This document shows, piece after piece, positions 1 to 64,000 of a stretch of DNA of 64,000 nucleotides. Location of the stretch: contig CALRGQ010000001.1 in NCBI GenBank assembly GCA_943357915.1, positions 6,816 through 70,815 of the forward strand, written 5' to 3'. Numbering within the stretch: position 1 is the first letter of the stretch; the number at the start of each line of letters is the position of its first letter. Made by a program: the position numbers and the translations under genes. Below the pieces are notes generated by a model. It had not been told where the DNA came from. It ran no database searches and saw only the letters and a program-made list of their open reading frames with translations. Source of the DNA: Candidatus Peribacteria bacterium. GTDB lineage: Bacteria > Patescibacteriota > Gracilibacteria > Peribacterales > Peribacteraceae.

Positions 1-2
1 TC

Positions 3-1070
3 AACCCTGCTTCCCGCGAGTTTCCCGATGACTTCATCCAGACCGGTATTTCTACCATCGATGTCCTCAACACGCTTGTCCGTGGTCAGAAACTCCCGAT
101 CTTCTCCGGCGCCGGTTTGCCACACAGTAAGCTCGCCGCGCAGATTGCACGGCAAGCACGCGTGCTCACGAAGAAAGATGTGGAGTCTCAGGGTGCCGAA
201 GTGGGTGAAGAGGAAGACGGAAAGTTTGCGGTCGTCTTCGCGGCGATGGGCGTGACGTTTGAAGAGGCGCAATTCTTCCAACAAGAATTTGAGAAGACCG
301 GTGCGCTCACTCGCGCCGTGCTCTTCCTGAACACAGCCGATAACCCCGTGGTCGAGCGAATCGCTACACCACGCCTTGCACTGACGGTCGCTGAGTATCT
401 TGCCTATGAAAAAGATTATCACGTCACCGTGATCCTCACCGACATGACAAACTACTGTGAAGCGCTCCGCGAGGTCTCGGCTGCACGCAAGGAAGTGCCT
501 GGACGCCGCGGCTATCCGGGGTACATGTATACCGATCTAGCAACGATCTACGAGCGCGCAGGGCGCATCCGCGGTCGGAAGGGAAGCATCACACAGATCC
601 CGATCCTCACGATGCCGGAAGACGACGTCACACACCCCATCCCTGACCTCACGGGATACATCACAGAAGGCCAGATCCGTCAGGACAGAAGCCTTCACCA
701 AAAAGGTATCTATCCGCCTGTCATCCCGATGGGCTCACTCTCACGCTTGAAAGGCAAGGCACAAGGTGAAGGCAAGACGCGTGAAGACCACTCGGGTATG
801 GACGCTCAGCTCACTGCTTGTTATGCACGCGGCGTGGAAGTCCGCGAGCTTGCAGTGATCTTGGGAGAGTCATCTCTTAATGAGACAGATAAAGCATATC
901 TCGCATTTGCTTCTGCATTCGAGACAGAATTCATCAAGCAAGGCGAACAGGAGAACCGTTCGATTTACGACTCACTGCGCATCGGCTGGAAGCTACTCTC
1001 ACTCGTTCCACGGTCAGAACTCAAGCGTGTGAAGTCAGCGCATATCGACAAGTACATGCCGAAAAAGTAA
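3..1070 (+). CDS. atpB: V/A-type ATP synthase subunit B (5'-truncated by window edge)
   Basis: Frame-3 translation from nt 3 reads [43 protein letters not shown] with no upstream stop. It continues into tracked ORF 117..1070 ([96 protein letters not shown]). These are conserved V/A-ATPase B blocks. Confidence 0.93.
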
Positions 1071-1145
1071 CGACAATTTTTCACCTCTTGCCCCGCGAAG
1101 TTCCCTCAGGAGCGAAGTGGGGTCACTCTCTACCTTTCACTGCTC

Positions 1146-1766
1146 ATGGCCCTTCTCCGCGTCAATCCCACACGCATGGCACTCATGGAGCTCAAGCGCT
1201 CCACGACGTCCGCGAAACGCGGCCATAAACTCCTGAAAGATAAACAGGATGGACTCATGCAACAGTTCCTCGTCACCATTCGATCAGCAAAAGAACTCCG
1301 CATGCGTGTGGAAGCCGAGCTTGGCCAGGCATTCATGAGCTTTCTTACGGCGTCTGCGTGGCTCTCCGATGCCGAAGTGGAAAATGCGCTCAGCAGTCCG
1401 CAAGCGACGATCGAATTGGCGGTAGAGACACGGAGCGTCATGGGTGTAAAAATTCCGTTCTTTCGACTGAAAAAAGAAGGCACCGTCCGCAACTACGGCT
1501 ACTCGCAGACCAACACTCTGCTGGACCGCGCCATCGATGCTTTCGACAATGCATTCGAGACGCTCATCCGTCTCGCAGAGATTGAGAAGCAGGCGGAGAA
1601 CATGGCCATTGAGCTGGAGACGACACGTCGCCGCGTCAACGCACTAGAACACAAAATGATTCCGGATCTCCAGGAGACCGTGAAGTACATCAAACTCCGG
1701 CTTGATGAGGCAGAGCGTGCTGGCATCATCGCAACGATGCGGGTGAAAGCAAGTATGAAGGACTAG
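1146..1766 (+). CDS. atpD: V/A-type ATP synthase subunit D
   Basis: The N-terminus MALLRVNPTRMALMELKRSTTSAKRGHKLLKDKQDGLMQQF and the C-terminal ETTRRRVNALEHKMIPDL are characteristic of V-type subunit D. It directly follows subunit B, the usual A-B-D order. Confidence 0.9.
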   Translation: MALLRVNPTRMALMELKRSTTSAKRGHKLLKDKQDGLMQQFLVTIRSAKELRMRVEAELGQAFMSFLTASAWLSDAEVENALSSPQATIELAVETRSVMGVKIPFFRLKKEGTVRNYGYSQTNTLLDRAIDAFDNAFETLIRLAEIEKQAENMAIELETTRRRVNALEHKMIPDLQETVKYIKLRLDEAERAGIIATMRVKASMKD

Positions 1767-1835
1767 GTTCAGGAGATAGTATTACTGGGTAAAGCTGGAG
1801 GCATTCATTGAGTAAAAATATTCTATGCACAATCA

Positions 1836-1864
1836 TTGCATTTTGCATATTTGTGGGGTATCAT
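1836..1864 (+). promoter_or_regulatory. Candidate sigma70-type promoter for the toxin-antitoxin pair
   Basis: TTGCAT (1836-1841), a 17-nt spacer, then TATCAT (1859-1864), about 22 nt upstream of the ATG at 1887. Confidence 0.35.
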
Positions 1865-1886
1865 AAACGTATTCTCCTCAAAAAAA

Positions 1887-2171
1887 ATGGCTCAGAAAAA
1901 CCTTCAGGTTCGGCTCGACACAGGTCTGCACCAACGCGCAGAGAAAGTGTTTCGGAAGATTGGTATGGACACGCCAACTGCGATCCGTGTTTTCTTTGCA
2001 AAGGTTGCTGATGTCGGAGGCATCCCGTTTCTGCTGGAAAGTTCCGATGATGTCTACACACCACAGCAACTACGAAAGATCGATCGGCTGGCAGCGCAAT
2101 CGAAGAGCGGCAAAGGGGTTTCAGCGTCGTTCTCCTCGATCGACGATCTTATGAAGGATCTTCGCCGCTAA
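1887..2171 (+). CDS. RelB/DinJ-family type II antitoxin
   Basis: MAQKNLQVRLDTGLHQRAEKVFRKIGMDTPTAIRVFFAKVADVGGIPF has the ribbon-helix-helix DinJ/RelB pattern. I chose the internal ATG at 1887 rather than the tracked 1836 start. The stop lies 2 nt before the toxin start. Confidence 0.75.
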   Translation: MAQKNLQVRLDTGLHQRAEKVFRKIGMDTPTAIRVFFAKVADVGGIPFLLESSDDVYTPQQLRKIDRLAAQSKSGKGVSASFSSIDDLMKDLRR

Positions 2172-2173
2172 GA

Positions 2174-2434
2174 ATGCTGATCCACTACACATCTGCGTTC
2201 AAACGGATGTTCCGTAAGCTTGCTCAGGAACAGCAGGAACGTGTGATTTTGGCGTTGCAGCTGTTTAACGTCGACCCCTTCGATCCTCGGCTCCGCAATC
2301 ACAAGCTTAAGGGTTCCAAACAGGGCGTACGATCACTGTCAGCGGGTTACGATCTCCGCATTCTGTATACAGAGGAAGGAGGCCATACGGTGATTTTCCT
2401 GCTTATGGTAGGAAAGCACGACGCGGTGTACTGA
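2174..2434 (+). CDS. RelE/YafQ/ParE-superfamily type II toxin (mRNA interferase-like)
   Basis: 86 aa. The sequence ...DPRLRNHKLKGSKQGVRSLSAGYDLRILYTEEGGHTVIFLLMVGKHDAVY matches the RelE/StbE pattern (nHkLkG..., RiiY, vG.H..vY). It is tightly coupled to the upstream antitoxin. Confidence 0.75.
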   Translation: MLIHYTSAFKRMFRKLAQEQQERVILALQLFNVDPFDPRLRNHKLKGSKQGVRSLSAGYDLRILYTEEGGHTVIFLLMVGKHDAVY

Positions 2435-2606
2435 TTCCTGAGGAAAAGCTAGTTTTTCGGCACATGCTTTCACCCAATAGAACGTCTTTCTTGGCCTATC
2501 TAAGCCATTAAACTAACCACGTCTCTTTTTAGTGTTCTAAAACATCCTGAAAGCGGCACGTGTCAATTTTAGAGTGTGATCATTCTATTTCTTCCCCCAT
2601 TTCTCT

Positions 2607-2990
2607 ATGAAATCGGTGAATAACGTTACCCTGCTCGGGAACACAACAAACGATCCTGAGCTCAAGACCCTCGCTGGAGGGCAAGCTGTTTGTTCCTTTG
2701 GTCTGGCCACCAACCGCGTCTGGAAAGACGTGAAAGGCGAAAAGCAGACCCAAGCTGAGTTCCATAACCTGGTGGTGTGGGGCAAGCTTGGCGAGTTCTG
2801 CGCTGAGTACGTCAAGAAGGGCAAGCCCGTCTACGTGGAAGGCCACTTGAAAACCGGCAGCTGGGAAAAGCCCGAAGGCGTGAAGCATTACCGCACGGAA
2901 GTCGTGGTAGATAACCTCGTGTTACTCGGTGCTAAGGATAAGAGTCCTGAAGTTGCACTGGTAACAGAAGAAGAGGTAGTTGCTGCGTAG
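2607..2990 (+). CDS. ssb: Single-stranded DNA-binding protein, single OB fold, lacking acidic C-terminal tip
   Basis: VNNVTLLGNTTNDPELKTLAGGQAVCSFGLATNRVWKD...QAEFHNLVVWGKLGEFCAEYVKKGKPVYVEGHLKTGSWE is a canonical SSB OB fold. The 127-aa protein ends ...TEEEVVAA with no D-D-(I/L)-P-F tip. Confidence 0.9.
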   Translation: MKSVNNVTLLGNTTNDPELKTLAGGQAVCSFGLATNRVWKDVKGEKQTQAEFHNLVVWGKLGEFCAEYVKKGKPVYVEGHLKTGSWEKPEGVKHYRTEVVVDNLVLLGAKDKSPEVALVTEEEVVAA

Positions 2991-2996
2991 TAAGAG

Positions 2997-3036
2997 TTTT
3001 TCGTAGAGACGCAAAATCTTGCGTCTCTACGAAAAA
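2997..3036. terminator. Perfect 18-bp-stem hairpin after ssb (member of the GAGACG...CGTCTC palindrome family)
   Basis: TTTTTCGTAGAGACGCAA-AATC-TTGCGTCTCTACGAAAAA. The U/A tracts sit on both flanks, so it could terminate in either direction. Confidence 0.6.
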
Positions 3037-3046
3037 CGAGGGGTCA

Positions 3047-3076
3047 CAAAAAACAGGGGAACAAAGTGTTCCCCTG
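3047..3076 (-). terminator. Rho-independent terminator of the minus-strand SLH-like gene
   Basis: Stem CAGGGGAAC/GTTCCCCTG (3054-3062 / 3068-3076) with a 5-nt loop. On the minus strand it is followed by a T7 run (3047-3053). It lies 22 nt past the stop at 3098. Confidence 0.55.
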
Positions 3077-3097
3077 GTTCAAACCCATTGTAAGAGA

Positions 3098-3880
3098 CTA
3101 CCTGCTCAACTCTTCCCAAGTTTTCGATGGCTGATCCACAATGTTCATCTTGGCGCGGTAGATCATCGTCGCCAGCTGACCACGTGTGACCGGCTGTGCG
3201 AGGAAACGAATGCTCGTAGGAATTCCGTTACGCTTGGAAAGGTTCTGGACGTACACGGCGTACCAACGCGGATCGGAAATATCTCCAGAATCCATGCTCG
3301 TGCTAAAGATGCGGCTGACGAGCTTGGAAGCTTCCACAAAGTTCACGGCGCGTGTCGGGCGGAAATAACCATCGGGGTATCCGCGGATCATATTGTTGGC
3401 CAATGCGATGCAGATATCGAGAGCGTTACGGGAATCTTTCGTGACATCATGGAAGAGTGATGCGGAGGTCGTATTCAAACAGCTATTATCACGGTCCCCT
3501 AAGAAAAAATCGCTGGTCATCAGCTGTACCAATTCTTCACGGCGAATGCGCTGATCAGGATGATACTTTCCGTCGGTGTAGTCACCCTTGAGAATATTGC
3601 GAGTACGAAGGAACTCGATAGCTTCATAATCCGAACGGCTGGAAGGAACGTCGAGAAACGCTTTTGTAGAAAACGGCGTCTGTGATGCTGGGGCCACAGA
3701 GGAAGAGGATGAACTCACTCCAGATGTCGGGTTGTACGACGAGCGTCCGATGTCTTCTGGAAACATCGCGAATGCAGCTTCGGCAGTCATCCAAAGAAGA
3801 AGTGCGAGAATAGGGCCGGTGAGAAGTAGAGTATTGCGTTGAGCAAGTAACATAGAAGAGAGGGAAGGAGTAACAAACAT
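3098..3880 (-). CDS. Secreted protein with S-layer-homology (SLH)-like repeats
   Basis: N-terminal hydrophobic signal or anchor ([21 protein letters not shown]). It has repeated F.DV....(A)I..L....I..GY.DG.FRP....V.R.E-type segments ([67 protein letters not shown]). Confidence 0.6.
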
Positions 3881-3922
3881 GAAGACGATCGAAAAGACAT
3901 ATTCTTACGCACTATCATCCAC

Positions 3923-3946
3923 AAAAAAGAGTCCCACTCGGGACTC
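3923..3946 (-). terminator. Rho-independent terminator downstream of the two-component operon
   Basis: Stem GAGTCCC/GGGACTC with a 4-nt loop. On the minus strand it is followed by TTTTTT (3923-3928). Confidence 0.55.
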
Positions 3947-4141
3947 TCTTGTGTCTGCCGACCATCCCTCAATGATCGGCGGATCCTCTTTCACCCGCCA
4001 CGGAGTGCTCCCATTCCGTGGCTTCCTATCCGAACATATCTGATGCAAAACGGGTGGTCCGTCCAATGTTTTCATTGACCTGAACGGACGCGACTACTGT
4101 AAACCGTCGGGCTTAAGAGAGGATTAAGGGGCGTGCGATGT

Positions 4142-5320
4142 TTACGCGGTACGGAACATGACCCGGAACGTCGTACCTTTACCAAGCTCGCTTTCGGCTC
4201 GAATGGCCCAGTTGTGGAGCTCCACAATGCGCTGAACAAGCGCAAGACCGAGGCCGAACCCTTCTTTGGAGCGTGATGTTTCAGCTTGAAAAAAACGATG
4301 AAAGATATTCGGAAGATCATGTGCGGCGATACCGATGCCTGTATCACTGATAATGAGTTCGCGATTGGTCAGTACTGCTTTTACGGTGCCCGCAGACGCA
4401 CTAAATTTAAGAGCGTTCATGAGAAGATTCGAGACAACTTGCTTTAGTAACGCCGCATCACCGCGCACCTGGACATTCTTGGCAACCGTCGTATCTATGG
4501 ATATACCTTTGTCACGTGCGATCAGAGAAAACTTTTCTACGACATCTGTGACCAGTGCAGTGAAATCTATTTTCTTATCTTCCAGCACAAACTTATCAAT
4601 CCGCGCCAGCTCCAAAAGCCGCTCAATGAGCACCGTAATGTCTTTCACATCCTCTTTTGCCGAGAAAAGACCCTCCTGATGTTTGCCTGTCTTCAATGCC
4701 AAATCGAGCGATGAATTCAGTGCTGCAAGCGGTGTCCGTAGTTCGTGGCTGGCATCCTGTGTAAATTGCTCAAGCCGCTCAACCATATCTTCGGCTGGTT
4801 TTAGGCTGTTTCGTGCAAAAAATATGCCGACAACAAACGTCAACGCGGACACGGTAATACTGACGATAAGGTAAAGAAGCGCACGCAACGGGAGATCCCC
4901 AAGACGCAAACGCTCCATATCCGCCACCTGCGCATAGGCCTTCAGTATGCTTCCGGACATGACCGGAACGGTCAGGACGCTCATATCGTCTACATCGATG
5001 TGCATACGCGTGAATCCCCGCCTTGGTATAAAGGGCACATCAGCAAAAAATCGTCCGGCATAGAGCGTCTGACCAGAAGCACCGACGAACCGAATACGTT
5101 CATGCATCGATATCGGTATATCCTCGAGATGGAGCTCGGGAAACCGAGGATTTTCGATTTGCTTCAGGACTACGGAGGATTCTCGTGTGAGACGAAAGTG
5201 AGTCTGACGACGCGCATTGGTGATGTCTGCAGCAAGGAAAATAATGCCATTGAGAAGAAAAAGCCCAAGCACGAATGCGGTGAACTGCAGTGCGATCGTG
5301 TAACTGATGCGTTTGAACAT
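4142..5320 (-). CDS. Sensor histidine kinase (HisKA + HATPase_c)
   Basis: Two N-terminal TM segments. H-box QFTQDASHELRTPLAALNSS, N-box VVSNLLMNALKFS, G-boxes ISDTGIGI and GFGLGLALV. Confidence 0.9.
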   Translation of the reverse strand: MFKRISYTIALQFTAFVLGLFLLNGIIFLAADITNARRQTHFRLTRESSVVLKQIENPRFPELHLEDIPISMHERIRFVGASGQTLYAGRFFADVPFIPRRGFTRMHIDVDDMSVLTVPVMSGSILKAYAQVADMERLRLGDLPLRALLYLIVSITVSALTFVVGIFFARNSLKPAEDMVERLEQFTQDASHELRTPLAALNSSLDLALKTGKHQEGLFSAKEDVKDITVLIERLLELARIDKFVLEDKKIDFTALVTDVVEKFSLIARDKGISIDTTVAKNVQVRGDAALLKQVVSNLLMNALKFSASAGTVKAVLTNRELIISDTGIGIAAHDLPNIFHRFFQAETSRSKEGFGLGLALVQRIVELHNWAIRAESELGKGTTFRVMFRTA

Positions 5321-5341
5321 AGGGAGGCGAGCAAGTCTGGC

Positions 5342-6007
5342 TTATACAGAGGCTGGAATCATGTAGCCCTGTCCGGGAATAGTCTCGATGACACTCTTGC
5401 CGAGCTTACGCCGGAGATAGGCAATGTGGACATCCACGGTTTGGGAAAACATGAGGTCATCTCGTCCGCCCCACACGTGCTCCAAAATGGTTGGACGTTG
5501 TTGCGCGCGGCCTTTCGTGCGAAGTAAGTACTCAAACAATGCGTACTCACGCGGCGAGAGTGACACCTTCATGTCGTTCTTGCGGACCTCACGCGTATTC
5601 GTGTCCATGGTGATATTGCCAGTGTGGAGGATCGGTGTTTTCTCCTCTCCTTTGCGCCGCAAAAGCGCACGTACGCGAGCGAGTAATTCATCTAAATCAA
5701 ACGGCTTCGTCAGGTAATCATCGGCGCCGATATTCAGACCGTGGACGATTTCCTGTTGTTTGGCTCTGGCCGTCAGCATGAGGATCGGCATATTTTTGCG
5801 GTTCTCACGAAGCATGGTGCAGATGACATAACCGTCCATGCCGGGCAGGTTAATATCGAGAATGATGAGATCAAATTCTTGTGTCATCGCTTTTTCAAAT
5901 CCGTCTTTGCCATCATGACACACGGTCACAACGTAGGTTTCCGTTTTCAAAAACTCTGAGATATTTGCGGCCAGCTTTTCCTGATCTTCAATCAAAAGGA
6001 TATTCAT
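5342..6007 (-). CDS. OmpR-family response regulator
   Basis: Receiver domain MNILLIEDQ...DLIILDINLPGMDGY...MLTA...DDYLTKPFDLDELLARVRALLRR, followed by a winged-helix region LSPREYALFEYLL...VDVHIAYLRRKL...GQGY. Confidence 0.93.
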   Translation of the reverse strand: MNILLIEDQEKLAANISEFLKTETYVVTVCHDGKDGFEKAMTQEFDLIILDINLPGMDGYVICTMLRENRKNMPILMLTARAKQQEIVHGLNIGADDYLTKPFDLDELLARVRALLRRKGEEKTPILHTGNITMDTNTREVRKNDMKVSLSPREYALFEYLLRTKGRAQQRPTILEHVWGGRDDLMFSQTVDVHIAYLRRKLGKSVIETIPGQGYMIPASV

Positions 6008-6128
6008 AAGAACTTCTGGAAAGATGAAAAATACACGTCTGTGATTAAGACGACATTAAGAAGAATTTCTTGCACGCACAAGACATGTTCCTGCCAGTGT
6101 GACAAAAAATATTTGTTATCTTCTACTG

Positions 6129-6503
6129 TTAGTAGAAAACAGCGCCGGTATTGACGATATGATCAACAACCCGATTTTCTGCGACACACACAATATCGAT
6201 CCTCGCAGGACCATCGTAGTTGTGATGATGCACCCACCGAAAAATTCCTTGCTGCAAGGCATGTCGTTTTCTCCGGTCAACTGCCGTGCGAATAGGATAC
6301 CGCTCATCAAAACGAGATCTCGTTTTGACTTCCACAAACACAATCATTTTTTCCTGCGGATCATAGGCCACGATATCGAGCTCGAAACGACCGAACCGAA
6401 CATTTTGCTCTCGAATCTGAAATTTCTGTAAGCGCAGATACTCTACAGCGAGTAGCTCTCCACGCCGTCCGGTCTCCTGTGTGCTGGCTGTCATCAGGGA
6501 CAT
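6129..6503 (-). CDS. yraN: YraN-family (UPF0102) endonuclease-like protein
   Basis: GRRGELLAVEYLRLQKFQIREQNVRFGRFELDIVAYDPQEKMIVFVEVKTRS is the YraN signature. I trimmed the start to the internal Met (MSLMTAS) because the tracked 207-aa ORF would overlap comM. Confidence 0.8.
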   Translation of the reverse strand: MSLMTASTQETGRRGELLAVEYLRLQKFQIREQNVRFGRFELDIVAYDPQEKMIVFVEVKTRSRFDERYPIRTAVDRRKRHALQQGIFRWVHHHNYDGPARIDIVCVAENRVVDHIVNTGAVFY

Positions 6504-6597
6504 CAGACCATAGTCCGCCTCTGGCGTCTTCTGAATGGGCTTGCGTAAAGGTGTACGAAAGTACACCATAGCATCTGCATCCTCTTCTCCCATTCTC

Positions 6598-8100
6598 ATG
6601 CTTACACAGCTCACTTCCTTCACCACCGTCGGTGTCGGCGCACAACCAATCGACGTTGAAATTGGTGTTATGCCCACCTCAGGTGACCCAAAGTTCCTCA
6701 TCGTCGGCCTTGGTGATATGGCAGTACAAGAAAGTAAGCAACGGGTCATCATGGCGATGAAAACGTCAGGCTACCGGATCCCGATGGGGCGCATCACGAA
6801 TGTAAATTTGGCTCCGGCACATATTCGTAAGGCTGGTTCGCGGTTTGATCTCCCGATCGCACTCGGCATTCTCCAGAGTAATGCGGTCATCGATATCCCA
6901 CAGAAAGTTATCAGTACAACCGCATTCATTGGCGAGCTCGCATTCGATGGAAAGCTTCGGCATGTCTCAGGCGTTCTTGCATGTGCACTGGAATGTGTGA
7001 AGCGCGGCCTTACGTCTATCGTCGTACCGTCAGCCAACGGTCCGGAGGCAGCGCTGATTCCAGGGCTCAAGGTGATCGCAGTTGATCATCTGAAAGATGT
7101 CGTCGCGTGTTTATCCGGAACGATGACACCGCCGGTCATTTTGCCACCTGCCTGTGCTCCGGAGATGCCACAAAACATCATTGATTTCGCCGATGTCCGC
7201 GGACAGGCGCTTGCCAAACGCGCGCTAGAAATAGCGGCAGCGGGCGGCCATAACGTCCTCCTCTCCGGCGCACCAGGTTCCGGTAAAACACTGCTTGCGG
7301 GAGCTCTACGTGGAATTCTGCCACCCCTGACGCAGGAAGAATCACTGGAAATCACCGGTATTTACTCAGTGGCGAATCTTTTACCAACCTCAACGCCGCT
7401 CATCAGTGAACGCCCCATCCGCACGGTGCACCATACGGCCAGCGGCGTTGCCATCGTGGGTGGTGGGCAACACCCGATGCCGGGTGAAATTTCACTCGCG
7501 CACCGCGGGGTTCTTTTCTTAGACGAGCTTGCTGAATTTCCGCCGCAAGTGTTGGAAGTACTGCGGCAGCCGATGGAAGACCGAAAAATTACGATCAACC
7601 GCGCGCAGGGGACGGTGACATTTCCGGCAGATTTTATCCTCGTCGGCGCCATGAATCCGCCGCAGTACAGTGCTTCTTCAACAGAAAAAATGAAGCGGCG
7701 AATTTCGGCACCACTCCTTGATCGTATTGATCTCACCATCGATGTACAGCCAGTGGAAATCGCCGACCTGCAACGAAAAAGCGACCCGAAAGCCGAAACA
7801 AGTGCAATGATCCGCAAGCGCGTGACAGCTGCACGGGAACGCCAAGCTCTGCGCTTTCAAAAACAAGGATTCTCAACAAATAAAGAAATGACGGTGCGAG
7901 ATCTTGAAAAATTTTGTCCACTCGACCCAAAAAGCCAAGCACTCCTAAAGCAAGCCGCTGAAAAACTAAACTTCTCCGCCCGCACGTATCATCGGACGAT
8001 CAAAGTCGCACGTACCATCGCAGACCTAGCTGATAGTGACGATATTTGTCTTACACACGTTGCTGAAGCGCTGCAGTACAGACAACAGGTAGGTGTTTAG
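6598..8100 (+). CDS. comM: YifB/ComM-family Mg-chelatase-like AAA+ protein
   Basis: MLTQLTSFTTVGVGAQPIDVEIGV....FLIVGLGDMAVQESKQRV, Walker A LLSGAPGSGKT, GVLFLDELAEF and a C-terminal SARTYHRTIKVARTIADL. I chose the Met at 6598 rather than the tracked 6535. Confidence 0.9.
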   Translation: MLTQLTSFTTVGVGAQPIDVEIGVMPTSGDPKFLIVGLGDMAVQESKQRVIMAMKTSGYRIPMGRITNVNLAPAHIRKAGSRFDLPIALGILQSNAVIDIPQKVISTTAFIGELAFDGKLRHVSGVLACALECVKRGLTSIVVPSANGPEAALIPGLKVIAVDHLKDVVACLSGTMTPPVILPPACAPEMPQNIIDFADVRGQALAKRALEIAAAGGHNVLLSGAPGSGKTLLAGALRGILPPLTQEESLEITGIYSVANLLPTSTPLISERPIRTVHHTASGVAIVGGGQHPMPGEISLAHRGVLFLDELAEFPPQVLEVLRQPMEDRKITINRAQGTVTFPADFILVGAMNPPQYSASSTEKMKRRISAPLLDRIDLTIDVQPVEIADLQRKSDPKAETSAMIRKRVTAARERQALRFQKQGFSTNKEMTVRDLEKFCPLDPKSQALLKQAAEKLNFSARTYHRTIKVARTIADLADSDDICLTHVAEALQYRQQVGV

Positions 8101-8103
8101 TCA

Positions 8104-8124
8104 TAAGTCAAAAGTCGTAAGTCA
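8104..8124. repeat. Left arm of a 21-bp perfect inverted repeat flanking the four-helix-bundle gene
   Basis: TAAGTCAAAAGTCGTAAGTCA. Its reverse complement occurs at 8528-8548. It is embedded in a run of short AAGTCA/AAGTCG units (8099-8130). Confidence 0.9.
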
Positions 8125-8154
8125 TAAGTGAATGTTAATTCTATCCGCCATGAT

Positions 8155-8523
8155 ATGATTGCTACCATCAAATTTTCGGGGCCACTTCACGAGAAATCTT
8201 ATTACTTTGCACTGGATATCATACGGTTTTGCCGAACACTCATGGAACAGAGAAAAGAGTATGTTTTAAGTAAACAGTTGCTACGTTCTGCTACTAGTAT
8301 TGGGGCTAACATCACTGAAGCACAGCAAGCTCAAAGTTCTGCAGATTTTATTTCCAAACTCTCTATTGCCCTGAAAGAAGCAAATGAAACACGATACTGG
8401 TTACACCTCATTCAGGATTCTTCATACGGAAGCAGTACAGAAAGTTATCATAAGATCGAAGAGATTATTCGGATGCTTGTTTCTAGTATCCAAACCACTC
8501 GAAATAAAAAGAGTAACTTATGA
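8155..8523 (+). CDS. Four-helix-bundle protein (family of 23S rRNA intervening-sequence proteins)
   Basis: YYFALDIIRFCRTL....YVLSKQLLRSATSIGANITEAQ.AQSSADFISKLSIALKEANETRYWLHLI is the signature of this family. The start is ambiguous between GTG 8128 and ATG 8155. Confidence 0.8.
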   Translation: MIATIKFSGPLHEKSYYFALDIIRFCRTLMEQRKEYVLSKQLLRSATSIGANITEAQQAQSSADFISKLSIALKEANETRYWLHLIQDSSYGSSTESYHKIEEIIRMLVSSIQTTRNKKSNL

Positions 8524-8527
8524 CTTT

Positions 8528-8548
8528 TGACTTACGACTTTTGACTTA
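8528..8548. repeat. Right arm of the 21-bp perfect inverted repeat
   Basis: TGACTTACGACTTTTGACTTA is the reverse complement of 8104-8124. The region begins at the gene's stop codon. Confidence 0.9.
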
Positions 8549-8599
8549 GGCAGCATTTTCGCTTGTGACTTCACTCATCACGCTCCTACACTCCTTACA

Positions 8600-9445
8600 A
8601 TGCACTACGCCGATCGTCTCCAGCAACGGATATCTGACACCTCTCCAGTTTGCGTGGGGCTTGATCCAGTCATCTCAAAACTTCCTGATGGCATTTCTAA
8701 AGATGTGAATGGCGTGAAGGAATTTTGTTTTGGAATCATCGATGCAGTTGCGGAAACCGCCGCAGCGGTGAAGCCACAGCTCGCATATTTTGAGCTACTT
8801 GGATGGGAAGGGATGAAAGTATTTTTTGAAGTATGTGAGTACGCCAAGAAAAAAAATCTGATCGTGATTGCCGACGCTAAAAGAAACGACATCGGTTCGA
8901 CCTGTGAAGCGTATGCCGATGCGTATCTCAGTGCTTCAAGCCCGATTGATGCGCTCACCGTGACGCCGTATCTTGGTTCGGACGGCGTGACGCCTTTTCT
9001 CGAACGCTGCGTGAAGAATGACCGCGGTATCTACGTCCTTGTAAAAACGAGTAATGAAAGTTCCGGCGACATTCAGGATTTGCCCATCGGAGATGAAGTC
9101 GTGCACGAACACGTGGCGCAATTGGTAGAAAGTTGGGGAGCACAGAACATTGGTCCAAAAAGTAATCTTTCCTGTGTGGGCGCAGTCGTGGGTGCTACAT
9201 ATCCAGAGGAAATGAAGTACTTGCGAACATTGATGCCACACATTCCGTTTCTCATTCCTGGTTTTGGTGCTCAGGGAGGAACTGCTGCAGATGCTGCACT
9301 GGGGTTCTTGCCGGATGGCACCGGAGCCATCGTGAACGCCAGCCGGAGCATTTTGTATGCTTCCGCAGCAAAAGACTGGAAGGAAGAAGCCTCAAAAGCT
9401 GCTGTAGCTATGTCTGATGATCTACGGAAGGTTATTGCAAAATAG
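8600..9445 (+). CDS. pyrF: Orotidine 5'-phosphate decarboxylase (type 2)
   Basis: SPVCVGLDP, AAVKPQLAYFE, IADAKRNDIGST, PGFGAQGG. Confidence 0.9.
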   Translation: MHYADRLQQRISDTSPVCVGLDPVISKLPDGISKDVNGVKEFCFGIIDAVAETAAAVKPQLAYFELLGWEGMKVFFEVCEYAKKKNLIVIADAKRNDIGSTCEAYADAYLSASSPIDALTVTPYLGSDGVTPFLERCVKNDRGIYVLVKTSNESSGDIQDLPIGDEVVHEHVAQLVESWGAQNIGPKSNLSCVGAVVGATYPEEMKYLRTLMPHIPFLIPGFGAQGGTAADAALGFLPDGTGAIVNASRSILYASAAKDWKEEASKAAVAMSDDLRKVIAK

Positions 9446-9629
9446 CAATATATATGGTATAGTATGTGTATTATTTCCTACTCATACACATATATATGAG
9501 CATCAATCTCTTAGGTAAGGAGCACAGCGAGAAGCTCCTTGTCCTCGCTACTCTCTGGACCACGTTCGCAAGTGCGTTCCTCATCGTAGCCGTTAGTAAC
9601 CACATCGCTTAAGCGAAAAAACCTTATAC

Positions 9630-9666
9630 AAAAATGCACTCCGCACATGCTGCAGGGTGCGTTTTT
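9630..9666. terminator. Candidate bidirectional terminator between pyrF and the convergent surface-protein gene
   Basis: AAAAATGCACTCC...GGGTGCGTTTTT is an imperfect hairpin with A and T tracts on opposite flanks. It lies 8 nt from the minus-strand stop at 9674. Confidence 0.4.
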
Positions 9667-9673
9667 GTAGAAA

Positions 9674-11374
9674 TTATTGAAGTCGCGTGCCCTTTGCCAC
9701 CGGAGCAATGCCCTCGATCCACCGGAAAATGCCTGATTCATCAGTCCATTCCACGCTGCCGAGCGCCTCAGGTGAACCGGTGGCATCTAGCGACGTTTCC
9801 AGAACGGAGTCATTTGTGCCGGCAGGTACAAAAACCGTCGCTTTTAGATCGAGAAGGAGTGGCGTATTTGCTGTGAACGCTCCGACAGATTGCTCAAGAA
9901 GTGCACAGGTGATGGTCATGGTTTGATCATTGGTGCTACACGTAACACTAGCGCCCGACGCACGATGAACGAGCGTCCAGTTGCTCACACTGACGGAACC
10001 AGTTTTGACGAGCGAGAACGTAAGCTGACGAAGTTTGAGATTCTTACCATCAAGAACAGAACTACTGAAGGAGTAAGTACCAATCAGCGTATTCGCACCG
10101 GCAATAAGGGGTGCAGTGACGGGCGACGCACGGGTCACGCCTGTTATGCGTCCGAATGCTGTCTGATGCTTCGGGAATGGGCCACTGATCGACGCATTTA
10201 TCGTTTGGTTTGTTGCCTCACTTTTCATTGTTACCGACATCGTACGAACCTGCAGCAGCTCATCCGAGAAGCCCGCATTGCTGGCCGAACGGATGATCGC
10301 GCGAAGCACGATACGAACGTCTGTATCTTTTGGGATCGTAAACTGACTCTCCGGCTGAAATTGAGCCTCAAAAGTCAGCTTATAATCGGTCGTATCGGTC
10401 GTGGTTCGTCGCAGAAGTTTCGCAATGACCTCGCCCTTCTCGGTCACGAGTTCAAGATAGTCGATCGATCGGACTTCGTTAAACAGTTTCACCTGTACGA
10501 TCTGCACTTTGGCCGTCTCGCCGACGCTACGGACCACACCGTCCGCGATGGCATCAGTGGTTGTGCCAGGGATGAGAAAGTGGCTGACGGAGGGAAGTGT
10601 GAAGAGCGACGCGACGGATGAGGAGGATGAAGACGTAGGGGTGGAAGAAGAAACGCTTGAGGATGAGGAAGACGATGAAAGCGAAGACGAAGATGAACTG
10701 CTCGATGAAGAGGAAGAGTGGGAAGATGTATAGATGCCGGATTCTGCCAGACGATACTGTTCCAGTTGCCCCGCTTTTTCAGCGATAAATGCTCCCGCCA
10801 GACGTGCGGTCATGCCCCGAGTCATCGGAGTACCAAAGGTGATACGGATGGGAAGATCCACGCCTTTGGTTGCGGCTGCCTTGTAGTACGGTTGGGCCCA
10901 ATCCGTGCCGCCCACATTAGGGATTTGGTAACGATAGAGAAGTACCAGCATCTTGAGCGCGGCATCATAGGTCACAGTATCACCAGGATTAAATGTCCAC
11001 TGATCTTGTGACACTTTGGGATTTGCATTGCCACTGACGATGCCAGCAGCTTTAGCAGCACAAACGTATGGGGCAAACCAATCGGTGCCTTTTACATCCG
11101 GAAAGCAGCCCTGACCTGACATGTCTGGCTGATATCCATCCGGACTCGCGAGGATCGCGATCTTGAGGAATTCTGCACGGTTAATGAGGCGATTCGGACC
11201 AAAATGACTTTCACCATAGCCCTGCACGATGCCCTCACGGGTTAACAGATTGATACCTGGCGCTTCCTTGGAATTAGCGCGAACATCGGAATAGAAATCT
11301 GCAGGCTTCAGCTCAAGAGCGAAGGCCGTCAGTGGAAGCAAAAGTAATGAAAGGGCGAAAAGGCGTTGGTGCAT
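9674..11374 (-). CDS. Large secreted surface protein: N-terminal SLH-like repeats, poly-Ser linker, beta-rich C-terminal region
   Basis: Signal peptide MHQRLFALSLLLLPLTAFA. SLH-like segments FYSDVRANSKEAPGINLLTREGIVQGY....NRLINRAEFLKIA and FPDVKGTDWFAPYVCAAKAAGIVSG. A Ser tract of about 45 aa. The alternative start at 11401 is tracked. Confidence 0.65.
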   Translation of the reverse strand: MHQRLFALSLLLLPLTAFALELKPADFYSDVRANSKEAPGINLLTREGIVQGYGESHFGPNRLINRAEFLKIAILASPDGYQPDMSGQGCFPDVKGTDWFAPYVCAAKAAGIVSGNANPKVSQDQWTFNPGDTVTYDAALKMLVLLYRYQIPNVGGTDWAQPYYKAAATKGVDLPIRITFGTPMTRGMTARLAGAFIAEKAGQLEQYRLAESGIYTSSHSSSSSSSSSSSSLSSSSSSSSVSSSTPTSSSSSSVASLFTLPSVSHFLIPGTTTDAIADGVVRSVGETAKVQIVQVKLFNEVRSIDYLELVTEKGEVIAKLLRRTTTDTTDYKLTFEAQFQPESQFTIPKDTDVRIVLRAIIRSASNAGFSDELLQVRTMSVTMKSEATNQTINASISGPFPKHQTAFGRITGVTRASPVTAPLIAGANTLIGTYSFSSSVLDGKNLKLRQLTFSLVKTGSVSVSNWTLVHRASGASVTCSTNDQTMTITCALLEQSVGAFTANTPLLLDLKATVFVPAGTNDSVLETSLDATGSPEALGSVEWTDESGIFRWIEGIAPVAKGTRLQ

Positions 11375-11416
11375 GGCTGCATTATAATCCATATATCTCA
11401 AAACGCAGGTATCCGT

Positions 11417-11445
11417 TTGAATAAAAGTCTGTTTTTTGGTATAAT
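11417..11445 (+). promoter_or_regulatory. Near-consensus sigma70-type promoter for the 11555-16571 operon
   Basis: TTGAAT (11417-11422), an exactly 17-nt spacer, then TATAAT (11440-11445). Confidence 0.5.
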
Positions 11446-11554
11446 ACTTAGAAATTCACACACATATCTGTCTCAGGTAAACCCTATCGCCATTGGCACA
11501 TTTCCATCCGGGCTTCCCATTCTTCCGAATCCTCGGGTGCTGTATGACCAGATC

Positions 11555-11860
11555 ATGGAGACAATCGAACCCGAACTTATGACGTCCGCGCTACAAACAC
11601 TCACAGAAAAATATGCACAGGAAACGCCTGAGGAAAGAAAGAAACGAGCATTGCGATACGCTAAGGCCTATAAGCAATATCATGAAGCCTTTGCGAGTTA
11701 TATGAGTGCACTGCAACGTGCGATCAAGCATTTTACCGCAGCCGCAACAAAGTCGTTTGAGACGACGTATCGGGAAGGTGAGCAAAATGATCTGCTTGAG
11801 CTAGAAGCTGCGTTTGCAGCTGAGCCTTCTACGAATCCCCAGAATTCCCATGATGCGTAA
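11555..11860 (+). CDS. Hypothetical helical protein (101 aa)
   Basis: ORF from the first ATG downstream of the promoter. Its stop overlaps the start of the giant gene (ATGATGCGTAA). I recognise no family, and the start is uncertain. Confidence 0.45.
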   Translation: METIEPELMTSALQTLTEKYAQETPEERKKRALRYAKAYKQYHEAFASYMSALQRAIKHFTAAATKSFETTYREGEQNDLLELEAAFAAEPSTNPQNSHDA

Positions 11861-14800
11861 TGTCTTTTCATCATCGGACATCCGGGAACAAAGGCTTCTG
11901 TGTTTTGGTTTGGCTGATAGCTTCAAGCCAGAACCGGCACACGTAGAGACAGGTAGCCCAGAGACTGCAGCGGAACCTGAAGATCTCGACACAATGTCTA
12001 ATGAAGACGTTTATGCTGAGTCAAACGCACTTATTGTCGAAAATCTGGCACGCCTTCACATGGAGTGGGAGCAAGCACTACCGAAAATGGTGGCCATGCG
12101 AAAGGAAATTTTCGGGCAACGTACTGTGGCTGGGAAAACAAAAAAAGCACGTGAAACGAAAATTAGATATCTGAACACAGACGCTCGCAGATCAAAAGAC
12201 CAAGGATTTATTGCTGATATTCATGAACAAATAAAGCAGCAAACAGAATTTCTAAATGCTGCACGAGCAGAGTGGCTCTCTCTGAACCAACAGCTCATGA
12301 GCATTATAGAAGATATCAAACAATGGAAGTTCCAAAAGCCGGACATGGCAGACTCCGCATACGACATCACAGGTGTGCGAAGAGGAGGGGCAGCACCTAC
12401 CGACACGAATCCGTGTAAACCAAAAGTAACTCCAAATTGTGATCCCTGTGTACCGGACGGGGCAACTTCAAGGAGTCCTTATGCAACAGATCCATATCCT
12501 AGCAATTTCCAACCGACAAATCGTCATGAGCACCTACCACCCGCTATAAGAGATTTCGTACAAAAAGCTACAGCGTATTTAGACACGCAAGATAAAGATA
12601 TTGTGAACAGATGGATGGGAAAAATAGTAACAGCAATAGTAGGAAAGCCAGAGATGAACGAGGGGATAGAAATTTGGACCAAACTTCTCCGAACGAATGA
12701 AACACTCGATGAAGCTGCTCTGAACGCACTATCAACAGATGAAAAAAATGCTGTAGAAAAACTAACAACGGCACTAGCACTCACGCCCGCTGAAAAAGTT
12801 ATCTTTGAACACATTCTGAAGCATTTTGGAGAACCATTATTATCCTCAGAATATGAGGATGATGAGAACGCCAAAGCTTACACATTGGGAGAAGAAACAG
12901 AGCCTACGAAAAATACTATTCTCGATATTCTCACGAAGCGTAAAGATGCCATCGCAAAGAAGGATGTAGAACTACAAAACAGTCTGGAAAGGGAGTTGAT
13001 CATGCAAGGCGTGGATATTCCGAATAGTAACCTAGGGAGTGAAACACCTGATAAGGACGTCAAAATGCTTCCAAAAAATGGCCTGGCGCGTTTCATCCCG
13101 GCTCTCATGGCTCTTATTAAGTTGCTTCAGTCGCTGTGGAATAAAGAGGGAAAGGCTGGGGAAGAAAAGAAGGAAGAGCAGGAAGAGAAAAAGGAGGAGG
13201 ATGAGGAGGAAAAACTAGGAGACATGACTAAAGAGCAATTACAGGAAAAGATGAAAAAGAACGATGAGCGAATAAAGTCTATCTCAACAGAAGGAGAGAA
13301 AATTGATGCAGAGATTTTGGAGATTCAAAAAGAGCTTGATGAAAAGACAGCAACGTTGGAAGAGAGTACGGATAAAGAAAAAAAACCTCTGAGAGACCTG
13401 AAAGACAAAATGGATGAAAAAATGGAGGCACGGGGAACGTTACTTAAAGAATTAAACAAGCTAAAAAAAGAAAATGAGAAAATACAGAAAGAGCTTACAG
13501 AGAGAGCGACGAAGGACTATATGGGAGATCTGGAAAAGGAAGATGAGTCACTGAATGAAGCAAGCGTTCGTCAGCGCATTGCAACTTTGGTGAATGCAAA
13601 TACACTCAATGAAAAACTAAGCAACATGACGAGTCTTCCTTCTATGACAAAGGAACAATTCGACCATGCAAAACAAAAATTTAAAACTCTGCTGTCAGAT
13701 AATAAAGACAAATTTATAGAAACTTTTGAAATCGATATCAAAGATAATACAGTGAGAATTGGTGTAAATTTATCAAAAATTGAGAAATTGCTGATTTTGG
13801 CGCAAGGATCGTGTGAAGAGGTAGTAGAAGCACTCATTCCGCAGTTGAGTGTTGGAGGAGCAATAATACGTTTGTTAGACGAGAATGACCAAGGCGGAAC
13901 CGTGATTTATACCGAGTATTTAAATGCAGCAGAATTGGACGAACTTTTCAAGAAACCGTCAGAGGAAATAAGGGGAGATGATGCAGGTGAAAAGAAAGAA
14001 GAAACTCCTAGTCTAGAAACAATGATAAATGATTTAAAAGAAAAATATAAACTTAAAAATATTCAGTATATCGGAGTAAATGAGGATGATTTACTAAAAA
14101 GTATGGCAACTATTCAAGCGGCAATGTTGAATGTTAAAGATCAATTAATAGGAAAGAATATTATCTTCAGTAGTGAAGAAGCGTGTGCTTATACTTCGGA
14201 AAATGTTGCTATTATTTTCAATGACGCAGAAGGGACAATGACGACGAAACTTCAATCGAGTTTAAAAAAAACGGGCGAACTTAAGAAATTAGATTCCAAG
14301 TTCGATGCATTAAAAAAGGAACATGGAATCAAAAATATTTTCGTTCTAATAGAAGCTGAAACATTAGTAGAGGGTAAGCTTACCCTATTCCAGGAAGTTA
14401 TAGGCACACTAGGAACAGAGCTCAGTGGTAAAGAAATTTATTTCACTACTAGCGACACGTATGTATCAGAGGATAGTAAAAAAATTGGCATTTCTTCTAA
14501 AGATACAAATAAAGATATTATAATAGCGAAGATTAGAGCGATTCTACCGAAAGAAGAAAAAGCAGAAACCCTTAGTCTAGAAGATATTTTTAACAATTTA
14601 ATAACAACATATAAGCTCAAAGCGATTAAAAATGAAGGAAATGATAACGGTGCTTTGCTAAAAAAAATGGGAACTATTCAAAAGGTATTGTCGAAATACA
14701 AAAATCAGTTAGAAGGGGAGACTATCAGGTTCCATCCAAGAGACTGGCCAGTCCTTACTTCGAATTATCTGCATATTAATTACAATGAGTTAGAAAAGGA

Positions 14801-16571
14801 AATGGAAACAAAGCTAGAATCGAGTATGAAAGAAATAGATGAACTTAAGAAATTAGATTCAAAGTTCGATGATGTAAAAAAGAAGTACGCCATCAAAGAT
14901 ATTCTTGTTGTTACAACTGCTAAAAAACTTGTAACGGATAACCATGCCTTCCTTCTGCAAGTAGTAGAAGAACTAGGAAAGGAACTCAGCGGTAAGATAA
15001 TTTATATCGATGAAGTACCCACGAATGCGTGGATTAATAGCAGTGGTGCATATATTTCCATTGATGCCAGTGGAAGCGACAAAGAGGCTAAGAAGCAGGA
15101 AGTTAGGGCAGCTCTATTGTTAGCGTCAGGAGGAGTAAAACTGGAGCCTGCTAAACGAGGGCCAGAGACGACTGACAAATTAGATGGAACGTCAAATGAT
15201 AGCTCAAATCAGGAGCTTGTTGAAACACTTAAAGCTTTTAAAGGCGACCTAACTATTGAGCCTAGCGAAGCGCGATACGAAGCTCTTATGTCAGCCGTAT
15301 CTAAAAGGTTATCAACGCAAATTAACTCCACAGACTATGCGATGGAGGTAGTTCAGTTTTTAAATCCAGACTCAACTACGTTAGCATATTCGCTAGTAAT
15401 TATTACAGACAAAAGAATCATGACTCCGGCTTTGTTTGTACGAAAAGGAGCACTGGTTGCAAAAGTATTTTTTGATATACATGGCAATATTACGAGTGTA
15501 TTAGAAAAAATGGACAAAGATACATTAAAACAGCTCTTCGGGGAGCAGAAATATGATGAAGTTCTCACTCAGTTAGAAAAGATCATGGATCCCGAATCTG
15601 CAGAGGCTATTGGTGGTGATGAACTCAACCTATACGCATACACTATCACCCATCTTGCCTCGCCAACCGTAGAACAAAAGCGTACTGCGCTCAACTGTAT
15701 TGAGACTGCATTAAAAAATGATCACGATAATTTGATATTTAAGGATACAAAAGCTTGTGTCCTCGTTATGTTAGGACAATATGACGAAGCTGAAATTATA
15801 TGGAACGAAATCATTCCAAAGTTAGAAACTAAGATTGAAGAAGAGACAGAGGAAGCAGATCAAAAGAATTTGAAGTCTGATTTAGAGGAGATACAACAGA
15901 ATTTTGAAAAGTGCAAACAAGCTAGGAAGGCATTAGAGCCGCAAACTACGACTGAGACTCCTACTCCCGCTCCGCCAGAGCCAGCGCCCACTGAGGTAAC
16001 GAATAAAAGCCTAGAAGCTACTTTTGAAGACCTGAGGGGAAGTTTAGGGATAACAAGCTTCGCGATTAATCCAGCTGATGCTGTGGGTGTTCAGACGAAT
16101 CTGGTAAAGATTACAAAGGTTCTGACAGAGATTGGGAAGGAGGAATTGGATGGTAAGAGTATCTATCTTGTTACATCGTATGGAACATGCGCACTAAGTG
16201 ATAATAACATAGCCATCAATTATAATGATGAAACTGATGCAATGAAAACGAATATTCAAAGGGTTTTGAAAGAAATACATCAGCTTAAGGAACTCCAAAC
16301 TTCTCTTGAAGACCTGAGGGGAAGTTTAGGGATAACAAGCTTCGGGATTAATCCAGCTGATGCTGTGGGTGTTCAGACGAATCTGGTAAAGATTACAAAG
16401 GTTCTGACAGAGATTGGGAAGGAGGAATTGGATGGTAAGAGTATCTATCTTGTTACATTGTATGGAACATGCGCACTAAGTGATAATAACATAGCCATCA
16501 ATTATAATGATGAAACTGAGACAATGAAGACGAATATTCAAAGGGTTTTGAAAGAAATAAAGGCTAAGTAG
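11850..16571 (+). CDS. Giant charged, modular repeat protein (about 1574 aa), no signal peptide, function unknown
   Basis: Uninterrupted ORF. It has a long Lys/Glu-rich segment (EEKKEEQEEKKEEDEEEK...), a single TPR-like stretch (ALNCIETALKNDHDNLIFKDTKACVLVMLGQYDEAE) and at least 6 copies of a module of about 90-95 aa ending ...L.GK.IY.... The start is 11850/11853 (MMRNVF) or the tracked 11814. Confidence 0.8.
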   Translation: MMRNVFSSSDIREQRLLCFGLADSFKPEPAHVETGSPETAAEPEDLDTMSNEDVYAESNALIVENLARLHMEWEQALPKMVAMRKEIFGQRTVAGKTKKARETKIRYLNTDARRSKDQGFIADIHEQIKQQTEFLNAARAEWLSLNQQLMSIIEDIKQWKFQKPDMADSAYDITGVRRGGAAPTDTNPCKPKVTPNCDPCVPDGATSRSPYATDPYPSNFQPTNRHEHLPPAIRDFVQKATAYLDTQDKDIVNRWMGKIVTAIVGKPEMNEGIEIWTKLLRTNETLDEAALNALSTDEKNAVEKLTTALALTPAEKVIFEHILKHFGEPLLSSEYEDDENAKAYTLGEETEPTKNTILDILTKRKDAIAKKDVELQNSLERELIMQGVDIPNSNLGSETPDKDVKMLPKNGLARFIPALMALIKLLQSLWNKEGKAGEEKKEEQEEKKEEDEEEKLGDMTKEQLQEKMKKNDERIKSISTEGEKIDAEILEIQKELDEKTATLEESTDKEKKPLRDLKDKMDEKMEARGTLLKELNKLKKENEKIQKELTERATKDYMGDLEKEDESLNEASVRQRIATLVNANTLNEKLSNMTSLPSMTKEQFDHAKQKFKTLLSDNKDKFIETFEIDIKDNTVRIGVNLSKIEKLLILAQGSCEEVVEALIPQLSVGGAIIRLLDENDQGGTVIYTEYLNAAELDELFKKPSEEIRGDDAGEKKEETPSLETMINDLKEKYKLKNIQYIGVNEDDLLKSMATIQAAMLNVKDQLIGKNIIFSSEEACAYTSENVAIIFNDAEGTMTTKLQSSLKKTGELKKLDSKFDALKKEHGIKNIFVLIEAETLVEGKLTLFQEVIGTLGTELSGKEIYFTTSDTYVSEDSKKIGISSKDTNKDIIIAKIRAILPKEEKAETLSLEDIFNNLITTYKLKAIKNEGNDNGALLKKMGTIQKVLSKYKNQLEGETIRFHPRDWPVLTSNYLHINYNELEKEMETKLESSMKEIDELKKLDSKFDDVKKKYAIKDILVVTTAKKLVTDNHAFLLQVVEELGKELSGKIIYIDEVPTNAWINSSGAYISIDASGSDKEAKKQEVRAALLLASGGVKLEPAKRGPETTDKLDGTSNDSSNQELVETLKAFKGDLTIEPSEARYEALMSAVSKRLSTQINSTDYAMEVVQFLNPDSTTLAYSLVIITDKRIMTPALFVRKGALVAKVFFDIHGNITSVLEKMDKDTLKQLFGEQKYDEVLTQLEKIMDPESAEAIGGDELNLYAYTITHLASPTVEQKRTALNCIETALKNDHDNLIFKDTKACVLVMLGQYDEAEIIWNEIIPKLETKIEEETEEADQKNLKSDLEEIQQNFEKCKQARKALEPQTTTETPTPAPPEPAPTEVTNKSLEATFEDLRGSLGITSFAINPADAVGVQTNLVKITKVLTEIGKEELDGKSIYLVTSYGTCALSDNNIAINYNDETDAMKTNIQRVLKEIHQLKELQTSLEDLRGSLGITSFGINPADAVGVQTNLVKITKVLTEIGKEELDGKSIYLVTLYGTCALSDNNIAINYNDETETMKTNIQRVLKEIKAK
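16024..16559 (+). repeat. 282-bp tandem duplication (about 1.9 copies, 5 mismatches over 254 bp) inside the 3' end of the giant gene
   Basis: 16024-16277 aligns without gaps to 16306-16559. The only differences are cgcg/cggg, tcg/ttg, gatgca/gagaca and aaaacg/aagacg. The period is 282 bp, or 94 codons, in frame. Confidence 0.95.
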
Positions 16572-16583
16572 CCCCAGTAAATA

Positions 16584-16607
16584 TGGTGCCTAGGAAAGGA
16601 ATCCTCG
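16584..16607 (-). repeat. Degenerate duplicate of the tRNA-Leu 3' end (acceptor/T-arm fragment)
   Basis: TGGTGCCTAGGAAAGGAATCCTCG compared with the true tRNA 3' end TGGTGCCCAGGAGAGGACTTGAACCTCC at 16827. The first 19 nt match 17/19 in the same orientation, 243 bp away. Confidence 0.5.
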
Positions 16608-16826
16608 TGATCTCCCATCTTCGCTAAAGCTACGGTGGGCAAGCAGGACAAGGTTGAACACTCCGCTTCTCTCAGTACGAGCCCTGATGGCTTGGCATGA
16701 TAAACCGAGACGCGGCGTCTCGGCTGCGAGGTTCATTATGAGATCGTGACGGGTTCCGTAACTTCTCTCTATGTGAGCCTTGATGGTTTACCGTGAGGGG
16801 AGTCCGCCTGAGGCGGACGAATCGAA

Positions 16827-16912
16827 TGGTGCCCAGGAGAGGACTTGAACCTCCATATCCTTGCGGATACCAGCTCCTAAGGCTGGCGCGTCTGCCATTT
16901 CGCCACCTGGGC
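16827..16912 (-). tRNA. tRNA-Leu (anticodon UAG), CCA encoded
   Basis: The reverse complement folds as a cloverleaf: acceptor GCCCAGG/CCTGGGC, anticodon stem CCAGC/GCTGG with loop CTTAGGA, a long variable arm TATCCGCAAGGATATG, T arm GGAGG-TTCAAGT-CCTCT, and 3' ACCA. Confidence 0.92.
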
Positions 16913-17019
16913 AGGTGACTGTCGATGATGTGTGTCTGCCATGGAGTTTACCCTGAGAGATCCGAAGGGCCACCTGGGCATATGTGTAGTGTACCGAAAG
17001 ATCGAGAGTATCGCTTTAC

Positions 17020-17919
17020 TTACATCAGCAAGTCTCGTTGTAGTTTTTTGTACTTCTGTTCAATCTCTTCATTCTTATGCGCTAGCTCCGTGTCACTTTG
17101 GTGAATCATGCGTCGCAATTCTGATTCGGACTGTGCTTTTTTGCCATAAAAATCATTATCGATCTCGTTTTTACGACGAGTCGCTTCCTGAATAATCCCT
17201 GTTTTACGTTCGTTCCACTCATTCTCCACTTTCTGACGCCTCACTTTATGTTGCACGTTAGTCGCTGCATGGAGTTGCTGCATTGATTCGTTGTCCACTC
17301 GGAGCATCCGGCTTCTTTTCCATTCTTCCAGATGATACTCATGGGTTTTGACGTCGGTATCAATCAACGTTTTACGATCCTTTGCTTCGTGCTCATACGC
17401 TGTTTTTCTGGCGGAATCAGCATGCTCAGCGGTTTGCATCTGCATCCGATGGTCATATTCAGCTTTCTTGTACTCACGCTCTTGCTCGGCCTCCAGTTCA
17501 CGCTGGCGCTTTTCTCGATGCTGTTTTATGAGCGATGTTTCATGTAATTCTTTCATGTAGCCTTGCTGTACTTTCCGTTTGGCCTCATGAACTTTCTGCG
17601 CCGACATGATGAGCTGGGCTTGTTTTTCACGCCTCTTCTTATCATCTGCCAATTCTTGTTCCCGCTTCTTGATCATCCCTCGGTATTCTTTTTTGTGTTC
17701 TATTACTTCTTCTTTCTTCATGCCTTCCGTCGCAGCAGAAAGATGTGCACGTTTTTCTTCAGCCTCACGGTTTTTGCGAATCGTATCTTTGATGTCCTGT
17801 TCGCATTCGGAGCGCTGTCTGCCAAGTTCCGCAGCTCGCATAATTTCCTGCTCCCTGTTTCCGGGATTAGTAGGCAGAGGAACAGAGCCGGATACAGTAG
17901 TATCATCCTGTGGATTCAT
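17020..17919 (-). CDS. Hypothetical highly charged (Lys/Glu/Arg/Gln-rich) coiled-coil-type protein
   Basis: 299-aa ORF with strong coding asymmetry. It has long heptad-like charged stretches (KKREQELADDKKRREKQAQ, REKRQRELEAEQEREYKK). No signal peptide and no recognisable domain. Confidence 0.7.
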   Translation of the reverse strand: MNPQDDTTVSGSVPLPTNPGNREQEIMRAAELGRQRSECEQDIKDTIRKNREAEEKRAHLSAATEGMKKEEVIEHKKEYRGMIKKREQELADDKKRREKQAQLIMSAQKVHEAKRKVQQGYMKELHETSLIKQHREKRQRELEAEQEREYKKAEYDHRMQMQTAEHADSARKTAYEHEAKDRKTLIDTDVKTHEYHLEEWKRSRMLRVDNESMQQLHAATNVQHKVRRQKVENEWNERKTGIIQEATRRKNEIDNDFYGKKAQSESELRRMIHQSDTELAHKNEEIEQKYKKLQRDLLM

Positions 17920-17972
17920 ATCGCATCATTATAGCACGAAAATGGTTTGTGGCCTACCTATCGCCCTTCTTT

Positions 17973-18659
17973 TCAGATTTCTTCTTCGGGTTCGCAGAGA
18001 TAGTGCCTATTCTTTTTCTGCGAAAGCGGATCTTCTTCATCAAGAACCTTGAGAGTGTACGGGGAATCGAAATATTTCTGTGGTTCAATGCATGGATATC
18101 GTACCGCCATGGTCACGACCGATACGTTCCCTTGATACTTGCCCGCTGCCACTTCGTCATTGAGCGGCAAGTGAAGAGCGAAGACCCGTTGAACATATCC
18201 TCTGAGCGCTCCTTGGATGAGCGGCACAGTGTTGGTTCTGAGTAGAGATATGACATCCATCACCTCTGCCTGATGAGTGAATGCTACGACCGAGCGCTGG
18301 AGTGGATGGCGTGGTGATGATCGTGTCACAAACTTATACCTGCTTGGTGTTGGATCTACTGTAGCCAAAATATCATTTGCTTCCATGAGTCTCTTGCGCT
18401 TTTTATTCATAATTTCCAGACCATGGTCGTCTTCATGAAGTTGGTACTCCGTCACTGCAAATTTCACTCCGACTGCATCTGCAGCCTCTTCAAACATTGC
18501 ACGTAGATCATCGATCCGATTACTGAGATTTTGGTCATACTGTGTATCGCTTAAATAGGTAGCGCCACTCTGTTCGGTCAGAAGTCGATTATACGCTCGG
18601 GTGTAGGAAGCGTTGGGCGAACGAATAATACCGATATTAACATTCTTAGATTCTTGCAT
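17973..18659 (-). CDS. Hypothetical protein (228 aa)
   Basis: Clean ORF co-oriented between aspS and the coiled-coil gene. I recognise no motif. Confidence 0.7.
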   Translation of the reverse strand: MQESKNVNIGIIRSPNASYTRAYNRLLTEQSGATYLSDTQYDQNLSNRIDDLRAMFEEAADAVGVKFAVTEYQLHEDDHGLEIMNKKRKRLMEANDILATVDPTPSRYKFVTRSSPRHPLQRSVVAFTHQAEVMDVISLLRTNTVPLIQGALRGYVQRVFALHLPLNDEVAAGKYQGNVSVVTMAVRYPCIEPQKYFDSPYTLKVLDEEDPLSQKKNRHYLCEPEEEI

Positions 18660-18738
18660 GCCCCATTTGTACCGACTGCTGAAAAAACGTCAAATGTATG
18701 TCCTATAAAAGATAGCCGAGCTCAAGCTAGAGCCGTTT

Positions 18739-20505
18739 TTAGATCTTCTCCTCCACTTGAATTTCTAGCTCCTTCAGCTGCTCAGCTGGAACCGGCGCCG
18801 GAGCACCGAGCATCAGGTCTTTGGCTTTCTGGTCTTTGGGGAATGGTGTGACTTCACGAATATTCGGCTCACCGGCCAAAATCATCACCACCCGGTCAAT
18901 GCCGTAGGCAAACCCACCATGAGGAGGAGCGCCGTATGAGAATGCTTCCAGAATGTGGCCGAAACGTTTCTTTTGATCTTCAGGAGAAATATCGAGCATT
19001 TCGAACACTTCTGATTGGAGTATCGGATCATGAATACGAATCGAGCCCGAGCCCAGCTCATAGCCATCAAGAACTAAGTCATAGCAGATGGAATGCACAG
19101 ACAACGGTGCTTCTTTGCGTCGCTTCCATTCGTCGATATTCGGGCTCGTAAACGGGTGATGACTGAAGGTGAGTGAGCCGTCGTCATTCTCTTCAAACAT
19201 CGGAAACTCAGTGACCCAGAAGAGTGCGTGAGTTGATTCATCGATAAGACTGAAACGCTTCGCAGCTTCCAGACGAATGCGCCCGAGTGACGCACAGACG
19301 ATTTTCACTGTATCAGCACCAAAGAACAGTGCATCACCAGTTTTGGCACCGGTGGCTTTCTGTAATTGCTCCAGATAACCGTCTTTGAAAAACTTCAGGA
19401 GCGGCGACTGCGGACCGTCTTCTTTGAAGAGAATGTATGCGAGTCCTTTGGCCCTCAGCTCGCGTGCAAGTGCTGTCCAGGTATCGATCTCACTGCGTGA
19501 GAGTTCTGCGCCACCCGGCACCCTGAGAGCACGAACAACGCCGGATTTCAGCATAAGAGCTTCTTCAAATACTTTAAATCCACAGCCTTTGCTGATGTCC
19601 GACACGTCGACGATCGGAAGGTCAAACCGCAGATCCGGCTTATCGGATCCATACGTATCCATCACATGTTGCCACGTAAACGTTTCTACTTTGCCCCACT
19701 TTAGTTTTTTGGAGCTGCATTCTTTGAGAATCTTTTCAATCGACCCCTGAATGATGCGCTGAACGTCGGCTTGCTCACAGAAGCTCATCTCAAAGTCGAG
19801 CTGCAAGAATTCCGGCTGACGGTCGCCACGCAAATCTTCATCACGGAAGCAACGTGCAATCTGGAAGTAACGGTCGAGGCCCCCGACCATACACAGCTGC
19901 TTGAGCTGCTGCGGACTTTGTGGAAGCACGAAGAAGTTTCCGGGATACACACGAGAGGGGACGATATATTCACGAGCGCCTTCCGGTGTGCCTTTGATGA
20001 GGCACGGTGTATCAATCTCCAAGCAATCCTGCTCCGTGAAATACTGACGGATGATCTGGAAGACTTTTGAACGAAGCGCAATGTTCTTCTGCATTTTTGC
20101 AGTCCGAAGATCCAGATAGCGGTACTGTAAACGCAGCTCTTCATTTACCGGAGTCGTACTATCAATCTCAAAAGGCGGTGTTTTGGCACGGCTGAGGATT
20201 TCTAGTTTCTCAACGTTGATCTCGATCTCACCCGTTGGCATTTTCGGATTCTCAGATCCCTTCAGACGTTTTGAAACTGTACCCGTTACCTGAATAACCC
20301 ACTCAGGACGGATAGTCTCAGCGAGTGCAAAAACTTTTTTCTCGGTTTCAGGATGCACAACAACCTGCGTAAGACCGTAGCGATCTCGGACATCAAGAAA
20401 AATTAAGCCACCGTGGTCACGACGCGTGTTGACCCAACCGCACAGCGTTACAGAGGAGCCAGCGTTCTTAGCCGTGAGTTCGCCGCAGGTGTGAGTACGT
20501 AACAT
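18739..20505 (-). CDS. aspS: Aspartyl-tRNA synthetase
   Basis: MLRTHTCGELT...VTLCGWVNTRRDHGGLIFLDVRDRYGLTQVV, class II motifs FRDEDLRGDRQPEF and GGFAYGIDRVVM. 588 aa, bacterial type with the insertion domain. Confidence 0.95.
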   Translation of the reverse strand: MLRTHTCGELTAKNAGSSVTLCGWVNTRRDHGGLIFLDVRDRYGLTQVVVHPETEKKVFALAETIRPEWVIQVTGTVSKRLKGSENPKMPTGEIEINVEKLEILSRAKTPPFEIDSTTPVNEELRLQYRYLDLRTAKMQKNIALRSKVFQIIRQYFTEQDCLEIDTPCLIKGTPEGAREYIVPSRVYPGNFFVLPQSPQQLKQLCMVGGLDRYFQIARCFRDEDLRGDRQPEFLQLDFEMSFCEQADVQRIIQGSIEKILKECSSKKLKWGKVETFTWQHVMDTYGSDKPDLRFDLPIVDVSDISKGCGFKVFEEALMLKSGVVRALRVPGGAELSRSEIDTWTALARELRAKGLAYILFKEDGPQSPLLKFFKDGYLEQLQKATGAKTGDALFFGADTVKIVCASLGRIRLEAAKRFSLIDESTHALFWVTEFPMFEENDDGSLTFSHHPFTSPNIDEWKRRKEAPLSVHSICYDLVLDGYELGSGSIRIHDPILQSEVFEMLDISPEDQKKRFGHILEAFSYGAPPHGGFAYGIDRVVMILAGEPNIREVTPFPKDQKAKDLMLGAPAPVPAEQLKELEIQVEEKI

Positions 20506-20538
20506 GTGGGGAGAGTATAAGTGATGAGTGGCTAATGG

Positions 20539-20985
20539 CTATGTAAAAAATTTTCCCAGTTCTTTTTTAAACTCCTCCACGTCTTTAAATTCCCGATGCA
20601 CGGAGGCAAACCGGATGTAGGCAACTTTATCGAGCTTCGAGAGCGCCAACATGACATCTTTACCGATGGTCGCACTTTCGACTTCTTCTTTGTTCTTGCC
20701 CCATTTTTCTTCTAAGTCCGAGAGCATTTTATCAATGCTCTTCTGGGTGACCGGACGCTTGGTGCACGCGATCCATATGCCACGCTCGAGCTTGGTGCGG
20801 CTGTACGGCTCACGGGTTCCATCACGTTTGATGACGATGAGTGATGCGAGTTCCTGCCGCTCGAATGTTGTGAAACGATGTTCACACTTGCCGCACTCAC
20901 GCCGTCTGCGGATGGCACGCCCGTCTTCTGTGAGGCGGGAGTCAATAACGGCCGTATCTTCGTGCTTGCAACGGAGGCAGTGCAT
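20539..20985 (-). CDS. nrdR: Transcriptional repressor NrdR
   Basis: MHCLRCKHEDTAVIDSRLTEDGRAIRRRRECGKCEHRFTTFE is the zinc ribbon; an ATP-cone follows (KRDGTREPYSRTKLERGI...AYIRFASV). Confidence 0.93.
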   Translation of the reverse strand: MHCLRCKHEDTAVIDSRLTEDGRAIRRRRECGKCEHRFTTFERQELASLIVIKRDGTREPYSRTKLERGIWIACTKRPVTQKSIDKMLSDLEEKWGKNKEEVESATIGKDVMLALSKLDKVAYIRFASVHREFKDVEEFKKELGKFFT

Positions 20986-20994
20986 GGGGGTAGC

Positions 20995-21645
20995 CTAGCG
21001 CATATTTGGGGGATCGACGATGACATCCCCCTGCCTAAGAACACGAATGCTGTCACTGATGACCTCAATAACAGTAGAGGGAGGAGCGATGGGGAGAAGG
21101 CCGGAGTCGATCACAAGATCGGGCAGCTGTGAAGATTGCGCCCATTGAGCCTCTATCTCGCTTACAGCGTACGGATTTGGTTTGCCATGCAGGTTCGCTG
21201 ACGTTGTAGCGATGGGTTTGCCGAAGGCGAGGGCGAGAGCTTGAGCGAAGGGATGAGAAGAGAGGCGAACGCCGATTGATGAAATGAGAAATGAAGAGTG
21301 AAGAGTGAAGAGTGGCTGAGGGCATACAGAGATCGGAAACGGGGGATTTTTTTCAGGAGGGAGGACTAATGTCAGTGGGCCGGGCAAGTATTTTTCTGCG
21401 AGTGAAAGTGCTTTGTCTGAAAATATGACGTATTTTTGCGCTTCTTCGAGAGAAGAAAAAAGTGCGCTAACGGGCTGATCCAGCGGACGCTGCTTCACGG
21501 CAAACAGTCGCTCCAGAGCCTTGGGGTTGGTCAGATCACACGTGATGCCGTAACAGGTTTCCGTCGCGTGAATAACAACGCCTCCTGCCTCGAGAACTGT
21601 CACTGCTTCAGCCAGTGCCTCCGGAGATTCGTGAATAATCTTCAT
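20995..21645 (-). CDS. tsaC: L-threonylcarbamoyladenylate synthase (TsaC/YrdC domain)
   Basis: GGVVIHATETCYGITCD, FAVKQRPLDQPVSALF, LPGPLTLVLP, GKPIATTSANLHG, PSTVIEV. The start overlaps the dnaE stop (ATGA). Confidence 0.85.
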   Translation of the reverse strand: MKIIHESPEALAEAVTVLEAGGVVIHATETCYGITCDLTNPKALERLFAVKQRPLDQPVSALFSSLEEAQKYVIFSDKALSLAEKYLPGPLTLVLPPEKNPPFPISVCPQPLFTLHSSFLISSIGVRLSSHPFAQALALAFGKPIATTSANLHGKPNPYAVSEIEAQWAQSSQLPDLVIDSGLLPIAPPSTVIEVISDSIRVLRQGDVIVDPPNMR

Positions 21646-24600
21646 GCTGTAATAGTGTACTTTTTGACAGCTTCTTCTATCCGCTTCTCAAAAATCGGAG
21701 ACATAGTAACGGTGAGACCCACGGGGACAATTTCGGTACCAATTTTGAGCTGAATTTTTTCAGGTCCCGGAAACGTCTCAAAGACCGACTTCACTTCCAG
21801 TAGCAATTCTCTCGGTGCGCGGGCGGGGAGAGTGATAGTGTGGATGGAGATCTCCGTATTCACGGGATCTACGGAAGGCGCTACAGAATCTACGGGCACA
21901 GTAACGGCTGCTAACACTTCGCCTTCTTCACTGACAACCTCTACGGTCTCTTCGGTCTGACGACTCGCCGCACGCCAATTCATTGCTTCATCATCATTGA
22001 ACATGCCAGATGCTTTGGCATTCTTCACCATCGTTTCCAGTGACGCACACTTCATTGCTTCCATCTTGAGCTGCGGAGCGCCCATGCGCATATCGAGCGT
22101 GCCGGCCATCACCATGATCGAATCTGACTTTTCCAGCATATCTTTGTACTGCATATAGGTCCGCGGGAAGAGCATCACTTCGATCTTGCCCGTTGGATCT
22201 TCCAGAGTAATGATCGCCATGCTTTCACCTTTTTTCGTGTGCAGAACTTTCGTAGCCTCTACGATGCCCGCAACCGTCACTTTGCGCCCGACGTCATCAC
22301 CGGAAAGACTCTCGATGAGCCGTGCTTTCTTGCCAATATATTTTTTTAAGCCTGCAAGCGGGTGACTGCTGACATACAGACCGAGCGTTTCTTTTTCCCA
22401 CTGCAATTTTTTGTAACCGCTTGCCGGTTCCTGAGGATCAAATTCGATCGTCGCACCGGATGAACCGCGACCAAGTGACTCAAACATATCCGTCTGCGAC
22501 GCACCAACATCACCGGCTGATTTACTGAATTCGGCAATCTTGTCATATTGAGCCACCAGCACGCCACGCTCACCAAAGCAGTCCAGTGCTCCGGATTTTG
22601 CGAGCGACTCTAACAGTTTTTTATTGAGCAATTTGCTCGGAACTCTTCCGGCAAAATCTTCAACAGAGGCGAATTTTCCTTCTTTCTCACGCAGCTCAAT
22701 GATCTGACGAATAGAACTTTCACCAACTCCTTTCACGCCCAGTAAACCGAAACGAATATTGCCTTCCGGTAGTGCCGTGAAATGCGCGAGAGATTCATTG
22801 ACGTCTGGAGGAAGCACTTTAAGGCCCATGGCCCGAGCTTCTTCGATCTCAATGCTAATACGATCCGTGTCGCCAGCTTCACTGGAGAGAAGTGCAGCCA
22901 TGAATTCTGTCGGGTAATGCGCTTTCAGATATGCAGTCTCGTACGCAATGCGCGCGTAACAAGCACCGTGAGACTTATTGAAGCCATAGTTGGCAAACGG
23001 CGTGATGACGTCATCAAAAATGTTCACGGCAAGCTTCTCGGTGTAGCCACGAGACACAGTACCTTTGATAAACTTGTCACGCTGGGCATCCAGCTCTTTC
23101 TTGATCTTCTTACCGATAGCGCGCCGTAGCAAATCAGCTTCGCCAAGTGAAAACCCGGCAAAGACTTTGGCCATTTCGAGAATTTGTTCCTGATAAATAC
23201 CAACCCCGTGCGTCGGCTGCAAAATAGGCTCCATATCTTTATGGACATATGTCACGTCTTTTTCGCCGTGCTTGCATTTGATGTAATCCGGAATCTTTTC
23301 CATCGGACCCGGGCGGTACAAAGACACCATGGCCGTGATGTCATTTAAATGCGTTGGCTTGAGCTGCTTTAAATACCTGCGCATACCGGCGGACTCAAGC
23401 TGAAAGACGCCCGTGGTCTCACCACGTGACAGCAGTTCAAACGTTGGCTTGTCATCAGTTGGAATCGACTGGATATCGATTTTAACGCTATGAATACGCT
23501 CGATGATGAGAAGTGCCGTCTGGATAATCGTCAGGTTCTTAAGACCGAGAAAGTCCATCTTGAGGAGTCCTAACGCTTCCAATGGCTTGGCGTGAAACTG
23601 GGTGATGATCGTCTCTTCATCTTTGGGCGCACGTTGCAGTGCCGTGTAGTTCACCGCCGGCTCGGGCGTGATGACCACTCCACACGCATGCACCGAAACG
23701 TGGCGCGCTTTGCCTTCCAGCTTCAGTGCAATCTCGATGATTTTTTTGTACGTGTCATTCGATTCGATGGCGCCTGTAAGCTCATCAGTTGCGAGTGCTT
23801 CTGCGAGTGTGGTTCCTGGGCGATCTGAAATCACTTTCGCGAGTGCGTTCATTTCAGCAAAGGACACACCAAACGCGCGGCCAACGTCTTTCACAGCAGC
23901 TCTGGCGGCCAGTGTTCCAAATGTACAGATCTGGATGACACGATCAGCACCATATTTTTCGCGCACATACGCCAGCACTTCATCACGTCTGGTATCCGCA
24001 AAGTCGATATCAATATCCGGCATCGAGATGCGTTCCGGATTTAAGAACCGCTCGAAGAGTAATCCTTGTTCTAGGGGATCGAGTGTTGTGATATCCAGCA
24101 CATAACTGACAATAGAACCGGCAGCTGAACCGCGGCCGGGACCAACCGTAATGCCGCGGCGCTTCGCCTCTTGCACGAAGTCAGCGACGATCAAAAAGTA
24201 GCCTGAAAAGCCCATATTCTTGATGACATCCAGCTCAAATGCCATGCGATCTCGTACGATTTTCTCGTGCCCAGGATCTGCGTCTATTTGCTTCTTATAA
24301 CGCTTCAGGAGGCCTACCTCACACTGTGCTTTCAGGAGTGACTCTTCGGTATCTGCGCCCTGCACCGGAAATTTTGGAATCCGGTATTGGCCAAACTGAA
24401 TTTTCACATTACACCTATCAGCAATAATAGACGCGTTGTCGAATGCTTCAGGCGCATGCGCAAAAGCAGCGCGCATCTCGTCGTCTGGTCGCATCGAGAA
24501 GTCAGAGTCACGCATGCTAAATCTGCCGGCGTCACCAACGTTGGCATTTTTCTGAATGCACAGAAGCACATCATGCGCCTCGGCATCCTCTGTGCGACAG

Positions 24601-25235
24601 TAATGACTGTTACAGGTTGCAACGACGGGAACTCCGAGTTCTTTGCCGAACTGAATCAGTTGCTGATTGACTTCGCGCTGCCCAGGAACACTTGGGAGAT
24701 CCATCAATTCAAAATACAAATTCTCAGACCCAAAAAACGACCGATATTGCTCGGTCAGTAATTTCACGCGTTCAAAATCCTCCGCCAGCGCAGCCTGCGG
24801 AATAGCGCCACTGATCGGACCCGTAAGTGCGATCAAACCTTTTCCGTATTGCTTCAGCAATTCTGCATCTACACGCGGTTTGTAGTACATGCCTTCCAGC
24901 GCAGCACGCGTGGCAAGTGCTAGAAGATTGCGGTATCCCTCCTCATTTTCGGCAAGCAGTACCAATGGGTACCTGCGTGTATCGGCAGATGCCTCTTTAT
25001 CATGCCGTGTCCGAGCCGCAACGTATGTCTCAAGCCCGAGAATCGGTTTGATGCCCGCATCTTTAGCGGCTTTATAAAATTCGATAAGCCCGTATGTGTA
25101 GCCTTTATCAGCCAGACCAACAGACGTGTGGCCGAGTTCTTTCGCACGTTCGACAATCTCCTCAGGGCTCGGAAGGCCTTCTAGAAGCGAAAAGGTACTA
25201 TGACAATGCAGATGGACGAAACGCTCGGCGCTCAT
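21642..25235 (-). CDS. dnaE: DNA polymerase III alpha subunit
   Basis: PHP domain FVHLHCHSTFSLLEG, GRGSAAGSIVSYVLDITTLDP, MPDIDIDF, FGFNKSHGACYA, and a C-terminal OB region. 1197 aa. Confidence 0.95.
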   Translation of the reverse strand: MSAERFVHLHCHSTFSLLEGLPSPEEIVERAKELGHTSVGLADKGYTYGLIEFYKAAKDAGIKPILGLETYVAARTRHDKEASADTRRYPLVLLAENEEGYRNLLALATRAALEGMYYKPRVDAELLKQYGKGLIALTGPISGAIPQAALAEDFERVKLLTEQYRSFFGSENLYFELMDLPSVPGQREVNQQLIQFGKELGVPVVATCNSHYCRTEDAEAHDVLLCIQKNANVGDAGRFSMRDSDFSMRPDDEMRAAFAHAPEAFDNASIIADRCNVKIQFGQYRIPKFPVQGADTEESLLKAQCEVGLLKRYKKQIDADPGHEKIVRDRMAFELDVIKNMGFSGYFLIVADFVQEAKRRGITVGPGRGSAAGSIVSYVLDITTLDPLEQGLLFERFLNPERISMPDIDIDFADTRRDEVLAYVREKYGADRVIQICTFGTLAARAAVKDVGRAFGVSFAEMNALAKVISDRPGTTLAEALATDELTGAIESNDTYKKIIEIALKLEGKARHVSVHACGVVITPEPAVNYTALQRAPKDEETIITQFHAKPLEALGLLKMDFLGLKNLTIIQTALLIIERIHSVKIDIQSIPTDDKPTFELLSRGETTGVFQLESAGMRRYLKQLKPTHLNDITAMVSLYRPGPMEKIPDYIKCKHGEKDVTYVHKDMEPILQPTHGVGIYQEQILEMAKVFAGFSLGEADLLRRAIGKKIKKELDAQRDKFIKGTVSRGYTEKLAVNIFDDVITPFANYGFNKSHGACYARIAYETAYLKAHYPTEFMAALLSSEAGDTDRISIEIEEARAMGLKVLPPDVNESLAHFTALPEGNIRFGLLGVKGVGESSIRQIIELREKEGKFASVEDFAGRVPSKLLNKKLLESLAKSGALDCFGERGVLVAQYDKIAEFSKSAGDVGASQTDMFESLGRGSSGATIEFDPQEPASGYKKLQWEKETLGLYVSSHPLAGLKKYIGKKARLIESLSGDDVGRKVTVAGIVEATKVLHTKKGESMAIITLEDPTGKIEVMLFPRTYMQYKDMLEKSDSIMVMAGTLDMRMGAPQLKMEAMKCASLETMVKNAKASGMFNDDEAMNWRAASRQTEETVEVVSEEGEVLAAVTVPVDSVAPSVDPVNTEISIHTITLPARAPRELLLEVKSVFETFPGPEKIQLKIGTEIVPVGLTVTMSPIFEKRIEEAVKKYTITA

Positions 25236-25274
25236 GTCCTCACGGTAACATTTTTACGTATGATACAACAACGA

Positions 25275-28200
25275 TTACCGAGCTTTAAAAGCATGCGGTA
25301 GACGGTTTATCATCGATCGCTTGCGTAAGAAACTAGGCGTACTGATAGTACGGACTCGCAGAATTCGGCGGATTTGTGATACTGACTTTTTGCCTACTGT
25401 AGTCTTTACAGAGGTAGCTTTTGCAGGAGTGGCTCTCCATGAAGCACCTATCGCGGCACGTGCTTTCGCACCCTCCGTACTGCGAGCACCCGGACCAATT
25501 CCACCTCTTCCACCGCCACGCACCAAGCTTGGAGATGTACTGGTCGTACTTGTTGTTGTTGCCGTACTTCCGCCACTACTACCTCTGCAACTCCCTATTG
25601 TTCCGCCGCTATTCGTCAAACTACCGTACTCAATGTCATAGCAATTGTCTGATGGATCGAGATCAACATGATTCAACGTAAGCGTATCTGCTACAACCAA
25701 TGATGCACCGAGTGTGTAGTCGACAGTCGGAAACTGGGTTCCATCTGCAAGTGCAGCGACTTCGGCCGATGATAGCACGCGGTTATAAATTCGCGCTTCA
25801 TCGATCAGTCCAGTAAAGAAAATAGCGGGGTTACTGCTGGCGTTGATGTACGCTCCGATCATCACTTGTTGAATGCTGTTATACGTGTAGTTCGGGAGAT
25901 TGCTGCTTGTCAGCGTACCATCCGTAAGATCGCCATCAACATAAATAAACATTTGCCGATTTTGTGCATCATACATTGCGGCCACGTGATGCCATTCATC
26001 GTCATCCATACGCGTCAAGGATCGTTGTTCAACAGCTGTTCCAGAGCCTGGTGGAAAAACCCACAACTCAGGCTCATCATTGGTGTACAGAGCCCACTGT
26101 TTTTTGCGCGCGGTACTAGTATTTTCAACCGACTTTGTCATAAGCATGCCACTGGCACCGACAGATTTTATCCAGATGGACAGCGAGAAGGTTGATTCAA
26201 GTCCTTCGATGTCTCCCATATCTATGTAATCATTTCCTGAAAGGCTGAGACTGCCTCCATTGGAAAACTGATGATTCGAAGAATATTCGCTGGAATACAG
26301 CGGATCACCGACGTACGTTCCATGATGTCCAAACCCGGACGAATCGGCAGCTGTTGTGCCGCTTGTTTCATCAAATTTCCAATACGCCATAAGGCCTTCA
26401 CTCAATGTGACATCATGAAATGATGACGGCGGAGTCAGGATACGTCCCGAAGCAGACAATATTACTTCTCCGGAATTATGATTGAAGGTGCCAGCCGTGC
26501 GCGTAAACGTGCCGATAATAGTGAGTGTTCCAGATGGAGCCGTAAACGTTCCCCCGCTTACGCTGACATCGCCGGTAATATGCACATCACTGCCCTGCCC
26601 GTTAAAAGTTCCGGCACTCTGGCTATAGCTGCCGCGTATATACATATTTCCTGTCGATGGAGCTGTCATCGTAACATTCGGTCCTGTAATAGAAAGCCCA
26701 GGTAGCTCATCGTTGGCAGCCAGAGTGAGTGTCCGGACAGTATTGCCAGAGAGACGAAGTGTTCCATTCCCTCCGTCAAAAGGAGACTCATACACAACAT
26801 CGCCCGTTGCTTCTAGAATGCCTCCTCTCACATAACCATCGCTCAGCGTGAGCGTACCCGCGGCGGTAATGATGGTTCCTCCTGTCTGGACAGTATGAGA
26901 CGCATAGGAACCGGTCAGCGTCACATTATATAATGTATGGGTGCCGGAGAGCTGCTGCGTGCCGGCAAAAACTACTGTCGAAAGATTTGTCGTCGCATCA
27001 AGTGTGCCTAACGCATACGTCCAGTTTTTCGTGGTACGAATTGTTCCAGACAATGTGAGTGTCCCGGAAGGTTTATCGATAGTCAGAGCAATAAGGTCGC
27101 CTATACGGTTAGTGGAGTTTGAAGACAAAAGCTGATCTGCCGTACCATTAATATACAATTGTGCTGTTCCGGTATGAGTCAATGTGTCCGCTATCGTGAC
27201 ATCGCGCTTTGCATACATGGTGCCAGTGTTCATGGTAATAACACCGGCATTGGCTCCTTGATCAAGCGTCAAGCCTCCATTGACGGTGAGCGTTGTTGCG
27301 GAAGTAATCGTGACCGTCATCGCCGTCTTATATCCGTCAAATCGTACGTTATTGAGTGTGTGTGATCCTGCAATGGTGAGGGTTGCTCCAAACACAACGG
27401 TGCTCGTACCAGGGTCTATTGTTCCTCCGCTGTAGCTCCACGTTTTGGCTGTTCTGATGGTGCCAGAGAGAGTGAGCGTGCCTGAGGCTTTGTTGATGTT
27501 GAGGGGGATGAGTCCGCCCGTGGAATTCGTTGCATTCCCCGAGAGGAGCTGATCGCTTGTCCCATCGATAATGAGGTTTGTCGTTCCGGTGTGGTTCATC
27601 GTACTGTCGGGCAGGCTGATGTTACCTCTCGAACGAATGAATCCGCCGTTGATCGTGATAATGGCTGTACTGGAATTATCAATTGTGAGTGTGCCGTTCA
27701 CGATGAGCGTGGTATCGGATTTCACGGTGTATGTTCTGGCCGTCGCTGAGTTTTGATCAAAGATGACATTGGAAAGAGAGTGTGAGCCATTGATGCTGAG
27801 AGCAGCATCTCCGAAGACAACGGTGCTATTTGTAAACGCAAGTGTGCCTCCGCTGTAGTTCCAGTTATTGGCTGTACGAATCGTCCCAGAGAGTGTGAGT
27901 GTTCCCGTTGATTTATTCATGCGAAACAGAGGTAGCAGCCCTGCTGTTCTCGTCGCATTTCCTGTGAATGTTTGGTCACCAGTTCCTGTAGCTTCTATCC
28001 TTGCTGTCCCCCCATCAAACGTCGACGCTTGGACAATCGCACCTTGCGCTTGAATCGTACCAGCTGCGGGGATTGTCGTCTGAGACACGAGACCATCCGT
28101 CAGGGTGAGAGTATTTGTGACGATCAGCGTGTCACTGTTCGAGATGGTCTTTGTCGTCGCAGTCGTTCCATCGATCATAAGATTGTAGAGCGATAGTGTG

Positions 28201-28706
28201 GAATCAACGTTGATCGTCACAGAACCGCTCGTAAGCGCAACTGTCCCCGTTCCTGCGGTAAACGTAGAACCTGTATTCAGAGTGATGGCTCCTGCATTGG
28301 TGAAAGTTTGCCCATTCAATTGGAACGTACCTCCTGATTGGGTAAAAGTGGTAGACGTGAAAGAAGTATTGAGGGAAACAATGCCAGCGTAACCATTCTG
28401 AAACGTCGTTGTTGTGACGGTGAGGCTACTATTCACGACGGCTCCATTATCGCAATCTCTATCAAAGATAATCGTGTCAGTGGTCGTAGGAGCGGCGCTC
28501 GCATTCCCGCTGCCACAACTTGCTGGATCGGTTGTCTTCCAGTTACTCGCCACACTCGTACTTGCCCCATCATTTCCTACCCAGTAGAGCGTCGCAGCTT
28601 CTGCACTGAGAGGCACCATACAACCAATGGTCACAATCCCCGCGAGCCAGATATTCCGACTGCTCATACATACAGTGAGCCAGAAGGGGGCGAATGCTGA
28701 GATCAT
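25275..28706 (-). CDS. Secreted beta-helix-type repeat protein with LamG/concanavalin-like domain (last gene of the six-gene operon)
   Basis: Signal peptide ...IVTIGCMVPLSAEA. The Thr/Gly/Asn-rich region has three repeats of about 140 aa, each containing GTLTLSGTIRT(A/T)(N/K).W.Y. The LamG-like block is GLMAYWKFDETSGTTAADSSGFGHHGTY...LSIWIK...DEWHHVAAMYD...MFIYVDG...GLIDEARIYNRVLSSAEV. The tail is very basic. Confidence 0.8.
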   Translation of the reverse strand: MISAFAPFWLTVCMSSRNIWLAGIVTIGCMVPLSAEAATLYWVGNDGASTSVASNWKTTDPASCGSGNASAAPTTTDTIIFDRDCDNGAVVNSSLTVTTTTFQNGYAGIVSLNTSFTSTTFTQSGGTFQLNGQTFTNAGAITLNTGSTFTAGTGTVALTSGSVTINVDSTLSLYNLMIDGTTATTKTISNSDTLIVTNTLTLTDGLVSQTTIPAAGTIQAQGAIVQASTFDGGTARIEATGTGDQTFTGNATRTAGLLPLFRMNKSTGTLTLSGTIRTANNWNYSGGTLAFTNSTVVFGDAALSINGSHSLSNVIFDQNSATARTYTVKSDTTLIVNGTLTIDNSSTAIITINGGFIRSRGNISLPDSTMNHTGTTNLIIDGTSDQLLSGNATNSTGGLIPLNINKASGTLTLSGTIRTAKTWSYSGGTIDPGTSTVVFGATLTIAGSHTLNNVRFDGYKTAMTVTITSATTLTVNGGLTLDQGANAGVITMNTGTMYAKRDVTIADTLTHTGTAQLYINGTADQLLSSNSTNRIGDLIALTIDKPSGTLTLSGTIRTTKNWTYALGTLDATTNLSTVVFAGTQQLSGTHTLYNVTLTGSYASHTVQTGGTIITAAGTLTLSDGYVRGGILEATGDVVYESPFDGGNGTLRLSGNTVRTLTLAANDELPGLSITGPNVTMTAPSTGNMYIRGSYSQSAGTFNGQGSDVHITGDVSVSGGTFTAPSGTLTIIGTFTRTAGTFNHNSGEVILSASGRILTPPSSFHDVTLSEGLMAYWKFDETSGTTAADSSGFGHHGTYVGDPLYSSEYSSNHQFSNGGSLSLSGNDYIDMGDIEGLESTFSLSIWIKSVGASGMLMTKSVENTSTARKKQWALYTNDEPELWVFPPGSGTAVEQRSLTRMDDDEWHHVAAMYDAQNRQMFIYVDGDLTDGTLTSSNLPNYTYNSIQQVMIGAYINASSNPAIFFTGLIDEARIYNRVLSSAEVAALADGTQFPTVDYTLGASLVVADTLTLNHVDLDPSDNCYDIEYGSLTNSGGTIGSCRGSSGGSTATTTSTTSTSPSLVRGGGRGGIGPGARSTEGAKARAAIGASWRATPAKATSVKTTVGKKSVSQIRRILRVRTISTPSFLRKRSMINRLPHAFKAR

Positions 28707-30397
28707 TCAGCAGGGGCAAGGGGCAACGTCTCCTCTGTGCATGCCGGAATCATTTTTGCCTCCATCGCATCATACTTCGCCATATCCTCTGCGAAGTCGT
28801 TAGAACAATATCTCTTCCAGAATGTAGGATCTGTACTTTTTATTTCCTCATCACAATAACAACGTTTGACGGCATCCTCTTGGGTATACAACCCTGACAC
28901 ATATGGGTGACAATATGGATTAAACGTCCGCCTAGCGACGGCATCCAGCGTTTCCTTGCAATGGCCATCCACACACGAACGCGCGAGGAAATATGTCAGC
29001 TCAGGAATATACTTTTCCGGAAGCTCGGTATCGACAACTTTAATGAGTGCCTGCACCGCAGATTCCAGTGGAACGGATGCATCTTGCATACGCTGCAGTG
29101 CATCAGTGCTGCTACTTTCAAGAATGCCCATCTCGCGCTCAATATTGGAAGAGATTTCCCGCAGCTTGATGGACGTATCAGCCGTACGCGTAATGGCCAT
29201 GAAGAAGGAGTCGAACATGTCACTGATAAGATACCGAGGGAGCGGCCTTATGCCTCCGGTGTACTCACGCAGATCTGTAAACGAGCGCGTAAGGACGCCA
29301 GCGTTTGGCATGGTCAGAAAGTAATCGATCACCGGAAGATGCAACATTCCCGTTGGGAGCACATCTTCAGGCAACGGACTGTAGGTGTATGCCGGGGTGT
29401 CATCAATACGCAGATTATATGGCTCAAAGTAATCCGGGTACGCAGACAGAAGCGCATCGGTTTCGGCGGGATCTCCGGCTTCCAGATCTGGCTGGAGTGG
29501 CTTCAAACAACCCGACTGCTCGGCGTGTTCCGGCATCGGTTTGGCGCCGGGTGGCTCAGAGGCAGTAGTAGTGCCAGTCAAAACACCGATGACATTATTG
29601 AGGTTAAAGAGTGCTGTACTCACAGTGTCGTACAGTGAGCGTGACAGTTCGTCAGTACGCATCATGAAGTTCCTCAGTGTTGCAGCTTCTGTGTTATACG
29701 GAGGATCAATGATTTTCTCGAGAACGGTCGGATCACAACCAAAACTTCTGACATCAAATGACGCGTCGCCGGGTGCGGCACCTTCGCCAACGGGCGTTGG
29801 GAGAAAGCCAAGCGAATGCACACCGTAGTCTGTAGTGTATGGACAGAGTGGAGCGGTTGACCCAGTATCCGCAATAGGGCCTTTGGCACCAGCGTTTCGG
29901 AGGTCCATATCATGGAACGTGTAACGATAACGCAACCGATCATCTCGGTACGTCGGATTCGTCCCACCCTGCACAAACGATGCATACGCGCCGATGAGGA
30001 ACTCATACGTTTCCCGTAATGCCATACTGGTTGAGATTTTGCAGTTGTCCAAACTCAGCGCTTCATCCATTGCGTTCTGCACTTCGCGAATTTTGAGTTC
30101 TAGTAGATGCTTGTCACTCTGGAAACAGACCGTGCTTTCCCGGAGTGATGCAGCTTCGGCCTCGCGCTGCAATGCTGGGAACACAAGTTTCCGAATCACC
30201 GACTGGTTGTTTCTGATTTCGGACTGAAGTGTTTCACTCTCACATGACTTTTCCGGCAAACTCTGCGCGAGGCTGATGCCTTGGTCTGCGCGCTCAAGAA
30301 CCGCTTGTACCCACGGTGAGAGGGCTACGGTTCCGCTTGCAGCATGAGCCGAAAGCGGCATCACGAGAAAGCCTATGAGAAGAAAAAGATGCTTCAT
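28703..30397 (-). CDS. Secreted cysteine-containing hypothetical protein (operon gene 5)
   Basis: The start MKHLFLLIGFLVMPLSAHA is a signal peptide and overlaps the upstream stop as ATGA (30394-30397). The stop overlaps the next start as ATGA (28703-28706). No recognisable domain. Confidence 0.75.
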   Translation of the reverse strand: MKHLFLLIGFLVMPLSAHAASGTVALSPWVQAVLERADQGISLAQSLPEKSCESETLQSEIRNNQSVIRKLVFPALQREAEAASLRESTVCFQSDKHLLELKIREVQNAMDEALSLDNCKISTSMALRETYEFLIGAYASFVQGGTNPTYRDDRLRYRYTFHDMDLRNAGAKGPIADTGSTAPLCPYTTDYGVHSLGFLPTPVGEGAAPGDASFDVRSFGCDPTVLEKIIDPPYNTEAATLRNFMMRTDELSRSLYDTVSTALFNLNNVIGVLTGTTTASEPPGAKPMPEHAEQSGCLKPLQPDLEAGDPAETDALLSAYPDYFEPYNLRIDDTPAYTYSPLPEDVLPTGMLHLPVIDYFLTMPNAGVLTRSFTDLREYTGGIRPLPRYLISDMFDSFFMAITRTADTSIKLREISSNIEREMGILESSSTDALQRMQDASVPLESAVQALIKVVDTELPEKYIPELTYFLARSCVDGHCKETLDAVARRTFNPYCHPYVSGLYTQEDAVKRCYCDEEIKSTDPTFWKRYCSNDFAEDMAKYDAMEAKMIPACTEETLPLAPAE

Positions 30398-32355
30398 GGT
30401 GCGGGCGATACTGGGGTACACGGAGAATTTGTACACTGGCTTGTTCCAGGGCCCGGGACAATCTCACACATGTTGTTAATGCACTCCGTGTGGCTTAGCG
30501 CTGGCAAGGATGAACGGAACATACCAGTCCACGGACATGCACTTTGGGTGAGGGGAGCGCGCTTGAGTTCCAGAAACGTATCCGCGATGTGCTGCACAAA
30601 GAATGCGAGTTTTGCAAACATCTTGCGTTCCAGTTCTATCGACTGATCTAACGCCACGCGCTGGCCGATGGATGCAGCGATGGACGTGAAGTCATCACCG
30701 CGTTTCAAAAGAAATTTCTGAATATTCACCGTCGTCTGAGCATTCGTATGCTGACTCTGTATCGGAAGCGCAGCATTTTCGTTGTCGTTGTAGGCGCACA
30801 GACCAAGCAGCGGCTGCGGAGCATCACCATTTTTGGAGCAGTATTGCCTTTCAAAATCGCGTACCAAAAACTGTCCAAGATATTCAGGGAGTGGATAGGG
30901 TGAGTCTTCGGCGATCTCAGTGTAGAGCCCGAGCTGCGGATCTGGACGAATACAGGCTAAGTACGGCGACGTCGCTTCATTGAGTACCACCGGATTACGG
31001 TTGGGGATCAGCGTATGACCGTTCATCGACTGCTTCAGACAGAGGCTTATATAACAAGCATTGGATGTGATGTCATCGGGGTAGATTACTTTCTTTTCGG
31101 GCGAACAAATTTCACTCACGTCGGCTGCCGTGAGAGCCGGATTCACCTGGCCCCGGTTCTCGGGATCTTCGAGTGGCGTGCCGTTATCCGTAAAAAGATT
31201 TTTAAACCCTGGGCAGATCGAGGGACCGCTGGTTGTTTCGGTCACTGCGTCAGGATCTTCCGGACACTGGACAAGCATGATACTTGATCCGTCCCCTGTG
31301 TTGTCACAATTTTCTGCAGTCGGGGGTTGTGGACGGCACAAATAACCTTCACGTCCGATCATGCGACTACAGAGTGGAGACTTGATACCAGCACCTGAGG
31401 GAGGAATACCACCGCCATACGCAAAAGGGTACGCAAGATTCTCGCCATTCTTTTTGAATTCTGGATACTGATCTGCGGGATTAAGCGTCAGACGAAATGC
31501 ACCCGTCGGGTAGATCCACATCAAGCCAATATCGTCTTTACGCGCCCATAGCGCTACGTTATGAACACTCAGTTTTGGTGTCAGGAAAATACCGATGGCC
31601 TCAGGATTGCCGGGGGTAATCTTCAATGTATCTGCGATATTTTTCAGATCATATCCAACCGAATCAACAATGCCTGAAAATCTCGGATCTTTTTCTCGTT
31701 GATCACGGAAATATCCGTGGTGAAAACGCAGTACAGCTTTCTCTAGATCTTCTGGGCTAAGACTCGTGAGGTTCGTATCCAGTCCGGTCAGCTGAGCATC
31801 GGCAGTGCCATCCCACGGGATCACAGAAGCACCCGTACCGGACCACACTCGCCTCAGCAGCAGTGAATAGAGTGCCATATCCAGTGGCCGATGAGGTTCA
31901 TCCGCAACTGCGAGCTCTGAACTACTGGCAAGTGTCATGAGGTCAGCGCCAAAATTTTCTATGTCTTTCTCGGCATTCAGCAGCGACACAATACCAGACC
32001 GCAATGCGAGACAGCTGCCCGGCACCGTCGCAGCGCCCTGGATGAATTCGTATGGCTTACCAGCCATATCTTTTTTGTCCTGACAGAGTCCATCGTTCTC
32101 ACCGGTAAAGATCGTCCCTGCAATCGCACGGTCAATGTCATCAGCTGTGATCTGAATACCTCGGCCATTCCATGACTCAAATTCTTTGATAATAAACTGT
32201 GCGATTCGGTCCGTGGGTTTTGCATCAGACACAGATTGCTGCATTTGGTCATAGAAGAGATCAAACATCGTTTTTTTCGCCGGCTCTGCAGCCATGGTCA
32301 CGGAGGAACTGAGAGTTCCGATCATCACGCCGACAGTCAGAAGAAATATACGCAT
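30394..32355 (-). CDS. Secreted cysteine-rich hypothetical protein (operon gene 4)
   Basis: Signal peptide MRIFLLTVGVMIGTLSSSVTMA. 653 aa, with a Cys-rich C-terminus (SACPW...HTECINNMCEIVPGPGTSQCTNSPCTP). The start shares one nt with the upstream stop (TAATG). Confidence 0.75.
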   Translation of the reverse strand: MRIFLLTVGVMIGTLSSSVTMAAEPAKKTMFDLFYDQMQQSVSDAKPTDRIAQFIIKEFESWNGRGIQITADDIDRAIAGTIFTGENDGLCQDKKDMAGKPYEFIQGAATVPGSCLALRSGIVSLLNAEKDIENFGADLMTLASSSELAVADEPHRPLDMALYSLLLRRVWSGTGASVIPWDGTADAQLTGLDTNLTSLSPEDLEKAVLRFHHGYFRDQREKDPRFSGIVDSVGYDLKNIADTLKITPGNPEAIGIFLTPKLSVHNVALWARKDDIGLMWIYPTGAFRLTLNPADQYPEFKKNGENLAYPFAYGGGIPPSGAGIKSPLCSRMIGREGYLCRPQPPTAENCDNTGDGSSIMLVQCPEDPDAVTETTSGPSICPGFKNLFTDNGTPLEDPENRGQVNPALTAADVSEICSPEKKVIYPDDITSNACYISLCLKQSMNGHTLIPNRNPVVLNEATSPYLACIRPDPQLGLYTEIAEDSPYPLPEYLGQFLVRDFERQYCSKNGDAPQPLLGLCAYNDNENAALPIQSQHTNAQTTVNIQKFLLKRGDDFTSIAASIGQRVALDQSIELERKMFAKLAFFVQHIADTFLELKRAPLTQSACPWTGMFRSSLPALSHTECINNMCEIVPGPGTSQCTNSPCTPVSPAP

Positions 32356-33323
32356 TATTGTTTTCGGTCGTGAATGGACGTTGTCGCGTCCCAGATTTTT
32401 GGCATGCAGCTCACCGCATCGGCAAGAAGACTCATCTCATTCTTCAGGTCCAGCGAGGCACGCTGATAACAGACAAACTGGCGCGCAATCGCATAATTCA
32501 TCTCAAATGAACGCATGGTGCTGATTGTCCGCTCCACTGCAATGCGTGATACTTCTCGCTCCTGAAACAAGCTTGCATGCAGTGCGGGGGCTCGGCTTGC
32601 CAAATCAGACACAAATAATGCAACGGAACATTCATTGCCGCAGAACGGATCTTCCGTGAGTGGAGATAGACAGGCTGAAGCATCCTTCTGCTCCCTGCAA
32701 CCAGCTTCGATACAACAGAATTGCGTTGGGGTGTCTGAATCCTTCTTGAGATCAATGTCTTGATTACGCGACACTTCCGAAATTGTACGATCTTGCAATT
32801 CAGTGAGTTTACATTCGTACTCTCGCTGAAACTCAGCGACGATGGCGCCAAATGACGCAAATGTCACCGGCCGCGACACGGGAACAGTCGCTGCTCCAAA
32901 AAGCAGTGGCACTGTCACACGGTAATGCCAGCCGGGTAACTCGTTCGCAAGTTTCCGTAGCTCGGGAATTGCCGGTTCTCCGGAAGCTCCTGAGCCGCAT
33001 TTCCATTCGGACGGCGTCTTCAGAATCTTCTCTCGTTCGCCAACAACTGCAGACATGGATTTTTTATACATCGCACGAGCAAGACCAAGGTTTTCAATGT
33101 TCTGGAACATCGTGCCGTCTGATGAGCATGTACGCAGACTCTCTTCTGGTCTTCCTGATGAGCTGCTGCTAGTACCAGGTCCGCCAAGCACATCACCACG
33201 CAGAAACCGTGAAGAACCGGCAACCGCAAACAGAACGAGAATCGTGAGCACCAGGAGCTGATACTTTTTCAACATGAGTTTTGCCTGACGATAGCCAATG
33301 GTAAAAGATTTTTGCACGCTCAT
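32355..33323 (-). CDS. N-terminally membrane-anchored cysteine-rich hypothetical protein (operon gene 3)
   Basis: A TM segment or signal anchor (YQLLVLTILVLFAVAGSS) is followed by a Ser/Gly linker. I count 11 Cys. ATGA overlap with the upstream gene (33320-33323). Confidence 0.7.
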   Translation of the reverse strand: MSVQKSFTIGYRQAKLMLKKYQLLVLTILVLFAVAGSSRFLRGDVLGGPGTSSSSSGRPEESLRTCSSDGTMFQNIENLGLARAMYKKSMSAVVGEREKILKTPSEWKCGSGASGEPAIPELRKLANELPGWHYRVTVPLLFGAATVPVSRPVTFASFGAIVAEFQREYECKLTELQDRTISEVSRNQDIDLKKDSDTPTQFCCIEAGCREQKDASACLSPLTEDPFCGNECSVALFVSDLASRAPALHASLFQEREVSRIAVERTISTMRSFEMNYAIARQFVCYQRASLDLKNEMSLLADAVSCMPKIWDATTSIHDRKQ

Positions 33324-34054
33324 GGTGTGAGGTCGTCGGTATTTGGGTTATCACATTGCCCAATGAAACACGGAATTTGATGTAGTTTTCCGAGCATGTT
33401 CACCATCACGGAAATAGCTTTCACGACCTCAGTCGGAAATCCTTGGAGCATCCAATCCACCATACCTGCAAGCTGCAAAAGTGCGCGGTAGCCGCTGTCG
33501 TACGCCACAGCTAACCGCAGCACCGCACGTTCCCCCTCCAATGTTTCATCAGCCAATTGCTGACAGTTTCGGACGACACCCGTGGCTTCGGATTGGAGTT
33601 TGGCGTTTTCATCCGGTGTACCGGCAAAATAGCATTCACCGTACCGTTTCACTTCCTGCTTGGCACAGCCGAGAATCTTGAGGTCAAACGGCTCGGTGTT
33701 GTTATAGGAAAACGATGCAGTCGCAACCTGACAGACTGCAAGTGTGCGACAGCGGTACACACGGTAACTTTCGACTATCGGCTCTATGAGTTCCGATGTC
33801 ATCCGATTTTTTGTCTCGAAAATACCCGTGCGCTCTTCATCGGTCTGTCCGCCAGTAAGCGCGATAATCTTGTCATCATTGTCTTTACGACTTCCAAACA
33901 AGCGTGATCTCCACTCGTCATGAACCGTAGTCATTTCTTCGGTAATCTTCTGGAAACACGTACCTTGGTCAGCAGCACTGGCAAGTGGAACCCAGGACCC
34001 CAAGAGGGAAATAGTAGAGACTACCGCCGTCAGATTAAGAAATAATTTCTTCAT
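33320..34054 (-). CDS. Secreted cysteine-rich hypothetical protein (operon gene 2)
   Basis: Signal peptide MKKLFLNLTAVVSTISLLGSWVPLASA. I count 8 Cys in 244 aa. ATGA overlap with the upstream gene (34051-34054). Confidence 0.7.
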   Translation of the reverse strand: MKKLFLNLTAVVSTISLLGSWVPLASAADQGTCFQKITEEMTTVHDEWRSRLFGSRKDNDDKIIALTGGQTDEERTGIFETKNRMTSELIEPIVESYRVYRCRTLAVCQVATASFSYNNTEPFDLKILGCAKQEVKRYGECYFAGTPDENAKLQSEATGVVRNCQQLADETLEGERAVLRLAVAYDSGYRALLQLAGMVDWMLQGFPTEVVKAISVMVNMLGKLHQIPCFIGQCDNPNTDDLTP

Positions 34055-37000
34055 GGCACACGGGGAACGGTCAACTTGGTTATGATCGGCAAGTCTAGAT
34101 TTGGAAAGATCCGCTCCAGCGTTGTACGACTGGCGTTGATGTAAGGGTTCTGGTCTTCCTCTGGAAGTGAATTTTCGCGAATGCGAGCCGCAGCATACGT
34201 AAAATTACCACCTCTGCTATCGGGCATGAACCACTGCCATGTCGTCACCGTGCTCTTTTCCGGTGGCAAGAAATAACATACGACGTCTTCATGACATTCT
34301 TCCGGCATTTCTGCATTTCGACGTACAACACGCCCCGCAAAATCTTCATCCCGATTTGGCATCCAGCGCGAGAATAATCGCGCCAAGCGCTCCCGTAGGT
34401 CACTCTCTACGTGGATGATTTTGGCCGGATTGCCTTTCTCATCGTTGGTATCACTATGGTCAACTCTGGCCGAGTCCGAGAAGTGGCGATCATCATTTGA
34501 ATCTGGCGGAATCAGGATACTTGGCGGGAAACGGCAGTACGCACCACGCATGCTCTCTCGGTCGAGCGGGAAATTGTCATCGCCACCATCGATGGACTCA
34601 CCCGCAGCAAGCGCTGCCTCTTCGTTGATCTGTGTATCAATATCCGTACCATCAATCATGGTGCGAAAGTTCCTAAGAATAATTTTTGCTGCCTCAAGGT
34701 CAGAGGTTTCTGGCGGTCTAATAAGTGATTTATCGGGAAGCGTCACTTCCGGTACCGGAAAATCCTCGAAGATTTTTTCATCCGGCAGTTCCGGCAAATC
34801 TGGAAAATTATCTACAGTAGATGGCATAACACCGACGAGCGGTGGCGTCGGAAGATTCACACGAACCTGCACCGGCCACAATGTTGGAATCAGCCACGGC
34901 TCTGAGGGGAACTTCACATCTGAAAAATCAAAGAGTTGGTCTTTAGGTTGCTCATACTCAAGGTCCGTGAGGCTTTGCGGCGGTTGGTAACCTCGGTCAC
35001 GACTTTCCCCAGCCTCGACGTCTCCCCACCAGTCATCCAGAAGTGAATACACTGGCGCCGAATACCGTTGGTTGCTGCACCAGTACATCTGGCACGCATC
35101 GGTCTGGAGCATGGCTCGCTGCAAGAGCCGCCAAATACGCTTGAGTTCACGACGTTCTACCGCACGCTCCTGAGACGCCAGCAGAAGCTCACTATTCTCT
35201 TCATACCAGTCAGCAAAGTACTCACGAATTTTTTTCTGAGAGTCGTATAATTTTTGAAGATACGTCAGAAGTGCGCCACGCATGAGACGCGTTTTCTCGA
35301 CGTGGTCTCGGTACTGCTCTAGTTTTACTATCAGCGGATCTGCTTTGGTGGACATTTCCTGCAATGCCGAAGCCTGCGCAAGGAGAACTGCGCTTGCCAC
35401 GGGATCCGAGACAGCGGCACGTGTCGTCAGCTTGAGTGACTCCGTGAGTGTGTCTTGCTTCCAAAGTTTCCAATCTGCAATGCGCGCATCGATCTCGGTC
35501 ACTGATGCCAACGGTACCAATACCGGAATACGTACTTCCTGAATGGGCGCGACGAAGATGCGCTGAAACGACTTGAGCACGTTTCCAATGTCTTCAAGCC
35601 CCGCCTTGAGCGTGATCTCCACCATACCATCCGACCGCGAGACTGTCTGACTGACGTACTGAAACAGCGGGTCATCATCCGCAAGACCGACCAAAAATCT
35701 AGCCGGCATGATCAGTCTTGTTTGAGGATCGGCGGTCATTTTCAGTAACTCACGCTGCTGCGCTTCCAGATAGATAGCCATCTTGCGTTCATCACTATCA
35801 TCAAACTGATCAGTACGTGCATTTTTGGGTACCGTTTTGCTACCGGTTTGGCGAGTCGTAATGAGCGTTCCAAGAATGGCCGTGATATCGGTGGGGTCAT
35901 CAAACTTTTTCTGCTGTTCTTTTAGTTTTTTCATGTCGATCATCGTGAGATTCGTCTCAGTATCGGCTATCCAAGGATCCGGAACATTGCGGTTATCACG
36001 ATCCGGCTCACGCGTGATATCAACATCAGCTCCTGCCTCTGGCCCTTCATCCCGCTTCGGTGGTTGTTTCTGCTCATTCTCACCGAACCACTCGGGCTTC
36101 TTTGGAGTTTGCTCTCCATCTGTTGCAATGACAAATTCGCACTGCTCATCTTCTTTACTCGTCACAACTGTTTTTGGGTCAAACTCTTTGTAGTACTCAT
36201 AACACTCTGCTCGCACGTTCCAGGTGTTATCTGAACCGGGAGCAGTGACCGTAATACCGGGCTCCATAAAGTTGCCGGCATAATGGCGGTAGAACGAAGC
36301 TTGAACATCATCGATTATTTCCGGTTCATCTTCAATAACCGCTCCGGTGTCGGGATCTATATGGCAGACAGGCGGTGTATAAGAAAAGGATGGCGCATCG
36401 CGTGTGCGACAATCTTGGCCACGACACTCACTGGTGTAATCAAAGCAATATTTTTCTGGAACCGGACAGTCCGGATCGCCAATCATCGGACGACCTGCGG
36501 CATCGATGTCTGCCCCCATCTGTTTGATTGCATCAAAGAGTTTTTTGCACCATGTGGGCGTTGCCTTTTCCATCTTTTCTCCTCGCATGCACCACTGCAT
36601 GGGATTCATGTCAGTACTCGTGACGTCACACGCGGACCTAAAACCAAACGCGCTATCCGGGTACTCAAAGCCTCCACGCTCGCCAAGGCCACTGGAAGGC
36701 GCACCAAGGGGATCACTATTACCTCTTCCTGGAAGTGTCACTGTGTCCTCAGAACCATCTGGATTTACTGCAGAGAAACGTGGGACTGGTACGTTACCGA
36801 TGACAGCACCTTCTGCAGCATCAGATATTTTTTTGATGGTATCCAAAATACTTTGTACCCGTGACGGGGGATTGCTGACAAGGTTTTGACAGCTTGTTGT
36901 TGTTGCCGGAGAATTTGTGACTGACGTAAGGAGTGCGTCAATATATCCTGGTGGGAAAACTTCACGACTGCAGGCATAGGGGCCATATCCACTACAACTG

Positions 37001-37560
37001 ACATTTGACCACGCCGCAATACAGCCAACAGCGGTCAGGGTGATTCCATTGACCGGATTTTCAAATAATCCATCGGCTGCCATCGCACCACAGCTCGTCG
37101 TGTATGCTTCTCTTTCTGCACTGCAACACTCTGTTCTAGTAGTCGCAAGAGGCTCTCCTGGAGCCTTGCTACAAAATTGTTTCGCATGAACCAGTTCGTG
37201 CATGAGTACGTAATCCCATTGGCGACCAGTGGCATCTAGATTTGAAAGACAGATTGGAACATCTCCATTTGGCTCCTTAGGATAGGTAAAACCAGCATTC
37301 CCCTCACAGCTTTGAATACCACCAACGCAGGTGATAACCGGCCGACATGACGTTGCTCCATTGACGACAGTGGCATCGGAAAGATTCGTCCAGCCGCCAC
37401 ACTCCACACCTTCAATGTTCTCACGCATTTCGCTTAAACCAAACTGCACATCCTTATACGACTCCGGTACGTTAATTTTCGGAATGAACTGTGCTGCCAC
37501 AGCGCTGCCCGATAAGAGCAGTGAAGCCGAGACAACCGATGCCATCAGTGAAGGGCGCAT
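34051..37560 (-). CDS. Large secreted protein with Cys-rich N-terminal HExxH-motif domain (operon gene 1)
   Basis: Signal peptide MRPSLMASVVSASLLLSGSAVAA. At least 13 Cys fall in the first ~230 aa. It carries YVLMHELVHAKQF (HELVH, nt 37186-37200), acidic and Pro-rich middle segments, and totals 1169 aa. Confidence 0.8.
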   Translation of the reverse strand: MRPSLMASVVSASLLLSGSAVAAQFIPKINVPESYKDVQFGLSEMRENIEGVECGGWTNLSDATVVNGATSCRPVITCVGGIQSCEGNAGFTYPKEPNGDVPICLSNLDATGRQWDYVLMHELVHAKQFCSKAPGEPLATTRTECCSAEREAYTTSCGAMAADGLFENPVNGITLTAVGCIAAWSNVSCSGYGPYACSREVFPPGYIDALLTSVTNSPATTTSCQNLVSNPPSRVQSILDTIKKISDAAEGAVIGNVPVPRFSAVNPDGSEDTVTLPGRGNSDPLGAPSSGLGERGGFEYPDSAFGFRSACDVTSTDMNPMQWCMRGEKMEKATPTWCKKLFDAIKQMGADIDAAGRPMIGDPDCPVPEKYCFDYTSECRGQDCRTRDAPSFSYTPPVCHIDPDTGAVIEDEPEIIDDVQASFYRHYAGNFMEPGITVTAPGSDNTWNVRAECYEYYKEFDPKTVVTSKEDEQCEFVIATDGEQTPKKPEWFGENEQKQPPKRDEGPEAGADVDITREPDRDNRNVPDPWIADTETNLTMIDMKKLKEQQKKFDDPTDITAILGTLITTRQTGSKTVPKNARTDQFDDSDERKMAIYLEAQQRELLKMTADPQTRLIMPARFLVGLADDDPLFQYVSQTVSRSDGMVEITLKAGLEDIGNVLKSFQRIFVAPIQEVRIPVLVPLASVTEIDARIADWKLWKQDTLTESLKLTTRAAVSDPVASAVLLAQASALQEMSTKADPLIVKLEQYRDHVEKTRLMRGALLTYLQKLYDSQKKIREYFADWYEENSELLLASQERAVERRELKRIWRLLQRAMLQTDACQMYWCSNQRYSAPVYSLLDDWWGDVEAGESRDRGYQPPQSLTDLEYEQPKDQLFDFSDVKFPSEPWLIPTLWPVQVRVNLPTPPLVGVMPSTVDNFPDLPELPDEKIFEDFPVPEVTLPDKSLIRPPETSDLEAAKIILRNFRTMIDGTDIDTQINEEAALAAGESIDGGDDNFPLDRESMRGAYCRFPPSILIPPDSNDDRHFSDSARVDHSDTNDEKGNPAKIIHVESDLRERLARLFSRWMPNRDEDFAGRVVRRNAEMPEECHEDVVCYFLPPEKSTVTTWQWFMPDSRGGNFTYAAARIRENSLPEEDQNPYINASRTTLERIFPNLDLPIITKLTVPRVP

Positions 37561-37793
37561 AGACAGAGCGGGATTCTTCCCGCGGCTTTCCGCGATCGCG
37601 TTTCAGTGTACGTTACGAGCTGTCATTCCTCCTATAATAGACAGACCAAAAATCGGCTATCAGAAAACAAAAATATTTTCCTTCAATCTTTTCTCATTGC
37701 GATGATATTTTGAGAGGTGTACGTTCGTGCACGATTCATCGTTCGCGAGCCTTGAATCACGAGACCTCCTTTACTTCCATACCCCCCTCAGCG

Positions 37794-38654
37794 ATGTTCT
37801 CTCTGAATCGCATCGACATCATCGGCTACCAAACACAACCCGTCACCGTCCGCCAAACTCCCGGCGGCGCGAGTGTGACCGACCTTAACATTGTCGTTCC
37901 CTACTCATTTCAGTCCAGCAAAGGGGAAACTCTTTCCGGTAAAAGTTTTCACACCGTCACCATCTGGGGTGCGATGGCTGATGTTGCCGGTCAGTACATG
38001 AAAGCCGGCTCACAAGTTTTCGTCTCCGGCCGTCTGCAGACTGATGCCTGGGATGATACAACAAGCGGTGAGAAGCGCAGCAAAACCAAAATCGTGGCCA
38101 TGGATTTGATCCTTCTGGATCCCAAAGACGGCCAGCGCGAAGCTCCAGCCGGCGCAAGCAGCCTTACGAATTGCGTGAACCGCGCTCAGGTTGTTGGTAA
38201 TATCACTCGTGATCCTGAGATGCGCACGACGACGAGTGGCCAGTCCGTTCTGACCATCGGTGTTGCGACGAATGAACGCTGGAAAGATAAAGCCTCCGGC
38301 GAATTCAAGGAACGCTCTGAGTTTCATAACGTCGTGATCTGGGGCGACATGGCAAAATCCGTCCAGCAAAACGTGAAGAAAGGCCAACGCGTCTACGTCA
38401 CCGGCCGCGTCCAAACTCGTACATGGGAAACAACGGAAGGCAAAAAGCGCGCCACGACGGAAATCATTGCCGACCAAGTCACACTGCTTGGTATGAAGAA
38501 CGCCGAAGCCGCTGCAAACTTCAATGCCGAAGGCGCATCTGAGTCATCCACGCCATCACGCTCTGAAGCTTCATCTGGTGCTTCGCCAGTGGCTGCCGGC
38601 ATGCCGGATATTAAATACGAATCTGAGATCAAACCGGAGGATTTGCCGTTTTAG
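37794..38654 (+). CDS. ssb: Single-stranded DNA-binding protein with two tandem OB folds and a C-terminal acidic tip
   Basis: OB1: MFSLNRIDIIGYQTQPVTVRQTPGGASVTDLNIVV...FHTVTIWGAMADVAGQYMKAGSQVFVSGRLQTDAW. OB2: VNRAQVVGNITRDPEMRTTTSGQSVLTIGVATNERWKD...FHNVVIWGDMAKSVQQNVKKGQRVYVTGRVQTRTWE. A low-complexity tail ends EIKPEDLPF. I chose the ATG at 37794 rather than the tracked 37710. Confidence 0.85.
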   Translation: MFSLNRIDIIGYQTQPVTVRQTPGGASVTDLNIVVPYSFQSSKGETLSGKSFHTVTIWGAMADVAGQYMKAGSQVFVSGRLQTDAWDDTTSGEKRSKTKIVAMDLILLDPKDGQREAPAGASSLTNCVNRAQVVGNITRDPEMRTTTSGQSVLTIGVATNERWKDKASGEFKERSEFHNVVIWGDMAKSVQQNVKKGQRVYVTGRVQTRTWETTEGKKRATTEIIADQVTLLGMKNAEAAANFNAEGASESSTPSRSEASSGASPVAAGMPDIKYESEIKPEDLPF

Positions 38655-38663
38655 ATTTCTTTT

Positions 38664-38691
38664 GTAGAGACGCAAAATTTTGCGTCTCTAC
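38664..38691. terminator. Hairpin after the two-OB ssb, 27/28 identical to the hairpin after the first ssb
   Basis: GTAGAGACGCAAAATTTTGCGTCTCTAC compared with GTAGAGACGCAAAATCTTGCGTCTCTAC at 3003-3030. Confidence 0.6.
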
Positions 38692-38893
38692 TGATCAATC
38701 TATGAGACGTGCGCGCCTCTCGGCCATGAGCTCGAGGCCGAATGGCCGCTCGTCTCTACAGAACAAACGATCAACCCTCGTCCATTCGTGGCGGGGGTTC
38801 TTTGTTACCTTTAGGCTTATCTATGGCATAAAACACATCTACGATGCAAAGTATTTGCCAAAGAATGTCATTGTATTATTGTGGAGCTGTTCT

Positions 38894-39241
38894 ATGGCTC
38901 CCCAAGAAACTATTACAGCAGCAGACTTTCAATCAAAAATTGGTGGTGATGAAGTTGTAGTCGTAAAATTTGGCTATCAAGGTTGCAACGCTTGCCAAAA
39001 GTACGATAAAACAACAGTAAAAATACTAGAAAAAGAATTCCCAACAGTACCCTTCTTAGAAGTTGATGTGCATGACACGGAGAACTCTACCAATGAGGCA
39101 GCAAGAAATATGAAAAGGACCGTGGGTGTTTTCGACGGTTTTCCTACAATTCATTTTTTTAGTAACGGTAAATTATTAGATACAGTGCGGGGAGGAAATG
39201 CAGCAGCAATTCGTAGTAAACTGCAATATTTATTACAGTAG
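38894..39241 (+). CDS. Thioredoxin-fold protein (CxxC = CNAC)
   Basis: MAPQETITAADFQSKIGGDEVVVVKFGYQGCNACQKYDK...FDGFPTIHFFSNGKLLD has the thioredoxin layout with a cis-Pro region. I chose the internal ATG at 38894. The gene is visibly AT-rich. Confidence 0.7.
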   Translation: MAPQETITAADFQSKIGGDEVVVVKFGYQGCNACQKYDKTTVKILEKEFPTVPFLEVDVHDTENSTNEAARNMKRTVGVFDGFPTIHFFSNGKLLDTVRGGNAAAIRSKLQYLLQ

Positions 39242-39283
39242 GTGATGAACGTGTGGAAGGAAAGACGAACCACAGAGACGTCT

Positions 39284-40159
39284 CTACGAAAACCGCACCT
39301 CTCCATCGGGCTCCACAAAACGCATTTCTACTTCCAGATTTTCTGGGATTTTTTCTCTCACTTCTTCCACAACACTTACCGCATCGGCGTAGGTTCCTTC
39401 CCCCACGTTCATCAGGAAATTCGCGTGTTTCGGTGAAATCTCAACGCCTCCAGATTTGTAACCCCGCAAACCCGCAGCGTCGATAAGTTTCCAGGCTGGA
39501 GTATCTCCAATCGCCTTAAAACAGGATCCTGCAGTTTTCAGGTGTGGCTGTGTTTCGATGCGCTTTTTCAGTAATGATTCGATATGTGCTTTGATCATCG
39601 CCGAATCAGCTTTTGGAATTTTTAAGGTTGCTTCCCAAATGAGAGTGGTTGGGGGAGGGCTGGGGTGGGAGCTTTTAAAGAAACTCTCCCGATACGCAAA
39701 CTCGCACTCTTTTTTCGTCAGAGTCTTCCACTCGCCGTCATACACAGTCACAGACTCGATAAACGAATCGATCCAAATTCCTTTCGGTCCTTGTCCTGCA
39801 TTGCCAAAAATCGCTCCGCCAATGGTGCCCGGAATTCCGGTAAGTGCCGAAAGATCGAGGCCTTGCGCCGCAAGTTCATTAATGAGCATCGCAAGATTTT
39901 TGCCAGCACCAACTGTGACCGTGTCATCAACCACATCTGTTTTTACATGCTTCACCTGAACCACCAGCGCTTCAACGTTATCTGAAAAAATCGTGTTTGA
40001 TCCGTTACCAAGAGGTATTAATTTCAGCTTGTTCTCAACGCAAAATCGCATCGCCTGTTCTGCGTCTTCTCTTGTAAGAATTTCTGCAAAATAGCGCGCA
40101 ACACCTCCAATGCGCATGGTAGTTTTGGCCCGCAGAGAAAAATGTTCCTGAAACTGCAC
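39284..40159 (-). CDS. murB: UDP-N-acetylenolpyruvoylglucosamine reductase
   Basis: TTMRIGGVARYFAE, LIPLGNGSNTIFSD, GIPGTIGGAIFGNAG, AGSCFK, GGVEISPKHANF. Confidence 0.92.
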   Translation of the reverse strand: MQFQEHFSLRAKTTMRIGGVARYFAEILTREDAEQAMRFCVENKLKLIPLGNGSNTIFSDNVEALVVQVKHVKTDVVDDTVTVGAGKNLAMLINELAAQGLDLSALTGIPGTIGGAIFGNAGQGPKGIWIDSFIESVTVYDGEWKTLTKKECEFAYRESFFKSSHPSPPPTTLIWEATLKIPKADSAMIKAHIESLLKKRIETQPHLKTAGSCFKAIGDTPAWKLIDAAGLRGYKSGGVEISPKHANFLMNVGEGTYADAVSVVEEVREKIPENLEVEMRFVEPDGEVRFS

Positions 40160-40188
40160 CTACCTACATTACCACTTCTGCCCCTGCC

Positions 40189-40644
40189 TTACCTGCTCAC
40201 CAGATCCGTTACTTTCTCCATAGACTCGTACAACTTCTCCGTAAAAGCACTCTTTTTCTGTGGTTTTTGGAGCAGCGCGACAAGGAGAACGACACCGGCA
40301 ATGACACCAAGAATAATGCCAAGGTCTTTCATCTCAGGCTGAATCCTAAAGAGCATGAGGCCAAGCAACACTGCCGCTGCCAAAAAGACGCCAGCGATGA
40401 TCCCAACGCCAAATGTCACCATCACAAGTTTCGTTCGATCTTCTTGTTTATCCTGTGGAGCGGAGGCCAGAGCAGTGAGCAGATCACTCGAGACAATCAC
40501 CGGATCATTATCACTACGCTTAAAAAGCACCTGAACCTTGCGCTGCAAAATAAGGCTCACGAATGTTTTGAACGGAACCGAGGTCTTACCCTCGATCACC
40601 GCCTTCCCGCCAACCTGAGAAATATCAACTTCGATCTCATCCAT
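40189..40644 (-). CDS. Hypothetical membrane protein (two C-terminal TM helices)
   Basis: The ORF is trimmed to MDEIEV to avoid overlapping gltX. TM helices LVMVTFGVGIIAGVFLAAAVLLGLMLF and LGIILGVIAGVVLLVALL. Confidence 0.55.
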   Translation of the reverse strand: MDEIEVDISQVGGKAVIEGKTSVPFKTFVSLILQRKVQVLFKRSDNDPVIVSSDLLTALASAPQDKQEDRTKLVMVTFGVGIIAGVFLAAAVLLGLMLFRIQPEMKDLGIILGVIAGVVLLVALLQKPQKKSAFTEKLYESMEKVTDLVSR

Positions 40645-40663
40645 GGTGGGTAGTGTACCAGAC

Positions 40664-42127
40664 TCAGGACAATGCAACCGCAAGCCGCTTCATCGTCTCA
40701 CTTTTCCCCAGCAACTCCGCAACTTCATACGCTCCCGGACTATATTCACGTCCGGTCAGCATCACGCGTAGCGGCCATAATACTTGGCCTTTTTTAAACC
40801 CAGACGCAGGTAGTGCCTGTTCGATGGCAGCGACAATCGAATCACGGTTCCAGTTATCATCTGGCACGATGCCAAGCTGAGTTTTCAGGAAGTCTATGAT
40901 GGTTGGCACCTGCGCGGGTTCTATTTTCTGTTTCGGGCTCGCGATGAGCGCCATTGTTGGGCTTGGAGATTCATAAAAATAGCCAAGCATCTCAGGCGCT
41001 TCCGGGAAAAATGTAATCCGCTCTTGGATCAATGCTGCGCGCTTGAGGAAATCTGGATCTGTCCCAGCCGCCGTATACTTTTCCGTCACCAGCGGACGAA
41101 TCCGAGCCGCAAATTCTTCCACCGGAATTCTCCGCATCCATTGACCCTGCAACCAGTCGAGTTTTTCAAGATCGAAGACTGCCCCAGATTTGTGCACACG
41201 CTCTAAAGAAAAGATGCTGATGAGTTCGGTGAGCGTAAAAATCTCCTGCTCGGTACCCGGATTCCAACCAAGAAGCACGAGAAAGTTAAGCAGTGCCTCC
41301 GGTAGATAACCTTTCGTAAGGTAATGCTCTGCTGCCACGTCACCCTGCCGCTTACTGAGCTTGGTACGGTCTTTATTGAGGAGTAACGGTACGTGTGCGT
41401 ACTTCGGTGTATCCCACCCGAATGCCCTAAAAAGAAGCAGATGTTTGGGCAGTGATGAAAGCCACTCTTCTCCACGGATCACCATATCCGTTTTCATGAA
41501 GTGGTCATCGACCACGTGTGCCAGATGGTACGTCGGAAATCCATCCGACTTAAGGAGCACTTGGTCATCGATCGTGTGACCCTTAAATGACAATGGTCCG
41601 TAAATCACATCATCGTATGTCACGGTTTCCTCACGAGGAATTTTCATACGGATGACATGCTTCTCTCCTGCTGCAATGCGCTTTGCTGTTTCGTCTTTCG
41701 GAAGGTTAATGCACTGACGATCGTACATCGGCGCCAGTCGGAGCTCCTGCTGTTTTTTCCGCATAGCATCAAGGCGTTCGCTTGTGCAAAAACAGTGGTA
41801 GGCATGGCCATTTTCAAGTAGTTCATCTACGTATTTTCTATACAGAGGTAGCCGCTTGGACTGGTGGTATGGTCCATATTCGCCTTTCTCCACTATCTCA
41901 CCCGTTGTATCAAACATCACCCCCTCATCAGGGGGAATGCCGGAAAGTTCCAGAGTCCGAATGATGACTTGCGTAGCACCCACGACTTCGCGTGCCTGGT
42001 CCGTATCTTCAATCCGTAGAACAAACGTTCCCTTCGTTTGCTTCGCAATAAGCCATGCAAACAATGCCGTGCGCAAGCCTCCAATGTGTAATGAGCCAGT
42101 CGGGGACGGAGCAAAGCGAGTTCTCAT
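40664..42127 (-). CDS. gltX: Glutamyl-tRNA synthetase
   Basis: MRTRFAPSPTGSLHIGGLRTALFAWL carries the HIGH motif; LSKRQG is the KMSKS-like motif. The tracked alternative start is 42145. Confidence 0.93.
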   Translation of the reverse strand: MRTRFAPSPTGSLHIGGLRTALFAWLIAKQTKGTFVLRIEDTDQAREVVGATQVIIRTLELSGIPPDEGVMFDTTGEIVEKGEYGPYHQSKRLPLYRKYVDELLENGHAYHCFCTSERLDAMRKKQQELRLAPMYDRQCINLPKDETAKRIAAGEKHVIRMKIPREETVTYDDVIYGPLSFKGHTIDDQVLLKSDGFPTYHLAHVVDDHFMKTDMVIRGEEWLSSLPKHLLLFRAFGWDTPKYAHVPLLLNKDRTKLSKRQGDVAAEHYLTKGYLPEALLNFLVLLGWNPGTEQEIFTLTELISIFSLERVHKSGAVFDLEKLDWLQGQWMRRIPVEEFAARIRPLVTEKYTAAGTDPDFLKRAALIQERITFFPEAPEMLGYFYESPSPTMALIASPKQKIEPAQVPTIIDFLKTQLGIVPDDNWNRDSIVAAIEQALPASGFKKGQVLWPLRVMLTGREYSPGAYEVAELLGKSETMKRLAVALS

Positions 42128-42170
42128 GCGAAGAGGATACAGCAAGTCAAATAAAAACTATGGTCAATCA

Positions 42171-42785
42171 TCAGCTCTCTTCGGCCTTGCCTCTATGACG
42201 GATGATAAAATCTGTGACTTTGTCCTGAATACTTTTGGTCTCTGCTTCAGGACAAAGACATCCGATCAAAACTTCGCGTAATTCTATACGTAACCTTCCT
42301 GCCTCCTCATGCTTTGCCTTAACGAGTTTAATCGCTGAATCGGATGTAAGAGTGGCTACATCACATTCTTCAGCTGAGAGCCCAATGAGATTTTGTCGAT
42401 ATTCTCTAACCTCTTCGTCCACATTTTGTCTTCTTTTGTTTTCAGATAAACACAATTCATTACTAATAGTAATTGCAAGCATATCAACACGCCAAAGAGC
42501 GCCCCATGCATTTTCATATAATAACAACAAAAGATCCTTCCCTTGTTCTTGCGTAATACGTCCTAAGGAAAATAGTGATTCAATTCCTCTCCGTAAGACT
42601 GGGGAAGTAGTATGAATGCACCCCAGTGAATTATCACGGATCTCTTGTGCGCAGAGATTAGGCCATTCGCCATTATATAACCACGCGCGATGATGTGGGG
42701 CACCGCAAAAATTAGTATCCATGGCCTGTAGAGCCTCACGTGGAATCTCGTCATACTCGTCAAAAATAGGCAATAATTCACTCAT
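42171..42785 (-). CDS. Hypothetical protein (204 aa)
   Basis: Clean ORF in an AT-richer segment. No recognisable motif. Confidence 0.6.
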   Translation of the reverse strand: MSELLPIFDEYDEIPREALQAMDTNFCGAPHHRAWLYNGEWPNLCAQEIRDNSLGCIHTTSPVLRRGIESLFSLGRITQEQGKDLLLLLYENAWGALWRVDMLAITISNELCLSENKRRQNVDEEVREYRQNLIGLSAEECDVATLTSDSAIKLVKAKHEEAGRLRIELREVLIGCLCPEAETKSIQDKVTDFIIRHRGKAEES

Positions 42786-42822
42786 AGCGGAGCATCATAA
42801 TTTTCATCTCTCTGACGCGCAA

Positions 42823-43497
42823 CTATTTCACTAAGATCTCTACGCTGAATGACACCTTCTCTTTTGGCTTATCAGATGAATCGCGTGGAACATTCGCGAT
42901 CGCACTCACGACCTCTTGTCCGGACAGAACTCGTCCGAAGATGGTGTAATTTGGAGGGAGTGGGTTATCCGCATCCATGATGAAGAATTGGCTGCCGTTC
43001 GTGTTTTTGCCACGATTAGCCATAGCAATAACGCCAGTTTTGTAGCCGATTTTGTACGTCTCAGAGTTAGCGTCGATCTCGTCTTCAAACGTGTCTCCAT
43101 AGACGCTCTTACCGCCTCTACCGTTGCCTGTTGGATCCCCACCTTGAATCATTAATCCTGGGATGACACGGTGAAATGTAACGCCGTTGTAGTATCCGCT
43201 GGCAGCCAGCACCATGAAGTTGGTCACAGTTTTTGGTGCGATGCCTGCATCGAGCTCGACTTTGATATCGCCTTTGCTGGTCTTGAGGATAACGTTGTGT
43301 TTGCCGTTCATAAGTTTACCATCCCATGCCCATGTATCAGAGGAAGCAGTCGATGAAGAAGCGGTCATAGAATCAAGGGAGGAGGAGCTAGAAGACGTTG
43401 TAGTTGCATCATCTGGAACGACGGGGGTCTTTGGGCTGCATGCTGCTAGTAGTCCGAGCGTGAGTCCAGCAGAAGCGAGAGTGATAATCTTTTTCAT
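42823..43497 (-). CDS. Cyclophilin-type peptidyl-prolyl isomerase lipoprotein
   Basis: Lipobox MKKIITLASAGLTLGLLAAC, a Ser-rich linker, then FHRVIPGLMIQGGDPTGNGRGG...MANRGKNTNGSQFFI. Confidence 0.9.
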   Translation of the reverse strand: MKKIITLASAGLTLGLLAACSPKTPVVPDDATTTSSSSSSLDSMTASSSTASSDTWAWDGKLMNGKHNVILKTSKGDIKVELDAGIAPKTVTNFMVLAASGYYNGVTFHRVIPGLMIQGGDPTGNGRGGKSVYGDTFEDEIDANSETYKIGYKTGVIAMANRGKNTNGSQFFIMDADNPLPPNYTIFGRVLSGQEVVSAIANVPRDSSDKPKEKVSFSVEILVK

Positions 43498-43527
43498 AAA
43501 AAAATTGGGTGAAAGCGGGATCGGATT

Positions 43528-44610
43528 CTAATCCACTTGAGTCAGAACGTCCAGAATGATGTCAGCGATTTTGGTTGCGGCATCGGATGGAAGAGCCCGA
43601 GACAGCGCTTCACCTAGTGCCACCCTTTTCGGCGTATCGCCAAGCAGCCGACCGACAACGAACGAAAGATCGGAAAGATGATCCTGCGATAAAAACTCAA
43701 CGGCTTGCCGTGCCGCTAAAAATTCTGCATTGCGAATCTGGTGATCATGCGCGACTCCGGGAAGTGGCACAACAACGGCTGCTTTTTTCAGCGCAGCAAG
43801 CTCTGAAAGAACACCGGCGCCAGCCCGAGTAACAACAAGATCTGCAAACCCATACAGATGAGGTAATTCATCGAGTACTGATGTCCGTGCAAAATATCGT
43901 GCGTGCTGTTTGTTGATCTGTTTTCCGTCACCCGTGAGGTGAATGATGTCTGCAAGTTCAAGAAGTGCACTAAAATTCTTTTCGACGGCTGTATTGAGCG
44001 CTACGGACCCCTGACTTCCTCCAATAATCAGAAGTACCGGACGCCGTCCAGAAAAACCGGTGATGCGCTGTCCCGCAGCACGCGAACCATCGAAAATTGC
44101 CAAGCGCACAGGATTGCCGGTTTGGATCGCCTTTTTTTGTAGTGCCTGCGGCAATGCCGACTCCGGAAAACCGGTGCAGATTTTTGTCGCGAGACGTCCG
44201 ATGATGCGGTCACTCAAGCTGGGAACACTGTCAGAAGAATGTAGAATGATCGGAATCCTGAAGAAAAAACCGACGATACACACCGGCACACTCACAAATC
44301 CGCCCTTGCTCATGATGAGCACTGGCTTGGTGCGAAGAAGATGCACCATCGACTCCAGGAACGACACGAGAAACAGGATAGGAAATGTGAGAATCCTGAT
44401 CGAAAGTCCGCGAGGAAATTTGCCGGCATGAATGACGAGGTACTTTTTGTTGGCTGTTATCAGTGCGCTTGTCTCACTTGGCTGGTCTGAACAAATAAAG
44501 ACCGGTTTCAGTGAAGAATCTTTTGTCGTGATCGCATCTGCAATCGCAAGTGACGGTAAGAGATGACCGCTACTGCCCCCGCCGGAAAAAATAATAACGC
44601 GCTCAGTCAT
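43528..44610 (-). CDS. murG: Undecaprenyl-PP-MurNAc-pentapeptide GlcNAc transferase
   Basis: MTERVIIFSGGGSSGHLLPSLAIADAI, IIGGSQGS, VTRAGAGVLSELAALKKAAVVVPLP. I chose the start at 44610 so that it abuts the ftsW stop. Confidence 0.9.
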   Translation of the reverse strand: MTERVIIFSGGGSSGHLLPSLAIADAITTKDSSLKPVFICSDQPSETSALITANKKYLVIHAGKFPRGLSIRILTFPILFLVSFLESMVHLLRTKPVLIMSKGGFVSVPVCIVGFFFRIPIILHSSDSVPSLSDRIIGRLATKICTGFPESALPQALQKKAIQTGNPVRLAIFDGSRAAGQRITGFSGRRPVLLIIGGSQGSVALNTAVEKNFSALLELADIIHLTGDGKQINKQHARYFARTSVLDELPHLYGFADLVVTRAGAGVLSELAALKKAAVVVPLPGVAHDHQIRNAEFLAARQAVEFLSQDHLSDLSFVVGRLLGDTPKRVALGEALSRALPSDAATKIADIILDVLTQVD

Positions 44611-44614
44611 GAAA

Positions 44615-45835
44615 TTAGTGATGAATGAATCTGCGAAGTGCTCCCACATGTTCACTTCTGTTTCTGCGACGGATGGAAACATTTTCTTCCGTAGAGTGCA
44701 TGGAGATATTCAGAAGCACGCCGACACCGGCTAGTGTCGCGAGAAGTGAGGATCCGCCGTAGCTGATGAACGGCAGCGTGAGACCGGTGATAGGGAAGAG
44801 TGAGAGATTGACGCAGATATTCAAAAGTGTCTGGAATGCGATACAAGTCGTGATGCCGGTTGCGACCAGAAGTCCGAATCTATCAGGAGCGTTACGCGCA
44901 ACTCGGTAACCGCGATAGACAAAAATACCGTACAGCGAGAGCACGATCAGCAAACGCAAAAATCCAAGCTCCTCGGCCATCGCTGCAAAAATCGTATCGG
45001 ACTGCACTTCCGGAAGGTATCCGAATTTTTGAATCGACTTTCCATATCCGACGCCAAACATGCCACCGCTTCCGATGGCGATGAGCGCTTGATACACCTG
45101 AAATCCGATGCCCTCACGATACGTCATATCATCTGGATTAAAGAGTACATGGAGAAAGACGGTGAAACGATTTCGGACGTAATCTTTATTGAGAATAATT
45201 GGAAGACCGAGAAGTCCGGCTACTCCGGCACCGAGAAGCAGGTGCAAAATATTACCACCGGCGACAAAGAACATGACCGTCGCAATCACGGTGAAGACGA
45301 GGAACGAGCCGAGATCCGGCTGAGTGGCAACGAAAAAAGTAGAAATACACAATAAAATCACAAACGGGATGAATCCTTCCTGAAATGTCGCAATCGACGA
45401 TTCTTTCTTCTGAAGCCACACCGCAAGGTAAAACACGAGTGAAAGCTTCAGGAATTCTGATGGTTGTATCGAGAAAAATCCGAGGTACAGCCAGCTGCGG
45501 GCAGTGCCGTACTGATTACCGATGCCCGGTACGAATAAGAGGATCAGAAAACCCATGTTCAGCAGAAAAAAGATCCGAGCGTGCTTTTGCCAAAAGTGAT
45601 ACGGAATAATGCTCGTGACACCAAGTGCCGAGAGTGCGACAAGCATATGAATGAAGCTCCGCCATAAGTAAAAAGCATTGCTGGGCGCCGCCCACGTACC
45701 ACTCTCTACAAACCGCTGGGTCAGCTGATAGCTTTGGAACACCGAAACACTCGCGATCATGGCCAGCCCGAAGAGGGATAAGCCGAGTGCAATGCCAAGA
45801 AGAAGGAAATCCGCTCTCCGAAACATGGACCTCAA
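44615..45835 (-). CDS. ftsW: SEDS-family peptidoglycan glycosyltransferase (FtsW/RodA)
   Basis: About 10 TM segments. QPSEFLKL, GFQVYQALIAIGSGGMFGVGYGKS...LPEVQSDTIFAAMAEELGF, PFISYGGSS. Placement upstream of murG favours FtsW. Confidence 0.88.
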   Translation of the reverse strand: MRSMFRRADFLLLGIALGLSLFGLAMIASVSVFQSYQLTQRFVESGTWAAPSNAFYLWRSFIHMLVALSALGVTSIIPYHFWQKHARIFFLLNMGFLILLFVPGIGNQYGTARSWLYLGFFSIQPSEFLKLSLVFYLAVWLQKKESSIATFQEGFIPFVILLCISTFFVATQPDLGSFLVFTVIATVMFFVAGGNILHLLLGAGVAGLLGLPIILNKDYVRNRFTVFLHVLFNPDDMTYREGIGFQVYQALIAIGSGGMFGVGYGKSIQKFGYLPEVQSDTIFAAMAEELGFLRLLIVLSLYGIFVYRGYRVARNAPDRFGLLVATGITTCIAFQTLLNICVNLSLFPITGLTLPFISYGGSSLLATLAGVGVLLNISMHSTEENVSIRRRNRSEHVGALRRFIHH

Positions 45836-45874
45836 TCATACCCTGCGTGAGACATCTGTTGCTACACTTGCGAC

Positions 45875-46297
45875 ATGATTCTGCTCCTCGTTTCTCTGAT
45901 TGCGCTTGTACTATCGCTACTCGCTTCGTGGGCTGCGTCTGGCATGTCGCATCCGATCATTCTCATCCCAGGTCTTCTACAATTACAGCTCTCATATAAC
46001 GCAGGTATCGCATTCAGTATTCATATCCCTTCTCCATTTGAAGAAATTCTAATTTTTTCAGCGCTCGCTGGAGTATGTATCTATGCGATCAGATCAAAGC
46101 CAACTCGGCTTGCCTCCGTTGGATTTGGGTTCATTATCGGCGGAGCGGTCGCAAATCTTCTTGATCGGTTACCCGATGGTCTTGTTACTGATTACGTCGC
46201 GGTCGGAACATTTCCGATTTTTAACGCGGCAGATAGCTGTATTACGATTGGTGTGGGAATATTGCTTCTGGACGCATGGATTCATCGGAAAAAATAG
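45875..46297 (+). CDS. lspA: Lipoprotein signal peptidase II
   Basis: SYNAGIAFS, IIGGAVANLLDR, VTDYV, FPIFNAADSCITIG. Confidence 0.88.
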   Translation: MILLLVSLIALVLSLLASWAASGMSHPIILIPGLLQLQLSYNAGIAFSIHIPSPFEEILIFSALAGVCIYAIRSKPTRLASVGFGFIIGGAVANLLDRLPDGLVTDYVAVGTFPIFNAADSCITIGVGILLLDAWIHRKK

Positions 46298-46353
46298 TCT
46301 GAGAAATGAGTTTGTACGAAATATTTGACATTAGTTGATGGTTCTATAAAATT

Positions 46354-46944
46354 GTGTTTATGACTAATCCTACTGAAAATCCCGACAAAGTTGCAGTTAA
46401 TGAAGTTCCTACCATAGCCTTGACCACTGAAGAACTTAAGGAGCCGAAAAAAGTGAATTCTGGACATACTGTGTTTAGATTGCGGGACAAAATTCACCTC
46501 GCTGTAGCTTGGACTCTGCTAAGTTTCGGGGCGGGCGGAGTGGCGACGCTCGCAGCCCTTAACTATATGTCCGAAGAACAACCGGACGGAACGGTGCTTA
46601 GGGATGCCCCCGTAAATCTTACATTTGATGACATGGAAAGGAGAGCTCATAGAATACAGCACGAGCAAGATATCTTGAGAATACGTGTTGGGATATCACC
46701 GAATGCAGGTACGGACCTTCCTGCACTTGCTTTAGACATTAAAAATAATATTGATGATGCTCTTGAATTCAACCGAATGCTCAGGGAAGAGTACCCTGGA
46801 TTTCAGGTCGGAATGATCCAGCCTGATGATTCTCATAATCAAGCCGAAGGAATTGATTATATAATTCCATTAGAATTTACATCGATTAATATCAAGCCAA
46901 AAAAAAACGAAGAAGCAGCTGAAACGCCGAACGTGGGGGAGTAG
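46354..46944 (+). CDS. Hypothetical membrane-anchored protein
   Basis: AT-rich ORF with one TM segment (LAVAWTLLSFGAGGVATLAAL). No recognisable domain. Confidence 0.55.
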   Translation: MFMTNPTENPDKVAVNEVPTIALTTEELKEPKKVNSGHTVFRLRDKIHLAVAWTLLSFGAGGVATLAALNYMSEEQPDGTVLRDAPVNLTFDDMERRAHRIQHEQDILRIRVGISPNAGTDLPALALDIKNNIDDALEFNRMLREEYPGFQVGMIQPDDSHNQAEGIDYIIPLEFTSINIKPKKNEEAAETPNVGE

Positions 46945-47012
46945 TTACGTAGGCCTTTCTTGGACGATCTCATACGATTGTCGGTATATCGAGTAAAATG
47001 TATGATGGCAGA

Positions 47013-48278
47013 ATGAACATCCAGTATCGCATCCAGGGCGGGCACCCGCTCATCGGCACGGTAGACATTGGGGGCTCGAAGAACGCTGCACTGCCGCTTC
47101 TTGCAGGGTCTGTGCTCTGCAAGGGGGATCAGGTATTTACGAATATGCCGAAGTTGCGGGACACGCAGACAATGTTTGCGATTCTGGAATTTCTCGGTGC
47201 ACGTGTCGATATCAATGGCTCAACGGTCACGATCAATACCGATGCGCTAAGAAGCGCACCTATTCCACACGATCTCGTGAGTAAGCTCCGAGGATCCATC
47301 GTACTTTTGGGTCCGCTGCTTGCACGATTTGGTGAGGTAGAGATGGCATATCCGGGCGGCTGTGTCCTCGGCAAGCGCCCCGTGTTGGCGCATGTTGATG
47401 CGCTCGTCCAAATGGGAGCGAAAGACAATAGCTCACACGCCAAACTGCATTTGAAAGGAACGCTCCAACCGAGCCATGTCATCCTTTCAGAATTTTCTGT
47501 AACAGCAACCGAGATCATCTTACTTGCCGCAGCGCTCGTGCCAGGCGAAACGACTATCGAGCTCGCAGCGGCAGAACCTCATGTGCAAGATGTGTGTCAC
47601 TTCCTCACCGAACACGGCATCGCTGTGCAGGGCATCGGGTCACATTCTCTTTCTATAAAGGGCGCAAAAGGATTACTCGCCGCCAAGCCACATGCCGTCA
47701 CCTCAGATTATTTGGAGGCTGGCGTTTTTCTCATCGCGGGCATCATCACAAAAGGAAAGGTGACGGTTCGCCATGCCGACCATCAGCATCTGACATCATT
47801 TATCGGGGCTCTTCGGAGAGCAGGAGCGTCCTGTGTCATTGCCCCAAATGGAGACATCACCGTCGACGGTGCTGCATCCACACTCAAAGCAACGCGTATT
47901 CAGACAAATATTTTTCCAGGATTCCCGACCGATCTACAGGCGCCATTTGGCGTGCTGCTGACCCAAGCAGACGGTGTCAGTCGGATTTTTGAGGTGCTGT
48001 TTGAAGGCCGCATGGCGTATCTCTATGAACTCGAAAAAATGGACGCCCGCATCGAAATTTTAAACTCCCACCAAGCACTCGTCATCGGTCCGTGCCAGCT
48101 GCGTGGCAGGCACGTCGTCAGTAACGACATTCGCGCAGGTGCGGCAATGGTGCTTGCCGGTCTCTGTGCGGAGGGAGAAACGGTCATCAGCGATGTTCAG
48201 TACATCGAACGTGGCTACGACTGCCTGGAAGAGAAGCTAAAGTCACTTGGGGCGAATATCGTGCGAGAAGAGGTCTAA
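47013..48278 (+). CDS. murA: UDP-N-acetylglucosamine 1-carboxyvinyltransferase
   Basis: MNIQYRIQGGHPLIGTVDIGGSKNAALPLLAGSVL, YPGGCVLGKRPV (catalytic Cys loop), FPGFPTDLQAPF, DIRAGAAMVLAGL. Confidence 0.93.
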   Translation: MNIQYRIQGGHPLIGTVDIGGSKNAALPLLAGSVLCKGDQVFTNMPKLRDTQTMFAILEFLGARVDINGSTVTINTDALRSAPIPHDLVSKLRGSIVLLGPLLARFGEVEMAYPGGCVLGKRPVLAHVDALVQMGAKDNSSHAKLHLKGTLQPSHVILSEFSVTATEIILLAAALVPGETTIELAAAEPHVQDVCHFLTEHGIAVQGIGSHSLSIKGAKGLLAAKPHAVTSDYLEAGVFLIAGIITKGKVTVRHADHQHLTSFIGALRRAGASCVIAPNGDITVDGAASTLKATRIQTNIFPGFPTDLQAPFGVLLTQADGVSRIFEVLFEGRMAYLYELEKMDARIEILNSHQALVIGPCQLRGRHVVSNDIRAGAAMVLAGLCAEGETVISDVQYIERGYDCLEEKLKSLGANIVREEV

Positions 48279-48295
48279 TCAACTATACTGCCTAC

Positions 48296-48826
48296 ATGAT
48301 CACCTTCTCTTCTTCCGACGGCGCAGCGTGTACGGTAAAAACCGACTCAGCAACTTTCGAGGTCTTTCCGACCAAAGTCCCAAAAGACACTTGGTGCTTG
48401 CTAAGCCACCCTGAAGAGGAACTCCTGAATAAAAAAGCAGTGAGCTGGCCAGGTGAATATGACTTTGGAGGCGTCACGGTTCGGGCAGTCGGCCAAGGAG
48501 AGGGCAAACAGGTGTCCTACGCGTGCCACACCGAAAACATCCGTATCGCATTTGTTGATACACCGGTTCTGGATTGGACAGATGCTGAAATCGAGAAGCT
48601 TGGCGACGTGGACGTCCTTCTGATCGCCGCGGATAACCCAAAGAAGATCACACCGTTTCTGGAAGCCGTTGATCCTCGAGTTATCATTCTCTTTACCGTT
48701 AAAGACGGTGATCTTGCTGGTGTGTCCAAAGCATGCGGAGCGGCGAATGCCGAAACTGTCTCGGAGTTCAAGGTAAAACCAAGCTCACTGCCTTCGGACT
48801 CAAGGCAGGTTGTGGTTCTGAAGTAA
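48296..48826 (+). CDS. Hypothetical protein (176 aa)
   Basis: Clean ORF 17 nt after murA. I see no diagnostic motif. Confidence 0.6.
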   Translation: MITFSSSDGAACTVKTDSATFEVFPTKVPKDTWCLLSHPEEELLNKKAVSWPGEYDFGGVTVRAVGQGEGKQVSYACHTENIRIAFVDTPVLDWTDAEIEKLGDVDVLLIAADNPKKITPFLEAVDPRVIILFTVKDGDLAGVSKACGAANAETVSEFKVKPSSLPSDSRQVVVLK

Positions 48827-48863
48827 TCAGAGGTCTGATGATGTATTGTAGGGTTGGTTTTGT

Positions 48864-48938
48864 GGTTCCATAGTTCAATGGATAGAACGACCCTCTCCTA
48901 AGGGGTAAATGCAGGTTCGACTCCCGCTGGGACCACCA
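48864..48938 (+). tRNA. tRNA-Arg (anticodon CCU), CCA encoded
   Basis: Acceptor GGTTCCA/TGGGACC, D arm GTTC-AATGGATA-GAAC, anticodon stem ACCCT/GGGGT with loop CTCCTAA, and T arm GCAGG-TTCGACT-CCCGC with one A-C mismatch. Confidence 0.8.
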
Positions 48939-48984
48939 TCTTCTCAACCTTTGAACCTTTGAAGATCATCAATACAATCTACAT

Positions 48985-49425
48985 ATGTCGAAAGAATCTG
49001 CTGAAAACTGTGTGTTCTGCAAAATCCTCAAAGGTGAAATCGAAGCAAGTTTTGTGTATGAAGACGAAGAAGTGGTCGCATTCTTGGATATAGAACCTGT
49101 AAACGAAGGCCATGTGCTGGTTATCCCGAGAGTTCATGTGCCCCATTTGAATGACTTGAATGATGAGACCCTTGGCCACATGGCAAAGGTTGCAGGGAAA
49201 ATTACGAAGGCAATTCGGAAAAGCGATGTTCGAAGCGAGGGCATGAATTTGTTCTTATCTGATGATGAGGCGGCAGGTCAGGATGTGTGGCATGCACATC
49301 TTCATGTCTTTCCACGATTTAAAGATGATGGGTTCGGCCTAAAACATGACCCTAAAAAGAATCATCTGCATCCGCCTCGTGCAAAGCTCAATGAGCTGGC
49401 TGAAAAGCTAAAGAAATATCTATGA
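48985..49425 (+). CDS. HIT-family nucleotide hydrolase/transferase
   Basis: CVFCKILKGEI, NEGHVLVIP, histidine triad HAHLHVFPR. Confidence 0.9.
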   Translation: MSKESAENCVFCKILKGEIEASFVYEDEEVVAFLDIEPVNEGHVLVIPRVHVPHLNDLNDETLGHMAKVAGKITKAIRKSDVRSEGMNLFLSDDEAAGQDVWHAHLHVFPRFKDDGFGLKHDPKKNHLHPPRAKLNELAEKLKKYL

Positions 49426-49484
49426 TTTTGGCATCCATACAACAAAAACCAGCGTAAAATAAGTGGAAACACTCTGGCTACCAC
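49411..49484 (+). repeat. Direct repeat copy A (spans the HIT stop codon and downstream spacer)
   Basis: Gapless alignment with 50237-50310. ATGATTTTGGC is identical, and about 78% identity holds over the following 52 nt (AAAACCAGCG, ACTCTGG.TACCA). Confidence 0.55.
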
Positions 49485-49525
49485 GTTGCGTTCCGTTTTA
49501 CATCAACGTTCTCTAAAATTGATTC

Positions 49526-50251
49526 ATGGCTTTACATGGACCAAAGACACAGAAGAATATATTCGGCCTCATTCTGAGTAGCTATTTTCATGGCGATACA
49601 ACGCCTTACTCGGTTGTGCGAGATGATGGCCATGTTGAATATCCAAATGACCCTACTGAATACCTTTCCGTAGAAGATTGGTATCTGAAAAACGCCAAGG
49701 GAAAGGTACTAGATGTCGGCTGCGGGTCAGGCAGTTATTTACTCGCTTTTCAGAAAAAAGGCTTATCTGCGTACGGTATCGATATTGATGAACAGTGTAT
49801 CCAATTATGTAAAGAACGAGGACTACAAAGTTTGTGGAAGGAAAATATCCTAAAACCAACTCGGACTAAAAAACTTCTGTTTGATACGATTGTTTTAGCA
49901 GGAAATAACCTTGGGATTGCCGGTAGCTTAGAGAATATAGAAAAGATGCTTCGGCATTTCCATGACATCACTACCGAGCAGGGAACTGTCATCGGCGAGG
50001 GGCTAAATTTTACAAAGACAACAAGTCCGGTACACAAGAAGTATGCTGATATGCAGCGCAAAAAAGGCCGATTCGCCGGTGTGATGACAATGCGCTTGGA
50101 CTACAAAGATATGGTTGGCGAATGGTTTGATTGGATTCATACGCCTGAAAAAGAGTTGAAGGCCATAGCAAAGAAAACTGGTTGGAAGGTTGAATCGACG
50201 CAGAAAAAGGATGGAGTTCACTACAGATTCATTTTGAAGAAAGTTCCATGA
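49526..50251 (+). CDS. Class I SAM-dependent methyltransferase
   Basis: Motif I VLDVGCGSGSYL, followed by an acidic loop GIDID. Confidence 0.85.
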   Translation: MALHGPKTQKNIFGLILSSYFHGDTTPYSVVRDDGHVEYPNDPTEYLSVEDWYLKNAKGKVLDVGCGSGSYLLAFQKKGLSAYGIDIDEQCIQLCKERGLQSLWKENILKPTRTKKLLFDTIVLAGNNLGIAGSLENIEKMLRHFHDITTEQGTVIGEGLNFTKTTSPVHKKYADMQRKKGRFAGVMTMRLDYKDMVGEWFDWIHTPEKELKAIAKKTGWKVESTQKKDGVHYRFILKKVP

Positions 50252-50310
50252 TTTTGGCCTAGATAAAACCAAAACCAGCGCAGAACATGTAGGAATACTC
50301 TGGTTACCAT
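50237..50310 (+). repeat. Direct repeat copy B (spans the methyltransferase stop codon and downstream spacer)
   Basis: See copy A. The offset is 826 bp. It ends at the stop of the convergent gene 50310..52142. Confidence 0.55.
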
Positions 50311-52142
50311 CACTCATGATCTGTGCTTCCCCCTACCATCCGTCTGATGTTTTCCATATGCGACCTAGCCTGAGCATTCTCCGGCTGTAGTTTCACCACC
50401 GCTTCCAGCTCCGTAAGCGACTCTTGTAACCGGCCCTGCTCCGCCAATAATTCGGCAAGATGGAAGTGCGCATCGACGAAACCAAAGTCTAATGCGATTG
50501 TGCGTCGGTAAGCCGCTTCAGCTTCAGTAAGTTTGCCATATTTCTGCAGTGTCACAGCTAGGTTGTACTGCGCTTCCGCTATACCGGTGCCGAATGTAGC
50601 CGCCTCGGTAAAGAGTTTCAGTGCTCCAGAAACGTCACCCTCTTTCTCTAATATTCCGGCAAGAAAGTAATACGCCGTAAGGTCGTCACTTCGCACACGT
50701 TTCGTCGTATCGATGGCATCAATGGCCGAACGGTACTCGGCGCGGGCTTCAGTAGAACGTTCTTGTTTCATGAGCAGTCCCGCCAGGTTCATCCGTGGCA
50801 GAATAAAATGTGGATTACGTTCTATGGCGTGACGGAATTCTTTTTCTGCGGCTGCGGTTTTGTCTGCATTCATAAAATTCACACCCAGATTGTTGTACGC
50901 AAGTGCATGCTCAGGAGCAGTGCTGATCACACGCATCATCAATGCTTCATCTGTTTGCCAGTGTTTGGCTTGCGCGTATGTGAGAACACTGAGCATGCTA
51001 AAAATGCACGCAATAGCTACCTGCCATAGTGTCGCAAAAGCCTGTTGCCGCTTCTGAAGCACTGCATACACATGCATAACACTCACGCCAAAAATCCACG
51101 CAACTCCCACACATGCCAAGTACGCGTAACGGTCCGATGTGACGTATAACTCGCCGTTTTTTGTGAATGTGAGAAAACTTGGTGCAAATCCAATCATGAA
51201 GAGTACTGCACTTTTCCAGAGAACCGGCAATCGTCGGCGTAGAAGAAACATGAGAACGCCAACTGTTAAGACACCAATCATCGGCAACCAGAACTCTGGT
51301 GAGAGAAGCGTTACCGGGGTCAACTGCGGATACAGTGGCGAAAGTTGAACGGGGAAAAAGACCTTCCCAAGCGTCATCATGAGCGCTTTAGCGGACAAGA
51401 GCGGGTAGTACTGGAGTGGGATCGCCGCACCGAATGTTTGCAACTTTCCGATGATGGCAATGATCGCAAACAAGACGCTCAGAGCACCGGATGGCGCAAG
51501 TGTCATGAATTTTTGCTTCAGTGTCTTCTCATCATGCAGAAGAAGAACCAGAAGAAATATCGGCAGTAGTAGCACTGTCACTTTTGCGAGTAACCCAAAC
51601 AAAAATGCTGTAAGTGCCAACCAGTACCAGCGTTTCTGGAAGCCGTAAACGTACTGCAAGAAGCAATTAAGCGAGAGTAAGCCAAACATCGTCGATAGTA
51701 GATCTTTACGAGCTGAGACCCAGAGCACTGCTTCTGCATTGAGTGGATGCACAGCAAACAATAATGCACCGAGAAACGCAGCAATGCGCCCGGCTCGAAG
51801 TTGTAGGAGTAGCCAGAATACAAGTAGCACATTCAGTGTGTGCAGTAGGACATTGTGGAAGTGAAAGATGCTGGGATCTAATCCGCCCAGTGAAAAATCT
51901 AGATGGTAACTGAGAAAAGTCAGCGGCACATACAGCTCCGGATCATACGATGTGAAGGTTTGCCAAAGCGTTGCGATGCTGAGTGGTTGCTGAATCAGTG
52001 GATTGCTGACGACCAGCGTTCCGTCATCAATCGAGACAAAACCAAAGTGAACGGATGACCAGTACAGTCCGACTGATACTATGACCAAGAGGCAAGCTAG
52101 CGGGACAAGGCCAGTGGAGCGCATCAAAAGGGAACGACTCAT
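50310..52142 (-). CDS. Polytopic membrane glycosyltransferase-like protein (PMT/TMTC-like N-terminus) fused to C-terminal TPR repeats
   Basis: About 10 N-terminal TM helices beginning ...FVSIDDGTLVVSNPLIQ...YDPELYVPLTFLSY. The C-terminal TPRs include AYNNLGVNFMNADKTAAAEKEFRHAIERNP and AQYNLAVTLQKYGKLTEAEAAYRRTIALD. Confidence 0.8.
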   Translation of the reverse strand: MSRSLLMRSTGLVPLACLLVIVSVGLYWSSVHFGFVSIDDGTLVVSNPLIQQPLSIATLWQTFTSYDPELYVPLTFLSYHLDFSLGGLDPSIFHFHNVLLHTLNVLLVFWLLLQLRAGRIAAFLGALLFAVHPLNAEAVLWVSARKDLLSTMFGLLSLNCFLQYVYGFQKRWYWLALTAFLFGLLAKVTVLLLPIFLLVLLLHDEKTLKQKFMTLAPSGALSVLFAIIAIIGKLQTFGAAIPLQYYPLLSAKALMMTLGKVFFPVQLSPLYPQLTPVTLLSPEFWLPMIGVLTVGVLMFLLRRRLPVLWKSAVLFMIGFAPSFLTFTKNGELYVTSDRYAYLACVGVAWIFGVSVMHVYAVLQKRQQAFATLWQVAIACIFSMLSVLTYAQAKHWQTDEALMMRVISTAPEHALAYNNLGVNFMNADKTAAAEKEFRHAIERNPHFILPRMNLAGLLMKQERSTEARAEYRSAIDAIDTTKRVRSDDLTAYYFLAGILEKEGDVSGALKLFTEAATFGTGIAEAQYNLAVTLQKYGKLTEAEAAYRRTIALDFGFVDAHFHLAELLAEQGRLQESLTELEAVVKLQPENAQARSHMENIRRMVGGSTDHE

Positions 52143-52243
52143 AACGTTTCTGAAGTGTAGGGCGTGGCGGATGTAAGCTCAATGTGCCAATAACGGGTTC
52201 TCTCTGACGTGATTCTTCCTACGATCCCTTCTACAATGCACGC

Positions 52244-52783
52244 ATGCCAACCTACGCAGCATTCCTTAGAGGTATCAACGTCGGAGGGAATAAGAAGGTT
52301 CCGATGAAGGAACTCGCTACTGCGCTTGAGAAGGTAGGCTTCAAGAACGTGAAGACGTTGCTGAATAGTGGCAATGTTCTCGTCGACACGACGGAGAAGA
52401 ATTCGTCCACAATCGCAAAGAAGATTGAAGCGATCATCGAAAATAAATTCGGCTTTGGCGCGCATACTATTGTCCGGCCAATAGAAGATCTGGTGACGCT
52501 TGCAAAAACTGATCCGTTCAAAGGCATTGCCGTTACGGACGCAACGCGGCTCTACATCACGTTCCTCTCGGAAAAGCCGGCCTCAAAACTACAGATTCCA
52601 TACATGTCACCCGATAAGAGTTATCGCATTCTCCGCGTCACGCCAACGGAGATCATCAGTGTCCTAACGCTTTCAGCGTCCGCTGGAACAACCGAAGCGA
52701 TGGGAATCTTGGAAAAAGAATTCGGCAAGAACATCACGACGCGAAACTGGAATACGGTGCAGAAACTGCTACAGAAGGGGTGA
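52244..52783 (+). CDS. DUF1697-family protein
   Basis: MPTYAAFLRGINVGGNKKVPMKELATALEKVGFKNVKTLLNSGNV is the family signature. Confidence 0.85.
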   Translation: MPTYAAFLRGINVGGNKKVPMKELATALEKVGFKNVKTLLNSGNVLVDTTEKNSSTIAKKIEAIIENKFGFGAHTIVRPIEDLVTLAKTDPFKGIAVTDATRLYITFLSEKPASKLQIPYMSPDKSYRILRVTPTEIISVLTLSASAGTTEAMGILEKEFGKNITTRNWNTVQKLLQKG

Positions 52784-52791
52784 GGCGTAGT

Positions 52792-55700
52792 TTACGCTCC
52801 TTTCTTCTTCACCAGCGCTGCTATCTGCTTTGTAAACACAGGCAACCAATCGTCAGTACCCGCTACCTTGATAAGATCCGATTCGGAGATCCGGAGTGTT
52901 GTCCCTACGATGCGCCATTGCGGGCAGAGTTGTAGGAGTTGCATGATTTCGGTGGCTGTGACGCGTGGAGCAAGGCTCACCACAATGTCGCGCTTTGTTG
53001 CAGACACAGTATCCATCTTTACCCGAACCACTCCGGCTCGGCGGCACGCCATCTTGAGCTTGATCACCCGTAGCAGGTTTCCCGCTTGTTTCGGTAGTGG
53101 GCCATATTCTTCGCGCAGATCTTCTTCAAATTCCGCCAACATCGCCTCGTCTTCTGAGCCGGCAAGTTTCTGGTACACACTTATTTTTTCTTGTTCGTCT
53201 GGAATGTAGAAAGCCGGCAAGAGTGCTTCGAATGGCAAAATAATTTCGATGGTCTGTGGCATGTCCTCTTCATCGCCTTTTCCGCCGGCTTTCAGTTCTT
53301 CCACGGCGCTTTTTAGTAGGCGCAAATAATGGCTAACACCGACGGTCTGCATGCTGCCGGATTGTGATGCTCCAAGGATTTCTCCAGCACCGCGGATTTC
53401 TAAGTCGCGCATGGCGATCTGGAAACCGCTACCGAGTTCACTGGCTTCGACGATGGCCCGAAGACGTTTCTTGGCATCATCTTTCAGACGCTGAGAGTGG
53501 TACAAGAAGTATGAATACGCCTGCACTGTTCCTCGGCCAACGCGGCCACGCAGCTGATAAAGCTGCGATAAACCAAACTTCTCGGCTTCGTTCACGATGA
53601 GCGTATTGGCTCTGGGTAAGTCAATACCGTTTTCGATAATCGTAGAACTGACAAGTACGGAATATTTGCCGTTTTTAAAATCAACGATGCGTTCTTCTAG
53701 AACGTCCGGCTTCAGTTGTCCGTGGGTCACCACAAACGTTGCCTGCGGCACGAGTGCCCGAAGCTTCATCGCGAAGGCGTCGATCGTCTCAACGCGATTG
53801 TGAAGCATGTAGACCTGTCCGCCGCGTGCGACCTCTTTCGTGATCGCCTCACGAACCAGTGCATCAGAATACTTGCGGACTTCAGTGATAATCGGGAGGC
53901 GGCCGGGGGGTGGGGTTGTGATCGTCGTGATATCACGAAGCTTGTGAAGCCCGAGATTGAGCGTGCGGGGGATAGGGGTCGCGGTCATTGTGAGAATATC
54001 GACGGATGAACGAATTTCTTTGAGTTTTTCTTTCTGTTTCACGCCAAACCGCTGCTCTTCATCGATAATCACAAGTCCGAGATCGCTGAACTGGATGTCA
54101 TCTTGGAGAAGCCGATGTGTCCCGACGACGATATCGACGGTTCCTTCCCGAAGTTTTCGAAGAGTTTCATTCTGCTGCTGTGCGGTTCGGAAGCGCGAAA
54201 GCACGTCGATCCTGACGTTGAATCCCTCCATACGTTTTAGAAGGCTCCGGTAATGCTGGTCTGTCAAAATCGTGATCGGCGAGAGGAACGCCACCTGCTT
54301 GCCTCCTTGGACTGCTTTAAATGCCGCACGCATGGCGACTTCGGTTTTTCCGAATCCAACGTCACCACAAATAAGGCGATCCATCGGCTGTCCGCTCTCC
54401 ATATCTTTTTTGATGTCTTCAATCGCTTTAATCTGCCCCGGCGTCTCGGTATATGGAAACGCGTCGTCAAATTTCTGCTGAATGTCACTGTCATCCGGGA
54501 AAGAATTGCCCTTGGCTTTTGCACGCTTGGCGTAAATCTCGAGTAGTTCTCTGGCAATTTTTTGAGTCTCCTCGCTCACTTTTTTCGTGACCTTCTTCCA
54601 CTCAGATGATCCAAGGCGCGTTAGGGTTGGCTCTTCACCTTCCTCATAGACGAATTTGCTGAGCTTATCCGCCTGATCAACGGGCACGAAGAGCTTATCG
54701 TTCTCAGCGTAGGTGATCTCAAGATATTCGCGTTCCATGTCATCCACCACTTTGGAGGTCATCCCATCAAACCGGCCGATGCCGTGCTCCATATGCACAA
54801 CGAAGTCTCCTACTTGGAGCGATGTAATAAAATCGAGAGCCAGGCGCTGCACGGAACGCTGCTTTGCCTCTTTACGCAGTGAGAAAATTTCACGATCCGT
54901 AATGAGCGCACACTTGAGGTCCGGGTTCTGGAGCGAGTGCGGCAAAAGTTCACTCTCGCCGGCAGGAACAATCGTTATTGAACCGGGTTTACGGTCTGGA
55001 GAATCCAAGAATTGGATTCGTTCCTCTTGTAACACTCCCTTTAGTTCATCGGCACGCTTACTCACGATGACGAGCGTCCAGCCTTGCTGCAACTTGTCTT
55101 TTACGTCATTCACAAAGTCCGGCAGCGTGTAGAATTTGAGTACTGAAAGATACCGAAGGTGCGCATGCACATCATCATCTTCAGGAAAACTTGTCAGTTT
55201 CACGATGTCACAGGTCGCCGGTTTTTCCATGTCCTCCTGCTCGTCCGTGACGAGGAGAGACGTTTCGGGGAACTGTTTGGAAAGCAGCTTTGTTTCACCC
55301 CACGCCAGCGGATAGATAATGATCGATTTTTGTTTTTCTGACGCGTCTTCGGTGTCTGCACGGATCTCTTCTACTGTGCCAAAAGAAAAGCTGATCTTGT
55401 ACTGCTTGTCTTCACCGACAGGAAAAACATCGAGCGTATCTCCAACCCGTCGGTACTCGCCCATGGATAAATGCTGGTCGGCTGAATGCTGGTAACCAAG
55501 ATCAATAATCGATGAAAAGAATGTTGTAAAATCAACCGTCTCACCAACCTTCAGGATGATGGCGTGTTCGTGAAACTCTTCAAATGATGGCATGGCTGTA
55601 TCCCACGTCGCACGGTCCATAACACCAATCCCTTCGCCTTTCATGAGTTTTACAACTGATGACACATCGTCGGCTGTCGGCTCCTCACCAAAGGTAACTC

Positions 55701-55953
55701 GAAACGCATCTTTGCCGAAAAATGAGATCCAATGCAGTAAGCCGTCCACTCGCTCATCGTTTTCTGTTACAAGGACTGCCGGAACTGCGTGCAACGTCAG
55801 AAGGTGACTTACGATCATCGCTTTTGCGGTTTCATTCGAAAGACCGGATACCGTCAGTGCATGCTTACTCCTCAGAAGCTGCTGGAGCTCCTGATGTGTT
55901 TTCTCACCGATGCAGATGGATGGAATCATCATACGTCTTCGCATGTATATCAC
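52792..55953 (-). CDS. mfd: Transcription-repair coupling factor
   Basis: CarD/TRCF domain [14 protein letters not shown], helicase motifs [32 protein letters not shown], and a C-terminal TRG/D7 region. The start within the first ~10 codons is uncertain. Confidence 0.93.
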
Positions 55954-56120
55954 TATTATTGTACTGAGGTCTCGTCACCATTTTCTAAGTAATAGGCCAC
56001 ATGCTTCGCCGATATTGATACTTAAAAAAATAGAGTGTTGGTACGATAAGACGAATCTTTCCTCTGGTAAAATTCGCCCCTCGCTCTCAGAGAACCTTCT
56101 GCAACTAACACGAATATACC

Positions 56121-57278
56121 TTATTCTTCTGTCATGCGCAATGGCATGATGAGGTGAAGATAGGCGTCATCACCAGGAATTCTGAAAACCGCCGGATGTA
56201 ATTTGTCTGAGAGTTCAACCACAACAGAATCGCTACTGAGTCGTGAGAGAAAGTCGATAAGATATGTTGATGAAACGGCAATTTTATTTTCAATACCTTC
56301 TACTTCACAGTTGATCGTAGATTCATCGCGACCGATTTGGGTTTGTTTCGTCGTGAGATGAACAGCGCTCTTGGTAAATGAGAATGTAATGTTGTTACTC
56401 TGTTCTTTTGCAAAGTAGTGCATGCGTTTTACGGCTCCGAGAAGATCTTTAATGTTCAGAACTGCCGTTGTGTTTTTCTCTTTCGGCACAACCTGTGCAT
56501 AATCAGGGAATTTGCCATCAATAAGGCGGCTAACGAGCTTTGTATGTGCAAGATGTACTTCGATTTGTTGCGACCCCAGGTGTATATCCACAGTTTCTGT
56601 TGACGGCTTTTTTTTATCTTTGCCATCTTTATCATCAGCGTCTTTACCGCGATGCAGTGCAATAACCGCTTTGAGCTCCTCAAGGAATTTTGCAGGAATA
56701 ATGCACGCCACTTCACTGGTCATACCTGGGGCGCTCATACTAAATTCAGAAAGACGGTAACTATCCGTTCCCACCATGATAATTTTTCCTTTTTCCATAC
56801 GCACAAAAACACCTGAAATAACTGGTCGCGACGTTGTCCTGGCACATGCGAATGTTACAAGGTTAAGTGCTTGTAAAAGTGGAGAAATTGGGAGAGTAAG
56901 TGTGGTGTCTTTTTGAATACTCGTGATGGTAGGAAAGCCACTTGCCGCCTCACCTGCTATCACTGCTTTTGCGTGTTTAGAATGTAGTTTTAATTGAGTT
57001 CCCTCACTTGTTTCTACGACTATCTCACTATCTTGGTTGTACTGAATGAAATTAAGAATTGCTTTTGCAGGAACGGTAATCGAACCCTCGTTTTCGATAA
57101 GTACTTCAAAACTTGTCACAATAGAAAGCTCTAAGTTTGTCGCTGATAGTGTGCATCTTTTTCCTTCAACGGAAATCAAAATATTTTGTAAAATTGGTAA
57201 GACTTGTTCTGTGCCTATTGCACGACTGACAAGCTGTAAACCCGAAAGAAGATCGGTTGTTGAACAGGAAAACTTCAT
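56121..57278 (-). CDS. dnaN: DNA polymerase III beta sliding clamp
   Basis: MKFSCSTTDLLSGLQLVSRAIGTEQVLPILQNILI, GVFVRMEKGKIIMVGTDSYRL, FPDY..V.P, and a C-terminal LIMPLRM. Confidence 0.92.
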   Translation of the reverse strand: MKFSCSTTDLLSGLQLVSRAIGTEQVLPILQNILISVEGKRCTLSATNLELSIVTSFEVLIENEGSITVPAKAILNFIQYNQDSEIVVETSEGTQLKLHSKHAKAVIAGEAASGFPTITSIQKDTTLTLPISPLLQALNLVTFACARTTSRPVISGVFVRMEKGKIIMVGTDSYRLSEFSMSAPGMTSEVACIIPAKFLEELKAVIALHRGKDADDKDGKDKKKPSTETVDIHLGSQQIEVHLAHTKLVSRLIDGKFPDYAQVVPKEKNTTAVLNIKDLLGAVKRMHYFAKEQSNNITFSFTKSAVHLTTKQTQIGRDESTINCEVEGIENKIAVSSTYLIDFLSRLSSDSVVVELSDKLHPAVFRIPGDDAYLHLIMPLRMTEE

Positions 57279-57695
57279 AACCGAATTGAAGAGGAAGTGT
57301 TTCGATTAATCAAGCATTTCTTCCACTGTCTTTTTAAACTATTCACATAATATTTTTTCTATTGAGATGTAAAGTTTAAGTAATATATCTCAATAGTCAT
57401 AATCATAGACTCTTGATTGAAAGACATAATTATCGGAGGATCATCTGGAAAAGAAGCATTGTCTCAAAGTTGTACTCATCTTTTTTGGTATCCGGATGCA
57501 AAAGTGGCAGATGAAATGAATAAATTTTGTCTGTGGAAAGACTGTGGATAAGCTGTGGAAAAGATGTATCAAGAGCTCTAGCTTCTATCGCAAGCAAGTA
57601 CTACTTCTTCTTGAGCCAAAGCCGGAATACCACTGTGTATAACGATAACTTCTTTAGGAAAACAGAGAACGGACCTTTCCACAGTGGCTTAGAAT
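57279..57695. other. Candidate replication origin region (AT-rich spacer upstream of dnaN with DnaA boxes)
   Basis: A 417-bp non-coding, AT-rich segment. It holds three DnaA-box-like 9-mers within 31 bp, a fourth in the opposite orientation at 57675-57683, and a 10-bp inverted repeat CTATTGAGAT/ATCTCAATAG (57359-57396). Confidence 0.4.
57532..57562. promoter_or_regulatory. Cluster of three same-orientation DnaA-box-like sites
   Basis: TGTGGAAAG (57532-57540), TGTGGATAA (57544-57552) and TGTGGAAAA (57554-57562). The middle site is the exact complement of the TTATCCACA consensus. Confidence 0.5.
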
Positions 57696-59003
57696 TTATG
57701 AGAGTGTTTTCCTGATGTGTTCACGCGCATTCATGCCGGCTGGCGGCGTTCGGTTTTCACGAATGATAAGCTTTCCGGCATGTTCCATTTTTACAAAAGA
57801 GCCTTCCGGTATGTCCTCAGTGATCAGGGTGGCAGAACTAATGAATGAACCTGAGCCAACCTTCACACCTGGCGAAAAAGAGGTATGGATACCGGTTCGG
57901 CAGTGTGAACCGATGATTGCGCCGAGTTTTTGTAACCCCGTCGAGACACTTTTCCCTTGAACAACGGAAGAAATCTCGGCTTCATCCAGCCGCAGGTTAC
58001 CCGTGGTGGTGCCGGCACCGAGTGAAATATTTTGTCCGAAGACTGAGTCACCGATGTAGCTACTGTGTGTCCAGACATCATCTCCAAGGACGGAACGCGC
58101 TACCTCAGTGTTGTAGCCAATCACACAGCGTTTACCGACAGAGCTTCCGCGGACGAGGGCGTTATTGGCAATGATCGAGTCATCGCCGATGCAGCACGGT
58201 CCCATGACCGTCGCATGTGCGAACACTTTCACGTTTTTTCCGATGATGACAGATCCTTCTATGACTGCAGTCTTATGGATCTTTGCAGTCTTATGGATCT
58301 TCGGTTTGCCGTTTGTCGGGAGTAAGACGCTCAAGAGTGACAGCAGGTGCCATGGGTACTTTACCGGCTGCCAGAGCCCTTGATATGGGACTGCTTCGTA
58401 GGGATGCGATGCAAACAGCGCATGTAAGGCCACTTCGTAGCCGTCATCTTTGGCTGACTTCACTTTCTGGAGTGCAGCAAGTAGTTCATTCGGTGAGATG
58501 TGGACGTGGGCGACGATGTTTACGAGGTCACTCGGTTCACTACCGGCACCCGGCTTTTCGACGATGCCCGTGATGCGTTTCCCCTTTACGGTGAGATACC
58601 CGCCTGGGAAATACTCCGTCACTTTTCGTGCCAAAAGAAGACCGCCACGCTTCATGGTTTTCGTGCGTTTCATAAGGTCTGCGTAGGCACGAGGCTCGAT
58701 AACATCGTTACCACTGACGATCATCACGGGCAGGTCCCCGCACTGTGGCAAGGCTGACAGTAGTGCGCCGCGCATACCAAGATCCAGATTTTCCTGTTCC
58801 AGAATGCGCAGAGTTGGGAATAGTTCTTCAAACTCAGCTTTATTATGCTTACCGCCGACAATGATTATATTTTTTATCCCTGCGATCTGTAGCCGCCGCA
58901 CCTGTTCTTCTATCAGTGTTGTCCCTACAACCGGAAAGAGTGCCTTCTCCTCAAGCGGCCAGAAGCGTTTGGATCTGCCAGCGACGATGAGAATAGCAAG
59001 CAT
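57696..59003 (-). CDS. Sugar-phosphate nucleotidyltransferase with C-terminal left-handed beta-helix (GlmU/GCD1-like architecture)
   Basis: MLAILIVAGRSKRFWPL resembles the G.G.R nucleotidyltransferase motif. The C-terminal half has hexapeptide repeats (IGDDSIIANNALVRGSSVGKRCVIGYNTEVARSVLGDDV...). Confidence 0.8.
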   Translation of the reverse strand: MLAILIVAGRSKRFWPLEEKALFPVVGTTLIEEQVRRLQIAGIKNIIIVGGKHNKAEFEELFPTLRILEQENLDLGMRGALLSALPQCGDLPVMIVSGNDVIEPRAYADLMKRTKTMKRGGLLLARKVTEYFPGGYLTVKGKRITGIVEKPGAGSEPSDLVNIVAHVHISPNELLAALQKVKSAKDDGYEVALHALFASHPYEAVPYQGLWQPVKYPWHLLSLLSVLLPTNGKPKIHKTAKIHKTAVIEGSVIIGKNVKVFAHATVMGPCCIGDDSIIANNALVRGSSVGKRCVIGYNTEVARSVLGDDVWTHSSYIGDSVFGQNISLGAGTTTGNLRLDEAEISSVVQGKSVSTGLQKLGAIIGSHCRTGIHTSFSPGVKVGSGSFISSATLITEDIPEGSFVKMEHAGKLIIRENRTPPAGMNAREHIRKTLS

Positions 59004-59049
59004 CAGTGGTGCACTATACAGGCCTTTTTAGGCTCTGAGTAGACATATC

Positions 59050-59874
59050 TTACCACTCAAGCTCGATATCACCCTCCAGGTCAGTCCTCCGAACATCAGA
59101 TCCAATGTTTTTTAGTCTCTGCAAAACGCCGGCATTTGGGTGTCCGTACGAGTTTTCTTTTGCGACGGAAACAATAGATATTTTCGGTCCGACTGCTAGC
59201 AGGAAACCAGTCGACGATGACGTTTTACTACCATGATGTGCGACTTTCAGGATGTCAGCCTTGAGATCAGCACCAGCTTCTACCAGCGTTTTTTCAGGAA
59301 TGTTTTCAATGTCTCCGGTAAAGAGCACACGTTTTCCGTTGTGAGAAAACCGAACAGTCAGTGATTCCGTATTTGCATCTTCAGGTATACCGATTGGCAT
59401 ATCTTTTGGTGGCCACAGAATGTCCAGCGTGCCCGTTTCGAGATCAATAGTTTGTCCCGCGTACATCGTCAGCACGGGTATTCCCCTCAGCGTGGCGCCC
59501 GAGAGAGTGGCCGAGTAGGTACCGGAGTTGAAAGCTGTGCCGGCTGTGATGAGCGCACCGACGGAATACCTCCGGAGGACTTCTGGGAAACTGGCGAGAT
59601 GATCCAAGTGCGGATGTGAGAGTATGACGAGATCAATCCGACGGTCAAAGAACGGCATGTACTGTCCGAGCTTTTCTAGTGTTGACCAATCGGGGCCGCC
59701 ATCGATCAGGATATGTTTTCCGTCTGCCAGAGTGATGAGTGCACTATCACCTTGCCCGATATCAAAAAATACTATGTGCGTTTTGCCATCTGCCATCAAG
59801 AAAAATTCCCGTCCGCCAAGTGTCAGCAATACCACTGCAAGTACGCCCAGAACCCAGAAAGTTTTCTTGGTCAT
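59050..59874 (-). CDS. Membrane-anchored MBL-fold hydrolase resembling the C-terminal domain of ComEC/Rec2
   Basis: N-terminal TM segment FWVLGVLAVVLLTLG, then FFDIGQGDSALI, LIDGG, LVILSHPHLDHL, and VAHHGSKTSS. No competence-channel domain is present. Confidence 0.8.
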   Translation of the reverse strand: MTKKTFWVLGVLAVVLLTLGGREFFLMADGKTHIVFFDIGQGDSALITLADGKHILIDGGPDWSTLEKLGQYMPFFDRRIDLVILSHPHLDHLASFPEVLRRYSVGALITAGTAFNSGTYSATLSGATLRGIPVLTMYAGQTIDLETGTLDILWPPKDMPIGIPEDANTESLTVRFSHNGKRVLFTGDIENIPEKTLVEAGADLKADILKVAHHGSKTSSSTGFLLAVGPKISIVSVAKENSYGHPNAGVLQRLKNIGSDVRRTDLEGDIELEW

Positions 59875-59883
59875 TGTCCGAGC

Positions 59884-60885
59884 TTACACCACCAGCTTCT
59901 TCTTGTAGATGCGCCTACCTGCTTCTGCCCCCGCGAGTGCGATGATGCCAAGCAGTCCGAGGCCGGATTCCGGTAGATCTGAGCGATCTGTAGGCTTCGG
60001 GGTTTGTACTGAATCAATTGGGCTCACCGTAGCGGGAAGGTTTGGGTTTCTGCCGTATTGCGGGATACTTGGTTTGGCGGTTTCTTTTGCTGCGGTCCTC
60101 AATCGCACCTGAGGCTCGGTGGGCGTTGCGTTTGTTCCGTCCATCGCCTGGATGGCTGAGAGCAAACTAAAAACGTACTCGGTGTCCGGTGTGTGAACAC
60201 CTGTGATGAGGAGAATCTGCTTGCCGAATATGTCGGTCTTTTCGATCGATAACACTATTCCACTTGCGGTTGTAATAAGGAAAGAATCGGGGGTGATAAC
60301 AGCATCTGGACTTAGGTCTTTTGTAAACGTCACCAACATCCCGGTTCCGGAAACGACCTGAAAAGATTCGATGCCCATGCGGAGAGCTGTGCTTGTTGGG
60401 TTTTCACCAATGGGCATAGAAGCCTCCGAGGATACATTCGATGACGACGATGTGGTTATTGCCACGGACGAAGAGACAGACGAAGAAGAAAGAGAGGAAG
60501 AGGACGAAGGCGTAGGAGTAGGAGTGATAACGAACGCTTCGGTTTCGAATCCTTCACTTTCCGTGCCATCCTGGCTAACAGCGAGGACGCCGATATAGAT
60601 TTTTTCTGACTGCAGCGGAGCCTTTGCAAAAACAAATGTCGTCTGGGCGTTTTGGGTCTGTTCAAAGTCGTCATAGTTCCCGCCGTTATTCAGGATCGAC
60701 GCATGACTGTAGTAGACGCGGTAGTTCATTGCAGCCGGTACCTGTGACCACAGGACCGTAATTTCGTCGCCATTCACCCGAGCCTGAACGTTTTTGACGT
60801 TCGTGGGGATCTCTGCGGCCAGAACAATCCCCGTAGATAATGACAGCACAAGAGCGGTGAGTGAGAGTGTGTGTTTGAAAGACAT
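59884..60885 (-). CDS. Secreted FN3-like protein with C-terminal tripartite sorting signal (LPESG + hydrophobic + basic tail)
   Basis: Signal peptide MSFKHTLSLTALVLSLSTGIVLA. The FN3-like block is PTNVKNVQARVNGDEITVLWSQVPAAMNYRVYY, followed by a Ser/Thr linker. The C-terminus is DLPESGLGLLGIIALAGAEAGRRIYKKKLVV. Confidence 0.7.
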   Translation of the reverse strand: MSFKHTLSLTALVLSLSTGIVLAAEIPTNVKNVQARVNGDEITVLWSQVPAAMNYRVYYSHASILNNGGNYDDFEQTQNAQTTFVFAKAPLQSEKIYIGVLAVSQDGTESEGFETEAFVITPTPTPSSSSSLSSSSVSSSVAITTSSSSNVSSEASMPIGENPTSTALRMGIESFQVVSGTGMLVTFTKDLSPDAVITPDSFLITTASGIVLSIEKTDIFGKQILLITGVHTPDTEYVFSLLSAIQAMDGTNATPTEPQVRLRTAAKETAKPSIPQYGRNPNLPATVSPIDSVQTPKPTDRSDLPESGLGLLGIIALAGAEAGRRIYKKKLVV

Positions 60886-60897
60886 CAGAACATTATA

Positions 60898-61293
60898 TCA
60901 CATTGAGCTCTTTTTTGAAAGCAGGCTACTTTTATAGATCTCGGGTTTAAAGGCGTCAGCACGCTCGTAAGGACACTGCAGATCATCAAATGAGATGCCG
61001 GGTGGCAGTTTTTGATCGTAACCGAAGAGGAGGAGATCAGGTTTCTCAGCACGAATCGGCGCTAAAAAATCGTCTGAAGATCCGGCAAGTACGTTGATGT
61101 CTGGGAATGCGGTTACCAGTGCTTTCATTCGTTCTTCTGCGTTTTGTCGTGACGGACGACCTTTGATTGTGGCCACATTCGGGTCTGTTCCCACGACCAC
61201 AATGACATTGCCACGGGCTTGTGCCTGCTGCACTAAAAATCGATGACCGTCATGCAAGTGGTCAAAAGTCCCGAAGATCATAATCTTTCTCAT
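60898..61293 (-). CDS. Small cytidylyltransferase-superfamily nucleotidyltransferase
   Basis: MIFGTFDHLHDGHRFL carries the (H/T)xGH nucleotidyltransferase signature (GTFD..H.GH). 131 aa. The substrate cannot be assigned from sequence. Confidence 0.8.
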   Translation of the reverse strand: MRKIMIFGTFDHLHDGHRFLVQQAQARGNVIVVVGTDPNVATIKGRPSRQNAEERMKALVTAFPDINVLAGSSDDFLAPIRAEKPDLLLFGYDQKLPPGISFDDLQCPYERADAFKPEIYKSSLLSKKSSM

Positions 61294-61295
61294 TC

Positions 61296-63290
61296 TTATC
61301 TTGCCTGCAGATCAATGGCGTACAACTTCTTCTCGTCCAGAACATAGAGACGCGTATCTTCGGCGTCCACGAAAATGTCCTTGAGGTTACCAACTTGCTC
61401 GGAATCCAGCACGTATTGCTTCATGTACAGCGAGTCACCGAGGTCGCCATCGTTGGTCGTGACGACGACACGTTTGGTGGCAGGATCCAAGAAATAGAAG
61501 CTACCGTTCACGCCAGATTTGAAAATTCTTGTCACACCATTCAGTGCTCCGGGAGGCAGATTTCTAATATTAAAGGTCTGTTTTTCACCTCTCAAGAGTT
61601 TCACAACTTCGCGCTCGCCTGCCTTACCGCCGGAGACGGATGAATCACGCAGCACATACACCGCTCCTGTGATGGTCATATCCAAAGCACCGGTCATATC
61701 ACCGTTGACGTTGTACTCAGCCGGAGGCCCGTAACGGCTCGCAAGGCGCTCGTACTTATAGATCTGCTTACGTTCCGGAGCGAGAACGTAGAGGTAGCGG
61801 AGGTAGGTCTTGATATCGGCACCTGTGATCCAGCCCGCAGTGTCCTCGGTTTTCATCGTCGTTGGCTGACCATTGATAATTTCAATGACGCTGTTTCCAG
61901 TCGTCATGAATACTTTGCTCTGAAACCGTGGGAAGTTATCACCATCAAGAATAAGTTCCTCAGAGCCCAGACGGTCAGCATTTTCGACGGTGTTCAGAGA
62001 AACGCTATACAGATCCTGACGGTCATACACTAAGAACTCGCCATTACTAAGACCGATAAAACCTTGCGCCAAAATATCAGCTTTCTTTCCGCTCAGGTTG
62101 GCCATAACTCTAGGAGGCGTGACGCGGATAACGCGGTTCATCTCCTCGCGTTTTGACTTAATTCTGTCCAGCAGTTCCAGTGCTTCACTGCGGTACATAC
62201 CGCTTTCGTTGGTCATCACTTGCCGCGCGCGTTCATCAGCACGCTGCAAGATTGCATTCGCGCTATCGGTGTCACCGGCTAGTTGCCGGTTTTCAGCCGT
62301 CGAGAGGTCGGCATTAATTTGCTTTACCAGAGTCGCTAGTTCGCCCGTTGTCTGGTTTCGTTGACTTGAGAGTGTCAGTTGGACGAGCATCCAGATAATG
62401 ACGAATGCGGCGGCGGAACCGGCCAGAAGAAGCAAGTGAGCGCGGCGCTTGCGCTCAGGGTCATACAAATCTTTCAGAAACTGGCGGGTCTTGTCAGCCA
62501 ACGAGTTTGAGGATTTCTTTAGCTTCACTCCGCCACGGACACGGGTGAAAATTTTGGACCAATCCACGCGGCCAACGACACCGCTGACACCAGAAAGCAG
62601 TGACGATGTGCTTCGGTTACGGTTGCGGCGTGGCGCAGGGCGGTTTACTTCACGTGGCGCATCCTCCTCTTCTTTTTCGCCTATCATCGCAATATGAAGG
62701 ATACAGGCAGCTTCTTTCTCAGCAGTGAGTGTTTGGACAATAGTTTGCACAGCCGTCTCGCCGCCATGTTGTACGGTCTGGGAAAGCTGAGCCGGTGTTA
62801 TAGCCCTCAGCAGTCTGGTCGTGGCGATGATGAAGTGATCTCGGTTTTGTACCGGGCCACTCACGATGTGCATGAAGGCCATTGGTGGCTTTGCGCGTGA
62901 ATATTCTGTGATCTGTACGGCAGTGCCATCACGAATGACGTAGGCCTCGGCGCGGCCGACATGAGAAATGTGTAGCGTGCCACTCTTCTCCAAGAGTCCG
63001 ACGACTGCGTGGACATCTTTCACAGCTTCAGACACAAGAAAACCTTTGAGAAGTCCGTTCAATTCTTTCAGCGCACTCTCCAGCCGATCATATCCATCAC
63101 CTTCACCGTCCAACACAGCATGCTTCAGCACGTTCGTGAATTCTTCGCGCAGGTTATCACTACCTGCAGCGCGGCCTTCACAATGCATAATCAAAAAGAC
63201 ACGATCGCTTTTGCTATCGCCAAGAACAACCGGCACCAGAACGGTACCTGACGGAGCCTTCGTTTGGCCTGTCCACACCTCGAGCTTCAT
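61296..63290 (-). CDS. Hypothetical bitopic membrane protein: degenerate PP2C/SpoIIE-like N-domain, TM helix, large beta-rich extracytoplasmic domain
   Basis: The N-domain resembles PP2C strand order (VHAVVGLLEKSGTLHISHVGRAEAYVIRDGTAVQITE...HFIIATTRLL) but lacks the usual metal-binding Asp motifs. TM helix HLLLLAGSAAAFVIIWMLVQL. The alternative start at 63350 is tracked. Confidence 0.65.
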   Translation of the reverse strand: MKLEVWTGQTKAPSGTVLVPVVLGDSKSDRVFLIMHCEGRAAGSDNLREEFTNVLKHAVLDGEGDGYDRLESALKELNGLLKGFLVSEAVKDVHAVVGLLEKSGTLHISHVGRAEAYVIRDGTAVQITEYSRAKPPMAFMHIVSGPVQNRDHFIIATTRLLRAITPAQLSQTVQHGGETAVQTIVQTLTAEKEAACILHIAMIGEKEEEDAPREVNRPAPRRNRNRSTSSLLSGVSGVVGRVDWSKIFTRVRGGVKLKKSSNSLADKTRQFLKDLYDPERKRRAHLLLLAGSAAAFVIIWMLVQLTLSSQRNQTTGELATLVKQINADLSTAENRQLAGDTDSANAILQRADERARQVMTNESGMYRSEALELLDRIKSKREEMNRVIRVTPPRVMANLSGKKADILAQGFIGLSNGEFLVYDRQDLYSVSLNTVENADRLGSEELILDGDNFPRFQSKVFMTTGNSVIEIINGQPTTMKTEDTAGWITGADIKTYLRYLYVLAPERKQIYKYERLASRYGPPAEYNVNGDMTGALDMTITGAVYVLRDSSVSGGKAGEREVVKLLRGEKQTFNIRNLPPGALNGVTRIFKSGVNGSFYFLDPATKRVVVTTNDGDLGDSLYMKQYVLDSEQVGNLKDIFVDAEDTRLYVLDEKKLYAIDLQAR

Positions 63291-63579
63291 ACGGTAGAGA
63301 AGGCTACATTGTTTCAGGGGTATTTCGCAAGAAAAGAAGAGGGGTAGCATCGGTTCGCAAACCGATGAGGTAGGTGCCTCAGTCTTGTGATTTGTGAATC
63401 GCAGTTGCGTATAATTGGAAGATTTTTTGTGGATTAATCATATTTCACACCTAATAATTCATTGATAATAAGCCAAAAATAGGTCATCATGACAAACCAA
63501 GTGCTTGATTTCCAGTTCGTATCGGAGTACGATGAAGTCTACAGGATTTTCCTGCAATTATTTTCTCTCCAATACATAG

Positions 63580-64000
63580 ATGAAATCTGTTCATGAGTGG
63601 GTCAAGAAGGTGGTACAAAGTGGTGAAGTGCCGCCAGCGAGTCAACCAACGCAACCACAAAAAGTTATCTCTCCTCCGACAAAACCTGTCCAACCATCAC
63701 GCCCTCAGCGTCCACAGACTCCACAGGCCGCACCTGTAAAAGTTCTGGCCACTGCTCCGGGAGGTAAGGGGCTCAAGCTTTATCCTCTAGGCGGATTTGA
63801 AGAAGTCGGCCGTAACTGCTTCGTCGTCGATGTCGATGGCGACTTGTACATTATCGACCTTGGCCTCCAGTTTCCGGAGGAAGATATGCCGGGTATCGAT
63901 TATCTTATTCCTGATCTTTCGGGCCTGCGCGGCAAAGAAAATCGGATCAAGGCGATCATCTTCACGCATGGTCACTTGGACCACATCGGCGCGGTGCAGC
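63580..64000 (+). CDS. rnj: Ribonuclease J (3'-truncated by window edge)
   Basis: This gene is not in the ORF track because it has no stop. Translation from ATG 63580 gives a Pro/Gln-rich N-extension, then LKLYPLGGFEEVGRNCFVVDVDGDLYIIDLGLQFPEEDMPGIDYLIPDLSGL...IKAIIFTHGHLDHIGAV (MBL motif HxHxDH). Confidence 0.9.
   Translation, partial: MKSVHEWVKKVVQSGEVPPASQPTQPQKVISPPTKPVQPSRPQRPQTPQAAPVKVLATAPGGKGLKLYPLGGFEEVGRNCFVVDVDGDLYIIDLGLQFPEEDMPGIDYLIPDLSGLRGKENRIKAIIFTHGHLDHIGAVQ

What the first reader, a model, noticed from the sequence alone, without database searches (positions are those of the whole stretch)
11417..16571. AT-rich two-gene unit encoding a giant cytoplasmic modular repeat protein behind a near-consensus promoter
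A TTGAAT-17-TATAAT promoter at 11417-11445 precedes a 101-aa helical ORF and an overlapping ORF of about 1574 aa. The large protein has no signal peptide and an extended Glu/Lys-rich region. It carries at least six copies of a 90-95-aa module in two alternating flavours. Examples are ...LKEKYKLKNIQYIG...IQAAMLNVKDQLIGKNIIF... and ...KLDSKFDALKKEHGIKNIFVL...LGTELSGKEIYF.... The module is always built around a conserved L..(E/Q)L.GK.IY strand. By eye the DNA is much more A/T-rich than the flanking genes. I cannot match the module to a known repeat family. Size, charge and modularity suggest a scaffold or cytoskeletal protein, or a polyvalent phage- or plasmid-derived protein.
Basis: partly seen in the sequence, partly recalled or inferred. 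Interest (0 to 1): 0.6.

Follow-up and report, generated by a model that had tools for sequence, protein, structure and literature searches.

The report
Expanded orphan scaffold protein of Peribacteria
The giant gene is a much-enlarged copy of a fast-evolving gene pair (small protein plus large partner) found only in the uncultivated Peribacteraceae. It has grown by repeatedly duplicating a new 94-residue protein-binding-like module, and its function is still unknown.

Summary
There is a TG-extended sigma-70-type promoter, a small ORF and an overlapping 1573-aa ORF. The large protein has no signal peptide, a Lys/Glu-rich stretch and exactly six ~94-aa modules (A-B-A-B ... C-C). The gene is AT-shifted even at silent sites (GC3 0.35 against 0.50 ± 0.07 for the genome).

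It is not phage or plasmid DNA. The organism is a Ca. Peribacteria MAG. The small ORF belongs to a family found in 63 of 65 genomes of the same GTDB family (1-5 copies each) and in no sampled genome outside it. In relatives the same chromosomal slot (AspRS ... tRNA-Leu | partner | small ORF | SLH protein, PyrF) holds a small ORF translationally coupled to a 470-1011-aa partner. These partners share the giant's N-terminal RExRL motif, GVD motif plus hydrophobic helix, and K/E coiled coil.

The giant is this conserved core (aa 1-~730) plus an ~850-aa species-specific extension: six α/β modules and a three-TPR-like domain shared with a second giant paralogue. The module folds confidently (pLDDT 91). 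Its only fold matches are the tandem repeats of TCAIM and of trypanosome mitoribosome assembly factors. A 282-bp, 97-98 % identical duplication shows that amplification is ongoing.

Most likely function (inferred): a cytoplasmic multivalent adaptor.

The parts
11417..11445 (+). Sigma-70-type promoter TTGAAT-17-TATAAT with a TG-extended -10
   Evidence: Best match in the region. An equivalent promoter lies upstream of the small ORF in 19 of 32 related cassettes.
11537..11860 (+). It belongs to a Peribacteraceae-specific family with the motif LYDxIMxxIEPEL ... ETPEER..R..RY.KAF.EYD.
   Evidence: Alignment and HMM. Found in 63 of 65 genomes of the same GTDB family, 1-5 copies each, and in 0 of ~336 genomes of other families in the class. 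No Pfam, NCBIfam or PADLOC hit.
11850..16571 (+). Giant partner gene, 1573 aa. Its start overlaps the small ORF's end by 11 nt.
   Evidence: A partner-family HMM built without it matches aa 1-728 collinearly (E 5.6e-9, high bias).
11850..11939 (+). N-terminal family motif (MMRNVFSSSDIREQRLLCF), followed by a Pro/Glu-rich linker
   Evidence: The same F...RE(A/Q/H)R(L/M)(L/I) motif sits at the N-terminus of partners in about 20 related loci and in both paralogues in this genome.
13035..13145 (+). Family motif ELIMQGVDIPNSNL plus a conserved ~15-residue hydrophobic helix (ARFIPALMALIKLLQSLW), followed by a basic cluster
   Evidence: It is the most hydrophobic stretch, at the same relative position, in most orthologues. 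It is too short and too weakly hydrophobic for a reliable transmembrane helix (alignment).
13146..13544 (+). Lys/Glu-rich predicted coiled coil (aa 433-565, 46 % K+E)
   Evidence: It is collinear with the K/E region of the orthologues. Orthologues give only weak SMC-like coiled-coil noise in PADLOC and NCBIfam.
13545..13964 (+). Middle α/β-type domain (aa 566-705), at the position of the orthologues' C-terminal domain
   Evidence: The family HMM alignment ends at about aa 728. There is no profile similarity to the module (hhalign). Its fold was not predicted.
13983..15116 (+). Modules A1 (13983-14249), B1 (14250-14528), A2 (14547-14813) and B2 (14814-15116). This is an old duplication of an A-B pair and the most AT-rich part of the gene (GC3 0.295).
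15222..15944 (+). Domain (aa 1125-1365) shared at 39 % identity with the second giant paralogue. The C-terminal half (aa 1221-1360, nt 15510-15929) is a confident helical three-TPR-like domain; the N-terminal half was modelled only at low confidence.
   Evidence: Paralogue match. AF2 block-mean pLDDT is 76-93 for aa 1221-1360. Foldseek matches CHIP, Sti1, PP5 and FKBP51/52 TPR domains at prob 1.0 and TMt 0.62-0.70, but with E-values of 0.006-0.08. Absent from 150 other genomes of the family and from the 5.8-billion-cluster protein set.
15996..16568 (+). Modules C1 (15996-16286) and C2 (16278-16568). The 282-bp tandem duplication spans 16024-16559.
   Evidence: TRF: period 282, 1.9 copies, 98 % matches. 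A 263-nt direct repeat is 97 % identical. AF2 of the C1C2 pair gives pLDDT 91.3 and pTM 0.79.
16583..16602 (+). Partial copy of the tRNA-Leu 3' end, directly after the giant's stop codon
   Evidence: ATGGTGCCYAGGA matches at 16583 and 16826. The pair brackets only the 243-nt spacer, not the gene pair.
16827..16912 (-). tRNA-Leu(TAG), the conserved neighbour that marks a variable slot in Peribacteria genomes
   Evidence: The slot's content differs between relatives.

Best explanation
The unit is one copy of a two-gene cassette specific to the Peribacteraceae, and I found no published description or curated model of it. The cassette has a promoter, a ~105-aa small protein and a translationally coupled large 'partner'.

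**Partner core.** All partners share a conserved core. It consists of an N-terminal RExRL peptide on a disordered linker, a helical region ending in a GVD motif and a short hydrophobic helix, a Lys/Glu coiled coil, and a C-terminal α/β domain. Beyond that core the partners diverge extremely fast.

**This genome.** Here the partner at the tRNA-Leu/SLH slot has been extended from the usual 470-1011 aa to 1573 aa. The ~850 added residues are species-specific.
- There are six tandem ~94-aa α/β modules joined by long helices. They arose by successive duplications, first of an A-B pair and most recently of a 282-bp unit.
- There is one three-TPR-like domain, which is also present in a second giant cassette partner in the same genome.

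**Proposed function (inferred, not shown).** The protein stays in the cytoplasm, possibly held at the membrane by the hydrophobic helix and oligomerised by the coiled coil. It would act as a multivalent adaptor whose repeats and TPR domain bind folded proteins or peptide tails. The small protein would be its co-translated binding partner or chaperone, probably acting through the N-terminal peptide.

**AT-richness.** The AT shift is an exaggerated form of one seen in every orthologue examined. It comes from Lys/Glu/Asn/Ile-rich repeats together with low GC3.
For: **Shown**
- Organism and synteny.
- Small-ORF family: 63 of 65 genomes of the family and 0 outside it. This genome has three cassettes.
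- The partner's start lies 0-22 nt from the small ORF's stop in about 24 loci, and the N-terminal motif is shared.
- A family HMM built without the giant matches its aa 1-728.
- The promoter is conserved.
- There are six modules and none elsewhere in the genome. None was found in 400 genomes of the class.
- Among 1.84 billion representative proteins there is one module hit, P0003, E 1.4e-12.
- The 282-bp duplication is recent.
- Long partners in other genomes carry their own internal repeats.
- The two-module model has pLDDT 91.3 and its only significant fold hits are tandem-repeat proteins, including TCAIM. TCAIM binds folded OGDH E1 through 'β-repeat motifs' (PMC13311838).
- One genome has the small protein and the partner fused in a single frame.
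- Every orthologue examined has 1-6.5 points lower GC than its flanking genes.

**Against export**
- No signal peptide is present.
- The genome has a single FtsK-domain protein, so no EssC-like multi-domain ATPase, and no WXG100 protein.
Against: - The function is entirely inferred.
- Core homology rests on a biased HMM score and short motifs. Plain tblastn finds nothing.
- The second paralogue is not retrieved by the family HMM.
- The fold matches are remote: 12-13 % identity and TMq 0.45-0.58 for the modules, and E 0.006-0.08 for the TPR domain.
- GC3 at z = -2, the adjacent tRNA with a duplicated 3' fragment, and the small ORF falling outside its nearest relatives' clade also fit acquisition by recombination.
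- The hydrophobic helix could be a true membrane anchor in some members (G245, L040).
Confidence: 0.55

Rival explanations
1. The gene pair, or at least its C-terminal ~850-aa extension, was brought in horizontally. One route is cassette replacement or recombination at the tRNA-Leu hot spot, with another Peribacteraceae lineage or an unknown element as donor. On this view it did not grow in place.
For: - GC3 is 0.353 (z = -2.0) and 0.295 in the A/B modules.
- tRNA-Leu is adjacent, and a partial copy of its 3' end sits directly after the stop codon.
- The slot varies between relatives. Some carry other genes or toxin-antitoxin-like ORFs, and some have no cassette.
- The window's small ORF lies outside the 97/89-supported clade of its closest relatives' copies. 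Its best identity (41 %) is to a distant genome.
- The only other module-bearing sequence, P0003, is equally AT-rich (GC3 0.29) on a contig whose 3' flank is about 52 % GC.
Against: - The unit has no integrase or other mobility gene.
- The repeated tRNA fragment brackets only 243 nt, not the genes.
- There are no phage, plasmid or IMG/VR relatives.
- The AU test does not reject the small ORF grouping with its near relatives (p = 0.26).
- The promoter, small ORF and partner core sit exactly where relatives have theirs.
- The 97-98 % identical C1/C2 duplication shows growth in place.
- The second cassette, not next to a tRNA, has the same composition.
Confidence: 0.2
2. The cassette encodes a polymorphic exported effector or surface protein used in cell-cell or host interaction. 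The conserved N-terminal peptide and the small protein would act as secretion signal and chaperone for an unrecognised export route. The variable C-terminal repeats (α/β modules, TPR, LRR-like in the paralogue) would bind targets outside the cell.
For: - The architecture resembles polymorphic effector families: a conserved N-terminus with a hypervariable C-terminus, several copies per genome, and copies often clustered.
- The paralogue ends in LRR-like repeats.
- A small co-encoded helical-type protein recalls secretion chaperones or adaptors.
- Many CPR bacteria are known to live attached to other cells (general knowledge).
Against: - There is no signal peptide and no convincing transmembrane segment.
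- The genome has no EssC-like ATPase (a single FtsK domain) and no WXG100 protein, so a type VII route is not supported.
- No toxin or enzyme domain was detected.
- The basic cluster after the hydrophobic helix, and the highly charged coiled coil, point to a cytoplasmic C-terminal part (inference).
Confidence: 0.17
3. It is a structural or cytoskeletal filament protein of the cell.
For: - The protein is large and has a ~130-aa Lys/Glu coiled coil.
- Orthologues give weak SMC-like or MukB-like matches.
- The AF2 model shows long helices linking the modules.
Against: - The coiled coil is under 10 % of the protein.
- The SMC-type hits are far below the curated cut-offs and cover only the K/E region.
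- The family has 1-5 copies per genome, and length and sequence differ wildly even within a genus. This is unlike a conserved cytoskeletal element.
Confidence: 0.05
4. It is an assembly artefact: a chimeric MAG contig, or a mis-assembled repeat, creates the appearance of one giant AT-rich gene.
For: - The genome is a 66-contig MAG.
- Composition deviates from the genome.
- A 282-bp repeat at 97-98 % identity is hard for short-read assemblers, so the number of C modules may be wrong.
Against: - Both flanks are syntenic with relatives, and the AT-shifted gene begins with the family's own promoter, small ORF and core.
- One uninterrupted 1573-aa frame runs through all parts.
- A second cassette on the same contig shares the TPR-like domain and the same composition.
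Confidence: 0.03

Closest known systems
TCAIM (mitochondrial DNAJC-type co-chaperone, PDB 8i0k chain C) and the trypanosome mitoribosome assembly-intermediate chains 6sga/7pub/7pua F6 and 6yxx E3
   Same: - These are the only significant fold matches to the two-module model (Foldseek E 3e-6 to 6e-4, prob 1.0).
- Both modules align in tandem over about 204 columns, with TMq 0.45-0.58.
- TCAIM uses its repeats to bind a folded client protein (PMC13311838).
   Different: - Identity is only 12-13 %.
- No Pfam hit to any family, TCAIM's included.
- No J-like domain was detected.
- This is a bacterial protein with six units plus other domains.
- The identity of the trypanosome chains was not established here.
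Three-TPR peptide-binding domains of co-chaperones (CHIP/STUB1, Sti1/Hop TPR2B, PP5, FKBP51/52, SGT2, PcrH)
   Same: aa 1221-1360 is modelled with confidence as about seven helices. It superposes on these domains at TMt 0.62-0.70 and prob 1.0.
   Different: - Foldseek E-values are only 0.006-0.08.
- No Pfam TPR model matches.
- Carboxylate-clamp residues were not examined.
- The domain is preceded by a poorly modelled β-rich half that is conserved in the paralogue.
LXG/WXG100-type polymorphic substrates of type VII secretion with small helical partner proteins (Firmicutes)
   Same: - A small (~100 aa) protein is encoded directly upstream of a large protein with a conserved N-terminus and a variable C-terminus.
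- The cassettes are multi-copy and clustered.
   Different: - There are no WXG100 or LXG matches and no EssC-type ATPase in the genome.
- No toxin domain and no downstream immunity gene were found.
- The resemblance is one of gene organisation only.
Large lineage-specific orphan proteins of CPR/Peribacteria genomes (e.g. the cysteine-rich extracellular giants of Ca. Peribacter riflensis, PMC4736985)
   Same: They come from the same lineage, are large, and belong to no recognisable family.
   Different: - Those proteins are described as secreted and cysteine-rich.
- This protein has no signal peptide and only 11 Cys in 1573 aa.
- This one belongs to a defined two-gene cassette family.

Membership tests
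Peribacteraceae small-ORF + partner cassette (family defined here, apparently undescribed) | Small ORF with the LYDxIMxxIEPEL ... RY.KAF.EYD signature | tested here: met
   The HMM hit of the window copy has E 4.7e-39.
Peribacteraceae small-ORF + partner cassette (family defined here, apparently undescribed) | Partner start abuts or overlaps the small ORF's stop codon | tested here: met
   The overlap here is 11 nt. The gap is 0-22 nt in about 24 related loci.
Peribacteraceae small-ORF + partner cassette (family defined here, apparently undescribed) | N-terminal F...RE(A/Q/H)R(L/M)(L/I) peptide | tested here: met
   The giant begins MMRNVFSSSDIREQRLLCF. The orthologues are listed.
Peribacteraceae small-ORF + partner cassette (family defined here, apparently undescribed) | Collinear core: GVD motif, hydrophobic helix, K/E coiled coil and C-terminal domain | tested here: met
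   An HMM built without the giant aligns positions 1-535 of 608 to aa 1-728. The full E is 5.6e-9 and the domain E is 3.4e-4, with a bias of 84 bits.
TCAIM family (Pfam DUF4460/DUF4461, as I recall the accessions) | Sequence match to the family models | tested here: not met
   No Pfam family of this kind appears at E <= 0.1. The PDB sequence search with the module profile finds nothing relevant.
TCAIM family (Pfam DUF4460/DUF4461, as I recall the accessions) | Tandem α/β repeat fold | tested here: met
   Foldseek against 8i0k_C gives E 5.6e-4, prob 1.0 and TMq 0.58 over 203 columns.
TPR repeat domains | Sequence match to Pfam TPR models | tested here: not met
   No TPR family was reported for P0001 at E <= 0.1.
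TPR repeat domains | Three-TPR helical fold | tested here: inconclusive
   The region is confident (block-mean pLDDT 76-93). Matches have TMt 0.62-0.70 and prob 1.0, but E-values of only 0.006-0.08.
Type VII secretion substrates (WXG100/LXG with helper proteins) | WXG100 or LXG domain, and an EssC ATPase with several FtsK domains in the genome | tested here: not met
   PF06013 is absent. The genome has one FtsK_SpoIIIE domain, in a 748-aa frame. P0001 and P0002 have no such Pfam hit.
tRNA-integrated genomic island or prophage remnant | Integrase or other mobility genes, and direct repeats of the tRNA 3' end bracketing the element | tested here: not met
   The ORFs between the SLH gene and AspRS have no integrase-type Pfam hit. 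The tRNA-end copy brackets only 243 nt. No phage, plasmid or IMG/VR similarity was found.
Known anti-phage defence systems (PADLOC) | Match to a defence-system protein model | tested here: not met
   The giant, the small ORF and both neighbouring ORFs have no hit. The orthologues give only coiled-coil noise (E 1e-5 to 1e-3) to JetC and LmuB.

The most novel reading that the evidence does not exclude
The cassette may be a new, Peribacteraceae-specific targeting system. A short N-terminal RExRL peptide, together with a dedicated small partner protein, would route a hypervariable, freely expandable array of protein-binding domains (α/β modules, TPR, LRR-like) to an unrecognised export or assembly machine. 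That would make these proteins polymorphic effectors or adhesion adaptors in the interactions of these ultra-small bacteria with other cells or with phages.
Probability: 0.15. Interest if true: 0.75.

Novelty: new variant of a known kind. Interest (0 to 1): 0.45.

Why it matters
Candidate-phyla bacteria devote a large part of their tiny genomes to big orphan proteins that nobody can name. This case turns one such orphan into something that can be worked on.
- It defines a two-gene cassette that is nearly universal in one bacterial family. The cassette has a conserved promoter, a short N-terminal peptide, a co-encoded small protein, and a C-terminus that evolves by visible, ongoing module duplication.
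- It provides a confidently modelled new repeat unit. The unit's only fold relatives are client-binding repeats of a mitochondrial co-chaperone and of ribosome-assembly factors.
- This gives concrete constructs to test: the small protein with the N-terminal peptide, single modules, and the TPR-like domain.
- It is also a clear example of how protein length can more than double within a genus.

It does not yet reveal a function.

Tried and rejected
- **Whole-protein homology search.** It found nothing, but it was swamped by Lys/Glu words because 8000 candidates were scored. It was repeated on aa 1100-1385 alone and again found nothing.
- **Relatives of the giant.** None in 40 related genomes, GTDB genome contigs, JGI metagenome contigs, IMG/VR, phages or plasmids.
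- **Degenerate-pattern scan with the module alignment.** It failed because the alignment is too poorly conserved.
- **Module profile against 400 genomes of the class.** Only chance-level hits outside this genome (E 1e-3 to 1e-2 per genome).
- **Is the module a copy of the family's own C-terminal domain?** hhalign shows no similarity (prob < 1 %). Only the C-terminus of the L069 partner matches the module HMM over its full length, and marginally (i-E 0.012 in a 27-sequence set).
- **Type VII-like export.** Rejected: no EssC and no WXG100.
- **Defence system.** Rejected: PADLOC gives only coiled-coil noise.
- **Transmembrane anchor.** The conserved helix is only ~15 hydrophobic residues (Kyte-Doolittle 19-residue mean 0.8-1.8), with the basic cluster on its C-terminal side. 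I treat it as a possible peripheral or buried helix.
- **Alternative genetic code.** Rejected for this genome, where TGA ends 178 of 602 long frames. The in-frame TGA upstream of P0003 remains unexplained.
- **Cassette replacement.** The tree suggests it, but the AU test does not support a firm claim (p = 0.26).
- **Viral structure library.** No significant fold match.


Full report
**1. What is in the sequence**

- **Large ORF.** The region holds a 1573-aa ORF at 11850-16571 on the + strand.
- **Small ORF.** It is preceded by a small ORF that ends at 11860, so the two overlap by 11 nt.
- **Promoter.** TTGAAT-17-TATAAT at 11417-11445 carries a TG-extended -10 and is the best consensus match in 11.0-17.1 kb. 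The total number of matches there (15) is not above the shuffled expectation of 11.6 ± 3.8.
- **Modules.** Windowed self-BLAST, MAFFT and an HMM built from the copies find exactly six ~94-aa modules and none elsewhere in the genome.

| Module | Residues |
|---|---|
| A1 | 712-800 |
| B1 | 801-893 |
| A2 | 900-988 |
| B2 | 989-1089 |
| C1 | 1383-1479 |
| C2 | 1477-1573 |

- **Module identities.** A1/A2 and B1/B2 are each 39 % identical. A versus B is 16-21 %, and C versus A or B is 21-26 %. C1/C2 are 85 % identical over my module boundaries.
- **Recent duplication.** At DNA level C1/C2 is a 282-bp tandem duplication, 97-98 % identical.
- **Shared strand.** All copies contain (E/Q)LxG(K/E)xIx(F/I/L).
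- **Lys/Glu region.** aa 433-565 is 46 % Lys+Glu.
- **No signal peptide.** The N-terminus has no hydrophobic segment.
- **Composition.** The gene has GC 0.394 against 0.483 for the genome. Over 990 long ORFs the genome's GC3 is 0.496 ± 0.071. The giant has GC3 0.353 (z = -2.0) and the A/B modules 0.295. The AT shift is therefore real and not only a consequence of amino-acid content.

**2. Whose genome, and what surrounds the gene**

- The window is part of a 1.39-Mb, 66-contig genome.
- Its AspRS is 90 % identical to that of a Candidatus Peribacterales MAG, and all 80 best loci are Peribacteria, Peregrinibacteria, Gracilibacteria or unnamed Patescibacteria records.
- TGA is a common stop codon, so the standard genetic code applies.
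- The flanking genes are housekeeping genes: ComM, PyrF and an SLH-domain protein on one side, and tRNA-Leu, two unknown ORFs, AspRS, Sua5 and DnaE on the other.

**3. The gene pair is a member of a lineage-specific cassette family**

*Synteny.* The order DnaE-Sua5-AspRS-(228-aa ORF)-299-aa ORF-tRNA-Leu ... SLH-PyrF-ComM is conserved in related genomes. Plain tblastn with the giant finds nothing there. ORF listing of the gap shows that many relatives carry the same arrangement in the same orientation: a small ORF followed directly by a 470-1011-aa ORF.

*Small ORFs.*
- They form a clear family with the motif LYDxIMxxIEPEL ... ETPEER..R..RY.KAF.EYD.
- In a sample of 401 genomes of the class, the family occurs in 63 of the 65 genomes of the window's GTDB family, at 1-5 copies each. 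It occurs in none of the roughly 336 genomes from other families.
GTG 11537 is therefore the more likely start (inference).

*Partners.*
- The partner's start lies 0-22 nt from the small ORF's stop in about 24 loci.
- The partners share an N-terminal peptide, F...RE(A/Q/H)R(L/M)(L/I), which in the giant reads MMRNVFSSSDIREQRLLCF.
- They also share a motif (E/Q)G.L.M.GVD..S.L followed by a ~15-residue hydrophobic helix and a basic cluster. In the giant this is ELIMQGVDIPNSNL ... ARFIPALMALIKLLQSLWNK.
- A K/E coiled coil beginning 'MT.EE' follows, and then a C-terminal domain.
- A profile built from 24 partners without the giant picks the giant as the best of 12,670 six-frame ORFs in its own genome. 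It aligns profile positions 1-535 of 608 to aa 1-728, with full E 5.6e-9 and domain E 3.4e-4. The compositional bias is high, so this is moderate evidence.

*Promoter and other copies.*
- A TTGnnn-17-TAnAAT promoter, usually with TG, lies upstream of the small ORF in 19 of 32 cassettes.
- The genome has two more cassettes. One is at C1:82784-76288, with a 2027-aa partner that has an LRR-like C-terminus. The other is on contig C64, where the partner is cut by the contig end.
- In one genome (G245) the small protein and the partner are fused in one 760-aa frame. This is consistent with a physical partnership, but it is a single MAG observation.
- No Pfam, NCBIfam or PADLOC model matches any cassette protein beyond coiled-coil noise.

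**4. What is special here: the extension**

*Distribution.*
- Residues ~730-1573 have no counterpart in relatives.
- The module profile finds nothing credible in 400 genomes of the class.
- Among 1.84 billion representative proteins it finds one hit, P0003 (395 aa, three modules, E 1.4e-12).
- P0003 sits on a 1.3-kb contig from a public run. Its coding part is as AT-rich as the giant's modules (GC3 0.29), while its 3' flank is about 52 % GC.
- That flank ends in a sequence resembling the one that precedes tRNA-Leu in the window. P0003 is therefore probably the same locus in an unbinned relative (weak inference).
- An in-frame TGA lies 30 nt before the P0003 start.

*Shared domain.* aa 1125-1365 is 39 % identical to part of the 2027-aa paralogue. 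It is absent from 150 other genomes of the family and from the large protein collection.

*Growth by duplication.* Long partners elsewhere (L064, L070, L066) carry their own, unrelated internal repeats. Lengthening by tandem duplication is therefore a habit of this family.

*Origin of the module.* The module shows no profile similarity to the orthologues' C-terminal domain. One near relative (L069) has a marginal full-length module match at its C-terminus.

**5. Structure**

- **Two-module model.** AlphaFold2 on C1-C2 with a four-row alignment gave pLDDT 91.3 and pTM 0.79. Each module runs helix, strand, two to three helices and a small sheet of further strands, and a 32-residue helix runs into the next module.
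- **PDB fold matches.** Foldseek against the PDB gave only five significant hits, all with both modules aligned in tandem.
  - Three are chain F6 of trypanosome mitoribosomal small-subunit assembly intermediates (E 3e-6 to 1e-5).
  - One is 6yxx chain E3 (E 1e-4).
  - One is TCAIM in complex with OGDH E1 (8i0k_C, E 5.6e-4, TMq 0.58).
- **What TCAIM does.** It is described as binding native, folded E1 through 'β-repeat motifs' (PMC13311838, citing Mol Cell 2025;85:638).
- **Viral library.** No viral structure matched.
- **Second model.** aa 1091-1573 gave an overall pLDDT of 69.6. aa 1221-1360 is confident (block means 76-93) and all-helical, while aa 1091-1215 is poor.
- **TPR-like domain.** The helical part superposes on three-TPR peptide-binding domains (CHIP, Sti1, PP5, FKBP51/52, SGT2, PcrH) at TMt 0.62-0.70 and prob 1.0. 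E-values are only 0.006-0.08.

**6. Origin: grown in place or imported?**

*For import*
- The GC3 shift.
- The neighbouring tRNA-Leu, with a partial copy of its 3' end directly after the giant's stop codon.
- The variable content of this slot among relatives. Some have toxin-antitoxin-like ORFs, and L029, L030, L032 and L045 have no cassette.
- A tree in which the window's small ORF lies outside the 97/89-supported clade of its nearest relatives.

*Against import*
- The tRNA fragment brackets only 243 nt.
- There are no mobility genes and no phage, plasmid or IMG/VR similarity.
- The AU test does not reject vertical grouping (p = 0.26).
- Every orthologue examined is 1-6.5 GC points below its flanks.
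- The second cassette, not next to a tRNA, has the same composition.
- The C1/C2 duplication shows growth in place.

I conclude that the core is native to the family. The extension grew at least partly in place, and recombination between cassettes of related lineages remains possible.

**7. How it probably works (inference)**

The protein is probably not exported:
- It has no signal peptide.
- The basic cluster lies on the C-terminal side of the short hydrophobic helix.
- The coiled coil is strongly charged.
- The genome has no EssC-like ATPase and no WXG100 protein.

The extension is a string of fold types that elsewhere bind proteins or peptide tails. I therefore read the giant as a multivalent cytoplasmic adaptor, possibly membrane-proximal. 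The coiled coil would oligomerise it, and the small protein would be a co-translated partner acting on the N-terminal peptide. None of these steps has been shown.

The rivals are an exported polymorphic effector, recombinational import, a cytoskeletal element and an assembly artefact. Each is listed with its own evidence in the Rival explanations section.

**8. Novelty and verdict**

- The phage/plasmid reading is not supported, and 'scaffold' remains the best guess.
- The cassette family and the module have no curated sequence model in Pfam, NCBIfam or PADLOC, and my limited literature searches found no description of them.
- In kind this is a modular repeat protein of an orphan-rich lineage, so I class it as a new variant of a known kind, of moderate interest.

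Noticed in passing
window 16583-16602 and 16826-16845: A partial copy (about 17 of 21 nt) of the tRNA-Leu 3' end lies directly after the giant gene's stop codon. It brackets a 243-nt GC-rich spacer. It may be an old integration or duplication scar at a variable slot.
   Followed up: partly
G000:C1:73061-82784 (outside the window, about 2.2-12 kb past its end): A second cassette on the - strand has a small ORF (138 aa) and a 2027-aa partner. The partner carries the shared TPR-like domain, two ~100-aa internal repeats and an LRR-like C-terminus. A further AT-rich 1039-aa ORF follows. Pyrimidine-synthesis-type genes flank it, as PyrF flanks the window's cassette.
   Followed up: partly
G000:C64:2780-3629: A third cassette. 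Its partner runs off the contig end inside EVPADEKPKT repeats, so the assembly probably broke on a repeat.
   Followed up: no
L105:1293-3575 (G245:C1:87792-90074): The small protein and the partner are joined in one 760-aa open frame, with the N-terminal motif (MKHCFLKFTVSERERRVICF) now internal. This is either a natural fusion or a sequencing error.
   Followed up: no
L040:5200-7500: In one relative, the space between tRNA-Leu and the cassette holds several small ORFs that look like MazF/MazE-type and RelE/RelB-type toxin-antitoxin pairs (judged by eye, not scanned). In L029, L030, L032 and L045 the slot lacks the cassette altogether.
   Followed up: no
L003:1-140 and 1266-1342: The only other module-bearing sequence (P0003) has an in-frame TGA 30 nt before its ATG, and the frame is open upstream of it. 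This could be a split gene, an error or a recoded stop. Its 3' flank resembles the sequence preceding tRNA-Leu in the window.
   Followed up: partly
window 17020-18659 (- strand): The extremely charged 299-aa ORF is conserved next to AspRS in nearly all related loci (25-57 % identity). The 228-aa ORF is conserved in a subset. Neither has a Pfam, NCBIfam or PADLOC hit.
   Followed up: partly
L064:14956-17988 and L070:14645-17401: The longest partners in other genomes (1011 and 919 aa) contain their own tandem repeats (~120-160-aa units, 36-61 % identical). By sequence these are unrelated to the window's module.
   Followed up: no
L106 (G104:C2:72000-84000), 943-5420: At the syntenic locus one genome has two small-ORF copies in tandem in front of a single partner, and a third copy 3 kb away. 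Several genomes have clustered cassettes.
   Followed up: no

Follow-up and report, generated by a model that had tools for sequence, protein, structure and literature searches.

The window, a 64,000-nucleotide stretch of DNA, comes from a genome of Candidatus Peribacteria (CPR/Patescibacteria). Six consecutive ORFs, here named g1 to g6, lie on its minus strand between ssb and dnaE. The ORF list places g1 at 34051..37560 (1169 aa), g2 at 33320..34054 (244 aa), g3 at 32355..33323 (322 aa), g4 at 30394..32355 (653 aa), and g6 at 25275..28706 (1143 aa). From the ATG at 30397, g5 (28703..30397) encodes 564 aa; the list also holds a longer g5 frame (28703-30436, 577 aa) that starts at GTG. A sequence-only reading of this DNA had reported six minus-strand ORFs of these lengths, and the mechanical ORF list confirmed them. 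Coordinates and sequence also bore out its account of the junctions: four are ATGA overlaps (g1/g2, g2/g3, g4/g5, and g5/g6), and the g3/g4 junction is a TAATG overlap. Both of the flanking genes that it had named were found, dnaE at 21642-25235 and ssb, which is of the two-OB type, at 37710-38654. The divergent intergenic region between ssb and g1 (37561..37709) is the sole noncoding gap upstream of the block and is the presumed promoter region. It contains a single weak sigma-70-like match (37663-37634, minus strand) that is not above chance, and promoter and terminator scans at the block gave chance-level results. We consider it most likely that g1 to g5 are translated from one translationally coupled transcript.

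The order ssb, g1, g2, g3, g4, g5, dnaE was present in 27 of the 27 GTDB species-level loci found, and none of these loci lacked or reordered a gene where the contig allowed. At the loci with gene calls, the junctions are mostly 1- to 8-nt overlaps or gaps of <30 nt. Four distant genomes (L032 to L035) have the same order even though their g1-g5 proteins are only 22 to 36% identical, compared with 67 to 69% for DnaE. In these genomes, each of the five profiles matched solely the gene at the corresponding position, and the wider neighborhood is kept as well (lspA / ftsW-murG-PPIase-gltX-x-murB-ssb, g1-g5, dnaE-sua5). The block is ~20 kb from the probable oriC. In the complete genome of Ca. Peribacter riflensis, the orthologues are ORFs 963 to 967, in the same order and all annotated "hypothetical" (PMC4736985, supplement 2). 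Because Peribacteria keep these genes in one order and at one position, with the g1-g5 order recurring in every related genome examined, the arrangement is supported as not incidental, and the earlier description of a core chromosomal context holds. The best reading is that g1 to g5 are a core trait of Peribacteria that is inherited vertically at a single locus, rather than an island or an enzyme pathway.

The proposal of a six-gene unit did not survive these comparisons. A tblastn search found no g6 homologue at any other locus, and g6 is also absent from L036, the closest relative, which has a 73 to 76% identical g1. In other genomes, the slot 3' of g5 carries unrelated cargo. An accessory ORF in L035 was the sole prepilin-like gene that we met. 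The conserved unit indicated by gene order is the five genes g1 to g5 (28703-37560), without g6.

The g6 protein has a signal peptide, three repeats of ~140 aa, a LamG domain, and a basic tail. The LamG domain is at residues 823-984 (25755-26240, minus strand) and matches Laminin_G_3 (PF13385) with an E value of 1.7e-19 and a score of 70.9 bits (cutoff, 27.6). Residues 765-988 as a whole have this match together with partial matches to the NCBIfam families TafC and NTNH. The TafC score of 49.8, against a cutoff of 410, means that g6 is not an equivalog of this fimbrial family, and the likeness to these LamG/ConA-like proteins is limited to the LamG region, with the g6 repeats and tail unmatched. 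The repeats (GTLTLSGTIRT...) were seen by eye in the translation but were not recovered by Tandem Repeats Finder or self-BLAST. Of the earlier description of the last gene as LamG plus beta-helix-type repeats, the LamG part stands, whereas no profile confirmed the repeats as beta-helix type. By its distribution, g6 is classed as a strain-specific accessory outside the conserved unit.

All six proteins had been said to begin with an export signal or anchor. A Kyte-Doolittle scan agreed, finding one hydrophobic segment in each of them, at the N terminus. In the translations, an AxA-type motif closes this segment in g1, g2, g4, g5, and g6, and orthologues of g1 to g5 have kept the segment. From these N-terminal features, g1 to g5 are predicted to be Sec exported. 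Regex scans of g1 to g6 found no LPXTG motif or lipobox, and a Pfam scan of g1 to g5 found no SLH domain. The sequence-only reading had also described the products as cysteine-rich. This was correct for the 8 cysteines of g2, the 11 of g3, and the 13 that g1, out of its 28, has in the first 230 aa, and g4 and g5 have 18 and 13, but g6 has only 6. Cysteine makes up 2.3 to 3.4% of g1 to g5 and 0.52% of g6, and in the orthologue alignments, the cysteines of g1 to g5 are largely invariant. Extracytoplasmic disulfide-forming enzymes are present in CPR bacteria (10.1101/335083). We rejected the adjacent thioredoxin (38702-39241) as a dedicated extracytoplasmic oxidoreductase, because its 115-aa form has no signal peptide and its position is not conserved.

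The g1 protein consists of a signal peptide, a variable N-terminal part, a conserved core, and a long helical hairpin (residues 687-831). Its family has 212 representatives at 50% identity, and a 146-representative alignment places the family-wide core at residues ~420-1065 (34366..36303, minus strand). All 56 columns that are at least 80% identical across the 146 representatives are within residues 422-1065. W, Y, P, C, and R predominate among the conserved residues, which, judged from the alignment, do not form a catalytic set. The HExxH motif reported in the first gene was found as HELVH at residues 121-125 (nt 37186-37200), with Glu residues ~25 to 30 positions downstream. It is part of an accessory Cys-rich insertion (HELVHAKQFC; residues ~60-250, 36811..37383, minus strand), which is shared by 5 of the 23 close homologues in alignment A1 and by 10 of 146 family representatives. 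The L036 protein, of 1028 aa, is without it. The insertion had no peptidase-family match in Pfam or NCBIfam, and zincin fold matches of g1 in Foldseek were weak (collagenase H, E value of 0.39; SprT-like, E value of about 1). Its Foldseek resemblances to collagenase, SprT, and XaxA were nonsignificant and were set aside. A proteolytic surface machine, one of the roles suggested earlier, is unlikely because the motif is confined to this sparsely distributed insertion.

The other four proteins also have distinctive conserved features. g2 has a signal peptide, and all 8 of its cysteines (C33, C102, C108, C130, C141, C164, C229, and C234) are invariant in 26 orthologues, which also share the C-terminal motif LGKLHQIPCFIGQCD (alignment A2). 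g4 is the most conserved member. It has a signal peptide and a helical N-domain, and its C-terminal helix (535-599) spans 65 residues. Its family has 67 to 69 clusters, and every one with a named source is a Peribacteria hypothetical protein. g5 has a signal peptide, a conserved N terminus (ALSPWVQ), and a Cys-rich C terminus, with 10 invariant cysteines (alignment A4). A distant g5 orthologue in L034 had a weak DUF4215 match.

g3 differs from the others at its N terminus. A basic tail of ~22 residues precedes an uncharged stretch of 16 residues (23-38; 33210-33257, minus strand), which is followed by a Ser/Gly linker and a Cys-containing ectodomain with a conserved C-terminal motif, SCMPKIWDAxTSIHDR (alignment A3). 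The median start of the uncharged run in 27 orthologues is residue 23, compared with residues 4 to 6.5 in the other four proteins, and the run is ~16 residues long (range, 15 to 22). g3 is a probable signal anchor; the conserved basic tail favors retention in the membrane. A stretch of only about 16 residues could also be a cleaved signal peptide. If so, then the complex would have no identified anchor, since g1 to g5 have no LPXTG, lipobox, or SLH.

No Pfam or NCBIfam family was found for g1 to g5, with nothing in Pfam at an E value of ≤1, and a Pfam search at the same threshold with all g2, g3, and g5 orthologues returned singleton noise only. Scans of g1 to g6 with PHROGs and PADLOC gave nothing for g1 to g5, and their profiles had no meaningful match among PDB sequences. 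The N_methyl prepilin motif was absent from g1 to g6 in Pfam, which speaks against a type IV pilus. Foldseek searches with AF2 models, a check that had been proposed, found no match: nothing at an E value of ≤1 for g4 (pLDDT, 70.9) in the PDB and nothing at an E value of ≤0.001 for g1 (pLDDT, 68.8) in the PDB and BFVD. The g1 and g4 models have pTM values of 0.48 and 0.59, a moderate confidence at which a fold match could be missed. These results agree with the earlier statement that the genes match no known secretion, pilus, or toxin system, and the g1-g5 families appear to be genuinely new. In CPR bacteria, however, uncharacterized operons confined to one lineage are a common occurrence.

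All five genes are under purifying selection, with a dN/dS of about 0.1 (0.09 to 0.14, compared with 0.07 to 0.18 for dnaE, ssb, and murB). They have diverged about twice as fast as these housekeeping neighbors, with mean pairwise distances of 0.59 to 0.65 versus 0.27 to 0.40. Rate residuals correlate more strongly within the five (r = 0.67 to 0.94) than with ssb (0.14 to 0.33), a comparison confounded by shared phylogeny and saturation. Conserved segments with a 3.5-residue periodicity are present in all five proteins. We rejected paralogy among them, because hhalign gave a probability of at most 36%, for a 42-column Cys motif that g4 and g5 have in common.

Together, g1 to g5 probably build a lineage-specific cell-surface complex. 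In the specific form that we favor, and to which we give about an even chance, five unrelated, Sec-exported, disulfide-stabilized proteins would form one hetero-oligomeric surface or envelope complex, with a structural or contact-mediating role. They would assemble outside the cytoplasmic membrane, and g3 would tether the complex to it by its basic cytoplasmic tail and single hydrophobic helix. A shared core or stalk might be made by the amphipathic helices and Cys motifs that are conserved near the C termini of all five; the stalk helices would include the ~90-residue g1 helix and the ~65-residue g4 helix of the AF2 models, with the more variable parts exposed on the outside. The role at the cell surface could be in partner-cell contact or in envelope architecture. 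This strain would have gained two accessory modules, the zincin-like HExxH insertion in g1 and the LamG protein g6 coupled 3' of g5. We infer that the proteins physically assemble, that g3 anchors them, and that they function at the surface; translational coupling and co-conservation would also suit proteins that act one after another and do not bind. We offer more tentatively, as less likely than not, the idea that g1 to g5 are an unseen type of cell-surface nanomachine, made of five new families with at least two new folds, that is universal and essential in Peribacteria and mediates contact between these ultra-small CPR cells and their partners. An example would be a coiled-coil spike, braced by disulfides and anchored in the membrane, that crosses the wall and S-layer.

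The fixed position, apparent single copy, and universal presence of these genes would be less usual for host adhesins than for housekeeping envelope machinery. Instead of contacting other cells, the five proteins might be an extracytoplasmic scaffold for wall growth, division, or envelope biogenesis that acts alongside the neighboring peptidoglycan genes. The ftsW-murG-murB neighborhood conserved in distant genomes is consistent with this, as are strong purifying selection and a block that is universal, always at one locus, vertically inherited, and near the probable oriC. However, no hydrolase, transpeptidase, glycosyltransferase, or other enzymatic domain was found in g1 to g5, and the g1 core is not a catalytic set either. 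Also, gltX, ssb, and a strand switch separate the block from the mur/fts genes, and a rate twice that of murB, ssb, and dnaE would be unusual for core wall machinery. We consider such a scaffold unlikely.

It is less likely still that the genes encode coregulated but independent secreted effectors or toxins directed at a host, possibly membrane-active helical proteins that form no stable complex. All five have export signals and diverge fast, and the helical region of g1 has a very weak likeness to the alpha-pore-forming toxin XaxA, BipD, and SPECT (E values of 3 to 10). However, these fold matches are far from significant, with probabilities of ≤0.3, and are of a kind that any long helix tends to give. 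The content and location of effector sets usually differ between genomes, whereas order, number, and overlaps are fixed class-wide here, and selection is overall purifying rather than diversifying.

An integral six-subunit surface machine, possibly proteolytic, with the LamG protein and HExxH as core parts is very improbable. Although g6 is ATGA coupled to g5 and has a signal peptide, and the g1 HExxH has a downstream Glu, g6 is missing at all other loci, even with a g1 as close as that of L036; unrelated genes follow g5 elsewhere; and the HExxH module is missing in 136 of 146 representatives. Mobile-element, prophage, or defense-island cargo between ssb and dnaE, which large uncharacterized proteins and an acquired-looking region of the window might suggest, is refuted for practical purposes by a GC content (0.49 to 0.51) similar to that of the remainder of the window, the lack of any integrase or flanking tRNA, the null PHROGs and PADLOC scans, a tblastn search of phage and plasmid collections without a match, and an identical position in genomes with only 67% DnaE identity. 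The acquired-looking region, at 12-16.6 kb, is separate from g1-g5.

A five-component surface complex would bear on how these bacteria live. To our knowledge, Peribacteria, which are putatively host dependent, have no cultured member, and little has been learned of how CPR/Patescibacteria cells interact with their environment and presumed hosts. Because the cassette is universally retained and exported and its families have no detectable relatives, it is a lineage-defining candidate for the surface structure behind the Peribacteria lifestyle. Its synteny is a marker for the clade. As compact targets, the five proteins lend themselves to structural work by complex prediction, by recombinant expression, and, in groundwater filtrates, by cryo-ET matching. 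Their families, which range from at least 67 sequence clusters for g4 to at least 212 for g1, are deep enough for this. If they are instead envelope-biogenesis machinery, then a bacterial class would use noncanonical components for a core process.

Three known systems invite comparison. In mycobacterial Mce operons, six tandem Mce proteins form a hetero-hexameric coiled-coil needle. The likeness is in the tandem coupled genes, N-terminal anchor or export signals, long helices, and a presumed stoichiometric envelope hetero-oligomer. However, g1 to g5 have no MCE/MlaD domain (PF02470; Pfam at an E value of ≤1), are Cys-rich, and are not mutual paralogues, and the block has ssb and dnaE as neighbors and contains no YrbE permease or ATPase genes. 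Mycoplasma P140/P110 is an operon-encoded heteromeric adhesion complex of reduced-genome bacteria. No sequence similarity to it was found, nor any fold similarity in the searches with g1 and g4. The Peribacteria set differs in that it has five components, of which most carry cleavable signals, and in that the cells have a monoderm wall and SLH proteins. The proposed complex resembles it as a lineage-restricted, operon-encoded surface complex of small-genome, putatively host-dependent bacteria, with fast divergence and a fixed architecture.

The third system is from Peribacteria. Ca. Peribacter riflensis has giant Cys-rich proteins with signal peptides, for which an extracellular role in attachment or rigidity was proposed (Anantharaman et al. 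2016, PMC4736985). They are 580 to 3860 aa long with 2.4 to 11% Cys (mostly 5 to 11%), vary between strains, and resemble pappalysin or Myxococcus Cys-rich repeats (PMC4736985). The g1-g5 block is not this published cluster, because riflensis ORFs 963 to 967 are not in its Table S4 (PMC4736985). Nor do g1 to g5 belong to the pappalysin-like/DUF4215 repeat class, being below ~5% Cys and having no repeat-family match in Pfam. They share with the riflensis giants a lineage, signal peptides, and cysteine enrichment; unlike them, they have 2.3 to 3.4% Cys, contain no such repeats, and are universally conserved.

Six consecutive minus-strand ORFs (25275-37560; g1 to g6 in order of transcription) encode proteins of 1169, 244, 322, 653, 564, and 1143 aa, g5 being 577 aa if an upstream GTG is used instead of the ATG. 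Stop and start codons overlap as ATGA at four junctions and as TAATG at g3/g4. Each product has a single hydrophobic segment, which is N-terminal, and the translations of g1, g2, g4, g5, and g6 have an AxA-type motif closing it. LPXTG and lipobox motifs were looked for, and neither is present. There are 28, 8, 11, 18, and 13 cysteines in g1 to g5 (2.3 to 3.4%), with 13 of those in g1 falling within residues 1 to 230, and 6 (0.5%) in g6. An HExxH motif (HELVH) occupies g1 residues 121 to 125, and Laminin_G_3 (residues 823 to 984) was the sole domain found in g6 (25275-28706, minus strand) by Pfam and NCBIfam. The block is flanked by dnaE (21642-25235) and ssb (37710-38654, plus strand). These data reproduce what an earlier, sequence-only reading had described: the six ORFs and their coordinates, the junction types, the export signals, the cysteine counts of g2, g3, and the start of g1, the HExxH and LamG features, and the flanking genes.

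That reading took the six genes as one unit and proposed a search for their order in other genomes. A scan that took a single genome for each GTDB species yielded 27 loci, titled without exception Candidatus Peribacteria, Peribacterales, Peribacteraceae, or Peregrinibacteria; a contig of GCA_943354375.1 also carries the exact g1 protein. Peribacteria are uncultivated CPR/Patescibacteria. By tblastn with the window proteins, each sufficiently long locus had the arrangement murB .. ssb(-) / g1 g2 g3 g4 g5 / dnaE sua5, and no g1-g5 gene was missing or reordered in any fetched locus long enough. Overlaps or very short gaps recur at the g1-g5 junctions in loci with gene calls.

The families reach deep into this group. 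A word-indexed search returned 23 g1 clusters and 67 to 69 g4 clusters, with a sharp end to the g4 score distribution; most clusters were unnamed, and all with a source name were Peribacteria hypothetical proteins. In an exhaustive HMM search, the g1 profile matched 212 representatives at 50% identity, 141 of them at E <= 1e-30, and scores went down to ~115 bits among the best 150 of the 212. Named matches were hypothetical proteins of Candidatus Peregrinibacteria or Peribacter sp. We inspected the contigs of four low-scoring matches (loci L032 to L035), and all have ftsW-murG-PPIase-gltX-murB-ssb / five genes / dnaE. Separate HMMs of g1 to g5 each matched only the positional counterpart in these loci, where DnaE is 67 to 69% identical to that of the window and g1-g5 are 22 to 36% identical. 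In the complete genome of Ca. Peribacter riflensis, ssb and dnaE flank ORFs 963-967 (1030, 279, 263, 821, and 521 aa), which keep the same gene order with 4-nt overlaps; every one is annotated "hypothetical protein" (PMC4736985). The g1-g5 genes are co-linear, coupled, and co-inherited, and their arrangement, constant in order and place even in the distant loci and riflensis, is far from incidental. The conserved unit has five genes (28703-37560) rather than the six of the sequence-only reading.

Outside the window copies, tblastn found no g6 counterpart in any fetched locus. In the closest relative, L036, whose g1 is 73 to 76% identical to the window's, g5 leads directly into dnaE with nothing between. 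The g5-dnaE slot is an insertion hot spot with differing, unrelated cargo: the LamG protein in the window (25275-28706), a prepilin-like (N_methyl) 146-aa gene in L035 (19949-20389), RRM-like and ATPase ORFs in L022 (11914-13538) and L026 (17807-20548), and a 289-aa ORF in L005 (8199-9129). Because it is unmatched elsewhere, missing in L036, and sits in a slot whose cargo varies, g6 is a recent, strain-specific addition that has since become translationally coupled to g5. In four other loci (L010, L017, L029, and L031), dnaE is not adjacent to g5. Distant orthologues in L032, L034, and L035 are far longer than those of the window, with g1 reaching 1836 aa and g4 760 to 986 aa (in L032, 10001-15511 and 17494-20454); therefore, the variable regions tolerate large lineage-specific insertions. 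One distant g5 has a weak match to DUF4215, a Myxococcus Cys-rich repeat.

The g1-g5 genes are real genes under purifying selection. In the least saturated genome pair (L016/L023), their dN/dS is 0.09 to 0.14, and that of the neighbors is 0.07 (dnaE), 0.18 (ssb), and 0.12 (murB). Across 16 genomes, mean pairwise amino acid distances are 0.59 to 0.65 for g1-g5; those of dnaE, ssb, and murB are 0.27, 0.35, and 0.40, respectively. With housekeeping divergence regressed out, residual distances correlate at r 0.67 to 0.94 among the five and less with ssb (r 0.14 to 0.33), which hints at co-evolution, although shared phylogeny and saturation confound this comparison. Cysteine is the most conserved feature, with invariant frameworks of 13 in g1, all 8 in g2, 5 in g3, 11 in g4 (another 3 nearly so), and 10 in g5. 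The strongest motifs lie near the C termini (g2 IPCFIGQCD, g3 SCMPKIWD..SIHDR, g4 ACPWTG, and a C-rich tail in g5). Family-wide conserved columns of g1 all fall within residues 422 to 1065; most of them are W, Y, P, C, or R, a structural signature and not a catalytic one.

The HExxH insertion occurs in just 5 of 23 close g1 homologues and 10 of 146 full-length family representatives. This module is an accessory insertion, and its rarity argues against the proteolytic surface machine suggested earlier.

The claim of no recognizable family held for g1-g5 in every search: Pfam, NCBIfam, PHROGs, and PADLOC gave no match, PDB profile searches nothing meaningful, tblastn of phage and plasmid collections no match, and scans of all g2, g3, and g5 orthologues no consistent weak Pfam signal. 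Nor are the five mutual paralogues (hhalign probability <=36%, over a 42-column Cys motif). AlphaFold2 gave models of moderate confidence for g4 (pLDDT 70.9, pTM 0.59) and g1 (pLDDT 68.8, pTM 0.48). In the g4 model, residues 30 to 245 form a well-predicted helical domain, a Cys-rich region shows few secondary structure elements, and a 65-residue helix lies at the C-terminal end. In the g1 model, the HExxH insertion is alpha/beta and residues 255 to 480 are beta-rich; an acidic linker is disordered, another domain is alpha/beta, and residues 687 to 831 form a helical hairpin that includes a 92-residue helix. With Foldseek, the check proposed earlier, neither model had a PDB match at E <= 0.001, and g1 had none in BFVD at this cutoff. 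The best matches were nonsignificant: the HExxH insertion resembled collagenase H (E 0.39) and SprT-like proteins, and the long helices resembled generic coiled-coil, BAR, and XaxA proteins. Beyond one CPR class, the five families g1-g5 have no detectable relatives, and g1 and g4 have no detectable fold relatives.

The wider surroundings are core housekeeping genes: murA, ftsW, murG, cyclophilin, gltX, and murB on one side and dnaE, sua5, and aspS on the other. Block GC (0.49 to 0.51) is in line with that of the remaining window. The ssb product combines two PF00436 OB-fold domains in a single chain of 286 to 314 aa, much as in the double-OB SSBs known from Deinococcus-Thermus, and other Peribacteria loci have an ssb of similar length (285 to 296 aa) in the matching position. 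About 20 kb from the block, dnaN (56121-57278, minus strand) lies near a DnaA-box-like cluster. The intergenic region upstream of dnaN (57279-57695) is AT-rich (GC 0.41 for the 56- to 58-kb block) and has three DnaA-box-like sites inside 100 bp (57543-57642), one a perfect TTATCCACA, and is therefore a probable oriC, which would place the operon ~20 to 29 kb from the origin. The DnaA-box count over the entire window is not above chance. A low-GC (0.37 to 0.41), strongly AT-skewed block (11814-16571, plus strand) is a single 1585-aa ORF adjoining tRNA-Leu(tag) (16827-16912). It gave only a weak ATPase_2 match and none in PADLOC, and it may be a STAND/AAA-type gene gained by horizontal transfer. 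A secreted 575-aa protein with two SLH (S-layer homology) domains (9674-11401, minus strand) is consistent with a Gram-positive-type wall with SLH-anchored surface proteins. Only the window genome encodes, between ssb and murB, a thioredoxin-fold protein bearing a CNAC motif (38702-39241, plus strand); its 115-aa called form lacks a signal peptide, which makes a role as dedicated oxidase of the exported Cys-rich proteins improbable.

We infer that g1-g5 act outside the cytoplasm as surface or envelope proteins. They would be exported by Sec, oxidized there, and joined into one hetero-oligomeric complex, a reading to which we give about even odds. CPR bacteria encode MdbA/VKOR-type extracytoplasmic disulfide enzymes (10.1101/335083). 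The candidate tether is g3, whose hydrophobic stretch begins, in 27 orthologues, at about residue 23, behind a conserved basic tail, whereas those of g1, g2, g4, and g5 begin at residues 4 to 6.5; at ~16 residues, it could alternatively be a cleaved signal. Conserved segments with a 3.5-residue hydrophobic periodicity occur in all five proteins and, with the long g1 and g4 helices, fit a helical core or stalk, from which the more variable parts would face outward. The accessory HExxH insertion and LamG protein are compatible with this as strain-specific additions. The main rival, that g1-g5 are housekeeping envelope machinery, draws on the five genes being universal, fixed at a single core locus, and never seen in a second copy; we consider it rather unlikely. 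Fast divergence favors surface exposure. The hetero-oligomeric complex may serve in contact or adhesion, or it may be architectural. We know of no cultured host for work on these genes.

CPR genomes often contain lineage-specific operons of hypothetical genes. Full-text searches for Peribacteria and Peregrinibacteria cysteine-rich proteins yielded no description of this cassette. The published riflensis Cys-rich proteins are different genes, with 2.4 to 11% Cys (mostly 5 to 11%) and pappalysin-like repeats, and ORFs 963-967 are absent from that list (Table S4 of PMC4736985). By analogy, the operon resembles Mce-type hetero-oligomer operons or the adhesion complexes that reduced-genome bacteria encode in operons, but every testable criterion spoke against membership. 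The g1-g5 system is new in the sense that no relatives of its families could be detected beyond a single CPR class.
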